Both the position numbers and the translations under genes were made by a program. DNA of 64,000 bases, taken from contig DAIDGV010000015.1 in NCBI GenBank assembly GCA_027452205.1, positions 84,171 through 148,170 of the forward strand, read 5' to 3'. Numbering within the stretch: the first letter of the stretch is position 1; each line of letters begins with the position of its first letter. The notes below the pieces were generated by a model that was given only the letters and a program-made list of their open reading frames with translations, had not been told where the DNA came from and did not search any database. The DNA comes from a candidate division FCPU426 bacterium (lineage in GTDB: Bacteria; Oederibacteriota; Muellerivitia; Muellerivitales; Muellerivitaceae). Shown here in pieces: positions 1 through 64,000 of this stretch.

Positions 1-17
1 CAATCTTCAAAAGCCAT
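1..17 (-). CDS. N-terminal tip of a CDS that runs off the left edge (MAFED...). Its position after gatC-gatA suggests gatB, but this is unconfirmed.
   Basis: ATG at 17..15 with AGGAG (27..23) 5 nt upstream. Only 5 codons are visible. Confidence 0.35.
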
Positions 18-116
18 AGACTCTCCTAAAAGTTCAGTCGAGAATTATGAATTTCTAATTCTCAATTTTAAATTTCGGTCAATTTGAATCCGGATACAGG
101 ATTCAAATTTTCATTC

Positions 117-134
117 ATTCAAAATTCAACATTC
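117..134 (-). repeat. Copy A of the 18-nt AT-rich intergenic motif
   Basis: Plus strand reads ATTCAAAATTCAACATTC, starting 2 nt after the gatA stop. Confidence 0.65.
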
Positions 135-135
135 G

Positions 136-1599
136 CTAATCCTTGCGTAGCGAGGGTTTGCGTTTGTGCCATTCGGTGGATTGTTCATAGGCCCAAGCGG
201 CCTTCAGCAAAGTAGCTTCGTCAAAAGGCTTTCCGATCAACTGCAAGCCCACCGGCAGCCCCCCCGCCAAACCGCAAGGCAGTGACAGAGCGGGCACGCC
301 CGCGATGTTGATCGAGATGGTGAAGATATCTTCTAAATACATGGTCAGTGGATCATCGGTCTTTTCGCCGAAGCGGAAAGCCGGATTCGGCGCGGTGGGG
401 GTGGCGATGATATCCACCTTCTCAAAGGCCTTGTCGTAATCCTCTTTAATGAGACGGCGGACCTTCTGGGCCTTGAGATAGTAAGCGTCGTAATAACCCG
501 ACGACAAAGCGTAAGTACCCAGCATGATGCGGCGTTTCACTTCGGGCCCAAAGCCCGCGGCGCGGGTCTTGGAATACATTTCCACGATGTTCTCGCCGGG
601 CACCCGCAAACCATAGCGAACGCCGTCGTAGCGGGCCAGGTTGGACGAGGCTTCGGAAGGGGCCAGAACGTAATAAGCCGCCAAACCGTAAGGGGCGGTC
701 GGCAAAGAGATCTCGACCAGCTCAGCACCCAAACCGCTCAATTTCGCGATAGCGTCCTTGACCGCCACGGACACTTCCTCGTTCATCGCATCGGGGAAGA
801 ATTCCTTAGGGATACCGATCCGGAGACCTTTTACCCCTTTTTTCAGGTCCGTCAAATGATCCGGGCTCGGCACATTGGCCGAAGTGGAATCTTTCGGGTC
901 GTGGCCCGAGATGGCGTTCATCATGATGGCGCAGTCTTCTACATCCTTCGTCATGGGACCGATCTGGTCCAGGGACGAGGCGAAAGCGATAAGGCCGTAA
1001 CGGGAAACCCGGCCATAGGTCGGCTTCAAACCGACGATACCGCACAAAGCGGCAGGCTGGCGGATGGAACCACCCGTATCGGACCCGAGGGAGGCGAAAG
1101 CCTGGTCGGCGGAAACACTGGAGGCCGAACCGCCCGAGGAGCCGCCCGGAACACAGTTAAGGTTCCAGGGGTTCTTGGTCTTCTTATAGAACGAGGTTTC
1201 GGTCGAGGAACCCATGGCGAATTCGTCCATGTTGGTCTTACCCACCGCGACGGCTCCGGCGGCGTAAAGCTTTTCGACCACCGTAGCGTTATAGGGAGGA
1301 ACGAAGGTTTCCAGCATGCGGGAAGCGCAGGTGGTGCGCACCCCTTTGGTACAAAGCAGGTCCTTGATGGCCAGGGGAATGCCGGTCAGCGCCGTTACGT
1401 CTTTCCCCGCCGCCAAACGCTTGTCCGCCTCGGCGGCCTGGGCCAAAGCTTGGTCCCGGGTAATGGTGATGAAGGACTGCACGTGGGGCTCGACCTTTTC
1501 CAAATGGTCCATGACCTGTTTTGTCAATTCGACGGACGAGATCTTCTTGGCTTTCAGTTCACCGGCGACTTCGTGGATGGTTTTTTCGTAAAGTTCCAT
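136..1599 (-). CDS. gatA: Glutamyl-tRNA(Gln) amidotransferase subunit A
   Basis: 487-aa ORF with the amidase signature GGSSGGSA. GatA-like along its full length. ATG start. Confidence 0.95.
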
Positions 1600-1608
1600 G
1601 GGTTTCCC

Positions 1609-1893
1609 TTACATGATCTTCGGGACTTTGAAGTGCCCGCTTTGGATTTCCGGCCCATTGGACAGGACCTCTTTTTGGGTCAAGGAAGGCGCCGGTTGGT
1701 CCGGACGGAAAACATTCTTCATGTCCAACACGTGGGCCATGGGTTCTACTTTGGAGGTATCGAGTTTCGAGAGTTGTTCCACATAACCCAAGATATTGGC
1801 CAACTGTTGGGTGTATTTGGCCACTTCCTGGTCGGTCACTTCCAACCGGGAAAGCTTGGCGACATATTGAACGTCTTTTTCGGATAAGGCCAT
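1609..1893 (-). CDS. gatC: Glutamyl-tRNA(Gln) amidotransferase subunit C
   Basis: 94 aa from an internal ATG (MALSEKDVQYVAKLSRLEV...) preceded by AGGAG. The 152-aa track ORF is an upstream extension. Confidence 0.9.
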   Translation of the reverse strand: MALSEKDVQYVAKLSRLEVTDQEVAKYTQQLANILGYVEQLSKLDTSKVEPMAHVLDMKNVFRPDQPAPSLTQKEVLSNGPEIQSGHFKVPKIM

Positions 1894-1997
1894 AAAAGAG
1901 CTCCTTGGGTTTCGAGGGCGCCTATATTGCCAGAAGGCCTTGGAAAGCTCAACATTTCGCTCCATTTCCATCCGGCCTAGCCGTTTATAATTACGCC

Positions 1998-3392
1998 ATG
2001 AGCCCGAAATCCCTCTATGTCCTAGCCCTGATCGGCCTTCTTTCCACCGGCTGTGCCACTGTTTCACCGCTCTATGTCCCCGCCTCTAACGGGCCCTTAC
2101 GCCAATTTTCCCCCGCTCCGCCCGCCATCATCCGTTTACCAGTCATCATTACCTTGCCAAAGACCGATGCCTTCGGCAAGGACATGCACGAAGTGCTCCA
2201 AGGCAACTTGAAGAAGGGATTGCCCGACCTAGCCCGCTGGACCACCGCTATGGGCGCGGGCACCGCTTTGCGGATGATGAAATGGAATGTCAAAGGCGGC
2301 CAGCTTTTCTTGAGCGTCAACATGAACTGGCTCAAGTCCCTCAACCCGTCGGGCAAAGCGATCCCAACTCCCTCTTCGGTGCCGGTCACTGAAACGCAAT
2401 TCCCGATCCATTGGAACAAAGATTGGAAGCTGGAAGTGAACTCGATGCCTCTTTCGTTGGAAACCAAAAAGATATCGCAGGACATCGGCAAGGCCCTGCA
2501 AAACGCCCAAACACGCTACGACGATATCCAAGCCAAAGAGCTCAACCTTGTATTGGCCGGTTTTTCGAACCTTCTACCGAAGGCCACCGACATCTGGGGA
2601 TTGGTCCAAAACCCGATCTACATCGATAAAGGCATCTGGCTTCTGATCAATCCGGATAGCGTCAGCACTGGCATCATCAACGCCGACCCTCAAAAACCTT
2701 ACCGTTTCAATACGGTGCTGGAAATGACCGCCCATCCGGCCCTTTATTTTGGCGACCATCCTCATGAACCCAAAAAACCCCTACCTCCACTGCAGGTTTA
2801 CCAACCCGGGCGGACCGGCTTTACGGCTATCAGTAATGTGGATATCGACTTCGGGCAAGCGGATCGGATCCTCAACGACCCTAAACTCGGCATCGTCGGC
2901 AAGCCTATTCCCGGCACCGGCGAACATAAGCTGAAAGTCAGGAAGCTGCGGCTTTATGGCGCCGCCGGAAAGATCGTCATCGAGACCCATTTGGATTACG
3001 ACCCGCTTTTGGTCAACCTGTCGGACAAACCCGCCCACATGGTCATTTATTTCCGGGGCACGCCCAGATACAACGTGAAGACCCAGACCATCACCATGAG
3101 GGACCTGGATTTCGACATCAAGACCAATGATTTTTTGGTGCAAGCCGCCGAATGGATCATTAAATCGGACATTCGCAAGGAATTGCGGCATAAAGCCCGC
3201 ATCCCTATTGGGCCGGCCATGAAGAAATTAAAGGAACGCATGAACGTAGTCTTGAACTGTCCCGTGGGGACCCTTGGCCGTTTAAAGACCGATGTCCGAT
3301 CCTTTAAAGTGCTGGAAGCCTTCGTGGAAAAGAACGGCATCAATGCCCGGGTGGACTTGGGAGGAACGTCTGAACTGGATGTGAACTGGTAG
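1998..3392 (+). CDS. Putative lipoprotein of unknown function (possibly DUF4403-like, unverified)
   Basis: ATG at 1998 gives MSPKSLYVLALIGLLSTGC with a lipobox LSTG/C. 464 aa. No catalytic motif recognised. Confidence 0.6.
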   Translation: MSPKSLYVLALIGLLSTGCATVSPLYVPASNGPLRQFSPAPPAIIRLPVIITLPKTDAFGKDMHEVLQGNLKKGLPDLARWTTAMGAGTALRMMKWNVKGGQLFLSVNMNWLKSLNPSGKAIPTPSSVPVTETQFPIHWNKDWKLEVNSMPLSLETKKISQDIGKALQNAQTRYDDIQAKELNLVLAGFSNLLPKATDIWGLVQNPIYIDKGIWLLINPDSVSTGIINADPQKPYRFNTVLEMTAHPALYFGDHPHEPKKPLPPLQVYQPGRTGFTAISNVDIDFGQADRILNDPKLGIVGKPIPGTGEHKLKVRKLRLYGAAGKIVIETHLDYDPLLVNLSDKPAHMVIYFRGTPRYNVKTQTITMRDLDFDIKTNDFLVQAAEWIIKSDIRKELRHKARIPIGPAMKKLKERMNVVLNCPVGTLGRLKTDVRSFKVLEAFVEKNGINARVDLGGTSELDVNW

Positions 3393-3743
3393 TTAGTCGT
3401 GCGACAGGCTGACCTCGAATTCATTGCCCAAAGGGTCTTTAAGCACGATACTTTTCATTTTAGGGTCGGCCAGCCCATCCAAAATGACCACAGCGCCTAA
3501 AGTCTTCGCTTTTTGAACGACCTGCTCTATTTCACCTTCATCCAATTCAAAAACAGGCACTGAATTCGAGCCCTTGAGCTCATCACCGTAATCATTCAAC
3601 AAAAGAGAGAAATTTAGGTTTTCCAAACGGAATGAACACCAATTCGATGAACTTTTGGAAGGTTGTTGTTCAAGAAAAGAAACCCAAAAGGATTTTGCCG
3701 CTTCAAGGTCCTGAACTTTTTGATAGATCGTGCGGATCTTCAT
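3393..3743 (-). CDS. VOC (glyoxalase/bleomycin-resistance fold) family protein
   Basis: 116 aa with a small beta-alpha-beta-beta-beta type sequence. Its ATG overlaps the uvrD stop as ATGA. Confidence 0.65.
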   Translation of the reverse strand: MKIRTIYQKVQDLEAAKSFWVSFLEQQPSKSSSNWCSFRLENLNFSLLLNDYGDELKGSNSVPVFELDEGEIEQVVQKAKTLGAVVILDGLADPKMKSIVLKDPLGNEFEVSLSHD

Positions 3744-5941
3744 TCGATCTTCTCAAGATTGGCCAACTTAGCCAAAAGCTGCTTCTTGCCGTGATTCGGG
3801 AACGAAACTGTCACCTTGAGGTCCTCGCCCGATCCCATCAGTCCCAGCACCATTCCCCGCCCGAACTTAGGATGTTTCACGGTGTCGCCCAGCATATAAG
3901 GCGCCATGACCGGTTCATCATCCCACTCAGGGTCTTTGAGTTCGTCGAACTCTTTCTTCTTGGCGTTGGCCACTTCATAAAGACCGTTCTGGGTTGCCAC
4001 AATGCCCGCGGCCTTGCCGGTAAACTGGATCATGTCCTTGGGGATTTCCGATAGGAACCGGGATGGGGCCCGCCATTGGGGCGTGCCGTAAACATAACGG
4101 CAAGCGGCCCCGGTCAAATAAAGAAGGTCCATGGCCCGGGTCAGGCCCACATAACAAAGCCGACGTTCTTCCTGGACCTCATCATCGGCATCGATGGAAT
4201 TCTGGTGCGGGAAAAGACCTTCTTCCATACCCGTCACAAAGACGATGGGATATTCAAGTCCCTTGGCGTTATGCATGGTCATGAGGGTCACGCAGTTACG
4301 CTTGTCTTCCAGCTTGTCAACATCGGCCACCAGGGAGACCTGGTCCAGGTAACCTTCCAGACTGGGGGTTTCAGCGGTGGCTTCATAATCCGCCACCGAG
4401 TTGACCAATTCCTTTAGGTTTTCGATGCGCATACGGGATTCGTTGGTGTCATCCGTGGCCAGGTCCGTCAAATAACCGGATCGTTCTAGGGCTGCCTTCA
4501 CCAATTCGGAAGGTTTCACTACCGCCTTCAGGGCGATCAAGTCGTCCATCATCTTCACGAAGGATTCCAAGGCTTGGCTGGTCTTTTTGGGGAAATCGCC
4601 GCCTAAGGCCCCCTGCCGGGCCGCGTCCAGCATGGTGATATCCAGCTTTTTGGCGGTCTCCTCAAGCTTTTCGACCGTTCCGCTGCCGATACCTCGGATG
4701 GGCACGTTGATCATGCGGCGCAGGCTGACCGAATCTTGTGGATTAGCGAGAACGTGGAAATAGGCCAGCATGTCCTTGACCTCTTTGCGGTCATAGAACT
4801 TAAGCCCGCCCACGATGATATAGGGGATGTTGTGCCGCCGGCAGGCGTCTTCCAACACACGGGACTGGGCATTCGTGCGGTAAAGCACCGCCACATGGCG
4901 GAAAGCCCGGCCCGGCTGGCCCAGCCTTTCGTAGATGGTCTTCATGACGAACTCAGCCTCGTCCTTATCGTCCTCAGCCTGGTAATAGGTCGGGGTTTCC
5001 CCCATTTCCCGGAGGGAGAAAAGCTCTTTTTCTTTGCGCTGGGAATTGTTGCGGATGACCGCTTGGGCCGCCTGGATGATGGACTTGGTCGAGCGGTAAT
5101 TCTGCTGCAGTTTGAAGATCTTTGCGCCCTTGAAGTCGTTCTCGAACTTCAGGATATTGCGGATATCCGCCCCCCGCCAGCCATAGATGGACTGGTCCGG
5201 ATCCCCCACCACGCAAAGATTGTTCAAAGGATGGGCGATCATAGAAATGAGCTGGTACTGGGAGGTGTTGATGTCCTGGTACTCGTCCACCGAGATATAT
5301 TCGAACCGGTTACGGTAACCTTCCAGCACATCGGGGTACCTTTGCAGCAGCGTGACCGCATTGAAGAGCATATCATCAAAGTCCATGGCGTTGTTCTGCA
5401 TCAGCTTCGTCTGGTAACGCGGATAGATCTGGGCCACTTTTTCCATAAAGATGCCCGCCACCATCTCGTCGTAATCTTTGGGGGTCTTGAGTTCGTTCTT
5501 AGCGGCGCTGATATAAGAATGCACCGCCTGGGGATTGACCTGTTTCTCGTCCCATTTGAGGTCCCAGAGACATTCTTTGATGAGGGCCTTCTGGTCCGAG
5601 TCGTCGTAAATGGTGAACCCGGGTTTATAACCCAATTTGTCAGCGTGCAGTTTGAGGATATTCAGGCAAAGGGCATGGAAGGTGCCGATAAAGATCTCTT
5701 TAGCCTTCTTGCCCGCCAAGTTGGCGACCCGTTCCCGCATTTCCTGGGCCGCTTTGTTGGTGAAAGTAACCGCCAGGATACGGAAAGGCGAAACATTCAA
5801 TTCTTCCATGAGACGGACAATCCGGAAGGTGACGACCCGGGTCTTGCCGGACCCGGCCCCGGCCAGGATCAGCGCCGGACCGGCGTTGTGAAACACCGCG
5901 CCGCGTTGCTCTTCATTGAGGTCTTGATAAGTCTTTTTCAT
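3740..5941 (-). CDS. uvrD: ATP-dependent DNA helicase, UvrD/PcrA family
   Basis: 733 aa. Walker A AGAGSGKT, DEYQD motif, SF1 helicase motifs throughout. Confidence 0.9.
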   Translation of the reverse strand: MKKTYQDLNEEQRGAVFHNAGPALILAGAGSGKTRVVTFRIVRLMEELNVSPFRILAVTFTNKAAQEMRERVANLAGKKAKEIFIGTFHALCLNILKLHADKLGYKPGFTIYDDSDQKALIKECLWDLKWDEKQVNPQAVHSYISAAKNELKTPKDYDEMVAGIFMEKVAQIYPRYQTKLMQNNAMDFDDMLFNAVTLLQRYPDVLEGYRNRFEYISVDEYQDINTSQYQLISMIAHPLNNLCVVGDPDQSIYGWRGADIRNILKFENDFKGAKIFKLQQNYRSTKSIIQAAQAVIRNNSQRKEKELFSLREMGETPTYYQAEDDKDEAEFVMKTIYERLGQPGRAFRHVAVLYRTNAQSRVLEDACRRHNIPYIIVGGLKFYDRKEVKDMLAYFHVLANPQDSVSLRRMINVPIRGIGSGTVEKLEETAKKLDITMLDAARQGALGGDFPKKTSQALESFVKMMDDLIALKAVVKPSELVKAALERSGYLTDLATDDTNESRMRIENLKELVNSVADYEATAETPSLEGYLDQVSLVADVDKLEDKRNCVTLMTMHNAKGLEYPIVFVTGMEEGLFPHQNSIDADDEVQEERRLCYVGLTRAMDLLYLTGAACRYVYGTPQWRAPSRFLSEIPKDMIQFTGKAAGIVATQNGLYEVANAKKKEFDELKDPEWDDEPVMAPYMLGDTVKHPKFGRGMVLGLMGSGEDLKVTVSFPNHGKKQLLAKLANLEKIE

Positions 5942-5965
5942 GGGTTCCAGGCGATCCGAAATGAC

Positions 5966-5992
5966 AAAGCCCCGCCCTTGAAAGGGCTTTTT
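5966..5992. terminator. Hairpin AAAGCCC/GGGCTTT with a T run, between the PilZ gene and the uvrD start
   Basis: 7-bp stem (5966..5972 with 5984..5990) followed by TTTTT on the plus strand. Its orientation relative to the minus-strand genes is ambiguous. Confidence 0.35.
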
Positions 5993-6085
5993 GATGCAAA
6001 AATCCGGCGAGGAAAGATTGGGACGAGGAATTGTCGTATAAACGGATTTTAAATACCAGCGGGAACTTCACGCCGCCAAGGTTGG

Positions 6086-6451
6086 TTACTTTTGCTTCTC
6101 GACGTAGTTGTGGATCTGGTTCTTGGAGTCCTCATCCAGCACGATGAACTGAAGACCGCAAGTAGTGCCGCTCTTCCAGGCCAGCTTGGCGTAAGCATCG
6201 ACGGTCTTGAACTTTTGGACCTTGAAATTGACCTTGAGGATATCCGTGGGCGAGTTCGTATCGCCCAGTTCGAGGCGGATACCACCTTCGCTGATGTCGT
6301 TCCCCTTGGCAGGAATACCTTTGGATTGGACTTCAAGGATATTTCCGGATTTGGACTGCATGACTGGGTGGATGGTCACATCCCCATCGAACTTGATTCG
6401 GTGGAATTTCCGTTTCTCGTTCTTATCGCTATTGTTGGCGTCGTCTTTCAT
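6086..6451 (-). CDS. PilZ-domain protein (predicted c-di-GMP binding)
   Basis: 121 aa. RxxxR (RKFHR) and DxSxxG (DISEGG) motifs at the canonical spacing. Confidence 0.75.
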   Translation of the reverse strand: MKDDANNSDKNEKRKFHRIKFDGDVTIHPVMQSKSGNILEVQSKGIPAKGNDISEGGIRLELGDTNSPTDILKVNFKVQKFKTVDAYAKLAWKSGTTCGLQFIVLDEDSKNQIHNYVEKQK

Positions 6452-6545
6452 AACAAGCCTCGAAGGTAGGTATGGAAATGTCGTAAAGATATTATCTCAC
6501 ATTTCATATATGGCAAGTCCTACAAATCATTTTAAACACGGGTTT

Positions 6546-8678
6546 TTAACGATAGACTTCCAAATAAAAGGCGGAAGGGACCCAACTGAGGGTTAAGTTA
6601 TTCTTCGACCACTTGAGCGGCACCTTGACCGCGATCGCTTTGCCGTTGGCGTCCAAGGCCCGGGCTTTTAATTTCAGGTCCTGACGGCCACGCTTGAGCG
6701 TGATCTTGGCGCTTAGGGGTTCGAACAAAAGAGGCGCCTTCCCTTTATCTATTAATTTGGTCTTGGCCTGGTTGTAGACCATCCCCGTATTTTCCATACG
6801 GGTCGTACCGCCAATGAGGATATGGGTTGAGTTGGTCAATTCCCTGTCCACCAGCGAAATAGCGCAGATGGAACCGAACCAGTTGGGTGTCGCGACCGTC
6901 CAAATGGAGTTGTTCAGTTTTCGATCGCCAAGGAATCCGATGAAAGCCGTGAACCGGGGACTTTCGACCGCCACTGATCCAGTGATACCCCGCCATAGGA
7001 TCTGCTTCGTGTCACTGTTAAAGCTCTGTTCCTTGGTCTTGACCTTAATATCCATCTCCGCCAGCGGATCGGTCTTCAAATGCTTCGGCCCCGGGTTGAA
7101 ACCCGATCGGTGAGCGAGGGCTTTCAGTTGGTCCAGGGCCTTCAGTTGGGCTGGATCCTGGCTTTTAAGCACGAATAACCGCCCCTGTTTCAGGTCGCCC
7201 CGTAAATAGGCCAAGGCTGCCAAGGGCCATTGCAGCCAAAGCGCCGGCTTGTTCAACAAGTCGCCGTCCATTTCCAACTCACCGCCCCAATCGGCCTCGG
7301 TCACCTTCATCCCTAAGACCGCGTCCCAATTCTCGAACAGGCCATAAGTGGCCATGAGAAGCGGGGCTTCGGACAAGTATTCGTTGGGCCTGGCATCCTG
7401 CCAAAGCACTCCATAAGGAACGCCGAGCGGCCTGGAAAAGGATAGCTGAGCCGGTAAACTCTCGGCTGGACGACGCACCATCGGGTCATCCTTGAACATC
7501 AATGGGAACACTGGATCGACCGCCGGTTTGTTCCAAGCCGCCTGACCAAATGTCAAAAGACCGGGCGGAATGACCGCCGGGTCTTGGGCCAAAACCGCTG
7601 GTAGCGTCAGCTTGTTCAAGTTCAAGAAACAGGTATAGATCCCCTTGGCCTTGAACCCGGCGACCATCCCGACAGCCGCGTCGGGAAAAACATCCACACC
7701 AGCCAAGTTGATCGCGACTAAGTTGCAACCCGAACTGGCCAACCGCCCGGCGATCTGCGCGATCTGGTCAGCGGGCCAAGTAGTCCAACCATCGCCCAAC
7801 AGGGTTCCCCAAAACCGGGCGGGAGTACCGTCCGCGAAAAGAAGTTTTTCGTAGTCATCCGTTTTAACGGCCCCGTGCTTTCCGGCGGGTGCCTCAACCC
7901 AAGCGCTCATATCCAAGGCGCTCCCTTGGACTGAAGCCGTGACACCTGTAAAGGGCAACCATTTCGTCGTGTCCGTCTGGAAGATCTTTTCAGGTTTGGG
8001 GGAAACCGCCGCCACGGCCGTCTCTTGATCTGCCGCGGTCACGGCGAAAAGGATGGGAATGGGCACCTTGCCGACGGATTTAAAAAGGATGGTCTGGATC
8101 GGCTTGTTAGGACTCGGATTCTTCCAGGGAAAGATGCTCAACCCCATCTCGGCGTTCTTGTATTTGTTCCACCACCCCACAAAACTGACCGAGGTGTCAT
8201 CCGCGTACCAAAAATTGCTCAGTTCCAAACCCACGTGCAAGGGAATCACGGTGACCTGTCCATCGTCGTACACGATGTCATATTCGCCGATCTTGATATC
8301 AGGAGCCGTGCCGCCCCAGCGGCAGGTTTGAAGGAAAAATAGCTCGGCAGTCTTGAGATGGTCCACCGGAATGGAGACCGCCTCCGGGAATTCAGATTGA
8401 TGATGTCCTTTGAGGACCACGAAGGACCGGCCCCCATTTTGGACCGGGTCGATGATCTGGAAAGGGATGCCCCGGAAGGTCTGGAGACCGACCGGCAAGT
8501 TCTTGAACCCGATCTTCTCTTGAAGGTCCTGCACATTTTGGGTGACTTCATCGAAAGATTGCGTCACACCCCGGTTAGCGACCTTGGATAGGTCCAAACA
8601 GTGGAACCCAACCGGGTCCGCCCATAGGGTTTTGGCACATATCCCAAAAACAAGAAATAGAAGAGGGGCTTTACACAT
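6546..8678 (-). CDS. Secreted 710-aa protein of unknown function (possibly glycoside-hydrolase-like, unverified)
   Basis: N-terminal signal peptide MCKAPLLFLVFGICAKTLWA. Large multi-domain ORF. No definite catalytic motif recognised. Confidence 0.6.
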   Translation of the reverse strand: MCKAPLLFLVFGICAKTLWADPVGFHCLDLSKVANRGVTQSFDEVTQNVQDLQEKIGFKNLPVGLQTFRGIPFQIIDPVQNGGRSFVVLKGHHQSEFPEAVSIPVDHLKTAELFFLQTCRWGGTAPDIKIGEYDIVYDDGQVTVIPLHVGLELSNFWYADDTSVSFVGWWNKYKNAEMGLSIFPWKNPSPNKPIQTILFKSVGKVPIPILFAVTAADQETAVAAVSPKPEKIFQTDTTKWLPFTGVTASVQGSALDMSAWVEAPAGKHGAVKTDDYEKLLFADGTPARFWGTLLGDGWTTWPADQIAQIAGRLASSGCNLVAINLAGVDVFPDAAVGMVAGFKAKGIYTCFLNLNKLTLPAVLAQDPAVIPPGLLTFGQAAWNKPAVDPVFPLMFKDDPMVRRPAESLPAQLSFSRPLGVPYGVLWQDARPNEYLSEAPLLMATYGLFENWDAVLGMKVTEADWGGELEMDGDLLNKPALWLQWPLAALAYLRGDLKQGRLFVLKSQDPAQLKALDQLKALAHRSGFNPGPKHLKTDPLAEMDIKVKTKEQSFNSDTKQILWRGITGSVAVESPRFTAFIGFLGDRKLNNSIWTVATPNWFGSICAISLVDRELTNSTHILIGGTTRMENTGMVYNQAKTKLIDKGKAPLLFEPLSAKITLKRGRQDLKLKARALDANGKAIAVKVPLKWSKNNLTLSWVPSAFYLEVYR

Positions 8679-8683
8679 GCGGA

Positions 8684-9412
8684 TTACAGGAGTTTCTTGT
8701 ATTTATAGTATTTTGTGATGATATCCGCCACTTCTTCGGGCTTGTCGACCACGTGGAAAAGCTTCAGGTCGTTCTCATCGATGTATTTGCTCTCCAGCAG
8801 GCTGTTCTTGATCCACTCCACTCCACCTTTCCAGAATTCCCGGTTCACGAGGATGATCGGGAAAGGATCGATCTTGTGGGTCTGGGTCAGGGTCAGGACC
8901 TCGAAAAGTTCATCCATCGTGCCGAACCCGCCCGGCATCACCACGACTGCCGACGTATAGCGAAGGAACATGACCTTGCGGATGAAGAAATAATGGAAGT
9001 TCACGGGCAGGTTCACGTAAGGATTCCCTTTTTGCTCGAAAGGCAATTGGATATTGCATCCCACCGAACGTCCGCCCGCCTCGTGGGCGCCCATGTTGGC
9101 CGCTTCCATGATGCCGGGACCACCGCCTGTGATGATGGAAAATCCCTTTTTGGATAGTTTGAAAGCGATCTTACGGGCCAATTGGAAATCCTTGGCCGGC
9201 TCCGGCGTGCGGGCCGATCCGAAAATGGTCACCGCGGGACGTATATCCCGGAGAGCCTCGAAGCCTTCCACGAACTCGGACATGATACGAAAGAGGCGCC
9301 AGGTATCCTGTTCCTTGAACTCATTGGCGATATAAGGGCTGGCCCCATGCGCCGGGAAACGGGGTCCTTTCCGGCGGTCATTTAGTTTTTTTTTGGTCTT
9401 GCGGATAGCCAT
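8684..9412 (-). CDS. LOG family (TIGR00730-type) nucleotide 5'-monophosphate phosphoribohydrolase
   Basis: 242 aa. GGGPGIMEA and PGGFGTMDELFE motifs. GAGGA SD. Confidence 0.85.
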   Translation of the reverse strand: MAIRKTKKKLNDRRKGPRFPAHGASPYIANEFKEQDTWRLFRIMSEFVEGFEALRDIRPAVTIFGSARTPEPAKDFQLARKIAFKLSKKGFSIITGGGPGIMEAANMGAHEAGGRSVGCNIQLPFEQKGNPYVNLPVNFHYFFIRKVMFLRYTSAVVVMPGGFGTMDELFEVLTLTQTHKIDPFPIILVNREFWKGGVEWIKNSLLESKYIDENDLKLFHVVDKPEEVADIITKYYKYKKLL

Positions 9413-9433
9413 GGTTCCTCTTTCTTGGCTGGT

Positions 9434-9868
9434 TTAAATGACAACGGGCCCCGAAGGCTCGATGGCGTCTTGGATACGCCGGGCATGGTCCGTGATCAAA
9501 GCGGGAAGCTGGTCCAGGTCAAAGTAACGGATCTCACTGGTCTCGGGACTGGAAGTTATTGTACCACCAATGACATCGCACAAAAACGAAACCCGCACCG
9601 TGTGCCACTCCGGCCCCTGGGCGATGTGAAGGGAATTTTCCGGGTCCGAGTAGATACCGATTAGACGTATCACGCAGCCCTTCAAGCCCGTTTCCTCGAA
9701 AAGTTCCCGGAGACAGGCCTTCTCCAAGGTCTCGCCCAAATCCACGTGGCCGCCGGGCAAGCACCATAATCCGTTGTCCGTACGCTTGGCCAAAAGCACT
9801 TGTTTCTTGTCGTTGAAGACTACCGCGTTGACGGCGATCTTAGGAGTGACTTGGGGTCGATGGGCCAT
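9434..9868 (-). CDS. NUDIX hydrolase
   Basis: 144 aa from the internal ATG (MAHRPQ...). Complete Nudix box GHVDLGETLEKACLRELFEETGL. The longer track ORF would overlap rpsI and its terminator. Confidence 0.8.
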   Translation of the reverse strand: MAHRPQVTPKIAVNAVVFNDKKQVLLAKRTDNGLWCLPGGHVDLGETLEKACLRELFEETGLKGCVIRLIGIYSDPENSLHIAQGPEWHTVRVSFLCDVIGGTITSSPETSEIRYFDLDQLPALITDHARRIQDAIEPSGPVVI

Positions 9869-9900
9869 AGGGACGCCTTTAGAAAATAGATATGCCTGGA

Positions 9901-9936
9901 AACAAAAAATCCCGCGTTCGATAAAGAACGCGGGAT
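9901..9936 (-). terminator. Rho-independent terminator after rpsI
   Basis: Perfect 11-bp stem ATCCCGCGTTC/GAACGCGGGAT with a 6-nt loop, followed by TTTTTTGTT on the minus strand. Confidence 0.75.
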
Positions 9937-9977
9937 CGGTGAACCTTGGCCCTCCCTGTGTAAGCAGGCGCCAAATA

Positions 9978-10373
9978 TTAACGCTTCGAGAATTGGAAGC
10001 GACGGCGGGCTTTCTTGCGGCCGTACTTCTTTCTTTCGACCATACGAGGGTCACGGGTCAAGAACCCAGCGGCCTTCAAAGGCGCGCGAAGCTCGGAATC
10101 AACCTTGGTCAGGGCCCGGGCGATACCGTGGCGCATGGCCTCGGCTTGTCCGGTAACGCCGCCGCCCGTGAGGTTGGCTTGCACATCATACTTGCCCAAA
10201 GCGGAGACGATCTCCAGGGCCGACTTCACCACGGCCAACTTCTGGTCAGGGAAGAATTTCTCGACCGGCAAACCGTTGACGACGATGGTGCCCTTGCCGG
10301 GGCGCAAAATGACGCGAGCGACGGAGGTTTTCCGGCGACCCGTGGCGACAAACTGTTCTTTCGTGGCGGGCAT
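9978..10373 (-). CDS. rpsI: 30S ribosomal protein S9
   Basis: 131 aa ending in ...RRRFQFSKR, typical of S9. TAATG overlap with rplM. Confidence 0.95.
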
Positions 10374-10831
10374 TAGGCTTCTCCTCTTTTCGCTTTGTAC
10401 TTCAGGGTCAAGGCTTCCGGCTTTTGGGCCGAATGCGGATGGATTTCGCCTTTGTAGATATTGACACGTCCGAACATGTGATCACCTTGCGACGTCTTGG
10501 GAAGCATGCCCTTGATGGCGTACTCCAAGATGCGTTCCGGCTTCGTGTGGCGCAGGTGCTTGTATTCTTCGGTGGACAATCCACCCGGGCGACCCGAGGT
10601 GCGGTGGTGGGCTTTGGTTTCCCACTTTTTACCGGTCAACACGATCTTATCCGCGTTGATGATGACCACATGGTCTCCATTCTCGACATGGGGGGTAAAA
10701 GTGCGTTTGTGCTTTCCACGGAGAATGGCGGCGACTTGAGAGGTCAGGCGGCCAAGCACCATGTCCTTCGCGTCAACGATCCACCATTTGCGTTGGATGT
10801 CCTTCGTCTTCGGCAAGTAAGTCTTTTGCAT
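10373..10831 (-). CDS. rplM: 50S ribosomal protein L13
   Basis: 152 aa from the ATG at 10831 ([21 protein letters not shown]...). L13-like throughout. Confidence 0.95.
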
Positions 10832-10902
10832 TTTTCTGAACCAGTCCTCTTCTTGATCGAACAATGAACCCTATGAAAGGGGCCTTTTTTACAAGGGCCT
10901 GA

Positions 10903-10930
10903 ATTATATGGTTTTTGAAGGGGCTGTCAA
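10903..10930 (-). promoter_or_regulatory. Sigma70-type promoter for rplM-rpsI
   Basis: TTGACA (10930..10925), 16-nt spacer, TATAAT (10908..10903). About 65 nt upstream of the rplM ATG. Confidence 0.55.
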
Positions 10931-11039
10931 GAACGAAAGGCCTTGAAAACCCCATTTTTCGCCCCAATTTAGGCATAAGTAGGAAAAAGCAAAAAGACGC
11001 CGATAGAATGGTTTAAACGCCATTCTCGTTAGGAAACCC

Positions 11040-11336
11040 ATGCCAACCCGCCCCGAAAACCTGATCCGAGCCCTCGAACTTTCCATTCAAGAGAACCATA
11101 ACTGCACCCCCACCCATTTCCGGAGTATCTACGTGGAAGAAGGACCCGAGGAAAATCCGCTGTGGAAAGGCTATGTTGAAGTATTCACTTTGGAAGGCCA
11201 TCCCGAATCCGAAATAGCGTACGGCTGGTGGGAAGAGGAAGCAGAAGTGAACTTGGTTACCATTTTGGCCTTGACCCCAACCGCCAACGCTAAAAAAGCG
11301 GTACAGGCCTACCTCATGAGCCTGGAAGAACCCTGA
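11040..11336 (+). CDS. Hypothetical acidic 98-aa protein
   Basis: ATG with AGGA SD. No similarity recognised. Confidence 0.45.
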   Translation: MPTRPENLIRALELSIQENHNCTPTHFRSIYVEEGPEENPLWKGYVEVFTLEGHPESEIAYGWWEEEAEVNLVTILALTPTANAKKAVQAYLMSLEEP

Positions 11337-12611
11337 CTACTTCTTTTTAGACGAAGCCAAACGGAACTTAGGCTGTCCATGAACCATCGAGAAGGATACC
11401 GGTTTGCGGTAATTCACCACATGGTCATAAACCGTCCTCTTGCTGTTGGTCGTTCTGGGGGCCGGGATTCCGATCAAGTCCGCCAAATAACCCGGTTTGA
11501 TCTGGCCTAAATGATGGCTTCCGTCCAAGGCTCGGGCAGGCTTGACCGTCGCGAGGGAAAGCACCTCTTGAGCGGATATCTGCGGATAACTTTCCTGGAA
11601 CAAACGCATTTCCCGGAACATCGATAAGGACTGGTTGCTGGCCAAGCTGTCCGTGCCTAAACAGACCGTGATCCCCTGCTTTTTGAACTTCTCGTATTGG
11701 AATCGTTTATGTCCGAAGTACCGATGACTACCCGGGCAATGGACCACCACGGTGCGGTTCTTGGCAAGGATCTTGAGGTCATTTCCGTTCACCTCATTCA
11801 AATGGACACCTATGTCCAATTTGGGCATCCAACCGTTCTGGCTCAAGTATTGCACCGGCGTTGTGCCCCGGGGAATGGCCCAATCCGGGTTGAGCACTTT
11901 GAGGCGCTCCGCGATGGGACCCGCGCCCTTTTTGAAGAACCAAGTCTCTTCCCCGCTTTCCGCCACATGGATCGTCGTGAGTAAATGCCGATGGTCGTTC
12001 AAATAGCGTTTAACGGATTGGAGCATATCTTTGGATACCGTAAAAGGAGTATGGGGACTCAAGCCCCATTGACAGGTCTCGGTAGGCGGTTCTGAATGGA
12101 CCAGATGCTTAAGCCGGTCCTGGAAACTTTTCCAATAAAGGGCGGTGGAAGGCTGGGCCATATCGATGAGCTCAAAAAAAACAAAGGACCTCAAGGGAGA
12201 CCGGCGTAAGAGAGGATAACTTTCCCAACTGGTAGCCACATCACAAAGAGTGGTCGTGCCGTAAGCCAAACTTTCCTCAATGCCCTGCCGGACGGAATTT
12301 TTGAAGTCCGCCGGGGTCATCTCCCGCCCCTTCATGGCCATTTGCCGGAGCCATTCCCGGAAGCCTCCTTGGTATTTCACCTTGCCCTTAAAGTTGGTGA
12401 AATCCAGATGGCAATGCGCGTTGATAAGACCCGGCATCAATATTGTGTCACCCAGGTCCAGCATCCGCAGAGAGGGTGTCAAATAAAGGTCTTGTCTCTT
12501 CCCCACGCGAAGGATACGGGAACCCTGTATCAGGACGAAACCATCCTCGATCGGCCGGGGGCGGTCCATGGTCAATATGGTCTTAGCAAAAAGAACGAGG
12601 CGTTGATCCAT
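11337..12611 (-). CDS. Amidohydrolase-superfamily enzyme (chlorohydrolase/deaminase-like)
   Basis: 424 aa. Metal-binding HxH motif (LINAHCHLDF). Overall deaminase-like layout. Confidence 0.8.
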   Translation of the reverse strand: MDQRLVLFAKTILTMDRPRPIEDGFVLIQGSRILRVGKRQDLYLTPSLRMLDLGDTILMPGLINAHCHLDFTNFKGKVKYQGGFREWLRQMAMKGREMTPADFKNSVRQGIEESLAYGTTTLCDVATSWESYPLLRRSPLRSFVFFELIDMAQPSTALYWKSFQDRLKHLVHSEPPTETCQWGLSPHTPFTVSKDMLQSVKRYLNDHRHLLTTIHVAESGEETWFFKKGAGPIAERLKVLNPDWAIPRGTTPVQYLSQNGWMPKLDIGVHLNEVNGNDLKILAKNRTVVVHCPGSHRYFGHKRFQYEKFKKQGITVCLGTDSLASNQSLSMFREMRLFQESYPQISAQEVLSLATVKPARALDGSHHLGQIKPGYLADLIGIPAPRTTNSKRTVYDHVVNYRKPVSFSMVHGQPKFRLASSKKK

Positions 12612-12730
12612 AGCTTTAGACTAGCACTCCACACTTTGAAAAAAAGCATTCTTTTAAGTTACCCTCGGGTGAGCGACGAAGTCGGCGCCTATTGACCCTG
12701 ATAAGACCCGGCCCTAAAGTATCCAACGTT

Positions 12731-14017
12731 ATGCTCGATAACCCTTTTCAGAAGTTCCTTTTTCACCTCACCAGCCTTCTGACCACCTGGTTTCCCCGGG
12801 GCGGAGCCTGGTTCTTCAACACCCTTATTCCTCCCATTGCCGGCAACAAACTTTTGATCGCCCATTTGAACCGTAAGAACGAGAAGATCATCCGGAGCGT
12901 GAAAAAGTTCGAAAAGATCCTCGTCATCCCCGATATTCACTTGGGAGACGCCATTTTGGCCCAAGGCGCTTTGAAGGCCTTTAAGGATTACTTCCCTGAC
13001 GCTCAGATCGACTATATCGTCAATAAGATCATCGCCAGTGTCATTGAAGGCAACCCGAACATTTCCAACCTTTATCCGGTCTTCACCGGCGGGGTCTTCC
13101 CCAAGGAAAGTGACATCGAGCAGGTTCGCCGTATCGCCGCCGCCACCGATTACGACCTTTGCTTCAATTGCAGCCCCTTTTTCGAAGGCACCCACCTCTT
13201 TCCAAAGGGCCAAAAGATACTGAACTTCCTGTCGGTCGCCCCCCAAGTCGTCCGATCCGACATGGACCGGTCCGGCAACATCCACATCGCCTTCAATGGT
13301 TACGATATGCCCTTTCAACTGCTTTCGAAGTTCTATAAACCCAAACGGGCCGAAGCCTTTACTGGAGTTCCCCTGACCTTAACGGACCGCGCTGTTCAGG
13401 AATCCGTGAATTTCTTGAAAGAGAAAAAGATCGATAGCTCGAAACCGATCGTTTTCTTGAATCCCGATACCGCCTCGCCCTTCACCCGGATCCCTGTTGT
13501 TGACCAAGCGCGCATCCTGAAACAATTGGCCGAAATGGACCTTTCCATTCTGTTGGGTGTTGCCTATACCGCGAAAGGAATTGAAACCGAGTTATTGAGC
13601 ATGATGAATGAAGAAGAAAAAAAGAAAGTAACGATCGTACCGGCGACCGTTTCTTTGGATGGTTACAGCGCCTTGATCGACTTGGCCGATGTGTTCATTT
13701 CAGGGGATACGGGTCCGCTGCATTTGGCCGCCGCCCGGAAGGTTTCCCGGTCGGGACAGCACTCCTTCCGCAACAAGACCTTCGTTATTTCCGTTTTCGG
13801 GGCCACGCCGCCGCGGCTATCGGGGTACGATTCGGTGGACCCGCTTTACCTGCCTGCCAACCAAGATGTACTTTCGAGGACCTATGTTTCCGAAAGCCCT
13901 TGCCGTAACATCACTTGCGTGAACAAGATGGCCAAGACCTGTAAGAATATCCGCTGTTACGAAACCCTCAACACGGACCGCATCCTGACCGATATCAAGG
14001 CCTTCCTCAAAAAGTAA
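12731..14017 (+). CDS. Glycosyltransferase family 9 (heptosyltransferase-like) with a C-terminal Cys4 cluster
   Basis: KILVIPDIHLGDAILAQGALKAF and GDTGPLHLAAA motifs typical of GT9. The start is uncertain (ATG 12731 or TTG 12692). Confidence 0.7.
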   Translation: MLDNPFQKFLFHLTSLLTTWFPRGGAWFFNTLIPPIAGNKLLIAHLNRKNEKIIRSVKKFEKILVIPDIHLGDAILAQGALKAFKDYFPDAQIDYIVNKIIASVIEGNPNISNLYPVFTGGVFPKESDIEQVRRIAAATDYDLCFNCSPFFEGTHLFPKGQKILNFLSVAPQVVRSDMDRSGNIHIAFNGYDMPFQLLSKFYKPKRAEAFTGVPLTLTDRAVQESVNFLKEKKIDSSKPIVFLNPDTASPFTRIPVVDQARILKQLAEMDLSILLGVAYTAKGIETELLSMMNEEEKKKVTIVPATVSLDGYSALIDLADVFISGDTGPLHLAAARKVSRSGQHSFRNKTFVISVFGATPPRLSGYDSVDPLYLPANQDVLSRTYVSESPCRNITCVNKMAKTCKNIRCYETLNTDRILTDIKAFLKK

Positions 14018-14026
14018 GCCGGGCGC

Positions 14027-14926
14027 TCACTTCGTAACGTACTCTTCCATCTTTTCGAATTTATCAAAGGGTTTTTTATCGGTTGAAATTCGGCCTTTTT
14101 TTCTCAGGACAGCCAGTTCTTCATTGGTCGGCTGCATCAGATAGGTCGAAGGCGTGAAATAGTCGAAGGTGATGCCCTTCTTTTTCATTTTCCGGATATT
14201 CGTTTCCATCGTTTTCAAAGAGATCGGCGACGCCGAAGCCATGCGATAGGTCCAGCCCATCCCGAAGCAAGGCATGTCCACCCGGGCGGTCAGGATATTC
14301 GGGAAGACCGAGCGGAAGGTCTTATAGATCGTCGCGAAGGATTCCGGGAACAAATAATAGTTGTCCGTGTGGATAGCGATGATCCCATTGGCATTCAACC
14401 GCTTCTTACAGATCTTGTAGAACTCTTGGGTATAGAGCATCTTCGAGGGCCCATGGGGTTCGGTCAGGTCAATGATGAGAACATCGAACTTTTCATCGTG
14501 GTTTTCCAACCACTTGCGGGCGTCTTCATAAATGAGCTCGACGCGTTTGTCTTTCAACTTCTTTTCGATGACCGGATAGTTCTTGCGGCAGAAATCGACA
14601 ACTCCCTTATCGATCTCGACCATGAGGATACGTTCCAAGGACTTGAACTTGACCGCCTCTTCGATGGCAAAACAGTCCCCTCCGCCGATGACACAAATAC
14701 TTTTCGGGTTTTTATGGGCCAACAAAGGCGCCGACACTAAATATTGGTGGTAGCGATTCTCGTCGCCGTGACTGATCTGGATCTTACCGTCCAGGAAAAG
14801 CAAGGTGCCGAAGGTCTCGTTCTGGAATATTTCCATGGATTGGAAAGGGGTCTTTCCTTTGTAGAGGGACTTACCGTTATAAACATGTCCGAAAGTATTG
14901 GTGGTCCATTCGGTTTTGACGGGCAT
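14027..14926 (-). CDS. speE: Spermidine synthase-like polyamine aminopropyltransferase
   Basis: 299 aa. FQNETFGTLLFLDG, VIGGGDC and IIDLTEPHGPSKMLYTQEFY motifs. Confidence 0.75.
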   Translation of the reverse strand: MPVKTEWTTNTFGHVYNGKSLYKGKTPFQSMEIFQNETFGTLLFLDGKIQISHGDENRYHQYLVSAPLLAHKNPKSICVIGGGDCFAIEEAVKFKSLERILMVEIDKGVVDFCRKNYPVIEKKLKDKRVELIYEDARKWLENHDEKFDVLIIDLTEPHGPSKMLYTQEFYKICKKRLNANGIIAIHTDNYYLFPESFATIYKTFRSVFPNILTARVDMPCFGMGWTYRMASASPISLKTMETNIRKMKKKGITFDYFTPSTYLMQPTNEELAVLRKKGRISTDKKPFDKFEKMEEYVTK

Positions 14927-15008
14927 GAGGGGGTGGCTCCTTGGATGGAATGGCGCCGATTATACACCAGGCCCCCGGAGCGAAAGGAAGTTGTTAAGAA
15001 GGAAAAGC

Positions 15009-15386
15009 TCAGGTACCGGGCAGGAACCCGCCGGCGTCCACCACAGGCTTGAGCGGGATGTCCGCCGCGCCTTCTTTTAAATTGTTGTAAACTTTGGCCA
15101 GCTTGGTGTTCTTGGGGTTCAATTTCAGGCTCTCAGCAAAGGCCTCCAAAGCGCTGTCTTTGTCCCTCATCTCGAAATAACAATAACCTGCCATCTCATA
15201 GGACTGCCAGGAGTTGAAGTTCTGATCCGCCGCTTCCAGAAAATGCGAAAGGGCTTGCTCATAACGATTATTCGAATAGAACGAAAGACCCAAGTTGTAA
15301 TTAGCGGTGGCCGTGTCATTGCCGGCATAGGTATGTGTGAAAGAGAAAAGAAAAGGGAGAAAGAAGACCAGAAAACGTTTTCTCAT
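15009..15386 (-). CDS. Small secreted TPR-repeat protein
   Basis: 125 aa from the ATG at 15386. Signal peptide MRKRFLVFFLPFLFSFTHTYA, then TPR-like repeats. Confidence 0.65.
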   Translation of the reverse strand: MRKRFLVFFLPFLFSFTHTYAGNDTATANYNLGLSFYSNNRYEQALSHFLEAADQNFNSWQSYEMAGYCYFEMRDKDSALEAFAESLKLNPKNTKLAKVYNNLKEGAADIPLKPVVDAGGFLPGT

Positions 15387-15445
15387 TCGGTACAATTCCT
15401 CATTTCAAGGTCGGCCCGGAAGGGTCAGTGAAGGACGCGAAAAGG

Positions 15446-15488
15446 ATTATATACCTCTTAAAAGGGTTTTTAAACCGCCCCTTTTAAG
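15446..15488 (-). promoter_or_regulatory. 10-bp perfect inverted repeat next to a TATAAT box, upstream of the small TPR gene
   Basis: CTTAAAAGGG (15457..15466) pairs with CCCTTTTAAG (15479..15488) across a 12-nt loop. TATAAT lies on the minus strand at 15451..15446. Confidence 0.35.
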
Positions 15489-15498
15489 GGAAATCAGC

Positions 15499-15888
15499 CT
15501 ATTTGGGGACTTTTCCCTGTTGAGCCACGATGGTCGAGAACATGCCTCCGCGAGTATTGAACTTCCCGGTAACCCGGCACCATTTGGGCTTGGCGGCGGA
15601 CACGAAATCCCGCATCATTCGGTTAACAGCGTTCTCGTAAAAGATGCCTACGTTGCGATAGGCCAAGATGTAGCTCTTCAAGGACTTAAGTTCCAGGACC
15701 GACTTGAGCGGTTCGTATTCAAGGATGATCGTCCCAAAATCAGGAAGGCCCGTTTTAGGACAGACCGCGGTGTATTCCGGGATCTCGATCCGGATGGTAT
15801 AGCCCGGATATTGGTTCGGAAAAACCTCGATGGCAGGCAACTTGATGGAAACACCCGACTTCGCGTGGTTCTCGTTGTATTCTTTCAC
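15499..15888 (-). CDS. queF: NADPH-dependent 7-cyano-7-deazaguanine reductase (type I QueF)
   Basis: 129 aa. Catalytic Cys in AVCPKTGLPDF and the QueF motif ELKSLKSY. The GTG start overlaps the upstream stop as GTGA. Confidence 0.9.
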   Translation of the reverse strand: MKEYNENHAKSGVSIKLPAIEVFPNQYPGYTIRIEIPEYTAVCPKTGLPDFGTIILEYEPLKSVLELKSLKSYILAYRNVGIFYENAVNRMMRDFVSAAKPKWCRVTGKFNTRGGMFSTIVAQQGKVPK

Positions 15889-16304
15889 TTCACAGGTTCC
15901 TTTCGGGGTTTTGTGCCGCCACGACGGCCGAATTGGGGCTGTAAATGATAATCATTGAAACCGACGACATTTTCCCAAGGATCCATCACCTCGACCAACC
16001 AGCCAGTGGCCATTAATCTCGGTTCACTGGCTAGCTTAAAGCCTTTTTCTTGCAGTTCTTTCGTTGCCGCCTGGGCGTCATCGACCTCGATCCAAAGCCG
16101 GGGATGTTCGACCCCTCCCTTTTTTTCGGGACCTTTAAGTAAAAGCAAGTTCGGGTGTTCCTCGCTGATGATCAACACCGCCGCGCCAGCCTGGGCCGAT
16201 TGGAACTGGAGCTTAAAACCCAAACGTTGATAGAACTCGACCGCCAGATTGATGTCCCCCACCGCAAAGACAACATGATCGATACCGAGCATTTTCACGG
16301 GCAT
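15885..16304 (-). CDS. VOC (glyoxalase fold) family protein
   Basis: 139 aa. Begins GIDHVVFAVGDINLAVEFY, typical of the VOC fold. Confidence 0.7.
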   Translation of the reverse strand: MPVKMLGIDHVVFAVGDINLAVEFYQRLGFKLQFQSAQAGAAVLIISEEHPNLLLLKGPEKKGGVEHPRLWIEVDDAQAATKELQEKGFKLASEPRLMATGWLVEVMDPWENVVGFNDYHLQPQFGRRGGTKPRKEPVK

Positions 16305-16330
16305 ACCTCTCGAACAAAAAAAGCTAAATA

Positions 16331-17404
16331 TTAATTAACGAGCTTATAGAAGGTATTGCGTTGGTGGGGCTCGTAACCCATTTCAGTGATCAAGCGCCGC
16401 ATCTCGTCCACGCTCATCAGGTAGCGAAGACCGGTGGAAGCGACTACGTTCTCTTCCAGCATGATACTGCCCAGGTCGTTCGCCCCATAACGAAGGCCCA
16501 ATTGACCGATCTTTTTACCAGGCGTCACCCAGGAGGCCTGCAGGTTCGGCAAGGTGTGGTTCAAGATAATGCGGGACAATGCCAAGGTCTTGAGATATTC
16601 CTGGCCGCTGGCGCTCTTCAGTCCCAAGCTTTCGTTGCCCGGTTGATAAAGCCAAGGGATGAACCCTAAAAAGCCTCCGGTCTCTTCTTGGAGCTCGCGA
16701 ATAAGAAAAATATGCTCGATCCGTTCTTCCAGGGTTTCCACGTGGCCGAACATCATGGTGGCCGTTGAGCGCATACCTAAGGAATGAACATCCCGCATGA
16801 CTCCCAGCCATTCTTGGGTGGTCGCCTTCAAAGGGGCGATCTCTTTACGGACGCGGTCGGACAGGATCTCCGCTCCCCCGCCCGGCATGGAATCCATGCC
16901 CGCTTCTTTGAAAAGCTTCAGAATCTCGATGACCGGCATTTTGAAAAGCCCGGAGAAATGGATCAGTTCCGGGGGCGAAAAAGAGTGGAAGGTCACGTCC
17001 GAATGGGCCGATTTGACCTTACGGATCATGTTCAAATACCAATCCAGCGTCAAACTAGGATGATGTCCCCCCTGGAGCAGCATCTGGGTACAACCCACTT
17101 GCTTGGCTTCGGTGATCTTGTGGATGATCTTGTCGGCTTCGTTCACATAACCTTCTTTATCGCCGTCCTCACGGTAGAAAGCGCAGAACTTACAATAGGT
17201 CACGCAAACGTTGGTGTAGTTGATGTTGCGGTCGATCAAGTAAGTGGCGATCTTGTCGCCCTTGGTGCGGGTCTTCAAGGTATGGGCAATGGCGCCCAGG
17301 TCGCTCAATTCCGAATGGCGGAAAAGTTCCAGAGCTTCCTGCCGGTTCACCACATGGCCATCCAATACTTTTTCTTGAAGCGTCTCGATCATTGCGGTCG
17401 TCAT
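16331..17404 (-). CDS. mqnC: Radical SAM cyclic dehypoxanthinyl futalosine synthase
   Basis: 357 aa. TYLIDRNINYTNVCVTYCKFCAFYR (CxxxCxxC). MqnC-like signature from memory of family alignments. Confidence 0.75.
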   Translation of the reverse strand: MTTAMIETLQEKVLDGHVVNRQEALELFRHSELSDLGAIAHTLKTRTKGDKIATYLIDRNINYTNVCVTYCKFCAFYREDGDKEGYVNEADKIIHKITEAKQVGCTQMLLQGGHHPSLTLDWYLNMIRKVKSAHSDVTFHSFSPPELIHFSGLFKMPVIEILKLFKEAGMDSMPGGGAEILSDRVRKEIAPLKATTQEWLGVMRDVHSLGMRSTATMMFGHVETLEERIEHIFLIRELQEETGGFLGFIPWLYQPGNESLGLKSASGQEYLKTLALSRIILNHTLPNLQASWVTPGKKIGQLGLRYGANDLGSIMLEENVVASTGLRYLMSVDEMRRLITEMGYEPHQRNTFYKLVN

Positions 17405-18336
17405 TAGAGGATCAATCCTTGTTCTTGTAAGAGTTTCTTGAATTCCAACTGACCCTGGACCTGTTCCGGCCCATAGGTGTAGTCGATGTTCTTTTCCAAG
17501 TATTCCTTGGATTGGGTATGGCGGAACACCCAGATACCTTTGTAGTTGTCCGCCACCTCCGCGAAATGCTTCACCCCTTCGTTCTTCGAGGCCAAGAGGT
17601 CATTCTCGATCTCCCGGGCGATCTGCACATTCCGGGCCATCCAGACGGCATAAACAAAAGGTTTCCCGGTCCGGCTGGTCCATTCGGCTCCTAGGTCGGT
17701 CACGGTCATCCCCGTCGGGGCGGAGATCAAGGCGTTATCTCCGAATTGCAGGGTGGCTTCCCAAGGCTTCACTTGGTTCGGGTGGAAGGTCTTCATGTCC
17801 ACGCTCACCACTTCTAAGTTCTTCACGCCATACCATTTTTTGAGTATCAACTTGGCCAGCAAAACGGAGGTTTGAGAGCGGTCATCCACGAACAAACGTT
17901 CCACGCTCTTCAAAGGACCGTGGGACAAGATGCGGACGCTTTGGACCGGACCCTTCGACGTGATAGCGCCGATGGGGATGATGGTCAAAGAGGGATCCAA
18001 CAAATAAGCCGCGATCGGGGCCAAGGCCACATCCACCTGGGCGGACTTGAGGGCTTTCGCCATATCGATCGGGGCGACTTGGGTTACATGATGGTGCTTG
18101 GCCAATTGCCAGACCAGGGGTTGGGCATTCAAGAAAGGAACGACGGCCACATTCATCGGCTTGGCCTTGAACTCCAGTTCCACCGGAGGCGGAGGAGGAG
18201 GCGCGACAGGGGCCGCAGGAGCGGCGGTGGCGGCCGGAGCGGCAGCAGCGGGTGCGGAAGTAGCGGCAGGCGCCGGGGCCGCAGCAGCGGCAGCAACCGG
18301 TTGGGCTGGTGTATTAGCGTTTTCGGTCATTTTCAT
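17404..18336 (-). CDS. mqnA: MqnA-type menaquinone biosynthesis protein (chorismate dehydratase family) with an Ala/Pro-rich N-terminal extension
   Basis: The core starts NVAVVPFLNAQPLVWQL. No CPND motif of MqnD is present. GAGGA SD sits before the ATGAAAATG start. Confidence 0.7.
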   Translation of the reverse strand: MKMTENANTPAQPVAAAAAAPAPAATSAPAAAAPAATAAPAAPVAPPPPPPVELEFKAKPMNVAVVPFLNAQPLVWQLAKHHHVTQVAPIDMAKALKSAQVDVALAPIAAYLLDPSLTIIPIGAITSKGPVQSVRILSHGPLKSVERLFVDDRSQTSVLLAKLILKKWYGVKNLEVVSVDMKTFHPNQVKPWEATLQFGDNALISAPTGMTVTDLGAEWTSRTGKPFVYAVWMARNVQIAREIENDLLASKNEGVKHFAEVADNYKGIWVFRHTQSKEYLEKNIDYTYGPEQVQGQLEFKKLLQEQGLIL

Positions 18337-18356
18337 TCCTCTTTATAAGGGATAGT

Positions 18357-19475
18357 TCAACGAACAACCGCTTCTTGAAGCATCGGTTTCAACTCTTTGT
18401 ACAGCGTATCCCGTTCCACAGGAATGCGTCCCGCGTCACGGATCAAAGCTTGCAGGTCCTTCGCCGTCATGGCTTCGGGCGAATCCGCCCCCGCCATACG
18501 ATAGATCTTCTCGTCGATAACCGTTCCGTCGATATCGTCCACCCCAAAGGCCAGGGACATTTGGGCCAGTTTCACTCCCATAGAGATCCAATAAGCCTTG
18601 ATGTGGTCGAAATTATCCAGATAGACCCGGCCCACTGCCAGGGTCTTCAGGTCTTCAATACCGCTCGGGCGGGCAAAGTGGTCCATTTGGGTATGGTCCG
18701 GATGGAAAGCCAAGGGAATAAAGGTTTGGAAGCCCTTGGTTTCATCCTGCAATTCACGCAAACGGCGCATGTGATCGACCCGGTGTTCGTACTTTTCGAT
18801 ATGGCCGTACAGCATCGTGGCGTTGGTGCGCATGCCCATCTTGTGGGCCGTCCGGTGTACCGCCAGCCATTGCTCAGCGTTCCCTTTTCCAGGGCATATT
18901 TCTTCACGGACATCCGGATGGAAGATCTCCGCGCCGCCGCCCGGCATGGAACCCAGCCCCGCGGCCTTCAAACGGGTCAGGACTTCCTCGTGGGTCATGT
19001 TGTATTTTTCGGCGAAAAAGTTGATCTCCACGCCCGTGAAACACTTCAAGTGGATTCCGGGCACCGCTTGCTTGAGGATGCGCAACATGTCCTCGTACCA
19101 TTCAAAGCTGTAATTGGGATGGAGCCCGCCAACGATGTGAAGTTCGGTGATACCTTCCAATTCATAGGCTTCCCTGGCTTTGGCGGCCAGTTGCTGATGG
19201 GTGAACTCAAAAGCCCCTTCTTCCCCGGGGAAACGGGAAAAGGCGCAGAACTTACAGGTCGTGGCGCAAACATTGGTGTAATCAATGTGGCGGTTCTTGT
19301 TGTAGTAGGTGTTATTGCCGTTCTTGCGTTCGCGAACGATGTTGGCCATGGCGCCAAGAACATAGAGGTCATTGGTTTGATAGAGACGCAACGCGTCGTC
19401 GTCCGAGACACGGACACCCTTCTCGACCTTGTCGTAAATATCTTTAATTGGTGATTGATCCAACAAACGCTTCAA
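18357..19475 (-). CDS. mqnE: Radical SAM aminofutalosine synthase
   Basis: YYNKNRHIDYTNVCATTCKFCAFSR. I chose the TTG start at 19475, which overlaps the ubiA-like stop as TTGA. The ATG at 19523 is the alternative. Confidence 0.75.
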   Translation of the reverse strand: MKRLLDQSPIKDIYDKVEKGVRVSDDDALRLYQTNDLYVLGAMANIVRERKNGNNTYYNKNRHIDYTNVCATTCKFCAFSRFPGEEGAFEFTHQQLAAKAREAYELEGITELHIVGGLHPNYSFEWYEDMLRILKQAVPGIHLKCFTGVEINFFAEKYNMTHEEVLTRLKAAGLGSMPGGGAEIFHPDVREEICPGKGNAEQWLAVHRTAHKMGMRTNATMLYGHIEKYEHRVDHMRRLRELQDETKGFQTFIPLAFHPDHTQMDHFARPSGIEDLKTLAVGRVYLDNFDHIKAYWISMGVKLAQMSLAFGVDDIDGTVIDEKIYRMAGADSPEAMTAKDLQALIRDAGRIPVERDTLYKELKPMLQEAVVR

Positions 19476-20341
19476 AGCCAAAGGGTTGCTCCTACGACGC
19501 AAAAATAGATAACGGATATCCATCCGTTCAAAGCCATCATTTGCGGGGAAAGAGTGAACTGATAGCTTTTGCCGGTCTTTTCCAAGGAATAAGCCTTGAG
19601 ATGTTGGAAGATCAAGGCCGCGGCAACCAGCGCTAAACCCGCGAAATAGCCTCCGCGAAAGCCCGCTTGAACCCCAAAACCAGCGAGGAATCCTAACATA
19701 CAGGCATGGAAGAATCGAGAGGCATACAAGCTGGCCGGGACACCCCAACGCACTACCCACGATTGAAGGCCCGCTTTTTTGTCAAAAGCCTCGTCTTGGG
19801 TCGCGTACAAAATATCAAAACCCGCTAAAAAGCAAATGACCGCGCCCGTCAACCAAAAGGGTGTCACCGAAAGCTCTCCGGTGGCCGCCACCCAAGCCCC
19901 AACCGGAGCGACCCCCAAGGCCAATCCCAGGAATAGATGGGATGTCCAAGTGAACCGTTTGGTATGGGAATAAAAGAAAAGAATGGCCAAAGCCAGAGGG
20001 GCAAGTTTAAAAGCTAAAGCGTTTAGCGGGTAACAAGCCAATACAAATCCAAATCCACAAAGGACCGTTAAGAGCGCGACTTGAGTCCGGCTGATCCGCC
20101 CCGCCGGAATATCCCGTTTGGCTGTTCGGGGGTTCTTGGCATCCACATCCGCGTCCACCAACCGGTTATAGGCCATCGCCGCCGTACGGGCCAAGACCAT
20201 GCACACAACTACCCAAAAGAGAACATGAAGAGAAGGTTTTCCCCGGGTCGCGGTCAGAAGACTTGCCAAAGCGAACGGAAGCGCGAAGACCGAATGGGGT
20301 AACACCACCAAATTGGAAATGACTTGGAGCTTTTTAAACAT
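19472..20341 (-). CDS. UbiA-family aromatic prenyltransferase (menaquinone pathway, MqnP-like)
   Basis: 289 aa from the ATG at 20341. Polytopic. NRLVDADVD Asp-rich motif. Confidence 0.85.
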   Translation of the reverse strand: MFKKLQVISNLVVLPHSVFALPFALASLLTATRGKPSLHVLFWVVVCMVLARTAAMAYNRLVDADVDAKNPRTAKRDIPAGRISRTQVALLTVLCGFGFVLACYPLNALAFKLAPLALAILFFYSHTKRFTWTSHLFLGLALGVAPVGAWVAATGELSVTPFWLTGAVICFLAGFDILYATQDEAFDKKAGLQSWVVRWGVPASLYASRFFHACMLGFLAGFGVQAGFRGGYFAGLALVAAALIFQHLKAYSLEKTGKSYQFTLSPQMMALNGWISVIYFCVVGATLWL

Positions 20342-20912
20342 TCTTGTGTTTGATTTCCTTCGCTTCTTCGGCACGCCATCGATTCGAGACTTCCGCTTCG
20401 ACCCCTGCGTGGTCATAGACCCGGGCCACGACCGTATCGACCAGTTCTTCGATGGTCTTGGGATTGCCATAAAAACTGGGTGTCGCTGGGATGATGTGGG
20501 CTCCGGCCAAGGTCAGCAATTCCATGTTCTTGATCTGGATGAGGGACAAAGGCGTTTCCCGGGGCACCAGGATCAGCTTACGGCTCTCTTTAAGGAACAC
20601 TTCCCCAGCGCGGGTGATGAGGTTATCGGCAATACCGTGGGCCATCTTGCCCAAAGTAGCGGTGGAGCAAGGGATAACTACCATGGCCTCGAACTTGTTC
20701 GAGCCGCTGGCTACCGGAGCGGTCAGATCTTTTTCGTCCCATTCTTTGACGTGGGGCGGCAGGTTCAGCCCACCTTCATGGGAAGCTACGATCTGGGCGG
20801 ATTTGGAAACGGCCGCGTGCACTTCCCAATCGTCATACGGAAAGTGTTGGAAGAACCGGCGGGCATAAATGGTTCCCGACGCCCCCGTGACCGCGACAAA
20901 GATCTTCTTCAT
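20334..20912 (-). CDS. ubiX: Flavin prenyltransferase UbiX
   Basis: 192 aa. MKKIFVAVTGASG N-terminus. UbiX-like throughout. Confidence 0.9.
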   Translation of the reverse strand: MKKIFVAVTGASGTIYARRFFQHFPYDDWEVHAAVSKSAQIVASHEGGLNLPPHVKEWDEKDLTAPVASGSNKFEAMVVIPCSTATLGKMAHGIADNLITRAGEVFLKESRKLILVPRETPLSLIQIKNMELLTLAGAHIIPATPSFYGNPKTIEELVDTVVARVYDHAGVEAEVSNRWRAEEAKEIKHKNV

Positions 20913-20921
20913 GTAAATCCT

Positions 20922-21611
20922 TTACTTACGAACAGCGACCACGCTATGGGCCACACCCATGGTGCGGCTTTCAATATGAACATCCTTGAAGCCATTCTTT
21001 TCCAAAAGTTGTTTGAATTCCTTCACGCTGACAAAGCCCTTGGCTGAATCCCTCAAGTAATTGTAGGCATCCTTGTCCTTAGAAATTGCCCCGCCCCGCA
21101 TGGGCATAATGGCATTCACATAGACCACGTAAGAAAGCCCAGCCAAGAGGCCTGTGGGTTTGAAGAACTCCAGAACGACCGCTTTCCCTCCTGGGCGCAG
21201 CATACGGGCCATTTCCTTCACGCCCTTTTCGAGCGAATCCAGATTGCGCATCCCGAAACCGCAAACCACCGTATCGAAGGTCATGTCCGGAAAAGGCAGT
21301 TTCAAAGCGTCCGATTCCACATAAGCAAGGCCCGTTTGAGCTCCGCCCTTGTTCTTGGCCAAAACCAGCATGGGCTTGGAAAAATCAGCAAGAACCACTT
21401 GGGCGTTAGGGGCTTTTTCCTTCACCACTAGGGCAAAATCACCGGTGCCGGCACAAAGGTCCAATACCTTCGAAGGCACGAAGCCATCCTTCATCATTTG
21501 AGCAACCGAGCTTTTGCGCCAGGAAATGTCTTGGTTGAAAGACAGGCTGTGGTTGGCCTCGTCATAGGTCCCGGCGATGCGTCCGAACATGCTTTGGATC
21601 TTCTGGCTCAT
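20922..21611 (-). CDS. ubiE: Demethylmenaquinone/ubiquinone methyltransferase
   Basis: 229 aa. F(G)RIAGTYDEANHSLSF start and the SAM motif VLDLCAGTGD. Confidence 0.9.
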   Translation of the reverse strand: MSQKIQSMFGRIAGTYDEANHSLSFNQDISWRKSSVAQMMKDGFVPSKVLDLCAGTGDFALVVKEKAPNAQVVLADFSKPMLVLAKNKGGAQTGLAYVESDALKLPFPDMTFDTVVCGFGMRNLDSLEKGVKEMARMLRPGGKAVVLEFFKPTGLLAGLSYVVYVNAIMPMRGGAISKDKDAYNYLRDSAKGFVSVKEFKQLLEKNGFKDVHIESRTMGVAHSVVAVRK

Positions 21612-21633
21612 TTCAATTCCTTTAATGGGTTGT

Positions 21634-23082
21634 TCAAAGAAGGCCGTATTTTTTCAGGATAGGCATTACTTTGTCTTCGACCTTTGGGTCCATGGTCAGT
21701 TCATCGGGCCAATCCCGATTGAAACCCTCTTCTTTCCATTTTTTGGTCGCGTCGATACCGATCTTGCCGCCCCAGCCCCACATGGGCGAGGTATGGTCGA
21801 GAACATCAAGCGGGCCTTCGGAAATGAGAACATCCCGTTTGGCGTCCATGCAATTGCCTACCCGCCAAAGGACTTGACCGTAATCGTGGACATTGGTGTC
21901 TTTATCCACCACGATCAGGATCTTGTTGAGCATCATCTGCCCCAGGCCCCAAAGGGCGAACATGACCTTACGGGCATGCATGGGATATTGTTTGTCGATG
22001 GAAACAATGGCCAGGTTGTGGAACACGCCCTCGACCGGCAACTCCACGTCCACGATCTCCGGCAGCACCTTTTGCATCAGAGGCAGGAACAACCTTTCGG
22101 TGGCTTTGCCCAAATAGCCGTCTTCCATGGGGGGCTTGCCCACAATGGTGGTCATATAGATAGGGTTCTTGCGACGGGTAATACAGGTGATATGGAACAC
22201 CGGATATTGGTCCGCCAGGCTGTAGTAACCCGTATGGTCCCCAAAGGGACCTTCGGTGCGGCGCTCGCCCGGTTCCACATAACCTTCCAGAACGAAATCC
22301 GCGTCCGCATGGACCATCAGGTCCACTGTCTTACACTTCACCAGTTCGACCGGTTTTTTGCGAAGGAACCCGGCGAACAAAAGTTCATCAATACCTTCCG
22401 GCAAAGGGGCTGTGGCCGCATAGGTCAAACAGGGATCGCCGCCCAAAGCCACCGCCAACTCCAAACGTTTGCCCGCTTTTTCGGCTTTACGGTAATGCCC
22501 AGCGCCTCCGTGGTGAACTTGCCAATGCATCCCGGTGGTTTGACCGTCATAGACCTGCATGCGATACATCCCGATATTGCGGATCTCCGATTCCGGGTCC
22601 TTGGTATAGACCAGGGGGAAGGTAATGAAGCGTCCGCCATCGTCGGGCCAGCATTTGAGGATCGGCAATGTGGTCAAGTCCGGCTTGGTCTCCACCACTT
22701 CCTGGCAGGCGCCTTTGGAAACTTCCACCGGCGGGAACTTGGCCACCTCGGCCAGTTTGGGCAAGAACTTCAGTTTATCCACAAAGCCCTTGGGCGGTTT
22801 GAGCTCTAAGAGTTCTTTGATCTCGGCGGCGTGCTCTTCCAGGTTTTCTACACCCAACGCCCAACTCATGCGTTGGTAAGACCCAAAAGCATTGATCAGA
22901 AGAGGAAAAGAACTGCCCTTAGGCTTTTCGAACAGCAGGGCTTTGCCGCCCTGGGGGGATTTGGAAACCTTATCGACGATGGCTGTTACTTCCAGGACCG
23001 GGTCTACCTCATCGGTGATCCGAATCAATTGGCCTTTTTTTTCAAGGAATTCGACGAATTCAGTTAGTGAGGAATAAGCCAT
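21634..23082 (-). CDS. UbiD-family (prFMN-dependent) decarboxylase, menaquinone-associated
   Basis: 482 aa. UbiD-like throughout. First gene of the cluster. Confidence 0.9.
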   Translation of the reverse strand: MAYSSLTEFVEFLEKKGQLIRITDEVDPVLEVTAIVDKVSKSPQGGKALLFEKPKGSSFPLLINAFGSYQRMSWALGVENLEEHAAEIKELLELKPPKGFVDKLKFLPKLAEVAKFPPVEVSKGACQEVVETKPDLTTLPILKCWPDDGGRFITFPLVYTKDPESEIRNIGMYRMQVYDGQTTGMHWQVHHGGAGHYRKAEKAGKRLELAVALGGDPCLTYAATAPLPEGIDELLFAGFLRKKPVELVKCKTVDLMVHADADFVLEGYVEPGERRTEGPFGDHTGYYSLADQYPVFHITCITRRKNPIYMTTIVGKPPMEDGYLGKATERLFLPLMQKVLPEIVDVELPVEGVFHNLAIVSIDKQYPMHARKVMFALWGLGQMMLNKILIVVDKDTNVHDYGQVLWRVGNCMDAKRDVLISEGPLDVLDHTSPMWGWGGKIGIDATKKWKEEGFNRDWPDELTMDPKVEDKVMPILKKYGLL

Positions 23083-23115
23083 AAACCTTCCCTATGGGGG
23101 GTATGAAGAGCGGTC

Positions 23116-23144
23116 ATTCTACGACAGCCCTCTATGGGGAACAA
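23116..23144 (-). promoter_or_regulatory. Candidate promoter of the menaquinone operon
   Basis: TTGTTC (23144..23139), 17-nt spacer, TAGAAT (23121..23116). Confidence 0.35.
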
Positions 23145-23235
23145 CCTCGTTCAGAGGAAGAGCGGGGACAAAATCCCTATAAAACATCCCTTTTAGCCTT
23201 CGTGAGGGGATTCAATTTGTAGGTTCCGGGAATCA

Positions 23236-23898
23236 CTAAAGACTGTTCAGCCAGGACCGCCGGGTTAGATAAAAGCGGATGAAGGCCACGATACTGGTCA
23301 CCACCAAAGGAAAGATCGCGTGGGACGCGTATAAGTAGGTCTCCGAGCAGGACAAGATGATCATGAACAACTCAAATAAGAACACCCCGATCATCCGCAC
23401 ATAGGCCCACATGCGCCGCTGCTGCGTTTGATAGGTCCAGACCCTCTCCGCCTCCAAAGGCATCGAGATCATGCTATTGAGCAGCCAAACCACCATGACC
23501 AGGATGAGTACATGGTAGATACCGAGAGGAAAATCCTTCGGGACAAAATTGATGTAGATACGGTGCGCTTCGGGCAGGTAGTTGGGCAGGATGTAGGTAA
23601 AGGCGATCAAAGGCAGGAAAAAGACCAACGCCCGCCACTGGGTGAACCAAAAGAGCTTTTTCCGTTCCACCGGCAGGGCCAGTAGATAGCTCCGGCTCAT
23701 CACATGCTGGCTGCGCCATTTCGCGCCGGTCAGTTCCCCCATAGGCTGCATGGCGAAGAGCAAATAAACGTAAAGCAGACCCAAGTAGACCAGATGGTTG
23801 TATGAAAAAAAGAGCAACGAAAAGACCGTCGTGGCGGCCAAGATGGCCCAGGCCACGGTGTGTGAAAGAAAATCCCTTTTGATGAAATGCCAGATCAT
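23236..23898 (-). CDS. Polytopic membrane protein, likely partner of the adjacent ABC ATPase
   Basis: 220 aa from the ATG at 23898, which overlaps the ATPase stop as ATGA. About 6 hydrophobic segments. Confidence 0.65.
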   Translation of the reverse strand: MIWHFIKRDFLSHTVAWAILAATTVFSLLFFSYNHLVYLGLLYVYLLFAMQPMGELTGAKWRSQHVMSRSYLLALPVERKKLFWFTQWRALVFFLPLIAFTYILPNYLPEAHRIYINFVPKDFPLGIYHVLILVMVVWLLNSMISMPLEAERVWTYQTQQRRMWAYVRMIGVFLFELFMIILSCSETYLYASHAIFPLVVTSIVAFIRFYLTRRSWLNSL

Positions 23899-24617
23899 AG
23901 GTCTTCCTCCAAAAGGTCCGCGACCTTTTGCGAGAACACTGTGGGTTCGGCGCCCTTCAGGAAATCCGCCAGGGGTTCGAAAGTCCGGATCTGTCCGTGG
24001 CGAAGGAGCATCACATGGGTGATGTTGGTTGCCAGGTCTTCCAAGATATTGGTGGCCAGCACGATGGTACATCCAGTGGTCCGGTTCAGTTCCTTGAGCA
24101 AGGTCATGAAATGCCGCCGGCCCACGATATCCAGGACCGCGGTGATCTCGTCCACCACGATCAACTCGGGCTCGATGCTCAAGGCCGCCACGATCTGCAC
24201 CCGCCGGATCTCTCCCGCCGACATGTTCCCCAACCGATCCGAACGGTTCACCCGGAAAAGCTTCAAGTATTTGGCTTCGATCTCATGGGAATAATGGCCG
24301 TAGAAGTACTCGTTGAACCGAAGGAACTCGTCCGCCGTCCAGTCGCCCGGGATATCGACCTTTTCCGAAAGATAGGCGATCTCTTGCCGGCTATGCCAAT
24401 TGTCCTGGTACGGCTTGGCGTTCTGAACTTTCAAAAGGCCTTGAGTGGGTCTGCGGAAACCCATGATCATGTCCAACAGGGTGGTCTTTCCCGCGCCATT
24501 CTCGCCCAGTACCGCCACAAAATCGCCCGGGGCGATCCGAAATGTCATCTCGTTCAGGACCTTCTTACCCCGTGGCAATTGATAGCTGAGATTTTGGATA
24601 TCGATGTTCAAACCCAT
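23895..24617 (-). CDS. ABC transporter ATP-binding protein with a diverged signature motif and H-loop
   Basis: Walker A GENGAGKT and Walker B LIVVDE. The signature is MSAGE instead of LSGGQ. ATN occupies the place where the H-loop His is expected. Confidence 0.85.
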   Translation of the reverse strand: MGLNIDIQNLSYQLPRGKKVLNEMTFRIAPGDFVAVLGENGAGKTTLLDMIMGFRRPTQGLLKVQNAKPYQDNWHSRQEIAYLSEKVDIPGDWTADEFLRFNEYFYGHYSHEIEAKYLKLFRVNRSDRLGNMSAGEIRRVQIVAALSIEPELIVVDEITAVLDIVGRRHFMTLLKELNRTTGCTIVLATNILEDLATNITHVMLLRHGQIRTFEPLADFLKGAEPTVFSQKVADLLEEDL

Positions 24618-24826
24618 TAATCACCAGACCCATTTTAATCTAAATACAGGGTTTACTCTAAGAACACCGCCCTTGGAATAGAAGGGGGATAAAAACGATA
24701 GGCCCTTCCCGGGCAATCGTTACCCCGCCTAATGATGGAAAAACCAGGGTCTTACATCGAGACGCTTCGCTCCGCAAAACCGGGGTGTTATATTAAAAAC
24801 CTACCTAATCCATTAAAGAAGGCGAT

Positions 24827-26509
24827 ATGGATAACCCCGCCAACCTCGATAAAGCCAAAACGCTCAAAGCGGCCCAAATGTTCTTTCGTGAAGGCGAATG
24901 GGACAAGGCCTTGACGGAATACGGAAGATTGCTGGCCATCGACCGGAATGACCCGGACAGCCTGGCCGCCGTAGCCGACACTTACGCCAAAAAGAAATCC
25001 TTTCAACTGGCCTTCGAATTCTATTTCAAGGCCGTTCCCCAGTACTTGGTCCAAAACCGTTTGGACGGAGCCATCCAATCCTACAAAAAGATATCCAAGT
25101 TGGATCTTTCCAAACTCTCCAGCGATGTCCGCATGGATATGAATATTTATATAAGGTATGTCGAAATCGACGAAGCGATCCGGGATAAACGATACGAGTT
25201 TGCCATCGCTCCCCTCTCGAAGCTTTCAAAACTACGGCCTCAAGACCCCATGATCCCCGCCCTCCTGAAAGCCATCAGACTCCAGATCGACCAGATCGCC
25301 CCTTCGGTCCAGCGTTATCAAACCCTCGGCGACACCTTCATGCGGAACGACTTCTCGGACAGAGCTTGGGACATGTACCGGAAAGCCGCCGACATGGACC
25401 CCCAAACCCTCTCGACCTTGCCCGAGTTAGCCACGACCTTCGTCAAACAAAACCATCCAAACGAGGCCAAGAAAGCCTATTTATATTTGGCCGAACAGAG
25501 CTTGGCCAAAGCGGACCTGGGTAAGGCGATCGAATATTCCCAAAAGGCCATCGAACTGAAAAGTTTAGAGGCGGGATATATCTTGGGGCTGGCCCATTTC
25601 CAAAAGCGAAATTGGCTCGATGCCAAGACCGAATTCGAGAAACTTCTGCGCATAAAGGTCAACCATCTAGGAGCCCTGACCCATTTAGCGAGAACGTTCG
25701 TTTTTTTATCCCAACCGGAGAAAGCCAAAGAGACTTTCCAAAAAGCTTTCAAGATCGACGAGAACAATCCCATGGTCCAGGAAGCTTGGGTGGATTTCTG
25801 CCTACAAGGGCCTGATAAGGAAGCGGCCATTCCCCAGTTGGCTTTTTTATTGGAAAAGGTCGTCACCGAGCACAACGCTCAGAAGATCCTTGAATACTCG
25901 AAAATCATGATCCAGATCAGGCCGGATCTCGTTTCCGCCCGGGTCAAATTGATCCAGGCCCTTCAAGCCTTGGGAGACCTTCAAGGTGCCGCGGATGCTT
26001 GCCGTTCCTTGGCCCTCGTCTATGAACAACAGGGCCTTTTGAATGAGTCGGCCGAATACTTGGCCAAAGCCGATCAGTTGGACCCCGATCATCAAATGGC
26101 CACCAAACCAGCCTCCCCACCACCTTCACCATCGGTTTCAGAACAGCCTCCCCCGGTCACATTACCGACCATTCCAGACATCCCCTTGATCCAGGAATCC
26201 GAGCCCATTGTCGACGAGGAAGAACCCGCCCCCGAACCATCAGAGCGACCAAAACCAGCTCCTCAACCTGTTGTTGCGGCGCAAGCGCCACCACCGATTG
26301 TTAGCCTACCGCCGGAGCCCATTCCCATTGATGGACTTTCAGCGCAAATGACCACCGCCCAGATATGCGTTAACCAAGGTCTTTTGAGGGCCGCCATCGA
26401 CATCTATCAGCAGATCCTTACGACGAACCCCGACATGCCGGAAGCCCGTCAAAAGCTGGCTGAAGTGAACGCCCTTTACCTTAAAAAATGGATGGAAAAG
26501 AAGAAATAG
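24827..26509 (+). CDS. TPR-repeat protein with a Pro-rich linker and no signal peptide
   Basis: 560 aa. Multiple TPR-like repeats, then a P-rich segment (PASPPPSPSVSEQPPP...), then a terminal TPR-like unit. Confidence 0.8.
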   Translation: MDNPANLDKAKTLKAAQMFFREGEWDKALTEYGRLLAIDRNDPDSLAAVADTYAKKKSFQLAFEFYFKAVPQYLVQNRLDGAIQSYKKISKLDLSKLSSDVRMDMNIYIRYVEIDEAIRDKRYEFAIAPLSKLSKLRPQDPMIPALLKAIRLQIDQIAPSVQRYQTLGDTFMRNDFSDRAWDMYRKAADMDPQTLSTLPELATTFVKQNHPNEAKKAYLYLAEQSLAKADLGKAIEYSQKAIELKSLEAGYILGLAHFQKRNWLDAKTEFEKLLRIKVNHLGALTHLARTFVFLSQPEKAKETFQKAFKIDENNPMVQEAWVDFCLQGPDKEAAIPQLAFLLEKVVTEHNAQKILEYSKIMIQIRPDLVSARVKLIQALQALGDLQGAADACRSLALVYEQQGLLNESAEYLAKADQLDPDHQMATKPASPPPSPSVSEQPPPVTLPTIPDIPLIQESEPIVDEEEPAPEPSERPKPAPQPVVAAQAPPPIVSLPPEPIPIDGLSAQMTTAQICVNQGLLRAAIDIYQQILTTNPDMPEARQKLAEVNALYLKKWMEKKK

Positions 26510-26525
26510 CCGGACCCGGGACCCG

Positions 26526-28208
26526 CTATTGTCCCGGTTTGGTGCTGGGCGGTGTCACCTTGTCGATATTCTCGTTTGCCGTTTTGGCCTTAGGATCGAT
26601 CTTCAAGGCCGCTTGATAACTTTGATAAGCCAAGTCCGGCTCACCCAGGTGATATTGGTAGATGACCCCCAGCAAACAATAGGTCTCCGTGTAATAGAAA
26701 CTGGGCGTGGTCGGGTCATGCGCGTCGATCACCTGACGCAATTTTTTGACCGCCGATTCATAGTGCCCCTTCTCGAAGTCGTCTTCCGCTTCCCAATACT
26801 TCCCTTCGATAGGGGTCGTAGTCGCGTCGATCTCGTGTTTGAGCTTCAACGCCGTTTCGGTGGTCGGATCGATCTTCAAGGCCGCATTGCAGAATTGGTG
26901 GGCCAAGAAGTGGTTCGGAAGGTCGAACTTGTAAACGACACCGATCATGGCGCAGGCCTCGGCGTAGAAGAAGGGCTGTACGGTCGGGTCCTTGAGGACG
27001 ATGGCCTTGAACCAGTTATCCAGGGCCTCGGGATAATTCTTGGCCACATAAGCTTGGATACCGGCCCGGTAATATTCCATGAAAGACTTGGCTGGCACCG
27101 GTGTCGGCGGCGCCTGGACGGGGGTCAAAACCGGCATAGGCGGCGTGGGCGCGATTGTCGGCGCTGGGGAAGGCTTGGGCGTTGGCGTAGGGGTCGCTTC
27201 CGTGCCCAATTGCACGCTCAACTCGATCTGGTTCGTGTTGCCCAGGTCGCCGAGGGTCATGAAAGAATAATCCAACTGCAGGTCACCAAAACGCAATCCC
27301 GCGCCGGCGGTCAGGCCCGTCACCCCGGTCAGGTCCTGGGTATTGATGAAGCGATAACCCGCCCGGATGGCCAAAAGCCCCTTGTACCAATATTCCCCCC
27401 CAAAACCCACATTGGTGAATTGATTGTTGGTCAGGAGCAGGTCCGACTCACTGGCTAAGGTCAGATAATGCTGTTTTGGCTTTGCATCGAACCAGATCTG
27501 GCCCGAGACCGCTGTTTTCAATACCAAAGGCAAAAGTGAATTGTCGATATTGAATCCTAAGTTGGACAGAACTGCCGATAACACCAAGGGGCTTTGGGGC
27601 ATTTGATAAAGGAGACCCGCGTCCAGGGAAGCGGTCTGGTCCGGCTGGCTCTGTTGGATATTGTCGTAAATGAAATGGCCGGTCAACCCGGCGTGCAGGC
27701 CCATTCCCAGGTTCGTGCCAAAGGCCGCGAAGCCGTTCACCGCCATGGGCGTATAGCTACCCGTGGGGACCAGATTTGGACCGACGACGTTATAAGTGGA
27801 GATCGACCCGAAGTTGATGTAATCCCCACCGACAGAAAAGCCCGACCCGCCCTCGGCCAAGGTGAACGCGAAATGATCCAAGGAAAGGTTCTGGATCCAA
27901 AAACTGTGGGAGGCCGTCAAATAGGTCCCACCCAACAATCCAAGTCCCGCCGGGTTCAGGACCGCTTCATCCACCGTGTCCGGTACGGCCCCCATGGCCT
28001 CGGCCATGGCCCCATCTCTGGCGTTGTCCGGGATCCGGAGCCAGCTGGTCCCCATATTGACCGGGGCCGATTGGGCACGAAGCATCGGAACGTTCAAACC
28101 CAGGACGAGGATAAGGAGTAGACAGGCTTGAGACTTTTTCAGTATCAATGGACCTTTCGATATATGACGGCCGATCGCTTGAAAAAGATGATAACAGGCG
28201 TTCCTCAT
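26526..28208 (-). CDS. PorV/PorQ-like outer-membrane beta-barrel fused through a Pro/Thr linker to a C-terminal TPR-like domain
   Basis: The N-terminal WLRIPDNARDGAMAEAMGAVPDTVDEAVLNPAGL resembles the PorV-family motif. Beta-rich to about residue 335, PT linker 336-374, then two TPR-like units each ending ALKIDP. The ATG overlaps the upstream stop as ATGA. A TTG start about 20 codons further in is possible. Confidence 0.65.
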   Translation of the reverse strand: MRNACYHLFQAIGRHISKGPLILKKSQACLLLILVLGLNVPMLRAQSAPVNMGTSWLRIPDNARDGAMAEAMGAVPDTVDEAVLNPAGLGLLGGTYLTASHSFWIQNLSLDHFAFTLAEGGSGFSVGGDYINFGSISTYNVVGPNLVPTGSYTPMAVNGFAAFGTNLGMGLHAGLTGHFIYDNIQQSQPDQTASLDAGLLYQMPQSPLVLSAVLSNLGFNIDNSLLPLVLKTAVSGQIWFDAKPKQHYLTLASESDLLLTNNQFTNVGFGGEYWYKGLLAIRAGYRFINTQDLTGVTGLTAGAGLRFGDLQLDYSFMTLGDLGNTNQIELSVQLGTEATPTPTPKPSPAPTIAPTPPMPVLTPVQAPPTPVPAKSFMEYYRAGIQAYVAKNYPEALDNWFKAIVLKDPTVQPFFYAEACAMIGVVYKFDLPNHFLAHQFCNAALKIDPTTETALKLKHEIDATTTPIEGKYWEAEDDFEKGHYESAVKKLRQVIDAHDPTTPSFYYTETYCLLGVIYQYHLGEPDLAYQSYQAALKIDPKAKTANENIDKVTPPSTKPGQ

Positions 28209-30340
28209 CGTGACACCACGATCTTCTGGAAGGTCGTACCATTACTGCCATCTTGGTAGTTCAACTTGACGCGGGCCAGATAAATTCCGGGAGAAAGCCC
28301 GGTGATATTCCACGAGGGTTGATAAGGACCCGCTGCGGTCCAATGGACCATCGATTCCCCCACCCAATCAAAAATATCCACCTGACAGGACAGGATTGGT
28401 TTGTCCGGGAATAGGATCAAATTCCCACCTGGAGCCACCGGCACCGGTCCCAACACCACTTTTCCTAATCCCGAAAGGTCCTGGGTAATGGTGGGCGTAG
28501 CACTGGGTGTGGTCAAAGTAGTAACGGTGTTGGTCTGCGTTTGGGTAGCGGTCGCCGTACAGGTGGCGGTATTGGTGTTCAGGGGAGTATTGGTCGAGGT
28601 TGGGGTCGAGCTGCTCGTGGCCGTGCTGGTCGAGGTCGAACTGCTGGTCTGGGTATTGGTGGCCGTCTGGGTCGAGGTGTTAGTGGCCGTATTGGTGCCG
28701 GTATTAGAAACCGTACTGGTAGCCGTATTGGTCGCGGTATTGGTCGAAGTGTTCGTTGAAGTGTTGGTCGAGGTATCCGTGGACGTATTAGTTGAGGTAT
28801 TTGTAGCGGTGTTGGTGGCCGTGTTGGTTTGGGTATTCGTGACCGTACTGGTGTTCGTGCTGGTATTGGTCGCAGTATTGGTTGAAGTATTAGTGAAAGT
28901 ATTGATGGCCGTATCGGTATTTGTGGCCGTATTGGTAGCGGTGTTTGTAGAGGTTTGGGTCGAAGTATTGGTCTGCGTATAGGTTACCGTATTGGTGTTG
29001 GTACTTGTCGCGCTGTTCGTGGCTGTGTTGGTCGCGGTGTTCGTCGATGTCGATGTGGCTGTCGCGGTATCCGTCGATGTATCGGTGCCCGTATTGGTGG
29101 CGGTATTTGTGGCGCTATTCGTCGCCGTGTTCGTCGAGGTATCGGACGATGTTGCGGTTTGGGTATTGGTCACCGTGTTGGTGTTGGTGGCCGTATTGGT
29201 CGATGTATTCGTGGCACTATTCGTTGCCGTATCGGTCGAAGTATCGGTCGAGGTGCCGGTAGCGCTGTTCGTTGCCGTATTGGTGGCCGTATTGGTAGCT
29301 GTCGATGTATCGGTGCCCGTGTCGGTCGCCGTATTGGTCGCCGTATTGGTCGAGGTGTTGGTCGCCGTATCGGTGACCGTACTGGTGTTCGTTGCGGTAT
29401 TGGTCGCCGTTGATGTGGAAGTGCTGGTCGATGTGCTGGTAGCCGTATTGGTTGAAGTGGCCGTCTGTGAATTAGTGACCGTCGCCGTGTTCGTTGCGGT
29501 ATTGGTGGCGGTCTGGGTGCTGGTCGCCGTGCAAGTATTCCCTTTAGGAGGGACGATGACGTAGGACTGGTTGTTATTGAAAAGTTGGTAGAACTGACCA
29601 CTGTTGTAATAGCCCGTCGCCCCAGCCGTACCTGTCAGGCTGATGTTCAGATAATACTCGACCAAAAGATAGTTACCGTTGGTGTTATAAGGCGGTTGGG
29701 ACGTCGTGAAAGTGACGTTGACACCCGGGTCCGTATAGTAGTTACCGCCAACGCCGCCGGTCTGCTGGGTTACCGGCGAACCGACCGCCGTGAAAAGTTG
29801 GGTCACAGCCGAACCGGTATAAGCGTAAACAGCCACCATTGGTTGATAACTGAAGGTCACCGAACCTGTGCCAATGAAGGCCGCGCCAAGGTTGTATTCA
29901 TAATTTGTGCTAAAGGTCCAGGTCCCGCCGCCAACGTCATAACCAATGGTACTGGGCATTTCCCAACCATAACCTTGGGCCGTTCCTGAGGGAGGCGTGG
30001 TATTCAACGCGGGACTATTGGTGGCACCCGGTTCGAATAAGTAATAGTTATTGTATGGAACTGTTAATGGGGAGCCAGAGGAACCGGCCAAGGGATAGAC
30101 GATCTCCGTGATCAGCGACTCATCAAAGGACCCATCTTGAGTCCCACCTGCGACAGTGCTCAGATCGTAATAATCAGTGCTGGCATGTTGGGGATTTGTC
30201 GTGCCATTGGTCAGGTAATAAGTGGTTTGAGCGTAGAGGGATGGGACCGTTGCCGAGAAGAGACAAAAAAAGGTTAAACGAATCGCCAAAAAACGATTCG
30301 AGCGGTTGGTGTAGATTGAACGGAATTTGTCGGCAACCAT
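28205..30340 (-). CDS. Secreted 711-aa protein: unknown N-terminal domain, 352-residue Thr-X array, T9SS-type/FlgD-Ig-like C-terminal domain
   Basis: Signal-like N-terminus ending SLYAQ. The C-terminus ...GLSPGIYLARVKLNYQDGSNGTTFQKIVVSR resembles Por secretion tail domains. Confidence 0.8.
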   Translation of the reverse strand: MVADKFRSIYTNRSNRFLAIRLTFFCLFSATVPSLYAQTTYYLTNGTTNPQHASTDYYDLSTVAGGTQDGSFDESLITEIVYPLAGSSGSPLTVPYNNYYLFEPGATNSPALNTTPPSGTAQGYGWEMPSTIGYDVGGGTWTFSTNYEYNLGAAFIGTGSVTFSYQPMVAVYAYTGSAVTQLFTAVGSPVTQQTGGVGGNYYTDPGVNVTFTTSQPPYNTNGNYLLVEYYLNISLTGTAGATGYYNSGQFYQLFNNNQSYVIVPPKGNTCTATSTQTATNTATNTATVTNSQTATSTNTATSTSTSTSTSTATNTATNTSTVTDTATNTSTNTATNTATDTGTDTSTATNTATNTATNSATGTSTDTSTDTATNSATNTSTNTATNTNTVTNTQTATSSDTSTNTATNSATNTATNTGTDTSTDTATATSTSTNTATNTATNSATSTNTNTVTYTQTNTSTQTSTNTATNTATNTDTAINTFTNTSTNTATNTSTNTSTVTNTQTNTATNTATNTSTNTSTDTSTNTSTNTSTNTATNTATSTVSNTGTNTATNTSTQTATNTQTSSSTSTSTATSSSTPTSTNTPLNTNTATCTATATQTQTNTVTTLTTPSATPTITQDLSGLGKVVLGPVPVAPGGNLILFPDKPILSCQVDIFDWVGESMVHWTAAGPYQPSWNITGLSPGIYLARVKLNYQDGSNGTTFQKIVVSR
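28481..29536 (-). repeat. Coding low-complexity array: about 176 consecutive Thr-X dipeptide periods
   Basis: Hand count of residues 269-620 gives position 1 of each period as Thr 163 times, Ser 10, Leu 2 and Ile 1, with no register shift. All four ACN codons are mixed. Confidence 0.85.
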
Positions 30341-30440
30341 TTGAAGAAATTAAATCACTTTTCATTAAGGCTGTGTAACTTAAGTGCTTGGAGGGGACTA
30401 AAAACGAACCTGAAAATGACTTTAGAGCTTAGGTGAAAGT

Positions 30441-31016
30441 TCAACCCGCACCCTGGTCCTGACGGACCACAAAATAGGCGCCTAGAATCAGCAATAATCC
30501 CCCCACCGCTGGGGCCCAAAGCCAGGCGAGCCCCGGCTGAAGGTACAAATTGAGCCAGGCCATATAGCTGACCGCCCAGCCCACACCCATGGCAAACCGC
30601 ATGGACCGTTCCCCCAACCGGGGGGATATCCAACCCGCCCCATAGGCGGCCATAGCGAAACCCACGCCAAAAAGATGGAGGTCGGCCATGTGCTTGATGA
30701 ACATCTCCGCGCTGTCACCCCGGGCGGAGATGAGCGCCAACCAAACAAAACACCATAAGAGAAGCCAAAGGATGGCCAAAAGGGACAATCCATGGGTGAC
30801 ATACATCCACGTTTGGTTATTTCTCTCGACCCACGAGGGTCTCAAAGACAACAGGATCGCCCCCACGGTCGCCGCGAAACCAAAAAGGATCAGGACCGCT
30901 GGCCACTGGGCCGAGCCATTCTTAAGGTCCGCCGCCAGGGGTTCGTTCCAAAAAACACCTGCCGTCAAAAGAAGCCCCAAAGCCCCGATGCGGTAAAGAT
31001 AGTATCCCCACTTCAT
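30441..31016 (-). CDS. Polytopic membrane protein, unknown function
   Basis: 191 aa from the ATG at 31016, which overlaps the truA stop as ATGA. About 6 hydrophobic segments. Confidence 0.6.
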   Translation of the reverse strand: MKWGYYLYRIGALGLLLTAGVFWNEPLAADLKNGSAQWPAVLILFGFAATVGAILLSLRPSWVERNNQTWMYVTHGLSLLAILWLLLWCFVWLALISARGDSAEMFIKHMADLHLFGVGFAMAAYGAGWISPRLGERSMRFAMGVGWAVSYMAWLNLYLQPGLAWLWAPAVGGLLLILGAYFVVRQDQGAG

Positions 31017-31801
31017 TCCGCTTCCTCTTTTACCCATTTTTTGATCTTAGGGAATTTTGTCGGATAAAAGACCTCGACCAGGAAAAGCCCGGTCGGCGGT
31101 AAGGTAGGACCCGCTTTCTTACGGTCTTTCGACTTGAGGATTTGTCTAATGTCCTCTGGGCGCAGTTTACCCAAACCAACGTACATCAGCGTGCCGCTAA
31201 GGATTCGGATCATTTGATGAAGGAAAGAGACGCCGGTATATTCCAAGACGATGTCTTTCCCCTGGGTCTTGATCTGGATCTTGTGTATTGTCCTTTTGGG
31301 ATTCGCCTTTTTTCCTAACGTGCCGCGAAAAGCGGTGAAGTCGTGGGTTCCTACCAAATACTTGGCAGCCTTACGCATAGCCGCTACGTTGAGCAAAGGC
31401 CGGACATGATGATAGGTATTGCGGTCGAAGACCGTGTAATCCGCCGAATTGCGGATGACATATCGGTACAGTTTTCCCTTGGCGTGATAAGTGGCATGAA
31501 AGGTATCCGGCACCACTTGAGCTTTCACGATACGGATGTCATGGGGCAAAAGACGGTTCAGGACATCCTGGATCTTGGCGACGGGAAGGTTGGAGCTGGT
31601 ATGGAAATTGGCGGTCTGGCCCAGGCCATGGACCCCGGCGTCGGTACGCCCCGCGACCAAAAGATCCACCGGATGGCCGCAAACATGTTGGAGCCTGTTC
31701 TCCAAAGTACCCTGCACCGTCTCGGCCTGGGCTTGCTTTTGCCAGCCCGAATAAGCGGTTCCATCGTATTCGACCGTCAGGCGGATGTTGCGGGTCTTCA
31801 A
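31013..31801 (-). CDS. truA: tRNA pseudouridine(38-40) synthase
   Basis: 262 aa. RLTVEYDGTAYSGWQ and GRTDAGVH motifs. The TTG start overlaps the upstream stop as TTGA. Confidence 0.9.
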   Translation of the reverse strand: MKTRNIRLTVEYDGTAYSGWQKQAQAETVQGTLENRLQHVCGHPVDLLVAGRTDAGVHGLGQTANFHTSSNLPVAKIQDVLNRLLPHDIRIVKAQVVPDTFHATYHAKGKLYRYVIRNSADYTVFDRNTYHHVRPLLNVAAMRKAAKYLVGTHDFTAFRGTLGKKANPKRTIHKIQIKTQGKDIVLEYTGVSFLHQMIRILSGTLMYVGLGKLRPEDIRQILKSKDRKKAGPTLPPTGLFLVEVFYPTKFPKIKKWVKEEAE

Positions 31802-34032
31802 GAGGCCTTCCTGTGCTCCTGGACCTCTTGCATCCGCTCGATCACGCTGACCCCTTTTTGCGCGATGGGTTCCTGGGGATTCAGGTTCAAGGCCGCTTGA
31901 TAGGACGAACGGGCGTCACTGTAATCCTTCATCCCGAAAAAGGCGTCGCCCAACCGGGCGTATAGATGCGGATCCCCTGTTCCGTTAGCCCGTTGCAGGG
32001 CCGTCTGGAAACTATTCACCGCGCTCTCGGGCCTTCCCAATGCCATATAGGTCTCGCCCATCATGGCGTAGATCCGTGCGAAGGTTTGGGGCTGGCGGTA
32101 CTTCAAGGCGTTCTCGAAACTCCATAGGGCGATATTGGGCATTTTGTTCACGAGGCAGAAATAACCGGTAAAATCGTAACCGATCCCGTAAGAATCCCGC
32201 ATGACGTCACTATATTCATCCCAATAACCACGGTCATCGGGATTCAAGTTCCTTAACCGGTAAGTGTCCCACAAAACATTCAACTCGCGGGTCGTGAAGC
32301 TATAGCTCATATCTTTAGTGGCGATGATGCGCCAAAGGAACCCCACCGGGATCGCCGGATCCTCTTTTTGCATCCAGGGGGCGGTGAAGATGTTGGTGAA
32401 GTAGAAAGACCGGTCTTTGGCGTGTTGGCGGATCATATCCTGGACCACCGTTTCGGGCCTCACATCATAGCCTACCGGCACCTTCAAGAAGGGCCACCGT
32501 TTGAACATGGGATCCCGGTACCAGTCGTAAGGGATAAGCTGCATGGTGAAACTGACCACCTCGGGCCTTTTCCCTTCCACGTTCTGAAGGTACCAAAGGG
32601 GCAGGATATCGATATCACCGTTACAAATGATGACCCCGTCCCGGTCGACCGTCTTAAGCATATTGAGCCCCTCGTCGTATGAGCTCACATAGCGGCTTTG
32701 GTCCACCGCTTGGTAGACCACTTGACCGTCCGGCCCGACCTTATCGGTCGCCATGTAATTGAGGATCAAGGGCATCAGGCCAAAGCTCAAACAAAAGGCT
32801 GAAGTGAAGAGCGGAACATAATAGTAAGGCCACTTTTTGGAGAGTCCTTCACAAAGACCCGCCATACCCAAGGCCGCGAATATAGCGATCACCAGGAAGA
32901 CCGGCGTGAAGAAGTTATCCAGCGTCCACTGATAACCTTCCAGAGGATTGTTGAAAAGAATGATGCCCCAAAAGACCCCGGCACCCAGAAAGAAGAAGCC
33001 AAGCGCGTCGGACCACTGTTTCTTTTTCCAGAACCAAATGAAACCAAAGATGGCCAAAGTGTAAAGAAGGAAGCTGAACCCGCCTCCGAACTGATGTTCG
33101 GCGTGCATCCAAAAACGCTTCACGTTACGGACAACAGTGACCATGGAACGCACATCGCCCGTACCCAAATAACCTTTCCGGATCACCGTACCCCATAACC
33201 GGTCCAAAGTTTGAGGATCCCACCAATTGATGATGGGGTTTTGGATGGCCCGTAACGGCAAGTACAAATAGACGGATAAAGCCAAAAGTCCAACGGTGAA
33301 AGCGCGAATGATATTCGCCATTCCAAAAGTGGACAGGACATTCCTGACCTTCTCAAAAAGATCGAAGGGGCGGAACAAAGAGCGGAGGATCTCCGGGAAA
33401 GGAACGCGTTTCTGCGAAGCGAAAAAGAACCATAAATAGGCTGGTGCCATGACGATTTGGTTCGGCCAGTGGTGGGTCAAGCTCATCCCGTACAGGAACC
33501 CCATCAAAAGGAATGATTTGATATACCAGCTCTTCTCCCTCATTTTGAAGAAAAGGAAGAGCATGGCCACGGTCAGCAGGGTGTTCAAGGTATAGATGCC
33601 GCCCTTTGCCCCACAGGCCTGGAACCATTGCTGATAAGAAAAAGCGAACACCAAAGCCCCAAAAACCGACGGGATCTCCCATAACCAAGCGCCCGGTTGC
33701 TGGTCTTCCGACAAGGTCTCCCCGCTCGGGGAGATAAAAACCTTTTGAAGCATCATTTTGAGGATCCAGTAAACGAAGACCACCGCCACGGTCGCGGTCA
33801 TCATGGAACTGAAGGTTACCCGCAGCATGGGCTGGCCCAGGGGCAACAAACAGTTCACGCGGCCCCAGAGGGTATGCAGGGGATACCCGGGTGAGTGACT
33901 GATGGTCAACTTATCGCAGACCATAATGGTCTCGCCGGAATCGTTGATGTTAAAGGAGGCGCAATGGGTCAGGAGATAAAAGAGGAACGTGAAGAAAAAG
34001 AGGAAAGCCGGGATAAGAGAAGGCAGTAACAT
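31798..34032 (-). CDS. DUF2723/TMEM260-like GT-C-fold membrane glycosyltransferase with a C-terminal TPR domain
   Basis: 744 aa. NDSGETIMVCDKLTISHSPGYPLHTLWGR matches the DUF2723 N-terminal motif from memory. Many TM segments. TPR repeats in the last ~150 aa. Confidence 0.8.
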   Translation of the reverse strand: MLLPSLIPAFLFFFTFLFYLLTHCASFNINDSGETIMVCDKLTISHSPGYPLHTLWGRVNCLLPLGQPMLRVTFSSMMTATVAVVFVYWILKMMLQKVFISPSGETLSEDQQPGAWLWEIPSVFGALVFAFSYQQWFQACGAKGGIYTLNTLLTVAMLFLFFKMREKSWYIKSFLLMGFLYGMSLTHHWPNQIVMAPAYLWFFFASQKRVPFPEILRSLFRPFDLFEKVRNVLSTFGMANIIRAFTVGLLALSVYLYLPLRAIQNPIINWWDPQTLDRLWGTVIRKGYLGTGDVRSMVTVVRNVKRFWMHAEHQFGGGFSFLLYTLAIFGFIWFWKKKQWSDALGFFFLGAGVFWGIILFNNPLEGYQWTLDNFFTPVFLVIAIFAALGMAGLCEGLSKKWPYYYVPLFTSAFCLSFGLMPLILNYMATDKVGPDGQVVYQAVDQSRYVSSYDEGLNMLKTVDRDGVIICNGDIDILPLWYLQNVEGKRPEVVSFTMQLIPYDWYRDPMFKRWPFLKVPVGYDVRPETVVQDMIRQHAKDRSFYFTNIFTAPWMQKEDPAIPVGFLWRIIATKDMSYSFTTRELNVLWDTYRLRNLNPDDRGYWDEYSDVMRDSYGIGYDFTGYFCLVNKMPNIALWSFENALKYRQPQTFARIYAMMGETYMALGRPESAVNSFQTALQRANGTGDPHLYARLGDAFFGMKDYSDARSSYQAALNLNPQEPIAQKGVSVIERMQEVQEHRKAS

Positions 34033-34043
34033 TCAGTATTCCT

Positions 34044-34078
34044 GAAAAAATAGTTCAGGGGCGCACTTAGCGCCCCTG
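34044..34078 (-). terminator. Rho-independent terminator after tpx
   Basis: CAGGGGCGC/GCGCCCCTG 9-bp stem with a 5-nt loop, followed by AACTATTTTTTC on the minus strand. Confidence 0.75.
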
Positions 34079-34091
34079 ATCCAGCGAAACG

Positions 34092-34607
34092 TCAGGCGTT
34101 GGCTTTAGCGGCGGCCAAGGCTTTGTCATAATCCGGGTGTTCGGTCACTTCTTTTACGTATTCAACGTGCTTGATTTTACCATCTTTTCCAACAACGAAG
34201 ATGGAGCGGGCTTCCAGGCGCAGTTCTTTGATGTGGGTCCCATAGGCATCTCCAAAGGCCATATCCCGGTGGTCCGACAGGGTCGTCACCTTGATGCCTT
34301 CGGCGCCGCAAAAACGGGCCTGGGCAAAGGGCAGGTCAGCCGTAATGGTGATGACTTCCACGCCCGCCGGCAAGTTGGCTTGTTCTTTATTGAAACGCTG
34401 GGTCTGCAAGGAACAGACCGGGGTATCCAACGAAGGGGCCACCGAGATGATCAGGGTCTTTCCTTTATAGTTGTCCAAAGTGACCGCTTGCAGGCCATTG
34501 TTCAGGACCGAGAAATTAGGTGCTGTGTCGCCCACCTTGACCTCGGGACCAATAAGGGTCAACGGATTGCCTTTGAAAGTGATCACGCCTTTACGTTCAG
34601 TCGCCAT
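34092..34607 (-). CDS. tpx: Thiol peroxidase (atypical 2-Cys peroxiredoxin)
   Basis: 171 aa. PSLDTPVC active site. Tpx-like throughout. AGGAG SD. Confidence 0.92.
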   Translation of the reverse strand: MATERKGVITFKGNPLTLIGPEVKVGDTAPNFSVLNNGLQAVTLDNYKGKTLIISVAPSLDTPVCSLQTQRFNKEQANLPAGVEVITITADLPFAQARFCGAEGIKVTTLSDHRDMAFGDAYGTHIKELRLEARSIFVVGKDGKIKHVEYVKEVTEHPDYDKALAAAKANA

Positions 34608-34621
34608 GTTCGTCTCCTCTT

Positions 34622-34639
34622 ATTCAAAATTCATAATTC
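34622..34639 (-). repeat. Copy B of an 18-nt AT-rich intergenic motif
   Basis: Plus strand reads ATTCAAAATTCATAATTC, between the asd stop and the tpx start. See also 117..134 and 42588..42605. Confidence 0.7.
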
Positions 34640-34656
34640 AAAATTCAGAATTATGT

Positions 34657-35736
34657 TTAGATGTGTCCTTGATGGATCAAATACTCCGCCACCAACATCC
34701 CTCCCTTGGCGGCGCCCATCTTAGTGTTATGCGAAACCAGCACGTACTTGATGCCATTCGGCAAGGCATGGTCCACGCGGATACGACCCACGCTGGTCAC
34801 CATACCGCCTTCCCGGTCCCTATCTAGACGCGGCTGGGGACGGAAAGGATCGTCGGTCACTTCGATCAAACGAGGAGGACAGGAAGGGAGTTTCAGGGCG
34901 GTAAAGTCTTTGGCGAATTCCCGCATTACTTTCTTAGCGTCCTCCACCGTTGCGTGTTTCGCCAGCGACACGAAAACCGCCTCGGTATGGGCTTCCAACA
35001 CCGGCACCCGGGTACAGGTCGCCGATACCGGGAAAGGCGCTGGGGCCACTTCCCCGTTCACGATGGTTCCTAGGATCTTTTGGGTCTCTTTCTCGACCTT
35101 TTCCTCTTCTTTCGGGATGTAGGGTACAACGTTATCGGTAATATCCAGGGCAATAACGCCGGGCGAACGGCCAGCGCCCGAACAAGCCTGCATGGAGGTC
35201 ATGATGACCTGCATCACACCAAAAGAGTCATGGAGGGGCTTCAAGCTCATGGCCAACCCGGTGGTGGTACAGTTCGGCACCGGAGTGACAAAACCCTTCC
35301 AGCCGCGGTTCTTTCGTTGCACCGCGATGAGCTGGTCATGATTTTGGTTCACGCCCGGGATGAAAATAGGAACGTCCTTCTCATAACGGAAAGCGGAGGC
35401 GGTTGAGACCACTGGGGTGGTCTGGGCATAACGGGGTTCCAGGTCCTTCGCCGCATCGGATTCGACAGCGGTGAAGATCAGGTCGACCTTGGTGGCATCC
35501 AGCTTGGCGGCGTCCTCCACCTTGATCTTGGCGAATTCGGGGCTGAGGGATTCTTGGCAGTACCAACGGAAAGCCCCATGAGCGTCGGTGATGGCATCTT
35601 TATAGAGTTTACCCGCCGACCGTTCGGAGGCGGCCAAAGCCACCACTTCGAATTGGGGATGTCCTGCCAGGGAAGCCAGGAATTGCTGGCCCGCTACGCC
35701 GGTGGCACCGATAACCGCTACTTTTTTCTTTGCCAT
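34657..35736 (-). CDS. asd: Aspartate-semialdehyde dehydrogenase
   Basis: 359 aa from the ATG at 35736 (MAKKKVAVIGATGVAGQ). Active-site PNCTTTG. Confidence 0.9.
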   Translation of the reverse strand: MAKKKVAVIGATGVAGQQFLASLAGHPQFEVVALAASERSAGKLYKDAITDAHGAFRWYCQESLSPEFAKIKVEDAAKLDATKVDLIFTAVESDAAKDLEPRYAQTTPVVSTASAFRYEKDVPIFIPGVNQNHDQLIAVQRKNRGWKGFVTPVPNCTTTGLAMSLKPLHDSFGVMQVIMTSMQACSGAGRSPGVIALDITDNVVPYIPKEEEKVEKETQKILGTIVNGEVAPAPFPVSATCTRVPVLEAHTEAVFVSLAKHATVEDAKKVMREFAKDFTALKLPSCPPRLIEVTDDPFRPQPRLDRDREGGMVTSVGRIRVDHALPNGIKYVLVSHNTKMGAAKGGMLVAEYLIHQGHI

Positions 35737-35784
35737 AGTCCGTTTCCTTAAGGAATCACTGCTAAAAGAGGGGAAAGAATAACA

Positions 35785-35853
35785 TATGGCTGGCTGAAAT
35801 CTAAATAGGATCCTTAACCAGCCAGCCATACCCAAATCCCTCGGGATTTGGGT
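35785..35853 (-). other. Two abutting perfect hairpins between the Thr-X protein gene and asd
   Basis: TATGGCTGGCTG (35785..35796) pairs with CAGCCAGCCATA (35819..35830). ACCCAAATCC (35830..35839) pairs with GGATTTGGGT (35844..35853). Confidence 0.45.
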
Positions 35854-35894
35854 ATCCGGGACAATTTAGCCCGAGAGACCTATAAACCGTCTTC

Positions 35895-36722
35895 TTAAGG
35901 AATATTGGTCATGGCGCTGGCTTCATAACTTCTTTTTTCGGCCATAGCTTCGATGAAACAAAGGTAATTTCCCGCCGGCATGGGCCTGTCTTCCTCATCC
36001 TTCCCATCCCAATAGATCTCGTGTTCTCCGGGGTTCAGATTTTCCCCATGTTCATGCTTATCGTAATTGAACTGGCGCACCAGCCGGAATCCGGTCGTGA
36101 AGATCTTCACGTCCACCTCCTTGGCTTTGAAGGTAGAATCCCACTTGAACTTGATCTTGCCGTCCGGCTCGGGCTTGGCTGAAACCGTGAACCAAACCAC
36201 ACCGGGCGTCGAAGTAAGGGTCGGGGTCATGGTGTAGGTCGGTGTGAAGGTTTTGGTCGGAAAAGTACCCGTTACGGTGGCCGTGTTGGTGTGGGTCGCG
36301 GTTGGCGTATTGGTTTTGGTCGGCAAAGTGCCTGTGGCGGTTTCGGTAGGAGTGTTGATGGTCGGTGTCGGGGTGATGGTAAAAGTATGGGTGGCTGTAA
36401 AGGTGTGGGTAGGGGACGGGGTGAAAGTATATGTTGGCAAAGTGCCTGTCACGGTCGGCGTATAGGTTTTCGTCACTGTAAAGGTCTTTGTGATCGTAAA
36501 TGTCCGAGTGAAGGTGGCGGTATAGGTATTGGTCGGCCGGGTTCCCGTTGCCGTACAAGTAAAGGTATTGGTCGGCGTATAAGAAGGGGTATATGACGGC
36601 GTGAAAGTATTCGAAGGAGCTACCATCGTCCAAGTTGCCGAATTGGCAGGAGCGTTGGTCGGCACAGTTTGCGCGTTCGAAAAAGCGGTGACCAATAAAA
36701 AAATAAAAAAGTACTTTTTCAA
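35895..36722 (-). CDS. Secreted Thr-X repeat protein with a FlgD-Ig-like/T9SS-type C-terminal domain
   Basis: 275 aa. TTG start with GGGAGAG SD. Signal peptide ending FSNAQ. TxT array over residues ~38-173. The C-terminus contains [28 protein letters not shown]. Confidence 0.8.
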
Positions 36723-36732
36723 ACGCTCTCCC

Positions 36733-37803
36733 TTATTTCAACCGCTTCACGACCGCCGCGCCCATTTCGGAACAAGTCACCGCCTTCTCGCCCTTCTTGG
36801 CCAGATCCGCGGTGCGAAGGCCTTCATTCAAGACCGTTTCGACGGCCGTCTCGATGGCATCGGACTCTTTCTGCAATTTAAAACTGTATTTAAGCATCAT
36901 CGCCACCGACAGGATCATAGCAAGGGGGTTGGCCTTGCCGGTTCCCGCGATATCCGGAGCCGATCCGTGGGACGGCTCATAAAGACCGACTTTGCCGCCC
37001 AAAGAGGCGGAGGGTAACATACCCAAAGACCCGGTCAGCATCGAGGCTTCGTCCGAAAGAATGTCACCGAACATATTGGTCGTTACCATCACATCAAAGC
37101 TCTTAGGTTTCAAGATGAGCTGCATGGCGGCGTTATCGACGATCTGGTGTTCAAAAGAAACATCCGGATAACCCTTGGCCACCTCATCGGCCACGTCATG
37201 CCACAAACGGGAGGATTCAAGAACGTTGAATTTGTCCACACTGGTCACCTTCTTGCGGCGCAGTTGGGCCAATTCAAAGGCCAGCTTCACGATACGTTCC
37301 ACTTCCGGTGTACGGTATATCTCCGTATTCACTCCATAGCGCTCTTTTCCTTCGCCGAAAATACCGCGCGGCTCGCCGAAATAGATGCCCGAGATGAGCT
37401 CGCGGACGATGAGCATATCCACTCCATCGATGACCTCGGTCTTGAGCGTGGAAGCGTCCTTCAAGGCGTTGAAAAGCTTCACCGGACGCAGATTGGCGTA
37501 AAGGTCCAGGCCCTTGCGCAGGCCCAAAATGCCCGCTTCGGGACGTTTTTTATTCTCGATCTTGTCCCACTTCGGGCCGCCCATGGGGGCCTTCAGGACC
37601 GCCTGGGCATTTTGGCAGGCTTTCAAGGTATGGTCAGGTAAGGGATTATCGAACTTGTCGATCGCGATCCCGCCCGCGTCTTGGTGTTCATACTCGAACT
37701 GATGGCCATAGATCTCGCCTACCCGGTTCAGGACTTTTTTGGATTCTTCGCAGATCTCCGGGCCAATGCCGTCACCAGACAGGACAACGATGTGGTATTT
37801 CAT
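36733..37803 (-). CDS. leuB: 3-isopropylmalate dehydrogenase
   Basis: 356 aa. [16 protein letters not shown] start. LeuB-like throughout. Confidence 0.93.
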
Positions 37804-37864
37804 CTTTTCCCTTTACTAGCTTTCTATTTTCATGTCTGTCCATAATCAATTATCAAAAACAAGC

Positions 37865-38266
37865 TCACTCATTTTTTGAATGAAAATCCATGGGATAAGG
37901 CCCATTATCACCAAAGGCTAAAGGTCTATCCGGCAACCAAGTGAATGGAACGATTTCTTCTTTTTTAACATTTAATTTTAATGATAATTCCGGCTCATCC
38001 CAACGATACCAAAGATCCTCAACGTTGATATAGACACTATCCTTGTCTAAAAAATCAAACGTAGTTGTATCGATAGTAAAGCTCGCCCTGTATTCCTGAC
38101 CATTTTTTAAAATAACAATTCCGCCGCAATCATATCGCCTTCCATCAAGAGGTATTTTTGCCTCACCAAAAAATTTAACAGAGCACGGACCAACACATAC
38201 CCAAACATCGTTTTTCTTTTTAAACGTAAAACGAAGTTCATCAGCATCCGCTTCAGTCATTGGCAT
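37865..38266 (-). CDS. Orphan 133-aa protein in an AT-rich insert
   Basis: It is the only ORF of 60 aa or more in this stretch in the supplied track. A stop-free run of this length in AT-rich DNA argues for coding. No family recognised. Confidence 0.55.
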   Translation of the reverse strand: MPMTEADADELRFTFKKKNDVWVCVGPCSVKFFGEAKIPLDGRRYDCGGIVILKNGQEYRASFTIDTTTFDFLDKDSVYINVEDLWYRWDEPELSLKLNVKKEEIVPFTWLPDRPLAFGDNGPYPMDFHSKNE

Positions 38267-38344
38267 ATCAACAATACCAACCTTTAAGTAGGTGGAATAA
38301 AATCATGGCGAGGCCTTTCGACCCCGCCACAATTCAATCTTTAT

Positions 38345-39928
38345 TTAAAGCTTCAAACCCTTTTGGATATCAAACGCGGCCTTAGCGCTTTTCTTGCCAT
38401 TCTTCAAAAGCAACTTATTGACCCCGTTCAAATAAGCCTTGGCTGAAGCCTCGATGATATCCGTCGAAACCCCCCGACCATTAGCCTCGTCGCCGTTCAG
38501 GCCCAAGGTCACCGTCACTTCCCCCTGGGCGTCCCGGCCCTGGGTCAAAGCCTTGATGGAATAATTCTCCAACTTGCCTTTGAAACCAGTGCAACGGTCG
38601 ATGGCGTTGAACACCGCATCCACCGGACCATCGCCGGTCGCGGCTTCTTGGGCTTCCACTTCGCCTTTTTTGATCTTCAAGGTCGCCGTCGGCAAGGTGC
38701 TGCTGCCCGCTGAGATGTGCAAGTAGTTCAATTGGTACAATTCGACCGTTGAGAAGACCTTTTCCTCGACCAGGGCTTCGATGTCCTCGTCATAAACGCT
38801 CTTTTTCTTGTCCGCCAGTTCCTTAAATCGCTCGAATAGCGCGTTGATCGCGGTAGTGTCCAGCGTATACCCCATACCCTCGAGACGCTTGGTGAAAGCG
38901 TGACGGCCCGAATGTTTGCCTAACACCAATCGACTCTCGGGAACCCCGATCTCTTGGGGCGTCATGATCTCGTAGGTCTGGCGGTACTTCAGGATACCGT
39001 CCTGATGGATGCCGCTCTCATGGGCAAAAGCGTTATTGCCCACGATGGCCTTGTTCGGTTGGATCATGAACCCGGTCAGGGTCGAAACCAGGCGGCTGGT
39101 CTTATAGATCTCTTTGGTGTTGATGTTCGTGTGATAAGCGTATTTATCCGCGCGGGTTTTCAGCACCATGACGATCTCTTCCAGGCTGGCGTTACCGGCC
39201 CGCTCCCCGATGCCGTTGATGGTACATTCCACCTGACGGGCACCGTTCTGGATGGCCGAGATGGAATTGGCCACGGCCAAACCCAGGTCGTTATGACAAT
39301 GGACCGAGATGATCGCTTTATTGATGTTTGACACATGATTACGCAGATAGGCCACCATTCGGCCATATTCATCCGGCGTTGTATAACCCACGGTGTCAGG
39401 CACATTGACCGTACGGGCACCATGCTTGATGGCGGTTTCGATCATTTTGGCCAAAAATTCCCATTCAGAACGGGACGCGTCCTGGGCGGAGAATTCCACA
39501 TCGTCCGACAGTTTGCGGGCGAACTTGACCGCGTCCGCGGTCGCTTCTAACGCTTCTTCCCGGGTCTTGCGGAACAAGTGTTTCAGGTGGATATCCGAGG
39601 ACGAAATGAAGGTATGGATGCGTGGCCTTTTCGCGTGTTTCAACGCCTTTCCGCAAGCTTCGATATCCTTCTTCATCGCGCGGGCTAAACCGGCGACAAT
39701 CGTCTTTTTCACGCTCTTGGCGATCTTCTCGACCGCCTCAAAATCGCCCGGCGAGGCCGCCGGGAATCCGGCTTCGATGATATCCACACCCAGTTTCTCC
39801 AACTGGGCGGCGACCTTCAGTTTCTCTTCGGTGTTCAGGCTGGCGCCAGGGGCTTGCTCCCCATCGCGCAGGGTCGTATCGAAAATATAAATTCTTTCGT
39901 TGGTTGCGGTTTCTATGCTCTTTTTCAT
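38345..39928 (-). CDS. leuA: 2-isopropylmalate synthase
   Basis: 527 aa. FDTTLRDGEQ motif and a C-terminal LeuA dimer/regulatory domain. AGGAG SD. Confidence 0.9.
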   Translation of the reverse strand: MKKSIETATNERIYIFDTTLRDGEQAPGASLNTEEKLKVAAQLEKLGVDIIEAGFPAASPGDFEAVEKIAKSVKKTIVAGLARAMKKDIEACGKALKHAKRPRIHTFISSSDIHLKHLFRKTREEALEATADAVKFARKLSDDVEFSAQDASRSEWEFLAKMIETAIKHGARTVNVPDTVGYTTPDEYGRMVAYLRNHVSNINKAIISVHCHNDLGLAVANSISAIQNGARQVECTINGIGERAGNASLEEIVMVLKTRADKYAYHTNINTKEIYKTSRLVSTLTGFMIQPNKAIVGNNAFAHESGIHQDGILKYRQTYEIMTPQEIGVPESRLVLGKHSGRHAFTKRLEGMGYTLDTTAINALFERFKELADKKKSVYDEDIEALVEEKVFSTVELYQLNYLHISAGSSTLPTATLKIKKGEVEAQEAATGDGPVDAVFNAIDRCTGFKGKLENYSIKALTQGRDAQGEVTVTLGLNGDEANGRGVSTDIIEASAKAYLNGVNKLLLKNGKKSAKAAFDIQKGLKL

Positions 39929-39969
39929 GACATTCTCCTCTAAGTCGATCAGTGGGTGATCGATGGGTA

Positions 39970-40833
39970 CTAAGCTGCTTTAGGTTTGATTTTAAAAACT
40001 TTTTTGGTCAGGGCACGGGTGATGCCCCACAAGAGGTAGAAGGTCAACAACGCGAAAGAGGTGAATTGGACCGCATAGACCAGCAGGAATAGTACGACCA
40101 GGATAAAGGCCAGGGTCAGGGGTTTCACCCTTTCCCAGTTCCACTTCTTCAGGCTTGGAAAGGCAATGGTCGAGACCATGACCAGGGCGATAACGATGGT
40201 CATGATGGGAATGCAGGTCAGTTCCACAAAACCGATGTTCTCTTCATACCAGTTCATGACCTTGTTCACGATGATGGTCTTTTCATACCAACCGCTCCAA
40301 TGGGCCAAGAGCACATAGCTGGCCAGCAGCCCCGCCGCCGCGGGCGAAGGCAGGCCGGTAAAGTGGCTCTTTTCCTCGATCTGGGCTTGAACATTGAAGC
40401 GGGCCAGGCGAATGGCCGTACAAACAACGTACAGGAACGTGATGGACAGGCCCAGCACCAGCGGCAGGTACCGAAGGACCGATAAATAAATCAGCAAGGC
40501 CGGGGCTACGCCAAAGCTGATGAGGTCGGACAGGCTGTCGAATTCCATACCGAACTTGGAGGTGGTGCCGGTCGCCCGGGCCACAAAACCATCGGTAAAG
40601 TCAAAAAAGGCCGCCGCGATGATCAACTCGGCGGGAACCACAAAAGGAATGACGCTGTTAGCCTGCAGAGGCAGGGAAAGCGAATCATTGATGGCAAAAA
40701 CAATCGCTAATAAGCCCAGCACCATATTGGCGGCGGTGAGGGTATTGGGCAGCAGATAGATGGATTTACGCAGACGGGAGTTCAGGTTTTTTTCGTCGAC
40801 CTTGGCCCTTGCCCTTGTTTTAGAAGCCGCCAT
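39970..40833 (-). CDS. pssA: CDP-diacylglycerol--serine O-phosphatidyltransferase
   Basis: 287 aa. CDP-alcohol phosphatidyltransferase motif DFTDGFVAR...GMEFDSLSD. Confidence 0.88.
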   Translation of the reverse strand: MAASKTRARAKVDEKNLNSRLRKSIYLLPNTLTAANMVLGLLAIVFAINDSLSLPLQANSVIPFVVPAELIIAAAFFDFTDGFVARATGTTSKFGMEFDSLSDLISFGVAPALLIYLSVLRYLPLVLGLSITFLYVVCTAIRLARFNVQAQIEEKSHFTGLPSPAAAGLLASYVLLAHWSGWYEKTIIVNKVMNWYEENIGFVELTCIPIMTIVIALVMVSTIAFPSLKKWNWERVKPLTLAFILVVLFLLVYAVQFTSFALLTFYLLWGITRALTKKVFKIKPKAA

Positions 40834-41504
40834 TAGAACTCTCCTAGTACCGTCACACCCGCTTTAACTTGGTCCCCTACTTTTACGTTCGATTTGAAAC
40901 TGACCGGCATGAAAACATCCACCCGCGAACCCAGCAAGATGCGCCCAATGCGCTTTCCACGCTGGATACTGTCGCCCGCCTTGGCGGTCGTCACGACCCG
41001 GCGACACAAAAATCCGGCGATCTGTTTGATGACCATTTTACCCTTAGCTTTCCCTTTGCCCTTGAGTTCCACCACCAGATGGGCCTGTTCGTTCACTAGG
41101 TCCGCTTTATCTTCATAGGCGGCCATGAATTCACCCTCGTGATAAATCTTCTTCAGCACTTTGCCGTCAAAAGGCGCCCGTTGAACATGGTTGTTCAGGG
41201 GATTCATGAAGATGGCGATATGGAGCGCGGGCTTCTTTAAGTAGAACTTCTCGGTCGCCTTCTTCACGATGACCACTTTGCCGTCTGCCGGGGACAGCAC
41301 TTGGTTGGCTTTGAGACCCTTCTCCGGGGAACGCTCAAAATCCCGGAAAAAGTTCAGGATCAAAGCGGCGATGACCAACACCACGACGCCTAAAAAGATA
41401 AGGAACCAAATACCCCAGTGAGCGCCGGCGAGCAAAAGCAGCCAACCCCCCGCCAGAACGGGCAGGAACATGCTCCAAGTTTCCGGCATAAATGGCAGTT
41501 TCAT
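40833..41504 (-). CDS. psd: Phosphatidylserine decarboxylase (short, membrane-anchored type)
   Basis: 223 aa from the ATG at 41504. N-terminal TM segments. Candidate LGS self-cleavage site near the C-terminus. Confidence 0.85.
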   Translation of the reverse strand: MKLPFMPETWSMFLPVLAGGWLLLLAGAHWGIWFLIFLGVVVLVIAALILNFFRDFERSPEKGLKANQVLSPADGKVVIVKKATEKFYLKKPALHIAIFMNPLNNHVQRAPFDGKVLKKIYHEGEFMAAYEDKADLVNEQAHLVVELKGKGKAKGKMVIKQIAGFLCRRVVTTAKAGDSIQRGKRIGRILLGSRVDVFMPVSFKSNVKVGDQVKAGVTVLGEF

Positions 41505-41524
41505 GATTCCCTTTCTTGTTAGGT

Positions 41525-41547
41525 CCGCCGGGGTTTTGCCCCGGCGG
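41525..41547 (-). other. GC-rich intercistronic stem-loop between ilvC and psd
   Basis: CCGCCGGGG/CCCCGGCGG perfect 9-bp stem with a 5-nt loop and no U tract. Confidence 0.4.
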
Positions 41548-41558
41548 CCTTTCGACAA

Positions 41559-42548
41559 TTACTTCTTCGACCAACTGAACATGCTGCGGACTTGCTGACC
41601 GACCTTTTCGATCATGTGCTGCGAGTCATTGCGCAGGATCGAGTTGTACAACGGACGGTTCGCTAAATTCTCCAAGATGAACTCACGCGCGAAAGCGCCC
41701 GCTTGGATCTCGGCCAGGATGCGGGCCATTTCATGACGGGTGTTTTCCGTGATGACACGGCGGCCACGGGTGATATCCCCGTATTTGGCCGTGGTGGAGA
41801 TTGCGTCACGCATCCCGGTAATACCCTTTTCGAAGATCAAGTCGGTGATGAGCTTTACCTCATGCAAGCATTCGAAATAGGCCACTTCCGGCTGGTAGCC
41901 GGCATTGACCAGGGTTTCAAAGCCCGAACGGATGAGCTCGGACAAACCACCGCAAAGAACGACTTGTTCACCGAACAGATCGGTTTCGGTCTCTTCTTTG
42001 AAGGTGGTTTCCAAGACCCCGGCGCGAGTTGCACCGATGGCCTTAGCGTAACCCAGGGCCAATTTCAAAGCGTTACCCGTGGCGTTTTGATAGATGGCGA
42101 CGAGAGCCGGAACGCCCTGGCCCGCCGTGTACTGTGTGCGGACCAAGTGGCCCGGGCCTTTGGGGGCGATCATGAACACGTCCACATCCGCCGGAGGAAC
42201 GATCTGTCCGAAGTGGATGTTGAACCCATGCGAGAACATAAGGGCCTTGCCGGCCTTCAAGGACGGAAGGACATCGTTCTTGTAGAGTGAACCTTGCAAA
42301 TCGTCTTGGATGAGGATCTGGATGATGTCGGCCTTGGCCGCCGCTTCCTTGGCGTCATAAGCCTCGAAGCCGTCCGCTTTCGCTTGGGCCTTGGTCTTTT
42401 CCGAACGGGCGCCGATAACGACCTTGATGCCCGAATCTTTCAAGTTCAACGCTTGGTTACGGCCTTGGTTGCCGTAGCCGATGACCGCGAGGGTCTTCCC
42501 TTTCAACGCGTTGAGGTCCGCATCCTGCTCGTAATAGATCTTAGCCAT
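41559..42548 (-). CDS. ilvC: Ketol-acid reductoisomerase
   Basis: 329 aa. [12 protein letters not shown]...GYGNQG. Class I KARI. Confidence 0.95.
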
Positions 42549-42587
42549 TTCCTTCTCCTTGCTTTAGTTCTTCGAATTTAATTAAAA

Positions 42588-42605
42588 ATTCAAAATTGAT
42601 AATTC
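42588..42605 (-). repeat. Copy C of the 18-nt AT-rich intergenic motif
   Basis: Plus strand reads ATTCAAAATTGATAATTC, between the ilvN stop and the ilvC start. Confidence 0.7.
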
Positions 42606-42615
42606 AAACTTCCAA

Positions 42616-43158
42616 TCAAAGATTGGATTGCCCAGCCTTACCCGCCTTGACCTTCACCTGCTTTTCGGTTTCTTCATGAACTTTCTTACCGCGGGAAATG
42701 GCCACCTCGCCCGTGCGAACCATTTCCAAGATGCCATAGTTCTTCAACAACTCGACCATGGCGTTGATCTTGCTCTCTTTACCGGTGACCTCGATGATGA
42801 AGCTTTTCAGGGCCACATCGACGATCTTACCGTCGAAACATTGGACGATCTCCATCACCTGGCTGCGGGTATGGGGTTCGGCTTTGACCTTGATGAGGGC
42901 CAAGTCCCGGGCGATGAAATCATCATGGGTCAGGTCGACCACTTTGATGGTATCGATCAGCTTATTGAGCTGCTTTTCCACTTGATCGATCACCCGTTCA
43001 TCGCCGCGCACCACGATGGTGATACGGGAAACTTTCGGGTCGTCCGTGATGCCAACGACCAAACTGTCGATGTTATAACCCCGGGCCGAAAAGAGGTTCG
43101 AAACACGGGACAACACACCTGAATGGTTGTTCACCAAGACCGAGATAGTGTGTCTCAT
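42616..43158 (-). CDS. ilvN: Acetolactate synthase small (regulatory) subunit
   Basis: 180 aa. MRHTISVLVNNHSGVLSRVSNLFSARGYNI ACT domain. ATGA overlap with ilvB. Confidence 0.92.
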   Translation of the reverse strand: MRHTISVLVNNHSGVLSRVSNLFSARGYNIDSLVVGITDDPKVSRITIVVRGDERVIDQVEKQLNKLIDTIKVVDLTHDDFIARDLALIKVKAEPHTRSQVMEIVQCFDGKIVDVALKSFIIEVTGKESKINAMVELLKNYGILEMVRTGEVAISRGKKVHEETEKQVKVKAGKAGQSNL

Positions 43159-44912
43159 TTTTTTCCTCCCTTAGCGCGAGCGGCCGCGCGTTCCGCCGCC
43201 ACACGTTCTTGATCATGTTCTTTTGAAAGCACCATATCCGTATTGGCGCCGCCAGCAGGCACCATCGGATAAACGTGTTCTTCCACGTCCACCGCGATAT
43301 CCACGATGCAAGGTTCTTTGCTCTTGAAAACTTCGGTCAAAACTTCGGTCACTTCCTCGATAGTCTCCGCGCGATAGCCCTTGATACCGTAGCATTCAGC
43401 CAGTTTCACGAAATCCGGCTGGACCGGGATCGAAGTGGAGGCGTAACGCTTGTCAAAGAACAAGTCTTGCCATTGCTTCACCATGCCCAGGAACTTGTTG
43501 TTCAGGATGATGATCTTCACGTTCAGGTTGTACTGCTTCACGATGGCCAGTTCTTGCATGGTCATTTGGAAACTGCCATCCCCCGCGATGTCGATGACCG
43601 TCGAATCAGGAAAGGCAAAAGCCGCGCCGATAGCCGCCGGAAACCCGAAGCCCATCGTGCCCAAGCCGCCCGAAGTGATCCAACGGCGGGGCTTGTTGAA
43701 CTTGTAATACTGCGCCGCCCACATTTGGTGCTGGCCGACCTCGGTCGTGATGATGGCATCACCCTTGGTCAGACGGTAGATCTCGTCCACCGCGAATTGC
43801 GGCTTCACCGGGCCATTCGCCGGCTGCTTGTAGGCCAAAGGATGCTTTTTTTGCCAAACGTCGATCTGGTCGTACCACTCTTCATAATCTTGGGAACCAA
43901 CTTGCTTGGCAAGAGCGGCCAAAATGGTGTTCATGTCGCCCAGGATATGGGCGTCGACCTTGACGTTCTTTCCAATCGAGGTTGGATCCACGTCGATGTG
44001 GATCTTCTTCGAGTTTGGCGAGAAACCGGACAGCTTGCCTGTCACGCGGTCGTCGAACCGGGCGCCGATGGCGATCAAGAGATCGCAGTGAGTCAGCGTC
44101 ATATTGGCGCGATAGGAACCATGCATGCCCAGCATGTCGATGAATTGACGGTCACCCGCCGGATAAGCGCCCAGGCCCATCAGGGTCAATGTGACCGGGA
44201 TATTGGTCTTGCGCGCGAACTTATACAAGGCTTCCGAAGCGCCGGCATTGATGACACCGCCACCGGCATAGATCAGCGGGCGTTTAGCGTGCTTGATGAG
44301 CTCGGCCATCTTCTCGATCTGGCTCATATCCGCCGTCGGCATCAGTTTGGAGAGAGGAACTGTCGAATGTTTTGGGTAAGGCACTTCGGCTGAGGCCGCG
44401 GCGATATCCTTCGGGATATCCACCAAGACCGGCCCCGGACGACCAGTGCGGGCGATGAAGAAGGCGTCGCGCATGATCTGGGGCAGTTCCTGGATGTTCT
44501 TGACCAAAAAGTTGTGCTTCGTGCAAGAACGGGTGATACCCACCACATCCGCTTCTTGGAAAGCATCGGTGCCGATGAGGGGGGACGGAACTTGGCCGGT
44601 GATGGCGACCAGGGGCACTGAGTCCATATAGGCGTCGGTCAAACCGGTCACGATATTAGTCGCGCCCGGACCCGAAGTGGCGATACAAACGCCCACTTTA
44701 CCGGTGGCCTTGGCGTAACCTTCGGCCATGTGGATGGCGCCTTGTTCATGGCGCGTATCGATCAATTGGATACGGTCACGGTTCTGGTAGAGCGCATCAA
44801 AGATGGGCAGTACGGCCCCGCCGGTCAGGCCCCAGAGCATTTCGACCCCTTCGTCGACCAGCATATCGACCACCATTTGGGCGCCGGTTTTGAGTTTGGT
44901 TTTAGCCATCAT
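43155..44912 (-). CDS. ilvB: Acetolactate synthase large subunit
   Basis: 585 aa. ThDP enzyme motifs (GGLGTMGFG..GDGSF). The start is ATG 44912 or 44909, after GGGAG. Confidence 0.93.
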   Translation of the reverse strand: MMAKTKLKTGAQMVVDMLVDEGVEMLWGLTGGAVLPIFDALYQNRDRIQLIDTRHEQGAIHMAEGYAKATGKVGVCIATSGPGATNIVTGLTDAYMDSVPLVAITGQVPSPLIGTDAFQEADVVGITRSCTKHNFLVKNIQELPQIMRDAFFIARTGRPGPVLVDIPKDIAAASAEVPYPKHSTVPLSKLMPTADMSQIEKMAELIKHAKRPLIYAGGGVINAGASEALYKFARKTNIPVTLTLMGLGAYPAGDRQFIDMLGMHGSYRANMTLTHCDLLIAIGARFDDRVTGKLSGFSPNSKKIHIDVDPTSIGKNVKVDAHILGDMNTILAALAKQVGSQDYEEWYDQIDVWQKKHPLAYKQPANGPVKPQFAVDEIYRLTKGDAIITTEVGQHQMWAAQYYKFNKPRRWITSGGLGTMGFGFPAAIGAAFAFPDSTVIDIAGDGSFQMTMQELAIVKQYNLNVKIIILNNKFLGMVKQWQDLFFDKRYASTSIPVQPDFVKLAECYGIKGYRAETIEEVTEVLTEVFKSKEPCIVDIAVDVEEHVYPMVPAGGANTDMVLSKEHDQERVAAERAAARAKGGKK

Positions 44913-45080
44913 TGTCTCCCTTAAGGTTCCACGCTTTAGACGGCGCGAAAGACCCAGATTTTACAAGTTACAGTGGGCTTTTTCGAGGAATAAACGGGGT
45001 TTTTACGCCCATTTTCCGTTCAAAAAGCCCTGTTTCATACGCGGTTTCGGGGTTTTACTTCGGAGGAAAACTTTGGCCTG

Positions 45081-45126
45081 AAAATAAAAAAGCCGCGGTA
45101 GCCCTTGGAAGCGGGCCCCGCGGCTT
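45081..45126 (-). terminator. Attenuator terminator of the ilv-leu leader
   Basis: Minus strand reads AAGCCGCGG-GGCCCGCTTCCAAGGGCTA-CCGCGGCTT followed by TTTTTTATTTT. It starts 12 nt after the leader-peptide stop. Confidence 0.7.
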
Positions 45127-45137
45127 GGTAGCCGTCG

Positions 45138-45215
45138 TTAGGAGCGAACCGCCTCCGGACGCAAAACTACTACCAATACGAGAAGAAGTAAGGTTGTAGC
45201 CAGTCCGAAGGTCAT
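45138..45215 (-). CDS. ilv-leu leader peptide, 25 aa: MTFGLATTLLLLVLVVVLRPEAVRS
   Basis: ATG 5 nt after AGGAG. Codons 9-18 are ten consecutive Leu/Val codons. TAA stop. Too short to appear in the ORF track. Confidence 0.65.
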   Translation of the reverse strand: MTFGLATTLLLLVLVVVLRPEAVRS

Positions 45216-45249
45216 AACAACTCCTAAAAAAATAACTGCGAGTGAAGGA

Positions 45250-45278
45250 ACTATACTCACCCGCCCAACTAGTGTCAA
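45250..45278 (-). promoter_or_regulatory. Sigma70-type promoter of the ilv-leu leader
   Basis: TTGACA (45278..45273), 17-nt spacer, TATAGT (45255..45250). Confidence 0.6.
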
Positions 45279-45285
45279 GAGAGGC

Positions 45286-47400
45286 TTATTTCGCCTTATT
45301 TTGGCCGCTAATTTCGTTAACCGTGGTCAACCAATCGGTTGCGTTCGTTCCGTTGGGAACGCACTTTATCGCTTTTTTGAAAGCCTGTTGGGCCAAAGAA
45401 AGGTGCCCATCCAAGAAATAGAATTGACCCAATTTGAGATACAGGTGCGCGCAAGGGTAACCCTTTTGAAGGGTCCGCTCCATCAACTTCGCGTTCATGG
45501 AATGGTCCGAGCCCCAGTGGAATTGAGTGGTCCACTCCCCAAAGCAAGACTCCAAGAAGGGGTCCCCTTTCACCAAGGGATAACCTTCGGAAAAATGTTC
45601 AAGAACCGAACGGTAGAGCTTCGAGTCGTTATACATATTCTCGGCTTGAAGATTGAGCTTATAGAAATATTGATGAACTTGATTCCAATAGTCGATCGTC
45701 GAACGGTCCTGGTCAGTGATCGGCAGTATTCCAAGGACCATCCCGCCCTGTTCAGGATTCTGGGCAGTAACCGGCTTCCAAATCGAACCCGGGAACCGCT
45801 TTTCCAATCGCTTTTGGTAATCCTCATTAACAAGGATCGCTGCCCAAGATGGCTTCCAATCATTGAATCGAGGATTAATGGCCGCGTTGAAATGGTAGCT
45901 CAAGACATGTAGGACATGGCCATGGCTCAGGGGCAGAAAATCGGCGAAAACAAGCCCGGGACCCGCTTGTTCATACTCCTCTTCGAGAACCCGATAAGCC
46001 TCCAGCACTTCATTCTTCTGGCCCTTTTTGAAATTCAACTTCCAGGCAGACCCCTCTACCACGGGTTTAAGCAGGTGGTTCACGTCCAGCAAAAAGGACG
46101 CCAAAAGTAGCGGTATCAGGACCCATCTTTTATCGTTCGACAAACAGATCAACAGCTTTTGAAGACCCAGAACAACGACCAACAAAAGGACAGGCATGAT
46201 TTGGATAACCCGGTTGAACTCCACATAATCCGCAGACAAAAGTCCCGGCAAAAGAAGGATCAAAAAGGCTCCCAAGATCCACCAAGTCCTTTTTTCTCTC
46301 AAACGACCGAAAAGTTCCAACAAACCGATAAAGAAGAAAGAGGCAAGAACGGGGTTCAGCACCCCTCCCCAGGTCGGGGCATAGGACGAATCGGATTGAA
46401 GGGAGCCCCAGAACAGACAGGTGAGATATGAAAGGTGGGTGCTTAATTGATGGGCCAAACTGAAATAATGGCTGGCAGCGGAAGTATCGATCAGATGATT
46501 GCCATAGCCCTGACCCATGGCAGCCACCAGAAAAGGTAATATCCCGGCAAAAAGACCCAGGAAAAAGGAAGAGCCGGTCCATATCCGAGCCTTAAAATCC
46601 CCGCTGGTCCACACGGCCATGATTCCGCAAAAAAGGAATATAACCGTCGCCCAAGCTGTAAAGGTTAAGGATCCTAAACCGATCCACAGCCCCAGTAACA
46701 ACGCCCAACCTGTTCGTTTTTTCGACCCATCCGATTTCAAAAAAATAGCAAGAAGAACAAAACCAAAAAGTTCCCAAAAAGGAACGAATAGACCCTGATG
46801 ACAGAACCGGCCGAAGTAAAGCGGCCAAAAACTGAAAGCCAAAAGAAAACCGAACAACAACGAAAAGGATTTAGAAAAGAATTGTCGTGAGGCCCAATAT
46901 CCAGCCGGAACTGCCAGTGCCGAAAAAAAAGCGGGCAAGAACCAGAGGTCAAAAAAGGGCGAATCGAACCATTTGAAAAAAGGGACCAAGGCCCAAATTA
47001 AAAGCGGCGGGTGCTCGCCAACGGTATAAAAGAACTGCCAATTCCATTGAGAGACCAGAGGGATTGCCAAAAACCCGTGAAGACCCTCGTCACCGGTCGG
47101 ACCAGCGAAAAAAGAAGTTAGTCGATAAAAACGAAGGCACAGAAGCACTAAGATCGCCGAAATCCAAACCCACCGAGGCATCGATGTGGGAATGGTCTCT
47201 TCTTGAAAAAGATTCCCCTTCTCGTCGGAAGGGATGGCCATCAGGACGGCGATCAGACCTGGTAAAAAAATGCCGCAAAAGAAGATCCAACCCTTCATTT
47301 GGTAAGAAAGCCCGGAATAAGACAAACAAAAATTGGAGAACAAAAAAATGGTGAACAAGATCCAAGTATGTAAACGTATGTCTTTTTTCAAAAAATTCAT
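45286..47400 (-). CDS. GT-C-fold membrane glycosyltransferase (ArnT/PMT_2-like) with a soluble C-terminal, partly TPR-like domain
   Basis: 704 aa from the ATG at 47400 (ATGA overlap). More than 10 TM segments. A DEGLHG loop motif follows TM1-2. Confidence 0.7.
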   Translation of the reverse strand: MNFLKKDIRLHTWILFTIFLFSNFCLSYSGLSYQMKGWIFFCGIFLPGLIAVLMAIPSDEKGNLFQEETIPTSMPRWVWISAILVLLCLRFYRLTSFFAGPTGDEGLHGFLAIPLVSQWNWQFFYTVGEHPPLLIWALVPFFKWFDSPFFDLWFLPAFFSALAVPAGYWASRQFFSKSFSLLFGFLLAFSFWPLYFGRFCHQGLFVPFWELFGFVLLAIFLKSDGSKKRTGWALLLGLWIGLGSLTFTAWATVIFLFCGIMAVWTSGDFKARIWTGSSFFLGLFAGILPFLVAAMGQGYGNHLIDTSAASHYFSLAHQLSTHLSYLTCLFWGSLQSDSSYAPTWGGVLNPVLASFFFIGLLELFGRLREKRTWWILGAFLILLLPGLLSADYVEFNRVIQIMPVLLLVVVLGLQKLLICLSNDKRWVLIPLLLASFLLDVNHLLKPVVEGSAWKLNFKKGQKNEVLEAYRVLEEEYEQAGPGLVFADFLPLSHGHVLHVLSYHFNAAINPRFNDWKPSWAAILVNEDYQKRLEKRFPGSIWKPVTAQNPEQGGMVLGILPITDQDRSTIDYWNQVHQYFYKLNLQAENMYNDSKLYRSVLEHFSEGYPLVKGDPFLESCFGEWTTQFHWGSDHSMNAKLMERTLQKGYPCAHLYLKLGQFYFLDGHLSLAQQAFKKAIKCVPNGTNATDWLTTVNEISGQNKAK

Positions 47401-48101
47401 TTCCCGCCCAATGACCCGATCAAAAGGACCAAGAACCATACCGCAAAAAAAATGCGACCCCTCTTCGAATAAAGATCGATCGCTTTTCCTTCGGCCTTGT
47501 TGAGATACAGGGAAAAGATATAGTTCAAGAAACACACCGCCAACGCGCCAAAAGAGAAAGCGAATCGGGAATCGGTATACTTGTAGGAGTCATAGACCAA
47601 TAACATCGAGAGGGAGAAATAAAAGCTCATCCATCCCCAGGTCCAATAATGGATCGCTTGGCTTTTCCAATCCGGCACATAATTTTCGGACTGAGGGGAA
47701 TATCCCAAAGCGCGGATGAGGTAGAAGAACAAGAAGAGAAAAAGAAGGCCCATCAATAGCCCAACGAGAAAACTATAGGTCTGGTATTCCAACGAAAGGG
47801 CCAGGACCGTATCGATCCAGATGAAAAAATAGGTCAGGACCCATAGATTGCGGACCATTTCCGGCGTCAGTACCGGAACCCACCGCATCATCAGCACTCC
47901 CATCAAGGCGCAAACCAAAGCAGACCCAAAAACAAACCAGTAAACCCACCCCAACCACAAAGGCTTATCGAAGCCGTTCAGCGCGATCCAACCGTGGGCA
48001 TCCTCGCCCATGGGGATGGTCAGGATAAAAAGGGCATAAATCCAAAGGGTCAGGAGGGAAAAGAGAAAAACCTCGAAAAAATCGCTTATTTTCTGGGGCA
48101 C
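47397..48101 (-). CDS. Polytopic membrane protein, unknown function
   Basis: 234 aa with a GTG start. Translationally coupled to the GT-C gene. Confidence 0.55.
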   Translation of the reverse strand: MPQKISDFFEVFLFSLLTLWIYALFILTIPMGEDAHGWIALNGFDKPLWLGWVYWFVFGSALVCALMGVLMMRWVPVLTPEMVRNLWVLTYFFIWIDTVLALSLEYQTYSFLVGLLMGLLFLFLFFYLIRALGYSPQSENYVPDWKSQAIHYWTWGWMSFYFSLSMLLVYDSYKYTDSRFAFSFGALAVCFLNYIFSLYLNKAEGKAIDLYSKRGRIFFAVWFLVLLIGSLGGK

Positions 48102-48185
48102 AGGAGGTCCTAAAACAAAGGTATCTCTTTAGCTTTGACGAGGGTTTTTATTATAATTTAATCCACTTCGAGCTGAGGGGACAAA

Positions 48186-48689
48186 ATGAAGAGAAAATGG
48201 TCGAAAGAGATCATCCTCGAGATGGTCAAAGATCTCAAGAACCAGAACATCGACCTCTCGGCGGGCTATATTTCGAAGCACCATGTCTCCCTCTTCACCG
48301 CCGCTTCTTCCCGCCGTTACTTTGGTAGTTGGGCCAATGCGGTTCGCGAGGCAGGGATAAACTATGATCAGATCCTGGACGAGGGCAAGACTCGTCGCCG
48401 GAACAAGTTGACAAAATGGTCAAAGATCCAGGTCTTGGAAGAAGTCAAAAAGTCTCAATCTTTGAATCTGTTGACCACTTATCGGGATCGGCTGGCTCTT
48501 TATTCTGCGGCCCGACGCGAGTTTGGAAGCTGGAAACAGGCTTTGGAAGAGGCTGGCTACAAGCTGACAAAAACTTCGAACAAGAACCAAAATCAGATTG
48601 CTGAAAGCGCTTCTTTTTTACCGGAAGCTAAAAACGTTCTCAGTGGAAAAACTTCGGACGAGCAAGCGCAAGGTTCCGGACAAATTTGA
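48186..48689 (+). CDS. Protein made of two homing-endonuclease-associated-type repeats, with no nuclease domain
   Basis: Two units of the form KWSK..(about 35 aa)..FGSW..A..EAG. GAGG SD. One of the few plus-strand genes in the window. Confidence 0.6.
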   Translation: MKRKWSKEIILEMVKDLKNQNIDLSAGYISKHHVSLFTAASSRRYFGSWANAVREAGINYDQILDEGKTRRRNKLTKWSKIQVLEEVKKSQSLNLLTTYRDRLALYSAARREFGSWKQALEEAGYKLTKTSNKNQNQIAESASFLPEAKNVLSGKTSDEQAQGSGQI

Positions 48690-48713
48690 GCTAACTTTAG
48701 TTCTTTAGGTTTA

Positions 48714-48755
48714 AAAACAAAAAGCCCATCAAAATCTTGACGGGCTTTTTGTTTT
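48714..48755. terminator. Bidirectional Rho-independent terminator between convergent genes
   Basis: AAAAAGCCCATCAA-AATC-TTGACGGGCTTTTTGTTTT, with 8 of 9 stem positions paired and flanking A and T tracts. Confidence 0.65.
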
Positions 48756-48767
48756 CGAATCGTCGGA

Positions 48768-49289
48768 TTAAAACTTAAAGGCGAGGGCCAAGACCGGTGC
48801 GTCTTTTTCCATGTAAGCGATCGGTTTCAAGTTATGTTCCGCGTTGTAATCGCTGGCGGCGGTAGGCGCATGAGCCATATCAACCACCCACAAAAGGGTA
48901 TAAGCGGCGATACCGCCCCAGATCAAGTTTGTGGCGATATTATTGGCGTTCAAGCTGTCGCCCAAGATCCCACCTGAAAAGGTCGTCGTGTTCGATTGAA
49001 TCAGGACACCACAACCAACAGAAAGTACCGAGAGAACTTCTCCGGTCAAAAGGATGTCACCGGTCAACTGATCATCCGCGTAGAAATGGCCGTAACCGTG
49101 GATCAGAACACCCGGAAAAAAAGCTTGCAAGAAAGCTTTGTTTGGATCTTTGTAAAAATAATTTTGATGATTGGTCTCTAAGCCGCCCGAAAGATCGATA
49201 TCACCACTTTGGGCGAAAGACTTGCTGGAGAGGGCCAGAAAAAAAAGAACTACAAGAATGGAGAGGACTTTTGAGGAAGTGTTCTTCAT
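48768..49289 (-). CDS. Small secreted/envelope protein, unknown function
   Basis: 173 aa. Signal peptide ending KSFAQ. C-terminal ...LALAFKF (terminal Phe, as in an OMP beta-signal). Confidence 0.55.
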   Translation of the reverse strand: MKNTSSKVLSILVVLFFLALSSKSFAQSGDIDLSGGLETNHQNYFYKDPNKAFLQAFFPGVLIHGYGHFYADDQLTGDILLTGEVLSVLSVGCGVLIQSNTTTFSGGILGDSLNANNIATNLIWGGIAAYTLLWVVDMAHAPTAASDYNAEHNLKPIAYMEKDAPVLALAFKF

Positions 49290-49352
49290 AGTTTAGGATC
49301 CTCGCGAACTGCAGAAGTGCGGGAACCCACAAGGACTCCCGCCCTGATCAGA

Positions 49353-49820
49353 TCAAACGGTCGTCGCTTCCTTCGACTTCTTCTTTTTGCTTTCGGACTT
49401 TTCTGCAACATCCGAAGTAGCTTCTTTCTTCTCGGTTGCTGCCTCAGGAGCCTTTTCTTCAGTAGGACGGTCCACGAGTTCCAAGTAGACCATGTCGGCG
49501 CCGTCACCGGCGCGGAAGCCCAGCTTCAACACACGGGTATAACCACCCTTGCGTTGAGCATAGCGGTAAATAAGGGTCTTGAACAACTTGTTGACCACTT
49601 CCCGTTCACGGACAAAACCGAGAACTTCGCGCTTAGCGGCCAAAGTTTCCTTTTTGGCGGTCGTGATCATTTTTTCCGCATAGCGGCGAACTTCCCTGGC
49701 CCGGACCTTCGTGGTCTTGATCCGTTCGTGCTTGAACAACGAGGTGACCATATTCCGGATCATCGCACGGCGATGAGCGGGTTGGACCCCTAATTTACCG
49801 TGATGTGCTTGGTGACGCAT
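49353..49820 (-). CDS. rplQ: 50S ribosomal protein L17 (with a Lys/Glu-rich C-terminal tail)
   Basis: 155 aa. MRHQAHHGKLGVQPAHRRAM... AGGAG SD. Confidence 0.95.
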   Translation of the reverse strand: MRHQAHHGKLGVQPAHRRAMIRNMVTSLFKHERIKTTKVRAREVRRYAEKMITTAKKETLAAKREVLGFVREREVVNKLFKTLIYRYAQRKGGYTRVLKLGFRAGDGADMVYLELVDRPTEEKAPEAATEKKEATSDVAEKSESKKKKSKEATTV

Positions 49821-49837
49821 TGTAAACTCCTAATTAA

Positions 49838-50851
49838 TTAAACGCTGGCTTCGACGCGAGTCGAAGACGCCAGCTTGCCTTTGGCCAAAATGGAATCCAC
49901 ATCCGTGCCGAACGAAAGGCCCATTCCACCCAGGATCTCTTTGATCTCATTCAACGACTTACGACCGAAATTCTTATACTTGAGCATATCCGATTCACTC
50001 TTGCGGACCAGGTCGCCGATGGTCTTGATGTTCGCGGTCTTCAAGCAGTTAGCCGAACGAACGGACAATTCCAACTCTTCAACGCTTTCGTTCAAAAGTT
50101 CACGCATACGTTCTTCTTCTTCGCTCATCGAGTCGTCTTGTTGGACCGGCTCTTCTTCGAAGTTGATGAAGATCTGCAAGGAATCGCGCAAGATCTTGGA
50201 AGCGTGGGCCAAGGCGTCTTCCGGTTGGATACGGCCGTCGGTCCAGATCTCCATGATGAGCTTGTCGTAGTCGGTCATTTGGCCGATACGGGCAGACTCA
50301 ACGGAATACTTCACTTGCGAAACCGGAGTGAAAACGGAATCGACCGGGATGACACCGATGGATTGCCCTTCGCGTTTGTTGCGCTCTGAGGGAGAGTACC
50401 CACGGCCATCGGCTACTTCGATCTCCAATTCCAGGTTGGCGTCATCTTCAGTCAAGGTCGCCAAGTGCAATTGCGGATTCAGTATCTCAACGTCGCCGTC
50501 GATCTGAATGTCAGCGGCAACAACGTTGCGCTCACCCTTGACGGACAAACGTAAGGTCTTAGTACCCGGCTTGAACAATTTGATCTTGAGTTCTTTCAAG
50601 TTAAGGATAATTTCGGTGGTATCTTCGACCACGCCCGGGATCGAAGAGAACTCATGGGAAACGCCCTCGAACTTGACCGAGGTAACGGCCGCACCCGTAA
50701 TGGACGACAACAGGATGCGACGTAAGGAATTACCGACAGACTGGCCATATCCGCGTTCGAACGGCTCCGCGATGAACTTGCCATAGGTCGGGGTTAAGCT
50801 TTCCTTCTCATAATCCAAAAACTTAGGAATTTGTACGTTTCCGATTTGCAT
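49838..50851 (-). CDS. rpoA: DNA-directed RNA polymerase subunit alpha
   Basis: 337 aa from the ATG at 50851, preceded by GGGAGG. NTD and CTD sequences recognised. Confidence 0.95.
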   Translation of the reverse strand: MQIGNVQIPKFLDYEKESLTPTYGKFIAEPFERGYGQSVGNSLRRILLSSITGAAVTSVKFEGVSHEFSSIPGVVEDTTEIILNLKELKIKLFKPGTKTLRLSVKGERNVVAADIQIDGDVEILNPQLHLATLTEDDANLELEIEVADGRGYSPSERNKREGQSIGVIPVDSVFTPVSQVKYSVESARIGQMTDYDKLIMEIWTDGRIQPEDALAHASKILRDSLQIFINFEEEPVQQDDSMSEEEERMRELLNESVEELELSVRSANCLKTANIKTIGDLVRKSESDMLKYKNFGRKSLNEIKEILGGMGLSFGTDVDSILAKGKLASSTRVEASV

Positions 50852-50909
50852 GTTGCCTCCCACAAAATAACCCTCTTGCAAGGGTCGAACTCTTCAGCTT
50901 CAGCTAGCT

Positions 50910-51530
50910 TTATTTTGAATACAATTCGACGATCAGTTGCTCTTGGACCGGCAAAGCGATCTCTTCCTTGGACGGGACCTTCTTAAAGGTTCCGGCCAAC
51001 GCCGTCGTATCGACTTCGAGCCATTCCGGCACGCCGCGTTTTTGGAGCATTTCCAAAGAACGCTTCACGCCGACATTAGCCTTGAAACCTTCCGAAATGG
51101 AAACCTTGTCCCCGGCTTTCAGCGAATAAGAGGGGATGTCGACTTTCTTACCGTTGACTTGGATCATACCGTGACGAACCACTTGACGGGCCTGACGACG
51201 GGACTCAGCGAAGCCAAGACGATAGGTAGTGTTGTCCAAGCGCTTCTCCAAAATTTGGAGCAAGTTCTCGCCGGTCACGCCCTTTTGGCGGGAAGCGATA
51301 TCGAAATAACGGCGGAATTGTTTTTCAAGAACGCCATAAATACGCTTTACTTTTTGCTTTTCGCGCAATTGGAGACCATATTCGGTATCCTTTTTGCGCT
51401 TTTGGCCATGTTGACCCGGAGCATAACCGCGGCGCTCGAAAGCGCACTTTTCGGTCTCGCAGCGAGTTCCCTTCAAATAAAGTTTCATGCCCTCGCGGCG
51501 GCAAATACGGCAAACGGATTGAAGACCCAT
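50910..51530 (-). CDS. rpsD: 30S ribosomal protein S4 (Cys4 zinc-ribbon type)
   Basis: 206 aa. [23 protein letters not shown]. Confidence 0.95.
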
Positions 51531-51542
51531 GCAACTGCTCCT

Positions 51543-51965
51543 TTATACGCGCCGGCGCTTAGGCGGCCGGCAACCGTTATGGGGGACTGGTGTAACGTCC
51601 TTGATTAAGAGTATCTGCATACCACAAGTTTGAATGGCGCGAATGGCAGCTTCGCGTCCCGAACCTGGGCCCTTAACATAAATTTCAACAGCTTTCATAC
51701 CGGCATCCAAGGCCTTTTTGCCGGCAGTTTCAGCGGCCATCTGGGCCGCGAAGGGGGTCGATTTGCGGCTACCCTTGAAATTCAAGGAACCCGCCGAAGA
51801 CCAAGAAATGACATTGCCTTTGGGATCGGTGATGGTCACCAGGGTGTTATTAAAGGTACATTGAATATGCACCACGCCGTTACGCGGGGCCTTCTTCCCT
51901 TTTTTAGCCGCGGCTGACTGTGCCGCCTCTTTCGTTTCGATTTTCGCTTCGACTTTTTCGGCCAC
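51543..51965 (-). CDS. rpsK: 30S ribosomal protein S11
   Basis: 140 aa. GTG start after AAGGAG. ...[18 protein letters not shown]-terminus. Confidence 0.95.
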
Positions 51966-52020
51966 TCTATTTCTCCTTGAACTAATCCGACCCTTTTACC
52001 CTGATCGCTCAGGACTTTGA

Positions 52021-52401
52021 CTACTCTTCTTTTTTCCGACCGCTACCGGCGGTCTTTTTCGGACCCTTGCGGGTGCGCGCGTTGGTTTTCGTCCTTTGTC
52101 CGCGAACCGGCAATCCTTTGCGGTGACGGCTACCACGATAAGAACCGATATCGATCAAACGCTTGATATTCATCGAGACTTCACGGCGAAGGTCGCCCTC
52201 CACCTTCAAGTTCTCCGAAGCGATGGCGTTCTGGATACGGCCTACTTCGTCATCTTTCAAATTCTTCACGCGGATATCAGGGCTTACATTGGCGAGGGCC
52301 AAGATCTTCTTGGACAACGCCGGGCCGATACCGTAGATATAATTCAAAGCGACTTCAATGCGCTTTTCCTTCGGCAAATCAATTCCTGAAATACGAGCCA
52401 T
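52021..52401 (-). CDS. rpsM: 30S ribosomal protein S13
   Basis: 126 aa. [14 protein letters not shown]... Confidence 0.95.
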
Positions 52402-52410
52402 AATTTCTCC

Positions 52411-52524
52411 TTATCCCTGGCGCTGTTTGTGCTTGGGATTGGTACAGATCACGCGGACGACCCGCTTGCGGCGGATGACCTTGCATTTATCACAAATCGG
52501 TTTGACCGAAGACCGAACCTTCAT
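52411..52524 (-). CDS. rpmJ: 50S ribosomal protein L36
   Basis: Hand-translated 37 aa, [37 protein letters not shown]. Not in the ORF track. Confidence 0.93.
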
Positions 52525-52551
52525 TTTCTAATCCTTCCTTAAATAACGACG

Positions 52552-52770
52552 TTACTTGAACCGGTACGTAATACGACCCCGATTCAGATCATAGGGTGAA
52601 AGTTCAACTGTCACCCGATCCCCTGGAAGAATACGGATGAAATTCATCCGCATTTTTCCGGAAACATGCGCTAGCACAACGTGCTTGTTCTCCAACTCCA
52701 CTCGAAAACTGGCGTTCGGCAGTGCTTCAATAATGATGCCTTCGACCGAAATTGCGTCTTCCTTCGCCAT
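52552..52770 (-). CDS. infA: Translation initiation factor IF-1
   Basis: 72 aa from the ATG at 52770 after [31 protein letters not shown]... Confidence 0.95.
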
Positions 52771-52799
52771 AAGCCTCCAAAACCCCAAGAAGGGTCTGT

Positions 52800-53549
52800 T
52801 TACGAAACCCTTGTTAAGTTTTCCGGCCCATCCGCCAAAACGGCGATAGTGTCTTCAAAATGGGCGGAGAATTTACCATCTTTTGTTACAACTGTCCAGC
52901 CATCCTGTAAAACCTTCACTTCCTCAGTCCCTATATTCACCATAGGTTCCAAGGCAAGACACATACCCTCAACAATTCGGGGCCCCTGATGGGGTTTTCC
53001 ATAGTTAGGGACCTGGGGATCTTCGTGCATTGCCCGTCCAATCCCATGCCCTACATAGTCCCGAACCACTGAAAACCCTTTACTTTCAGCGTATTTTTGG
53101 ACCGCATGGCCGATATCGGAGATACGGTTCCCGATTCGGCACTGTTCAATACCCTTATTCAGGGCCTCAAAAGTCACTTCGAGTAGCTTTTTGGCTTCTG
53201 CGGAAACCTTGCCCACCGCAAAGGTACGGGCCGAATCCCCGCAATACCCTTTGTAATAAGCACCGATATCGACCCCAACAATATCGCCTTCTTCTAAGAC
53301 CCTTTTACCGGGGATCCCATGAACAACTTCAGCGTTAATGGAGGTGCAGATGGTAGCCGGGTATCCGTGATACCCCAAAAAAGCGGGAACACAGTCGTTC
53401 TTCTTGAAGAAATCATAAGCGACTCGATCAAGCTCTTGGGTTGTGATACCCGGCTTGACCTTCGCTCCCAACTCCAGCAAGGCTTGCCCAACAACCTTTC
53501 CACTGACCCGCATCAACTTTATTTCAGCTTCAGACTTGATCGTAATCAC
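52800..53549 (-). CDS. map: Type I methionine aminopeptidase
   Basis: 249 aa with a GTG start. [13 protein letters not shown]... and the metal ligands are recognisable. Confidence 0.93.
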
Positions 53550-54208
53550 TAAACTTTCGCCAATTTATCCAATGCCCCAAAAACCCGGGCCAAAGCCTCG
53601 TTATAAGGACCTTCGCACTCGATCGGCCGGAGAAGTCCTTTATTCCTATAGAACTCGATCAACGGAGCGGTATCTTTTTGATAAACGGCCAAACGATTCA
53701 AAATGGTATCCGGCTGATCATCGGGACGTTGAATCAACTCATGACCGCATTTATCGCAGATACCCTCTGTTTTAGGTTTCATGGTCACAACATTGAAGGT
53801 CGAACCGCAATTTGTACAGACCCTGCGGCCTGTCAAACGAGAAAGAATAGTCTCTTTGCTGATCTCGATCTTGATGACCGCACTCAGCTCCAACTTCATC
53901 TTTTGGAGCATCTGGTCCAAGCTTTGAGCTTGGGTCACCGTACGAGGGAATCCATCCAAGATGAAACCATGGGCCGCGTCCGCTTGTTGAAAACGGTTGT
54001 GGACCATTTCAATGACCATTGGGTCCGGGACCAATTCGCCATTTTTCATGAACTCATAGGCTTTTTTGCCAAGTTCAGAACCTTCCTTAACTGCCGCGCG
54101 CAACATATCACCCGTCGAGATCTGCGGGATCCCATACTTTTTCACTAATTCGGCGGAGTAAGTCCCCTTGCCCGCGCCTGGTTCACCGAAAAGGATTATT
54201 CTGATCAA
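53549..54208 (-). CDS. adk: Adenylate kinase (Cys4 zinc lid)
   Basis: 219 aa. The TTG start overlaps the secY stop as TTGA. GEPGAGKGT. CTNC...CDKC lid. Confidence 0.95.
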   Translation of the reverse strand: MIRIILFGEPGAGKGTYSAELVKKYGIPQISTGDMLRAAVKEGSELGKKAYEFMKNGELVPDPMVIEMVHNRFQQADAAHGFILDGFPRTVTQAQSLDQMLQKMKLELSAVIKIEISKETILSRLTGRRVCTNCGSTFNVVTMKPKTEGICDKCGHELIQRPDDQPDTILNRLAVYQKDTAPLIEFYRNKGLLRPIECEGPYNEALARVFGALDKLAKV

Positions 54209-55536
54209 AACGCGCTCCGACCTTTCAGACGACCCTTTTTCATGAAGCCGTCGTAATGCCGCATTAATAAATGAGATTCGATCTGCTTCATCGTATCCAA
54301 AGCCACACCTACAATGATCAAAAGCGAAGTGCCGCCGAAATAAATCGGGATATGCAAATTACGGGCGATCACTTCCGGCACGATTGCTATCACGCAAACC
54401 GCCAAAGCGCCCCAAATGGTGATGCGAGTCAAAGTCTTATCGATAAATTCTGCCGTAGGTTGCCCGGGACGGATGCCAGGGATAAAACCACCGTACTTTT
54501 TCATGTTCTCCGACAGGTCGATCGGATTGAAAGCAATCGCCGTATAGAAGTAACAGAAGAAAATGATCAAGAACGAATAGACAACATAGTAAAAATAAGC
54601 GCCAGGAGAAAAGTTCGTCACGATGAAATCGAAGAAGCCATAGAAAAAACCATCCGACGGCACCATAGCCTCCAGATAACGAGCGATCTGCGACGGGAAG
54701 ATCAAGATGGAAGAAGCGAAAATGACCGCGATAACACCCGAATAATCCACCTTCAACGGTAATTGGGTCGATTGGCCTTTGAAAACTTGACGGCCCACCA
54801 CGCGAGTCGCGTATTGGACCGGGATCTTCCGGGCCCCTTGTTGAAGGACCACGATGAAAGCGATGGTCGCAAGGGTAAGCACTAAATAGAACAAGACCGC
54901 GAACAAGCTCAATTGATTGATGGAGACCATTCGATAGGTTTGGACCAACTCACCCGGCAGGGCCGCAACGATACCGGCGAAAATGATCAAAGACATCCCG
55001 TTGCCGATACCATATTCAGTTATCTGTTCGCCTAACCACATGATGAAAATGGTCCCGGTCGTCAAGGCCAACACAGTCATGAATTGGAACCCGAAACCCC
55101 AATGATAAATGAAGCTCTCGCCGAAAGAGCGCAATAAATAGGTAGTACCCGTTCCTTGGACCACGCACAGAGCGACCGTGCCCACACGGGTATATTGGGT
55201 TATCTTACGGCGTCCCATTTCGCCTTCTTTGGACAACTTTTCCAAAGCCGGGATGACCGCCGTCAAAAGCTGCAGAATGATGGACATGCTGATATAGGGC
55301 ATGACCCCCAAAGCGAAGATCGAGGCTTGCTTCAAGGCTCCACCCGAAAAAAGATTCATGAACCCCAAGATTCCGCCAGCGGTTTGCTTGGACAAGAAAC
55401 TGGCCAAAGCCCCGACATTGACACCCGGAATGGGCACATGAATGCCGATGCGATAGACCAAAAGGATCGCAAAAGTAAAAAGAACCCGGTTCTTCAATTC
55501 AGGGATACGAAAGATATTGGCGAAAGCCGAGAGCAC
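54205..55536 (-). CDS. secY: Preprotein translocase subunit SecY
   Basis: 443 aa with a GTG start and 10 TM segments. SecY-like throughout. Confidence 0.95.
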   Translation of the reverse strand: MLSAFANIFRIPELKNRVLFTFAILLVYRIGIHVPIPGVNVGALASFLSKQTAGGILGFMNLFSGGALKQASIFALGVMPYISMSIILQLLTAVIPALEKLSKEGEMGRRKITQYTRVGTVALCVVQGTGTTYLLRSFGESFIYHWGFGFQFMTVLALTTGTIFIMWLGEQITEYGIGNGMSLIIFAGIVAALPGELVQTYRMVSINQLSLFAVLFYLVLTLATIAFIVVLQQGARKIPVQYATRVVGRQVFKGQSTQLPLKVDYSGVIAVIFASSILIFPSQIARYLEAMVPSDGFFYGFFDFIVTNFSPGAYFYYVVYSFLIIFFCYFYTAIAFNPIDLSENMKKYGGFIPGIRPGQPTAEFIDKTLTRITIWGALAVCVIAIVPEVIARNLHIPIYFGGTSLLIIVGVALDTMKQIESHLLMRHYDGFMKKGRLKGRSAF

Positions 55537-55974
55537 TTACAAAACCTCCGCAGTGCCGCCAGCAGCCTTGATCTTCTCGATGGCCGAAGCGCTGAACGCA
55601 TGGGCTTTGACCGTCAATTTGTTCTTCAACTCACCATTGCCTAAGATCTTGACCGGCATATTACCACCGACAAAACCTTTGCTCTTGAGTTCCACCGGGG
55701 TTACTGTGGATCCGCTGGCGAATTGGGACAACTCTTCCAAATTGATGACATCATAAACCAACTTGTTAATGCTTTTGAAACCACGGATGGGGAGTTTACG
55801 GTAGATTGGCGTCTGACCGCCTTCAAAGCCTAAACGGACACCGCCGCCTGTACGAGAATTTTGACCCTTGTGACCACGGGTAGAGGTTTTACCATGGCCA
55901 GAGCCAGGGCCTTTCCCAACGATCTTGCGACGCTTGACCGCTCCACGAGCGGGTTTTAATTGCGACATTTTCAT
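55537..55974 (-). CDS. rplO: 50S ribosomal protein L15
   Basis: 145 aa from the ATG at 55974 (MKMSQLKPARGAVKRRK...). Confidence 0.93.
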   Translation of the reverse strand: MKMSQLKPARGAVKRRKIVGKGPGSGHGKTSTRGHKGQNSRTGGGVRLGFEGGQTPIYRKLPIRGFKSINKLVYDVINLEELSQFASGSTVTPVELKSKGFVGGNMPVKILGNGELKNKLTVKAHAFSASAIEKIKAAGGTAEVL

Positions 55975-55984
55975 GGCTGTAACC

Positions 55985-56161
55985 TTACTTTTTGATTTCA
56001 ACGAGATAGTTGATCTTTTCGACCATTCCACGAACGATCGGCGTGTCAGGACGAACGACCGTTTGACGGATCTTACGGAGCCCCAAAGCTTCGGCGATCC
56101 TCACATGCTTCGGCAAGCGCCCATTCAAACTTTTGACCAACTGGATCTTTAATTCGCTCAT
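55985..56161 (-). CDS. rpmD: 50S ribosomal protein L30
   Basis: Hand-translated 58 aa, [62 protein letters not shown] overlap with rpsE. Not in the ORF track. Confidence 0.9.
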
Positions 56162-56670
56162 GACTTGGCAACTCCCGTTAAGCTTTCGACCGATTTACCA
56201 CGCAAGGCCGCAACGACTTCCGGCGACCGAACGCCCTTTAAACCAGCCAAAGTGGCTTGCACCACGTTGAAAACGTTGTCTGACTTAATTGATTTGGTCA
56301 GGATATCGGTGATGCCAGCCAATTCGCATACTGCACGAACACCACCGCCTGCGATGATACCCGTACCAGGCGCGGCCGGACGAAGCATCACTCGAGAGGC
56401 TTTAAATACACCCACAGCCTCGTGATAGAGCGTGGTCCCCTTCAGAGGGATATGGATCAAGTTCTTCTTGGCATCATCCACCGACTTGCGGATCGCGTCC
56501 GGAACTTCACTGGCTTTTCCAGTACCCACGCCCACATGGCCATGGCCGTCACCGACCACCACAAGAACCGAGAAGCTGAAACGCCGACCGCCCTTTACGA
56601 CCTTCGCCACGCGGTTGATGTTGATGACTTTTTCTTTTAGATCAAATTTGGAAGCATCGATACGCGCCAT
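56158..56670 (-). CDS. rpsE: 30S ribosomal protein S5
   Basis: 170 aa. S5-like throughout. Confidence 0.95.
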
Positions 56671-56685
56671 AAGTTCCCTTTATCC

Positions 56686-57051
56686 TTAAAATTCCAGACC
56701 GTTTTGGCGAGCAGCTTCCGCCAAGGCCTTAATGCGACCGTGGAAAATATAACCGCCACGATCGAACACCACACGATTGACCGACTTTTCTTTCGCCAAT
56801 TTAGCGATCTGGGCACCGACCGCCTTAGCGGCCTCGACGTTACCCCCAAATTTCACTTTGGACCGCAGATTCCCATCGAAGCTGGAAGCGGAAACAATTG
56901 TGATCCCCTTCATATCATCGATGATCTGAGCGGAAATATTTTTAGCGCCACGATGGACAACCAAGCGCGGTCTTTCCGTCGAACCGGACAACTTTTTGCG
57001 GATGCGGATATGTTTGCGGATCCGCTTGATGTTTTGATGTTCCAACGCCAT
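56686..57051 (-). CDS. rplR: 50S ribosomal protein L18
   Basis: 121 aa. L18-like throughout. Confidence 0.95.
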
Positions 57052-57069
57052 CTAAGAGCTCCTAAGTAC

Positions 57070-57639
57070 TTATTTTCCGCCGGCTTTGCCGGTGGCACCT
57101 GTCTTACCAACCTTCTTACGAACATATTCGCCGGAATAACGAATACCCGTCCCTTTATAAACTTCGGGCGGCTTCACACGGCGGATCTTGGCGGCGGTTT
57201 CACCGACCAAATATTTGTCCATTCCCTTCACGGTCAAAAGGGTCTGCTTTTCAATGTCGACCGTGATCCCCTTGGGCAACTCGATCACCACCGGGTGACT
57301 GAACCCCAAGGACATGGTGAGCTTTCCTTTGTCCATCGCGGCGCGATAACCGACACCCTGGATCTCCAACTTACGTTCAAAACCGGTCGAAACACCCTGC
57401 AGCATGTTCTTGACCAATGCGGCGGTCAAACCATGACTGGCGTTCAAAGCTTTCGCCTCGACGTTAGCGTTTTCGATCGGAAGAACGAAAAGGTTCTTTT
57501 CTTTCACGTCGATCTTCAAACCCGGCATCAGCTGATGGTTCAAAGAGCCCTTCGGACCTTCGACCACGATCTTCCCGCCGTCGGCCTTGATCTTGACCCC
57601 GGCCGGGATCTCAATTGGTTTTTTGGCAATTCGAGCCAT
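57070..57639 (-). CDS. rplF: 50S ribosomal protein L6
   Basis: 189 aa. MARIAKKPIEIPAGVKI... Confidence 0.95.
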   Translation of the reverse strand: MARIAKKPIEIPAGVKIKADGGKIVVEGPKGSLNHQLMPGLKIDVKEKNLFVLPIENANVEAKALNASHGLTAALVKNMLQGVSTGFERKLEIQGVGYRAAMDKGKLTMSLGFSHPVVIELPKGITVDIEKQTLLTVKGMDKYLVGETAAKIRRVKPPEVYKGTGIRYSGEYVRKKVGKTGATGKAGGK

Positions 57640-57665
57640 GACTTCTCCCTTAAACGCTTAAAAAA

Positions 57666-58067
57666 TTAGTGAACAACACAAAGGACTTCGCCGCCCACAC
57701 CTTGTAAACGGGCCTGTTGGTCGGTCAAAATGCCCTTGGACGTGGAAACGATCGCGATACCCAGACCACCGATCACCTTCGGTAGCTTAGCCTTACCCGA
57801 ATAGACCCGGCGACCGGAACGGCTCGAGCGGGTGATATTGGTAATGACGCGTTCTTTCTTATCGCCATACTTCATCGAGATGCGGATCGCCGAGGGGCGT
57901 CCCTTCTCTTCGACCACTTTGTAATTCTTGATGAAACCTTCCTCGGAAAGGATCCGGGCGATCTCCAGTTTCAACTTGGAAAAAGGCACATCGACCTTTT
58001 CCTTATAGACGTGGTTCGCGTTGCGAATCCGGGTCAGCATATCGGCAATCGGGTCCGTCATGGACAT
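57666..58067 (-). CDS. rpsH: 30S ribosomal protein S8
   Basis: 133 aa. [17 protein letters not shown]... Confidence 0.95.
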
Positions 58068-58086
58068 AACAGTGTTCTCCTTGAAC

Positions 58087-58272
58087 TTACCAGCTGGCTT
58101 TGATCACGCCGGGGATTTTACCCTCGCCAGCGAGATTCCTGAAACAGATACGGCACATACCAAACTTCCTCAAGAAAGCATGAGGACGACCACAAAGCTT
58201 GCAACGGTTATAAGCCCGGACCTTGAACTTGGGCTTGCGCTGTTGTTTATTGACCAAAGATTTCTTAGCCAT
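58087..58272 (-). CDS. rpsN: 30S ribosomal protein S14, zinc-binding type Z
   Basis: 61 aa. [20 protein letters not shown]. Confidence 0.95.
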
Positions 58273-58279
58273 AACTCTC

Positions 58280-58828
58280 CTAGTTCCTAAAAGGCATGCC
58301 GAGGAGTTTCAACAATTCCTTGGCTTGCTCATCCGATTTTGCCGACGTCGCGAAAGTGATGTCCATCCCATGGATGAACTGAACGCTATCGAAGTTGATC
58401 TCAGGGAAAATGATCTGCTCTTTCAGACCCAAAGTGTAATTGCCACGCCCGTCAAAAGAACGGGTGGGGACACCGCGGAAATCGCGGACCCGGGGGAAAG
58501 TGACCATAAAAAGACGTTCCATGAACTGGTACATCCGGTCGCCCCGCAAGGTGACCTTGGCGCCCAAAGGCTGGTTAGCGCGGATTTTGAAGTTAGAGAT
58601 GGCCTTTTTGGAACGGGTCACCGCCGGCTTTTGACCGGTAATGGCTCCCAATTCTTCGACCGCCATATCGAGCAACTTGATGTTGTTCTCCGAGGCCGCT
58701 TTTCCGATGCAAACATTGATAACGATCTTCTCGACCTTCGGCGTCTGCATGACGTTCTTGATCTCGAACTTCTTCATCAAAGCCGGAATGATCTCTTTGT
58801 TGTATTTATCCCTTAGGATCGTCGCCAT
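58280..58828 (-). CDS. rplE: 50S ribosomal protein L5
   Basis: 182 aa from the ATG at 58828 ([18 protein letters not shown]...). The longer track ORF overlaps rplX. Confidence 0.95.
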
Positions 58829-58829
58829 C

Positions 58830-59150
58830 TTACTTTTCCTTATCCAAAATTTCGCCGCACTTCTTACAAGCGCGGGTCTTTTGACCACCCGACAGGGTCT
58901 TATGGGCGATCCGGGTCGGCTTACCGCATTTCGAACAGATAACTTGCAAGTTCGAAACATGGATCGGCGCTTCCTTCTCTACGATACCGCCTTGGGGTAA
59001 CTCTTGATTGGGGCGGGTATGACGCTTGACCATATTGATCTTTTCGACCAAGACCTTATCGGCTTTGGTCATCACGCGGATCACACGACCCTTCTTTCCA
59101 CGGTCTTTGCCGGTCAAAACCACAACAGTGTCTTCACGGTGAACATGCAT
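58830..59150 (-). CDS. rplX: 50S ribosomal protein L24
   Basis: 106 aa with a KOW motif. Confidence 0.95.
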
Positions 59151-59153
59151 GAC

Positions 59154-59522
59154 TTACAAAACCTCCGGCGCCAGGGAAATGATCTTCATAAAGTTCTTCT
59201 CTCTCAATTCACGGGTCACAGGCCCAAAGATACGGGTCCCCCGGGGAGCCAACTGATCATTGATAATGACCGCGGCATTCTCGTCAAAACGGACCGTCGA
59301 ACCATCCGGACGGACCAACACTTTTCGTTGACGAACCACAACAGCCTTGACCACTTCGCTCTTCTTAACGCCAGCGCCCGGGATAGCCTCTTTAACGGCG
59401 GCGACAATGATGTCACCAATGCCCGCATAACGGCGCTTGGTACCACCCAGAACGTGGATGCACATGATGCGGGTTGCTCCACTGTTATCGGCAACATTCA
59501 ACATCGTTTGAGGCATGATCAT
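59154..59522 (-). CDS. rplN: 50S ribosomal protein L14
   Basis: 122 aa. ...[10 protein letters not shown]... Confidence 0.95.
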
Positions 59523-59800
59523 AATTTGGCCTCCTCAACAACCACTGCCTTTTTAACGATCTTCACCAACCGCCAATGTTTGTCCGCGCTGATCGGACGG
59601 GTTTCGGCCACCAAGACCACATCACCCTTTTTGGTCTCGTTCTTCGGATCATGGATCTTGAACTTGCTGCGTTTACGGATGAGCTTGTGATAAAGCGGAT
59701 GCTTCACCAAACGCTCGATGGCAACCACTGCGGTCTTATCCATGTTCCGGCTGACCACTACCGCCGTTTTGACCCTCTGATCGGGTTTCTTGCTATCCAT
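59519..59800 (-). CDS. rpsQ: 30S ribosomal protein S17
   Basis: 93 aa from the ATG at 59800 after AAGGAG. Confidence 0.93.
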
Positions 59801-59813
59801 TTTCAACTTCTCC

Positions 59814-60017
59814 TTACGAGGCCTTTGAGCCCTTTTCTTTTTCACGAAGGATGGTCTTAAGCCGGGCCACATGACGACGGGCTTCCCGGATCTTCATGGG
59901 ATTCTCCAACTGCTTCGTGGACAATTGGATCTTTAAGTTGAAGAGTTCTTCTTCTTTCGAGATCAATTGTTGTTTCAATTGCTCGACGTTCAACTCACGC
60001 ACTTCTTTGGATTTCAT
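59814..60017 (-). CDS. rpmC: 50S ribosomal protein L29
   Basis: 67 aa. L29-like. Confidence 0.93.
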   Translation of the reverse strand: MKSKEVRELNVEQLKQQLISKEEELFNLKIQLSTKQLENPMKIREARRHVARLKTILREKEKGSKAS

Positions 60018-60439
60018 TACAAACCTCCCATTTGGGAACGAGAAAGATATTTGGTCCGAACAGGCAACTTATGCGAAGCCAGTTCAAAAGCCTCTTTCGC
60101 AACATTTTCAGGGCAACCGCTCAATTCGAACAAGATGCGTCCCGGCTTGACGACGGCAGCCCAATGATCCGGAGCCCCTTTACCCCCACCCATACGAACT
60201 TCAGCCGGCTTACGGGTAATGGACTTGTCCGGAAAAATACGGACCCACAACTTACCAACACGCTTCATGTGGCGGTTGATCGCAACACGCGCAGCTTCGA
60301 TCTGACGATCGGTCACGTAGCTTGCATCGAGGGACTTCAAGGCGTATTCCCCAAAAGCAAAAGATGCCCCGTTCTTCGTATTGCCACGCATACGACCCTT
60401 CATGGTCTTACGGTATTTAACTCGTTTCGGCATTAACAT
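60017..60439 (-). CDS. rplP: 50S ribosomal protein L16
   Basis: 140 aa. [11 protein letters not shown]... Confidence 0.95.
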
Positions 60440-60463
60440 GGTCTAATTCCCTTGTTTAAAAAC

Positions 60464-61180
60464 TTACGATTCTTTAGTTATGGGAGCTTTACGTTCCCGA
60501 GGAGCCGACTTGGGCTTAGCGGCTACAACTTCTTCTTGTCTATCCTTCGCCCCGAAGATCTCACGTTTGAAGACCCAGCACTTCACACCGATCTTTCCAT
60601 AAGTCGTGTTGGCTTCAGAGAAACCATAGTCGATATCGGCCCGCAAAGTATGCAAAGGCACGCGGCCCTCGCGGTACCATTCGGTCCGGGCAATTTCAGA
60701 GCCGGCCAAGCGACCAGAGCACATGATCTTGATCCCCTTAGCGCCGCCATCTAAAGCGCTTTGGATGGACTTCTTCATCGCGCGGCGGAAAGCCACGCGC
60801 TTTTCCAATTGGCCGCAAACACCCTCAGCGATCAATTGAGCATTGGTTTCCGGATGCTTTTCTTCGTTGATATTGATGCGGATCTCTTTTTTGGTGAATT
60901 GTTTCAATTCATCCTTCAACTTATCGACTTCCGAACCCTTCTTGCCGATCACAATGCCCGGACGGGAAGCGAAAATGTCGACCTCGACGGTCTCACCCTT
61001 ACGCTTCAAGACCACTTTGGCCACGCCAGCATGCTTTAAGCGCATTTTGACGAACTTGCGGATCTGGATGTCTTCCAGAAGAGTTTGGGTATAAGTGCGC
61101 TTCTTGGCTTGAAACCAGAGCGATTCCCAATCACGGATGATGCCGACGCGTAAACCGATCGGATTGATTTTTTGTCCCAA
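60464..61180 (-). CDS. rpsC: 30S ribosomal protein S3
   Basis: 238 aa. TTG start after GGGAGG. (M)[12 protein letters not shown]... Confidence 0.95.
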
Positions 61181-61204
61181 AATAGCCTCCCAAGCCCTTT
61201 ACGA

Positions 61205-61555
61205 TTATTTTTTAACTTCGTCCGAAACGACGACTTTGATATGGCTCGTGCGATGATGGATCGCACTCGCCCGGCCCATAGCCCGCGGAATGAAACGACG
61301 GGTATTTTGCATCATCGGTCCACCATCCACTTGAATCGACTTGATCATCAAGCTGTCGATATCGACCCGGGTATTCTGCCCGGCGTTCGAAACAGCAGCC
61401 TTCAATATCTTGGCCAGTTCCCCAGCGGCTCTCTTCTTCGTGAAAGCCAAGATGTTCAAAGCATCCGTAACTCGCTTCTTACGGATCAGCTCCACCACTT
61501 GGCGCGCTTTACGGGGCGTCACCCGGGTGTATCTAGAAATCGCCTGTGCTTGCAT
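61205..61555 (-). CDS. rplV: 50S ribosomal protein L22
   Basis: 116 aa. L22-like. Confidence 0.95.
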   Translation of the reverse strand: MQAQAISRYTRVTPRKARQVVELIRKKRVTDALNILAFTKKRAAGELAKILKAAVSNAGQNTRVDIDSLMIKSIQVDGGPMMQNTRRFIPRAMGRASAIHHRTSHIKVVVSDEVKK

Positions 61556-61578
61556 GTTCTCTGTCCTCTTTATCTTGC

Positions 61579-61866
61579 TTACTTCAACGCTACGGCTTTT
61601 TCAGTCTTCACAGCACCGTGATTCTTGAACGTCCGAGTCGGGGAAAACTCACCCAACTTATGTCCCACCATATTTTCTGTGATGAAAACCGGAATGAACT
61701 TTCTCCCGTTATGAACCGCGAAGGTATGACCCACCATTTCCGGAAACACCGTGCAACGGCGGACATAGGTCTTAATGACCTTCTTTTCGCTGTTTTTGTT
61801 CATCTTTTGGATCAAAGCAATGAGCTTTTGATCGACATAAGGACCTTTTTTTAACGATCTAGCCAT
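61579..61866 (-). CDS. rpsS: 30S ribosomal protein S19
   Basis: 95 aa. [12 protein letters not shown]... Confidence 0.95.
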
Positions 61867-61880
61867 TTCTAACCTCTTCT

Positions 61881-62705
61881 TTATTTACGACGCTTAACGA
61901 TGTACTTATCCGTCAACTTGTTGTGACGGGTCTTATAACCCTTTGTCGGCTTACCCCAAGGCGTCGTCGGATGACGACCACCGGAAGTTTTACCTTCACC
62001 ACCACCCATCGGATGGCCGTCACCCGGACGGGTCACCACACCGCGGGATTGGGGTCTTTCACCCAACCAACGCATACGTCCAGCTTTACCGATGCTCACG
62101 TTGTTATGGTCCAAATTACCTACCTGTCCAACCGAGGCAGTGCATTCAATATGGACCTTTCGCATTTCACCAGACGGGAGCTTCACAGTAGCGTAATCCC
62201 CATCGCGGGCCATCAACTGAGCGACCGCTCCGGCCGAGCGGACCAATTGACCGCCCTTACCAGGACGAATCTCGATGTTGTGCACCAACGAACCCAAAGG
62301 AACATCCTTTAACTTCATGGCATGACCCGGTTTCACGTCAGCACCTTGACCGGAAACAATCTGGTCACCAACCTGCAGCCCTTCCGGAGCCAAAATGTAA
62401 CGCTTTTCGCCGTCCAAATATTGGACCAAAGCGATACGAGAAGAACGGTTCGGATCGTATTCCAAAGAAACAACTTTGGCGGTCATCCCCAACTTGTCTC
62501 GACCGAAATCGATCAAACGATATTGGCGCTTATGGCCCGCACCGCGGTGACGGCTGGTAATGCGACCGTACATGTTGCGTCCGCCTGTGGACTTTAGAGG
62601 AACCACGAGGGACTTTTCAGGGGCCTTCTTGGTCAGGTTTTCACCCGTCAAGGCGGTCATCGCACGACGACCCGCCGAGGTGGGTTTGTAGATCTTAATA
62701 GCCAT
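61881..62705 (-). CDS. rplB: 50S ribosomal protein L2
   Basis: 274 aa. L2-like throughout. Confidence 0.95.
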
Positions 62706-62707
62706 AA

Positions 62708-63004
62708 TTACGCCCCTTCAAAAAATTCGATCTTTTGGCCCGGCTTCAACGTCACGATAGCGCGCTTCCAGCGATAAGCTTTGGACACGCTACGGCCGAA
62801 CCGGCGAATCTTCGCCGGAATGTTGGTCGTATTGACTTTCAGAACTTCGACCTTTTCCTTCTTGAAAATGGTCTCGACCGCGTTCTTGATCTCTTGCTTT
62901 GTCGCCTTGGGATGCACCTCAAAGGAATACTTCCCCTTTTCTTTCAAGGCGGTGCTGCGTTCGGTCACTAACGGGCGAACGATAACATCTTGGATGTTCT
63001 TCAT
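62708..63004 (-). CDS. rplW: 50S ribosomal protein L23
   Basis: 98 aa. L23-like. Confidence 0.93.
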
Positions 63005-63663
63005 TACGCTCTCCCCTTCTTGGAAGAAGCCTTGGCTTTAACTTCCGACAATTGGTTCAAAGCGTCCTTGGCCATCACCACAACTTCATGGTTGACCACT
63101 TCATAGGTGTTCAAGTTCCCGCGGGACAACAAAGTGACCCTGGGAATATTACGGAAGCTTTTAGCCGTCGCTTCGTTGGCCTGTTCCAGGATGACCAAGG
63201 TCTTCTTTTCAGAGACACCCAACCCCTTGAGCAAGCTCAAGGCTTGCTTCGTCTTCGGCGTTTCGAACTTGAAGTTCTCAATCACGAAAAGATTGCCATT
63301 CTGCGCCTTATCCGAAAGAGACTCAGCCAAAGCTTGTTGCTTCATTTTTTTCGGAAGAGCCTTCGAATAATCGCGGGGTTTCGGACCGTGAGCAATGCCA
63401 CCGCCGACGAATTGTACAGCGCGGTTGGACCCTTGGCGTGCATTACCGGTCCCTTTTTGTTTGAACGGCTTTTTACCACCGCCGGAAACCTCACCTTTAC
63501 CCTTGGTCTTGACCGTTCCCAAACGTTGATTGGCCAAATGGGTCGTGACACTTCTCCAGATATGATGCTCGCGTGGCTTCAAACCGAAAATGGCACCCGG
63601 AAGTTCCACTTCGCCGGACGCTTGACCGGCTGAGCTGTATAAATTTGCTTTAGGCATTTTCAT
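63004..63663 (-). CDS. rplD: 50S ribosomal protein L4
   Basis: 219 aa. L4-like. Confidence 0.93.
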   Translation of the reverse strand: MKMPKANLYSSAGQASGEVELPGAIFGLKPREHHIWRSVTTHLANQRLGTVKTKGKGEVSGGGKKPFKQKGTGNARQGSNRAVQFVGGGIAHGPKPRDYSKALPKKMKQQALAESLSDKAQNGNLFVIENFKFETPKTKQALSLLKGLGVSEKKTLVILEQANEATAKSFRNIPRVTLLSRGNLNTYEVVNHEVVVMAKDALNQLSEVKAKASSKKGRA

Positions 63664-63674
63664 CTCACCTTTGA

Positions 63675-64000
63675 TTACTTTTTAACGCTCGGGCGAACCG
63701 TAATGATCCCGCCATCAGCGCCGGGAACGGCTCCCTTAACGAACAACAAATTGTTATCGGAATCGACTTTAACAACCTTCAAATTCAAGGTCGTGTGCTT
63801 GTTGGCGCCCATGTGACCCGGCATACGCGTGCCAGGATAAACACGGGAAGGATCGGACGAAGCGCCGATACCACCCGGCTGACGGTGATGCATACTACCG
63901 TGAGAATTGCGACCGCCTGTAAAACCATGGCGGCGAACAACACCCTGCCAACCTTTGCCGATCGTCACTCCGGCCACATCGACCCAAGCCACATCTTTGA
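63675..64000 (-). CDS. rplC: 50S ribosomal protein L3 (C-terminal part; the gene continues off the right edge)
   Basis: The ORF is open to the window end. The ...GKGWQGVVRRHGF.GG..SHGS.HHR.PGSIG region is typical of L3. Confidence 0.9.
   Translation of the reverse strand, partial: KDVAWVDVAGVTIGKGWQGVVRRHGFTGGRNSHGSMHHRQPGGIGASSDPSRVYPGTRMPGHMGANKHTTLNLKVVKVDSDNNLLFVKGAVPGADGGIITVRPSVKK

Follow-up and report, generated by a model that had tools for sequence, protein, structure and literature searches.

A PorV/PorQ-family outer-membrane barrel with a TPR-like tail, paired with a gene for a CTD-bearing protein

The barrel–TPR gene and the cargo gene upstream

The 64-kb stretch of DNA analysed here (the window) holds on its minus strand a gene for a PorV/PorQ-family barrel with a tandem TPR-like tail, directly preceded by a gene (the cargo gene) whose product ends in a T9SS-type-A-like CTD (Table 1). 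The barrel gene reads in a single unbroken frame from a signal peptide through the barrel and a disordered Pro/Thr linker into two duplicated TPR-like units. In the AF2 model of its product (mean pLDDT 80.8), a helical hatch at about residues 52-91 is followed by beta strands spanning 94-334, then by a linker of low confidence (339-375) and finally by ten helices between 376 and 548. The barrel strands assigned by DSSP mostly have pLDDT values of 80-95, and the DSSP string breaks into 16 segments, from which the exact strand number is not readable. The initial annotation had placed barrel, linker and TPR units in one real ORF, and the frame, the AF2 model and an independent contig all confirm it. 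An assembly or frameshift artefact joining two genes, which that annotation had raised as the way in which the TPR portion could prove to be a separate ORF, is refuted by the stop-free single frame and by an 88%-identical protein with the same fusion on an independent syntenic contig (P0001/L001); TPR-tailed barrels at 25-50% identity on further independent contigs also speak against it, and its probability is negligible.

Table 1. Features of the barrel gene and the cargo gene, in window coordinates
Feature	Position	Strand	Basis
Cargo gene, 711 aa: signal peptide, N-domain of no recognised family, Thr-rich linker, CTD	28205..30340	(-)	ORF, syntenic homolog in L001
Cargo N-terminal passenger domain, residues 39-270	29531..30226	(-)	no recognisable family
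Cargo Thr-rich "TxT" linker, residues 271-616	28493..29530	(-)	composition, tandem repeats
Cargo CTD, residues 617-711, 7-strand beta-sandwich, T9SS type-A-like	28208..28492	(-)	TIGR04183, PF18962, AF2, Foldseek
ATGA, barrel start codon overlapping cargo stop codon (TGA)	28205..28208	(-)	sequence ...GTGTCACGATGAGGAAC...
PorV/PorQ-family outer-membrane barrel with tandem TPR-like tail, whole gene, 560 aa	26526..28208	(-)	ORF, NF033709, AF2, Foldseek, profile
Signal peptide, residues 1-46, predicted cleavage after LRAQ, N-region unusually long	28071..28208	(-)	alignment, candidate starts, AF2
N-terminal hatch/plug, residues 47-93, FadL/PorV-type NPA motif N85-P86-A87-G-L-G	27930..28070	(-)	alignments, PorV alignment, AF2
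Transmembrane beta-barrel, residues 94-334, short loops	27207..27929	(-)	DSSP on AF2 model, Foldseek
Pro/Thr-rich disordered linker, residues 335-375 (TEATPTPTPKPSPAPTIAPTPPMPVLTPVQAPPTPVPAKSF)	27084..27206	(-)	pLDDT 40-56, sequence, relatives
TPR-like unit 1, residues 376-463, five helices, ends AALKIDP	26820..27083	(-)	AF2 helices, internal repeat
TPR-like unit 2, residues 464-548, five helices, ends AALKIDP	26565..26819	(-)	Pfam TPR matches, PDB matches
Weak terminator-like hairpin right after barrel stop	26511..26525	(-)	consensus scan only

At the N-terminus of the barrel protein, A45 and Q46 are invariant in the family alignment and residues 1-23 have pLDDT values below 50. With an in-frame TTG at codon 21 as start, 20 codons downstream of the ATG and conserved in the window and L001, the signal peptide would look more canonical; the ATG is favoured as the probable start, given that the family as a whole keeps the ATGA arrangement. 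In the hatch, N85 is invariant and P86-G90 nearly so in alignments of 23 and 59 sequences (P86 and A87 at least 90% conserved), and the NPA motif aligns with NPAKYAF of PorV. The helical tail is internally duplicated, with 38% identity between its halves over 76 aa (E 1e-14), its ten helices have pLDDT values of 85-96, and residues 508-540 in the second half pass the Pfam gathering scores for TPR_1 (29.2 bits against 27.8), TPR_2 (29.7 against 27) and TPR_8 (27.3 against 25.7). The tail also matches consensus TPR proteins in the PDB, and the initial description of a Pro/Thr linker followed by two TPR-like units, each ending AALKIDP, holds on the AF2 model and the internal repeat. Unit 1 occurs singly in P0003, L097, L099, L100, L101 and L003, and in a Firestonebacteria MAG locus (L006) the tail matches unit 1 and is cut by the contig end. 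The gene of the barrel is probably the last of its transcription unit, as suggested by the hairpin and a convergent gene end 16 bp from the barrel stop; a promoter scan gave only background levels. Neighbouring genes encode a 560-aa TPR protein (24827..26509) and a 198-aa membrane protein (30441..31037).

The cargo protein as a whole matches no family in Pfam or NCBIfam, and its passenger domain has no Pfam, NCBIfam or PDB sequence match, the sole homolog found being that in L001. The linker is 47% Thr, with 149 TxT motifs and imperfect 12-nt-based repeats, and a GC skew of +0.21 runs across 28-30 kb, the region of this linker. It is in this linker that gene callers split the cargo gene. The CTD scores 21.3 bits on TIGR04183 against a cutoff of 23 (E 1.9e-4, model positions 3-71 of 72) and 17.6 on PF18962 against a cutoff of 27, the AF2 model is a 7-strand sandwich (pLDDT 87.5), and the best Foldseek matches include the CTDs of PorU and NucA. 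TIGR04183 is matched by 11 of 12 cargo CTDs, and the cargoes of more distant pairs pass NCBIfam or Pfam cutoffs (26.2 for L007, 24.1 for L090, and 28.4 for L083 against the Pfam cutoff of 27). With profile scores just under both curated cutoffs, model and structure search agree with the initial view of the upstream gene as one for a CTD-bearing cargo, the CTD being a T9SS-type-A-like beta-sandwich. Another CTD-type protein (FlgD_ig), with no adjoining barrel, is encoded in the window at 35895..36722.

Family membership of the barrel and its interchangeable tails

The barrel belongs to the PorV/PorQ family by sequence and fold. It passes the NCBIfam model of this family, the subfamily model NF033709 (109 bits against a curated cutoff of 90, E 3.5e-31, residues 55-333 aligned to model positions 5-325 of 326), as do the relatives in L004, L007 and L009 (118-147 bits). 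A profile of 23 family members matched F. johnsoniae PorV (6h3i_F) over the whole barrel with an E-value of 1.7e-42, compared with 1e-4 for TodX, and a Foldseek search with the AF2 model gave a PorV chain (8gl6_F, E 6.5e-14) as best match, compared with 2e-8 for FadL; this alignment covers all 367 PorV residues with a TM score of 0.67 normalised to PorV. The equivalog models are failed by a wide distance, with 50.1 bits against a cutoff of 250 for PorV (NF033710) and 70.8 against 220 for PorQ (NF033711), and on these scores the protein is judged not to be a PorV or PorQ ortholog. The PorV resemblance first noted for this barrel, borne out by the NF033709 score and a predicted structure that is indeed a barrel, therefore stands as family membership and falls as orthology. 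The window barrel does better with the PorQ model than with that of PorV, as do L004 and L007 among the three relatives scanned.

In a Pfam scan of 59 proteins (58 long relatives and the window protein), Pfam PorV (PF19572) was matched by 40, UPF0164 (PF03687), which we take to be a T. pallidum family, by 46, and Toluene_X by 11; the window protein itself has no PF19572 match even at E 10 and no UPF0164 match at E ≤1. PorP_SprF (PF11751) does not match the window protein in Pfam, and its matches elsewhere are weak and confined to 5 of the 59. Neither DUF560 nor TPR_Slam matches the window protein in Pfam or NCBIfam, and three of the long relatives match Pfam TPR_Slam.

The initial annotation had treated the barrel–TPR fusion as unfamiliar, and this has to be withdrawn, since such tails recur in metagenomes and the fusion is neither unique nor rare. 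Among the 58 long relatives scanned, 23 carry TPR tails and 16 OmpA tails; FN3-like and HEAT modules are also found, all of them placed after a PT linker equivalent to that of the window protein, and some related paralogs carry no tail. Single-unit barrel–TPR versions lie on many other contigs. The tails, which would be periplasmic, are thus interchangeable on this barrel family. There is also a published precedent in T. pallidum, where TP0548, TP0859 and TP0865 continue through a short linker into a C-terminal, presumptively periplasmic helical bundle with a TPR motif (PMC8407342). These proteins share with the window protein a FadL-superfamily 14-strand barrel, a hatch and an NPA/NAA motif, a likeness taken from their published description; unlike it, they are proposed importers of hydrophobic nutrients for which no CTD-cargo partner has been described.

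The closest named genomes to the window barrel are of Firestonebacteria and FCPU426, the latter equivalent to Goldbacteria, which groups with Firestonebacteria and Elusimicrobia and not with the FCB group (PMC7031533), and the T9SS has been described as confined to FCB and Bacteroidota (PMC12398890). The arrangement of barrel and CTD genes therefore recurs in little-known phyla outside the group in which type IX secretion is known. Our search of the literature on Firestonebacteria, Elusimicrobia or FCPU426 with T9SS, or on "PorV-like" proteins, found no description of this architecture.

Conserved pairing of barrel and cargo genes

The pairing of the two genes is a stronger result than the fusion. 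A CTD-ending ORF lies directly upstream of 23 of the 26 best non-redundant barrel relatives, and in 19 of the 26 the junction is the in-frame ATGA overlap that the initial annotation had pointed out and that can be read directly in the window sequence. ORFs that precede related barrels keep the CTD at their C-terminus, three paralogous barrel–CTD pairs lie in a single Firestonebacteria MAG, and pairs also adjoin barrel–TPR proteins of only 25-30% identity (L083, L090). The identity matrices of barrels and CTDs are closely correlated (Mantel r 0.945 for the whole set and 0.861 within the close clade; none of 2000 permutations came up to either figure), a co-variation that in neighbouring genes can stem from co-inheritance alone. 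One related barrel, an Elusimicrobiales protein with a HEAT tail, is preceded by no recognisable CTD gene. In a Bacteroidales locus (L059) porU adjoins porV (PorU 914 bits), and this adjacency is a putative ancestral precedent for the pairing. Adjacency, the ATGA overlap and co-variation, kept across many loci and between paralogous pairs, strongly support the dedicated barrel–cargo pair that was proposed at the outset, and the fixed stoichiometry proposed along with it may hold as well.

A candidate carrier or anchor for the neighbouring CTD

By analogy with PorV–PorU, PorQ–PorZ and SprF–SprB/PorE, we favour, with a probability of roughly 0.6, a role of the barrel as the cognate carrier and/or anchor for the CTD of its neighbour. 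The two genes would then form one cognate cassette, in which the upstream gene supplies a Sec-exported surface protein with a passenger domain, a long and possibly O-glycosylated Thr-rich stalk and the T9SS-type-A-like CTD, and the barrel would be made in step with this cargo by translational coupling through the ATGA start/stop overlap. Placed in the outer membrane with its lumen plugged, the barrel would bind the CTD of the neighbouring protein and serve as its carrier and/or permanent surface anchor. The tandem TPR module would hang in the periplasm and connect the barrel with some partner or scaffold there, a role like that of PorE (TPR and OmpA domains) bound to PorP, or of the SprF C-tail linking to the GldK track.

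PorV (F. johnsoniae Fjoh_1555, PDB 6H3I/8GL6; P. gingivalis PorV/LptO) is of the same family (NF033709), is the best match by profile and structure, has an N-terminal hatch with the NPA motif and is encoded beside a gene for a CTD protein (PorU), and the CTD of PorU stays on PorV as that of PorZ does on PorQ (PMC10202324). The window barrel is however about 90 residues shorter and without PorV's long extracellular loops and insertions, it is followed by 225 aa of PT linker and TPR tail, presumed periplasmic, where only 0-25 residues follow the barrel in Bacteroidota-type PorV, and it belongs to a lineage outside Bacteroidota and FCB in which a genome has several paralogs, every one paired with a cargo of its own. 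Because PorV loops hold the CTD in the solved translocon (PMC10994853), the mode of binding may differ from that of PorV. In PorQ–PorZ, a barrel of the PorV/PorQ family retains a single, specific partner by the uncleaved CTD of that partner (PMC10202324, PMC10947112). In contrast to that pair, the window cargo is not PorZ-like and PorQ has no TPR tail. The porQ and porZ genes are moreover not known to be adjacent or overlapping.

PorP/SprF with PorE follows the same logic of a cognate barrel gene linked to its cargo gene and of a barrel coupled to the periplasm. These barrels, cognate to type-B cargo and linked to it genetically, bind PorE (PMC9143113, PMC12618676), they are needed for secretion and surface anchorage of their cargo (PMC9143113, PMC12618676, PMC12635249, PMC12204202), and the SprF C-tail, bonded to GldK, couples to a periplasmic track (PMC12635249). 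They differ from the window pair in being of another barrel family (PF11751) with type B CTDs, in having the TPR/OmpA module on a separate lipoprotein (PorE) where here it is fused, and in their demonstrated dependence on the T9SS translocon. A further parallel comes from Slam. Slam proteins (type XI secretion) consist of an N-terminal TPR domain and a 14-strand DUF560 barrel, and their linked surface-protein cargo is recognised by a C-terminal beta domain. TPR on a 14-strand outer-membrane barrel beside a gene for a surface protein, here a putative one, is common to both, a resemblance of function only, since the barrel families are unrelated and the domain order is reversed, with the TPR C-terminal here.

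One alternative is that the cassette is self-contained and independent of the T9SS, with the barrel alone or together with BAM exporting and holding the CTD protein without SprA/Sov, and the TPR domain receiving the cargo in the periplasm, as a possible functional analogue of Slam/type XI secretion or of two-partner systems. The barrel with TPR and an adjacent cargo ending in a beta domain, the matches of three long relatives to TPR_Slam, the possession by each cargo of its own translationally coupled barrel, and the position of the nearest named genomes outside the FCB group, to which the T9SS is described as specific (PMC7031533, PMC12398890), all argue for it. Consistent with this, T9SS core genes (SprA/Sov, PorK-N, PorU, PorZ) were seen neither in the 64-kb window, nor in the Pfam-annotated flanks of related loci (~20 kb each), nor among six large ORFs near related barrels, all of them samples far too small to speak for absence; the search of the window ORFs and the six large ORFs returned unrelated enzymes (GH44, beta-galactosidase-like, DinG-like). 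A hatch with a conserved NPA motif fills the lumen, however, and a plugged 14-strand barrel is no obvious conduit for a protein, and in many paralogs the tail is OmpA or FN3-like or is absent, so that a TPR receptor step could not be general. We therefore consider this alternative rather unlikely.

A barrel working as a general PorV-type shuttle for every type-A CTD protein that a canonical T9SS exports, and lying beside one cargo gene only incidentally, would account for the family membership, for PorV as best structural match and for the presence in the window of at least one other CTD-type protein without an adjacent barrel (the FlgD_ig protein above). It fits poorly with the PorV equivalog score, with three paralogs in one MAG each beside its own CTD gene, with CTDs that co-vary with their own barrels, with the conserved ATGA coupling and with the lack of PorV's long loops, and it is rejected as the main reading on these grounds and held to be improbable. 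Slightly more doubtful still is the import of hydrophobic compounds by a FadL/TodX-like protein whose periplasmic TPR domain hands them on, as proposed for the three T. pallidum proteins and unrelated to the function of the neighbour. The FadL-superfamily fold, hatch and NPA motif, the UPF0164 and Toluene_X matches among the scanned proteins (the window protein itself not matching UPF0164) and the published barrel–TPR precedent (PMC8407342) are in keeping with such a role, but the match to PorV far exceeds those to FadL and TodX, and import explains neither the CTD-gene adjacency, the ATGA overlap and the co-variation nor the OmpA and FN3-like tails. A pure FadL-type importer is accordingly rejected as the main reading on the PorV match and the conserved pairing.

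The current view of PorV in Bacteroidota is that one generic shuttle serves type-A CTD cargo, and the cognate barrel–cargo pairs known so far are confined to type-B cargo (PorP/SprF) and PorQ–PorZ. Under the preferred carrier or anchor reading, the PorV/PorQ-family barrel would here have given rise to several cassettes, all of them specific to one cargo, translationally coupled and equipped with a fused module (TPR, OmpA or FN3-like); comparable TPR and OmpA functions come in Bacteroidota from the separate PorE, and a "Rosetta-stone" fusion of this kind supports the coupling of carrier barrels to periplasmic structures. Such cassettes may offer a simple two-gene system for testing CTD–carrier specificity and a handle on the evolution of T9SS sorting. 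A bolder extension, which we put forward very tentatively, is that the CTD-cargo and PorV-like-barrel cassettes constitute an autonomous, modular device for surface display or secretion in Firestonebacteria, Goldbacteria and neighbouring phyla without a T9SS translocon, each combining a coupled pair with an exchangeable tail (TPR, OmpA, FN3-like or HEAT). If so, the interaction of CTD and carrier would either predate the T9SS machine or work without it.

The mis-calling of cargo genes bears on how such pairs can be found. The window CTD alone, searched against a large protein database, returned only its own 83-aa fragment, and a 12-sequence CTD profile returned only fragments of 65-166 aa, which were used as the folding MSA and, as the cargo genes are mis-called, are unfit as a census. 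Thr-rich cargo genes are routinely split by gene callers into CTD-only fragments and antisense ORFs, and the pairing of barrel and cargo is therefore invisible in standard annotations.

Conserved pairing of barrel and cargo genes

The main result of our analysis is the pairing of the barrel gene with a gene whose product ends in a T9SS type-A-like C-terminal domain (CTD). In the window the TGA of this cargo gene overlaps the barrel ATG as ATGA, and both the overlap, which the initial annotation took to suggest a dedicated barrel-cargo pair, and the pairing itself recur among relatives. CTDs were detected using the window CTD sequence and then an HMM derived from it, and a window-type CTD was found to close, at its very C-terminal end, the ORF directly upstream of the barrel in the related loci L001 (syntenic with the window) to L006 (E 1e-18 to 1e-30), with a weaker match in L007. 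Metagenome loci were added, 171 sequences were scored, and among the 26 best-scoring non-redundant barrels a CTD-ending ORF finishes just upstream in 23, with an in-frame ATGA joining cargo stop and barrel start in 19; about six further ATGA pairs lie lower down the ranking. A canonical signal peptide starts right after the barrel ATG in most of these loci, which is why we favour the ATG start for the window protein as well; a conserved TTG, 20 codons further on, is a possible alternative.

In the Firestonebacteria MAG JABDGD01 there are three paralogous pairs, each on a contig of its own (L003, L004, L006). Pairwise identities of barrels and CTDs are correlated (Mantel r 0.945 for 23 pairs, 0.861 for the close clade; 0/2000 permutations reached either value), so that the pairs duplicate and diverge as units, and this co-variation is consistent with, though short of proof for, cognate specificity. 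The passengers are highly varied (DUF7948 with SBBP propellers, four CarboxypepD_reg domains with Big_1, or unknown), and at L083 a 1707-aa Big_1 protein, whose CTD exceeds the Pfam cutoff, is paired with a 30%-identical barrel-TPR protein. Locus L101 (Ga0181520_10046917) has two cassettes in tandem, and in L090 (Ga0558121_00039) a lone barrel-TPR gene comes after three FlgD_ig-tailed paralogs, the last of which overlaps it by ATGA, so several cargoes may share one barrel. At the canonical T9SS loci examined the neighbour of the barrel is likewise a CTD protein, namely PorU in Bacteroidales (914 bits) and a 'T9SS-dependent M6-like inactivated metalloprotease' (NCBIfam) in L055 (Ignavibacteriaceae) and L021 (unclassified bacterium).

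Another conserved barrel/CTD-protein neighbourhood, with gene order opposite to that of the window, is a PorV-family barrel followed by a protein of ~960-1110 aa in L055, L021, L011, L012 and L019-L023 (loci from an Ignavibacteriaceae, several Delongbacteria and some unclassified bacteria); scans of L055 and L021 show this protein to be the M6-like one, with a type-A CTD.

The window CTD alone scored 21.3 bits on TIGR04183, the T9SS type-A sorting domain, over nearly the full model (cutoff 23), and 17.6 bits on Pfam Por_Secre_tail (cutoff 27). An AF2 model built from CTD fragments retrieved from the database is a 7-strand sandwich (pLDDT 87.5), and among the PDB structures it resembles most are CTD-bearing PorU (6za2) and the translocon-bound NucA CTD (8glk_D, TM 0.78). 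As Ig-like folds are widespread, the E-values are no better than about 1e-3. The Thr-rich cargo genes are miscalled by automatic annotation in the window (28400..29600, both strands), L002 and L086-L089: the window cargo is recorded solely as an 83-aa CTD fragment (P0172), and in L002 several antisense calls take the place of a 1764-aa cargo ORF. Long Val/Leu- or Arg-rich antisense ORFs overlie the repeat region, and at 28-30 kb of the window GC skew is +0.21 and AT skew -0.21.

Features of the barrel-cargo locus and its surroundings (nucleotide positions in the window unless marked as residues)
Feature	Position	Strand	Size	Remarks
Cargo gene	28205..30340	-	711 aa
Cargo signal peptide	residues 1-38	-
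Cargo domain	after signal peptide		230 aa	relatives detected in syntenic locus only
Cargo linker			350 aa	47% Thr, 149 TxT motifs, degenerate 12-nt repeats
Cargo CTD	C-terminal		95 aa
Barrel gene	26526..28208	-	560 aa	one uninterrupted frame
Barrel N-terminus	protein start			disordered, signal peptide (AF2)
Hatch	residues 52-91			short helices (AF2)
Barrel strands	residues 94-334			beta (AF2)
Pro/Thr linker	residues 339-375			low confidence (AF2)
Tail	residues 376-548			ten confident helices (AF2)
DUF4403 protein	1905..3392	+
Secreted protein	6546..8678	-	710 aa	no Pfam match
Futalosine/Ubi-type quinone-biosynthesis cluster	16331..23082	-		just downstream of locus; synteny with L001
Multi-TPR protein	24827..26509	+	560 aa	Pro-rich segment; convergent to barrel gene
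Predicted multi-pass membrane protein	30441..31037	-	198 aa	no family match; between truA and cargo gene
Large polytopic membrane protein	31798..34032	-		C-terminal TPRs; TMEM260-like/GT-C (PF11028, 101 bits)
Secreted protein	35895..36722	-	275 aa	signal peptide, Thr-rich TxT linker, C-terminal FlgD_ig-type domain
Large polytopic membrane protein	45286..47535	-		C-terminal TPRs; no Pfam match; layout like 31798..34032
Ribosomal-protein/SecY/RpoA operon	49.8-63.7 kb

Barrel family and interchangeable tails

The proposal of a PorV/PorQ-type barrel was borne out: residues 55-333 match the PorV/PorQ family model NF033709 (NCBIfam; 109 bits, cutoff 90, E 3.5e-31), the top Foldseek match in the PDB is the PorV chain of a substrate-bound T9SS translocon (8gl6_F; E 6.5e-14, TM 0.67 on PorV), and the 23-member family profile matches Flavobacterium johnsoniae PorV (6h3i_F) over the whole barrel (E 1.7e-42). 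The AF2 model was made from the 23-sequence alignment (mean pLDDT 80.8). Pfam gave no barrel match for the window protein, including when the barrel region was scanned alone. The FadL/PorV-type NPA motif is present as N85-P86-A87, with N85 invariant and the other positions at least 90% conserved in alignments of 23 and 59 sequences. The aligned barrel region is ~90 residues longer in PorV owing to loop insertions, whereas the window barrel has short loops only.

The sole Pfam matches are TPR repeats in the tail (TPR_1, TPR_2 and TPR_8 above gathering scores, residues 508-540), whose two halves arose by duplication (38% identity, E 1e-14). Outer-membrane barrels have both termini in the periplasm and PorV terminates directly after its last strand, from which we infer that the tail is periplasmic. 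The nearest protein, P0001 from the syntenic locus, is 88% identical with identical architecture; the next relatives have barrels 44-54% identical and differing tails behind a similar PT linker, namely a single copy of the window's TPR-like unit (P0003, L097, L099, L100, L101, L003), OmpA with a helical end (P0002, P0004, P0005, L092, L093, L102), two OmpA domains (L103) or a FlgD_ig-like domain with OmpA (L004). Farther out in the family the tails are long TPR arrays (L007, L112), FN3-like repeats (L009, L109, L005b, L111) or HEAT repeats (P0017). When 1.84 billion representatives were searched with a profile, 49,153 clusters of the family came up at E <=0.001, and among 59 proteins scanned with Pfam (the window protein and the 58 relatives of at least 438 aa among the best 150 clusters) TPR_2 occurs in 23, OmpA in 16, UPF0164 in 46 and PorV in 40. 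In the genome collection, barrels of Bacteroidota, Ignavibacteria, Rhodothermales and Delongbacteria have 0-25 residues past the barrel, and the long tails are those of Firestonebacteria, FCPU426 and related loci.

Since TPR and other tails recur across relatives, the barrel-TPR fusion is real and recurrent, one of several interchangeable, probably periplasmic tails, and it is not rare. A published barrel-plus-TPR precedent in the wider superfamily is found in the FadL-like TP0548, TP0859 and TP0865 of Treponema pallidum, with a C-terminal, presumptively periplasmic helical bundle and TPR motif (PMC8407342). The barrel family, the CTD type and the idea of a cognate carrier barrel are already known; we found no description in the open-access literature of PorV/PorQ-family barrels multiplied into cargo-specific cassettes, of family-wide conserved ATGA coupling, of exchangeable, probably periplasmic modules joined to the barrel polypeptide, or of such barrels in Firestonebacteria/Goldbacteria-type lineages.

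Proposed carrier or anchor role and its alternatives

The best-supported reading, to which we give a probability of roughly 0.58, is that the barrel acts as a cognate carrier or anchor, which would bind the CTD of its upstream neighbour's product and hold or deliver that cargo at the cell surface, while the TPR tail would couple the barrel to something periplasmic. The CTD of PorU stays on PorV and that of PorZ on PorQ (PMC10202324), and type-B cargo genes are linked to genes for cognate PorP/SprF barrels, which are required for secretion and anchoring of the cargo (PMC12618676, PMC9143113). PorP binds the periplasmic protein PorE, in which TPR and OmpA-like domains are combined (PMC9143113, PMC12204202), and the fused TPR/OmpA tails look like a one-polypeptide version of this arrangement; the GldK periplasmic track is disulfide-bonded to the SprF C-tail (PMC12635249). 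Carrier extracellular loops bind CTDs inside the SprA pore (PMC10994853), and the lack of PorV's long loops counts against the carrier or anchor reading, as does the sub-threshold window CTD.

Judged by the barrel, the closest named genomes belong to Candidatus Firestonebacteria and candidate division FCPU426. FCPU426 corresponds to Goldbacteria, with Firestonebacteria and Elusimicrobia as nearest neighbours (PMC7031533), which puts the lineage outside FCB, the group credited with T9SS (PMC12398890). No T9SS core gene turned up in the 64-kb window or the related-locus flanks, a sample that amounts to a few per cent of a whole genome and is no evidence of absence. A self-contained cassette that works independently of T9SS, by a logic like that of Slam, would accord with these observations; we consider it unlikely. 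A generic PorV shuttle is a decidedly doubtful account. The barrel resembles PorV in fold and has its own upstream CTD gene; it falls by a wide margin below both the PorQ (70.8 bits, cutoff 220) and PorV (50.1 bits, cutoff 250) ortholog cutoffs (NCBIfam). Slightly less probable again is an importer of the FadL type, a role suggested for the T. pallidum proteins: FadL, TbuX and TodX come next after PorV in the Foldseek ranking (E about 1e-8), and with the family profile TodX and TbuX get no further than about 1e-4. The barrel-TPR fusion, in a single frame and shared by P0001, is almost certainly no artefact.

Surroundings of the locus

The window is chromosomal and contains the ribosomal-protein/SecY/RpoA operon, branched-chain amino-acid genes and quinone genes; the quinone cluster (MqnA-like, radical-SAM MqnC/E-like, UbiA, UbiX, UbiE and UbiD homologs) is ordinary housekeeping context. 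The convergent multi-TPR gene, kept in L001, ends with its stop codon 16 bp from that of the barrel gene, and in L090 a TPR protein lies directly downstream of the barrel on the same strand; the multi-TPR protein is a possible partner of the barrel's tail. The multi-pass membrane protein gene overlaps truA by 25 nt (L001 counterpart, 204 aa) and may form one transcription unit with its neighbours. The TMEM260-like gene shares the cargo gene's strand and lies ~1.5 kb upstream of it, an arrangement kept in L001, and one could speculate that its product O-glycosylates the Thr-rich linkers. The 275-aa secreted protein has the overall build of the cargo (FlgD_ig, PF13860, 28.7 bits, cutoff 27), with no adjoining barrel gene and a CTD missed by the window-type CTD HMM. 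The 710-aa secreted protein and the DUF4403 protein appear unrelated to the barrel-cargo pair.

Follow-up and report, generated by a model that had tools for sequence, protein, structure and literature searches.

Pro-Thr (PT) and Thr-rich linkers of glycoside hydrolases, like mucin-like PTS sequences, are non-globular, length-variable and often O-glycosylated; typical PT linkers span 20-60 residues. Serine-rich repeat glycoproteins of Gram-positive cocci (e.g. SraP, GspB and Fap1) carry far more extended arrays in which a hydroxy-amino acid alternates (SASASAST type), and these form the heavily O-glycosylated stalk of a fibrillar adhesin. In staphylococcal adhesins, SdgA/SdgB glycosylate a stalk of Ser-Asp dipeptides (PMC3794999), and this O-glycosylation of the hydroxy-amino acid guards the array against proteases (PMC3794999, PMC8561734). 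Anchoring of a different kind is known from T9SS, in which PorU retains an uncleavable C-terminal sorting domain (CTD) and sits on PorV, while PorZ sits on PorQ (PMC5562754); in type B systems, a PorP-like protein next to the CTD cargo anchors it, and a PorE-like protein is often found alongside (PMC9143113).

Here, we describe a gene that appears to combine a dipeptide stalk with an anchor of the second kind. It lies in 64,000 nucleotides from a candidate division FCPU426 bacterium (GCA_027452205.1, contig DAIDGV010000015.1, positions 84,171 to 148,170; hereafter the window), and encodes a 711-aa protein on the minus strand (28205..30340). Its single unbroken 2136-nt ORF carries a signal peptide, an N-terminal head, a (Thr-X)n or TX dipeptide array and a CTD in one frame, and this whole-gene architecture is common to homologues of the protein. 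We propose, with a probability of about 0.6, that the array serves a CTD-anchored fibrillar cell-surface protein of this uncultured peat and mine-drainage organism as its stalk or brush.

The gene is largely invisible to annotation. The automated call for the window (P0124) comprises the last 83 aa only, starting at V629, which is why an exact-product look-up returned no recorded product identical to the 711-aa protein; a 51-nt query had 0 exact matches in GTDB genomes. Pfam and NCBIfam scans of the full-length protein found no match, and the CTD was detected only when scanned alone. Related genes are recorded as C-terminal fragments of 68-161 aa although the true proteins are 500-2000 aa long, and at two or more loci spurious opposite-strand ORFs, encoding (Val-X)n, have been called across the arrays.

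Residues 1-37 (30230..30340, minus strand), read by eye, form a Sec-type signal peptide with a basic n-region, a hydrophobic core and likely cleavage between LYA and QT; AlphaFold pLDDT is below 50 over residues 1-35, and the mature N-terminus QTTYY(L/F)T is conserved in the homologue alignment. The head that follows (residues 38-268; 29537..30229, minus strand) is an orphan, with no Pfam or NCBIfam match, no matches in a word-index homology search and only 5 relatives in an exhaustive search of 1.84 billion representative proteins. AlphaFold, given a 5-sequence alignment, models it as an all-beta jelly-roll of 13 strands (pTM 0.71), and Foldseek matches it, with low TM (0.2-0.36), to sandwiches of the jelly-roll and sugar-binding types.

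The array occupies residues 269-620 (28481..29536, minus strand; residue 269 at 29534-29536 and residue 620 at 28481-28483). A recount gave precisely the figures of an earlier, sequence-only reading of this DNA – 352 residues in 176 periods, with T163, S10, L2 and I1 at the first position – and likewise found no register shift. Up to 105 periods in succession have strictly T or S at this position, and P is ~1e-81 for at least 163 of 165 Thr lying in one parity (composition-preserving hypergeometric test). The X residues are N53, A42, S38, Q11, D10, V7, G4, P4, C2, T2, Y1, F1 and I1, and X itself has a period of two, giving a sub-period T-N-T-[A/S] that the earlier reading lacked (X identity 0.38 at lag 2 vs 0.20 expected, and 0.09 at lag 1). 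K, R, E, H, M and W are all absent, F and Y occur once each, and the charge consists of 10 Asp; T and S together account for 213 of the 352 residues (61%), and G and P for 8, with Pro alone contributing 4.

All four Thr codons are interleaved (ACC82, ACG48, ACA17, ACT16), as had been noted, and their usage does not differ from that of nine neighbouring genes (chi-square p=0.32); adjacent periods share the same codon at a frequency of 0.33-0.36, vs a random expectation of 0.36. Nor is the DNA a simple tandem repeat, again as claimed, since TRF finds only weak, degenerate periods of 12, 36, 48 and 102 nt with 66-76% matches. The suggestion of a periodicity maintained at the protein level is supported: usage at third positions has been scrambled to background, but 93% of T-position codons still read ACN and thus Thr. 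Thr outnumbers Ser 16:1 at this position, though Ser is common at X. The scrambled codons and the 16:1 ratio indicate that selection keeps Thr at the T positions.

The unbroken register itself is not special. TRF periods in three arrays are all multiples of 6 nt, and an orthologue on a peat contig differs from the window gene by indels of 18 and 66 nt; indels and repeat units that are all multiples of 6 nt explain the register, and this mutational cause is sufficient. With register shifts rare across the whole TX class (0.41 per 100 periods), special selection for an unbroken register is unnecessary. The peat orthologue is carried whole by an independent 30.7-kb contig, is ~85-90% identical to the window gene over the aligned pieces and shows a net difference of 48 nt, whereas 100%-identity contigs from two mine-drainage runs reach the edges of the array gene only. 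By these comparisons the array length is partly confirmed.

Two Cys-containing motifs were said to begin and end the array. Both exist, with TCTATSTQT (C270; residues 269-277, 29510..29536, minus strand) at its start and TCTATATQT (C594; residues 593-601, 28538..28564, minus strand) lying 27 residues short of its end; one S/A replacement sets them apart, and their other differences are synonymous. There is also a Cys where head and array meet in three homologues of the N-terminal domain and at loci L086 and L091, and one near the array end in P0003 and P0001. The roughly five TVTN-x-QT units reported earlier correspond to TVTxxQT-type motifs at residues 287, 321, 389, 451 and 499, with an irregular spacing of 17-34 periods.

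The array is followed by a T9SS-like CTD (residues 621-711; 28205..28480, minus strand) of a distinct subfamily with the pattern GKVVLGPVPV..LFPDKP..PGIY..QKIVVSR. Its match to the T9SS type A sorting domain TIGR04183 lies just under the cut-off (E 1.7e-4; 21.5 bits vs 23), and that to PF18962 lower still (E 5e-3; 17.4 bits vs 27). AlphaFold predicts a beta-sandwich with strands over residues 639-709 (pLDDT 60-82), a fold resembling the solved Ig-like seven-strand beta-sandwich CTDs; Foldseek matches include the CTDs of NucA (8glk_D, TMt 0.66) and RemA (8gl6_D, TMt 0.56) within a list that also holds many generic FN3/Ig matches. The best PDB match of the CTD profile is the PorU CTD (E 0.0026), and the domain shares 49-58% identity with its counterparts at the Firestonebacteria loci described below. 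To our knowledge, the FCPU426 lineage is outside the phyla with an established T9SS, and none of the window ORFs scanned gave an at-threshold match to the T9SS core components SprA/Sov, PorK/L/M/N, PorT or PorU.

Immediately downstream is a partner gene (26526..28208, minus strand) whose start overlaps the stop of the TX gene (ATGA, read directly). It encodes a predicted outer-membrane barrel of the PorV/PorQ family, followed through a Pro/Thr linker by a TPR domain at the C-terminus (residues 508-540). The match to NF033709 (PorV_fam) scores 109 bits, above the cut-off of 90, and covers profile positions 5-325 of 326, while the equivalog models are failed by wide margins (NF033710, PorV, 50.1 vs 250 bits; NF033711, PorQ, 70.8 vs 220). 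On these profile scores the partner is a member of the PorV/PorQ family and an orthologue of neither PorV nor PorQ. Five cassette partners score 105-119 bits against PorV_fam, to which every partner scanned belongs. The tails are TPR or TPR-like in the window, L084 and L086, and an OmpA peptidoglycan-binding domain in L085, L090 and L092, the OmpA region of L090 giving a sub-threshold PorE-family match (84.9 bits vs a cut-off of 600). Periplasmic TPR and OmpA modules are of the kinds attributed to PorE in T9SS descriptions. A barrel dedicated to the CTD protein suggests, by analogy (PMC5562754), that the CTD may be retained rather than cleaved for PorU to link the protein to anionic LPS, as would be expected of type A cargo.

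About 18 loci carry this two-gene cassette; they belong to FCPU426, to Candidatus Firestonebacteria or to unbinned metagenome contigs. The first eight comprised the window locus, L089-L092 and three loci of a single Candidatus Firestonebacteria MAG, to which about ten were added from metagenomes. A CTD gene is followed by a PorV-type partner in every related locus with a long enough contig, except L104, where the sole PorV match is upstream of the CTD gene. The in-frame arrangement of head, array and CTD recurs in at least 12 independent loci, with arrays of ~7 (L104), 176 (window), 193 (L084), at least 409 and up to 612 (L091) periods. The heads are unrelated, being the orphan jelly-roll, an L-type lectin (PF18483), SBBP repeats or a small domain, or are missing altogether. 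P0003, the closest homologue with the full architecture, lacks a PorV gene beside it, and its CTD is closer to the usual type A. The genomic position of the cassette is not conserved, because nine FCPU426-type loci around leuB lack both the head and the PorV partner, and only a small FlgD_ig TX protein is syntenic in them.

Similar arrays are widespread, a database search returning at least 1978 proteins, so that the window array is not unique; unbroken tracts of 176 or more periods occur in 28 of the 122 proteins inspected. TX-class arrays link enzymes of families GH5/8/9/16/18/28/30/53, and proteases, to CTDs, and their commonest X is Pro. Pro makes up 2% of X in the window array, vs a class median of 20%. 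The window also encodes the FlgD_ig protein, of 275 aa, with a TX array of its own. Literature searches for long Thr-X arrays found nothing.

Glycosylation of the array is probable by analogy with described stalks, with Thr as the likely O-linked residue. The mucin-like or PTS pattern is seen in a secreted sequence with 61% T+S and degenerate repeats of 12-102 nt, with Pro nearly absent, unlike classical PTS. A candidate TMEM260-like (DUF2723) GT-C membrane glycosyltransferase with TPR repeats (31798..34032, minus strand; PF11028, E 8e-29) is encoded 1.5 kb upstream of the TX gene on the same strand, and a second GT-C-like membrane protein, with a weak Agl23 match, at 45286..47535. Because no glycosyltransferase occurs among the ten neighbouring ORFs scanned at the Firestonebacteria loci L084 and L086, the TMEM260-like gene is a lead and not part of the cassette, and its linkage to the cassette is unsupported. 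The Bacteroidota O-glycosylation motif D[ST][AILVMT] occurs only 4 times. N-glycosylation was set aside, as there are only 12 N-X-S/T sequons; they are few because N-T-A, the prevailing unit, does not make one.

The preferred reading thus takes the following form. The signal peptide would direct Sec export, after which the T9SS-like CTD, recognised from sequence and predicted fold, would carry the protein across or onto the outer membrane. There the CTD would be bound non-covalently by its cognate PorV/PorQ-family barrel, in analogy to PorU-PorV and PorZ-PorQ and as the observed gene pairing suggests, and the periplasmic TPR of the barrel protein (OmpA in relatives) would tie the anchor to the envelope. 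The 352-residue array would serve as an extended, hydrophilic, protease-poor spacer, ~110-120 nm long if fully stretched, that projects the jelly-roll head away from the cell; a chain of no globular fold is suggested by single-sequence AlphaFold and by composition. Beta-branched Thr at every second residue may stiffen the chain, with probable O-glycans on the same residues, and register would be preserved mainly through growth and shrinkage of the array, by slippage or duplication, in 6n-nt units. Of the features of a fibrillar adhesin, a stalk and an anchor are present, the head is weakly similar to sugar-binding sandwiches, and relatives have L-type lectin heads. Several observations fit this reading less well: the array is unusually Pro-poor, which weakens the analogy with stiff Pro-Thr linkers and makes a beta-prone or self-associating state possible; C270 and C594 could turn the array into a closed loop, a shape not expected of a simple rod; and the CTD falls short of the TIGR04183 cut-off.

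The headless L084, which consists only of a signal peptide, a 193-period array and a CTD, tells against the preferred reading in that its array has no head to project and so must do more than act as a spacer, and it raises the prospect that the array is itself the functional part, a dense hydrophilic glycocalyx-like brush or coat held by the CTD and PorV-like pair, with heads optional. Three paralogous cassettes in a single Firestonebacteria MAG, and arrays of up to 612 periods, far beyond what is needed to clear the outer membrane, would suit such a coat. Against it, most complete members carry a binding-type head (lectin, SBBP repeats or jelly-roll), and L104 and L106 have hardly any array; we consider it unlikely. 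That the array is instead a plain, unmodified, flexible low-complexity linker, neither glycosylated nor specially rigid, is quite unlikely, although the same array type joins many unrelated enzymes to CTDs, the FlgD_ig protein of the window and its syntenic orthologues use TX arrays of variable length with register shifts, P0007 tolerates a shift in every repeat unit, and the neighbourhoods of L084 and L086 offered no glycosyltransferase. Such a linker would not account for the preference of Thr over Ser (163:10) at the periodic position in spite of scrambled codons; hundreds of residues far exceed ordinary interdomain linkers, and on a cell in peat or mine drainage proteases would readily attack an unprotected, unstructured chain of 350-1200 residues.

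The sequence-only reading had left a mucin-like stalk and an ice-binding Thr face as options that it could not tell apart. The stalk has gained from the array's position between a globular head and the CTD, its variation from ~7 to 612 periods beneath unrelated heads or none and the AlphaFold result; the ice-binding face finds no support. In its broadest form – a solenoid, a ribbon closed by C270 and C594, or a cross-beta fibre, with an all-Thr face binding ice, mineral or polysaccharide – the array as a regular beta structure would follow from strict alternation, which puts all Thr on one face of a strand, from a Pro-poor composition rich in Asn, Ala and Ser, and from the flanking Cys motifs; the top PDB sequence matches are the antifreeze protein 4dt5 (TxTxTxT; E 0.13) and, weakly, the SraP adhesin, both non-significant. 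Yet the only periodicities are of 2 and 4 residues, where ice-binding coils repeat every ~12-19 aa, the TVTxxQT motifs are irregularly spaced, and regular positions for turns or a core are lacking. AlphaFold gives residues 269-620 a pLDDT of 23-29 and no strands or other secondary structure, which is weak evidence as a single-sequence model, although the same run folds the CTD. Elsewhere Pro is common (22% of X class-wide, 27% in L090 and 15% in L092), lengths vary by arbitrary numbers of periods with register shifts tolerated, L084 has no flanking Cys, and the source habitats, peat and mine drainage, are not specifically icy, so that a beta structure is very unlikely. An artefact, whether a mis-assembled repeat or non-coding or opposite-strand sequence, we regard as extremely improbable: the gene call from V629, the breaking of short-read contigs inside such arrays (a run of N in L090; contig ends within the array in L094, L096 and L099-L102) and the identical contigs that cover only its edges would fit one, but the ORF joins signal peptide, head and CTD in frame as at least 12 loci do, the 30.7-kb orthologous contig spans the array with two indels, and opposite-strand (VX)n ORFs across it are broken into pieces.

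A bolder extension, which we offer as a possible if rather doubtful one, is that Goldbacteria/FCPU426, Firestonebacteria and related bacteria may build a hitherto overlooked surface layer. Its elements would be rods or brushes of (Thr-X)n with a length of 0.1-0.4 micrometres, each docked by a specialised, retained CTD to its own PorV-family barrel and bolted to the envelope via the fused OmpA or TPR. Strict Thr alternation would then be a structural code, for a glycan-bearing rod or a Cys-closed Thr-faced ribbon, and the system would have gone unseen through gene calls cut to the last ~80-160 aa and opposite-strand (Val-X)n ORFs called across the arrays. If the stalk reading is right, the head, dipeptide-stalk and anchor design of Gram-positive adhesins extends to diderm candidate phyla, with a different chemistry (Thr-X) and a different anchor (a CTD and a PorV-family barrel fused to OmpA or TPR). 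T9SS-type sorting modules would then also act as self-contained cargo-anchor cassettes beyond Bacteroidota, which bears on the evolution of T9SS attachment. There would be an annotation blind spot as well, with surface proteomes of these lineages under-counted because 500-2000-aa proteins are recorded as truncated fragments; standard tryptic metaproteomics would miss the arrays because they have no Lys or Arg.

Among described systems, ice-binding proteins share with the array alternating Thr on a strand (Rhagium AFP, 4dt5, and Tenebrio AFP) or glycosylated Thr in a short-period repeat (fish AFGP, (Ala-Ala-Thr)n), but the solenoids and sandwiches are built of coil-length repeats, complete with turns and a core, and the AFGP repeat is three residues long; the array has none of this. 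PT linkers differ in scale and regularity, TX arrays running from 352 to more than 1200 residues with a strict two-residue period, and the window array is almost Pro-free. Serine-rich repeat glycoproteins resemble it in their very long alternating arrays and fibrillar stalks; they are Ser-based rather than Thr-based, and have an LPXTG anchor, accessory Sec and cytoplasmic glycosyltransferases in the locus, none of which is found here.

There is a close likeness in design with the staphylococcal Ser-Asp adhesins (ClfA, SdrC/D/E; PMC3794999, PMC8561734), which likewise have a signal peptide, an N-terminal head and a C-terminal anchor signal, and a strict dipeptide array that serves as a length-variable stalk and is built of degenerate 6n-nt units with mixed codons. 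The TX protein departs from them in its Thr-X dipeptide with a variable, mostly uncharged X, in its diderm host and in having no sequence homology to them, and its glycosylation is proposed where theirs is described. It has no LPXTG, no match to an MSCRAMM A domain and no Ser-Asp repeat, and therefore lies outside the SD-repeat (Sdr/Clf) family, whose members are functional analogues only; in place of LPXTG and sortase, its anchor would be a T9SS-like CTD and a PorV-family barrel. In this respect the cassette resembles PorU-PorV, PorZ-PorQ and the type B/PorP pairs of T9SS (PMC5562754, PMC9143113), where a CTD protein is encoded beside its own T9SS-family barrel. It is set apart from type B systems by a barrel of the PorV/PorQ family rather than PorP/SprF and by the fusion of TPR or OmpA modules to that barrel in one polypeptide, and from T9SS of Bacteroidota by its occurrence in FCPU426 and Firestonebacteria.

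The TX gene is a single ORF on the reverse strand (28205..30340) coding for 711 residues, in which a predicted signal peptide and a head domain precede a Thr-X (TX) array and a C-terminal domain (CTD). Recounting from the assembled sequence places the array at residues 269-620 (28481..29536, reverse strand, mapped from the ORF) and agrees exactly with the sequence-only reading: 176 two-residue periods, with Thr in 163, Ser in 10, Leu in two and Ile in one at the periodic position, and no register shift. The parity bias of Thr has a chance probability of about 1e-81 in a composition-preserving test. The X residues are N53, A42, S38, Q11, D10, V7, G4, P4, C2, T2, Y1, F1 and I1; the array lacks K, R, E, H, M and W, includes Phe and Tyr once each and Asp ten times, and has no regular turn or core positions in its sequence. 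A second layer, not previously seen, is that X alternates too, as T-N-T-[A/S], with X identity of 0.38 at lag 2 and 0.09 at lag 1 (expected 0.20).

All four Thr codons are interleaved, as had been claimed (ACC82, ACG48, ACA17, ACT16), with usage no different from that of nine neighbouring genes (p=0.32). Codon sharing between neighbouring periods is at chance level (0.33-0.36 vs 0.36), and is slightly raised at a lag of 17 periods, reflecting an old 102-nt duplication. Because the codons are scrambled at background usage while 93% of those at T positions are still ACN, synonymous sites are saturated and selection on the protein preserves Thr, which bears out the proposal that the periodicity is maintained at the protein level. 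At the periodic position Thr outnumbers Ser 16:1, a bias suggesting a role for the beta-branched side chain, which could lie in backbone extension, transferase specificity, or both.

The register itself needs no such selection. A 30.7-kb peat metagenome contig carries an orthologue of the TX gene, about 85-90% identical over the aligned pieces, with shifts of 18 nt and 66 nt in the alignment offset inside the array and a net difference of 48 nt. Tandem-repeat periods in the window and at two related loci, L084 and L091, are 12, 24, 36, 48, 78, 84, 102, 126 and 342 nt – the 342-nt unit being present in L091 as three copies with 90% identity – and all are multiples of 6. Arrays thus grow and shrink by whole dipeptides, keeping register without selection on it. 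Nor is continuity essential, since each repeat unit (TGTVNTST) of the protein P0007 brings one register shift and its CTD and partner are nonetheless the same.

Long TX arrays are common, and taken by itself this one is unremarkable within a large class that has been little described. A full-protein search yielded at least 1978 significant proteins among 8000 scored candidates, with arrays fused to GH5/8/9/16/18/28/30/53 enzymes, kumamolisin- and subtilisin-type proteases, lectins and SLH domains, and also joined to FlgD_ig or Por_Secre_tail C-termini. Unbroken tracts reach at least 100 periods in 93 of the 122 sequences inspected and at least 176 in 28 of them, with a maximum of 274; the window array is not unique. 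These sequences show 0.41 register shifts per 100 periods, so the unbroken register in the window is about as predicted. Pro is the commonest X across the class (22%), and the window array is a mid-sized, unusually Pro-poor member.

The window has a second TX-array protein of 275 aa (35895..36722, reverse strand), directly downstream of leuB. Behind its signal peptide comes an array of about 70 periods, in which X is hydrophobic or Pro and the register shifts repeatedly at GT[LRF]PT, and the protein ends in a FlgD_ig domain (PF13860, E 1.3e-6). It is syntenic in seven FCPU426-type loci (L001-L006 and L009), which differ in array length and sequence. The window also carries leuA/leuB, asd, secY and rpoA, and is therefore ordinary chromosome and not a mobile element. 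A menaquinone-related run (16331..23082, reverse strand) includes two radical-SAM CofH/MqnC-type genes, VitK2_biosynth (MqnA-type), UbiA prenyltransferase and UbiD, a set that we take to be the futalosine route.

The 231-aa head has no family match and only five relatives among 1.84 billion representative proteins, which were searched exhaustively; with these relatives as alignment, AlphaFold predicts an all-beta jelly-roll (pTM 0.71), which in Foldseek has only a loose likeness to known jelly-roll and sugar-binding sandwiches. The last 91 residues score just below the cut-off for the T9SS type A sorting domain TIGR04183 (E 1.7e-4, 21.5 bits, cut-off 23). This CTD is modelled as a beta-sandwich even from a single sequence, and the prediction superposes on the CTDs of NucA (TMt 0.66) and RemA (TMt 0.56), both from T9SS complexes; the best sequence match of a CTD profile among solved structures is the PorU CTD. 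The next gene (26526..28208, reverse strand), whose start lies within the TX stop codon (ATGA), encodes a PorV/PorQ-family outer-membrane barrel, above the curated cut-off, joined to TPR repeats by its own Pro/Thr-rich linker, TEATPTPTPKPSPAPTIAPTPPMPVLTPVQAPPTPVP, at about residues 335-375.

This two-gene cassette recurs elsewhere, as traced by searches with the PorV-like partner and with the CTD, and then with a CTD profile. One Candidatus Firestonebacteria MAG has three loci (L084-L086) with a TX-array protein and a PorV-family gene immediately after each, and their CTDs are 49-58% identical to that of the window. The organism of the window falls in candidate division FCPU426 by its LeuB, which shares 93% identity with that of a bog MAG. 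One study argued for assigning the FCPU426 16S cluster to candidate phylum Goldbacteria, with Firestonebacteria and Elusimicrobia as the closest phyla (PMC7031533). The metagenome locus L091 (JGI 3300021027, Ga0206836_10192) has a 2007-aa cargo ORF (244..6264, forward strand) with an L-type lectin head (PF18483), a 612-period unbroken tract at residues 690-1912 (607 T/S) and the same CTD, followed by a PorV-family gene. The L092 array has at least 351 periods and that of L090 is broken by an assembly gap. Among twelve more metagenome loci, there are arrays cut off by the contig end after at least 196 to at least 409 periods, as well as minimal cargoes of about 7 (L104; Ga0181520_10046917, 3467..3889) and about 19 periods (L106; Ga0209208_10196039, 20..802). 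Array length thus spreads about a hundred-fold in the family, and its place is always between head and anchor. Wherever the contig continues, a PorV-family gene directly follows the CTD gene, the exception being L104, where the only PorV match is upstream of the cargo gene; all five partners scanned exceed the PorV_fam cut-off. Partner tails are TPR or TPR-like in the window, L084 and L086, and instead have one or two OmpA peptidoglycan-binding domains in L085, L090 and L092, with an extra FlgD_ig domain between barrel and OmpA in L085. Cargo heads bear no relation to one another and comprise the orphan jelly-roll, a lectin, SBBP repeats and a small domain.

These proteins are poorly represented in databases. 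The CTD profile gathers 28 protein clusters, almost all of which stand in the annotation as pieces 79-161 aa long, and records of cassette cargoes are truncated C-terminal pieces of 68-161 aa. The window's own call (P0124, 28205..28453, reverse strand), among these clusters, has 83 aa and starts at a GTG at V629. On the forward strand, two shadow ORFs encoding (Val-X)n stretches, 193 and 190 aa long (28401..28982 and 28992..29564), lie over the array, and in L091 and L092 the public calls across the arrays are on the opposite strand, so gene callers misread the shadow frame as coding. Systematic mis-annotation is one of three additions made here, with the cargo-plus-PorV-anchor cassette and arrays of up to 612 periods.

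The sequence-only reading had offered a glycosylated stalk or a Thr-faced, possibly ice-binding beta-structure. For this Pro-poor array, whose ends carry matching Cys motifs, the latter keeps a low probability. These motifs are real, as are the TVTxxQT motifs: TCTATSTQT (residues 269-277; 29510..29536, reverse strand) at the start and TCTATATQT (residues 593-601; 28538..28564, reverse strand) near the end, differing by synonymous changes. Cys is also found at the head/array boundary in the homologues P0001, P0002 and P0003 and in L086 and L091, and close to the array end in P0001 and P0003; the mature protein has three (270, 594 and 652), and the array might conceivably be closed into a loop by a disulfide. 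A Thr face fails on each feature tested: the array lacks a coil-length period, relatives frequently have Pro at X and tolerate register shifts, and the sequence match to an antifreeze protein in the PDB falls short of significance. The structure prediction that had been suggested returns no fold, with array pLDDT of 23-29 and no secondary structure in a single-sequence AlphaFold model in which the CTD does fold.

From this model, together with composition, length variation and position between head and anchor, we conclude that the array probably forms the stalk or brush of a surface protein, extended and not globular, with a calculated length of about 110-120 nm if fully stretched. An assembly artefact is unlikely, given at least 12 independent loci with in-frame continuity and a peat contig that spans the orthologue's array. 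Two alternatives are live: a plain unmodified linker, and a coat that works independently of any head. The latter is suggested by the cargo of L084 (Candidatus Firestonebacteria JABDGD010000002, 5349..6995, forward strand), which is headless. It consists of a signal peptide, 193 array periods with a higher-order repeat of 126 nt (42 aa) that includes SN[IL]TSTFT, and the CTD, which hints that function can reside in the array as such.

For the stalk, glycosylation is a lead only, since no GT-C gene was found in ten ORFs scanned beside two Firestonebacteria cassettes. In the window, a TMEM260-like/DUF2723 GT-C glycosyltransferase with TPR repeats (31798..34032, reverse strand; PF11028, E 8e-29) is encoded 1.5 kb upstream of the TX gene, and a second GT-C-like polytopic membrane protein with a C-terminal TPR-like region (45286..47535, reverse strand) has a weak Agl23/GT-C-like match (E 4e-5); both are large polytopic proteins and possible periplasmic protein O-glycosyltransferases. 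The second gene also explains why the stretch at 46-48 kb stands out by its AT skew and low GC. The gene that separates truA from the TX gene (30441..31037, reverse strand) encodes a multi-pass membrane protein of 198 aa that matches no family; the peat contig spanning the cassette carries an orthologue.

The TX protein would be exported, by a route that we infer, and would dock through its retained CTD onto the cognate PorV-family barrel, which its TPR or OmpA domain presumably secures to the envelope. As precedent we take PorU, which sits on PorV and whose CTD is uncleavable and so retained, and likewise PorZ, which sits on PorQ (PMC5562754). The array, presumably a stiff chain, is likened to the Ser-Asp dipeptide stalks of staphylococcal adhesins, in which O-glycosylation protects from proteases (PMC3794999); we take these as precedent too, the modification being theirs and only presumed for the TX array.
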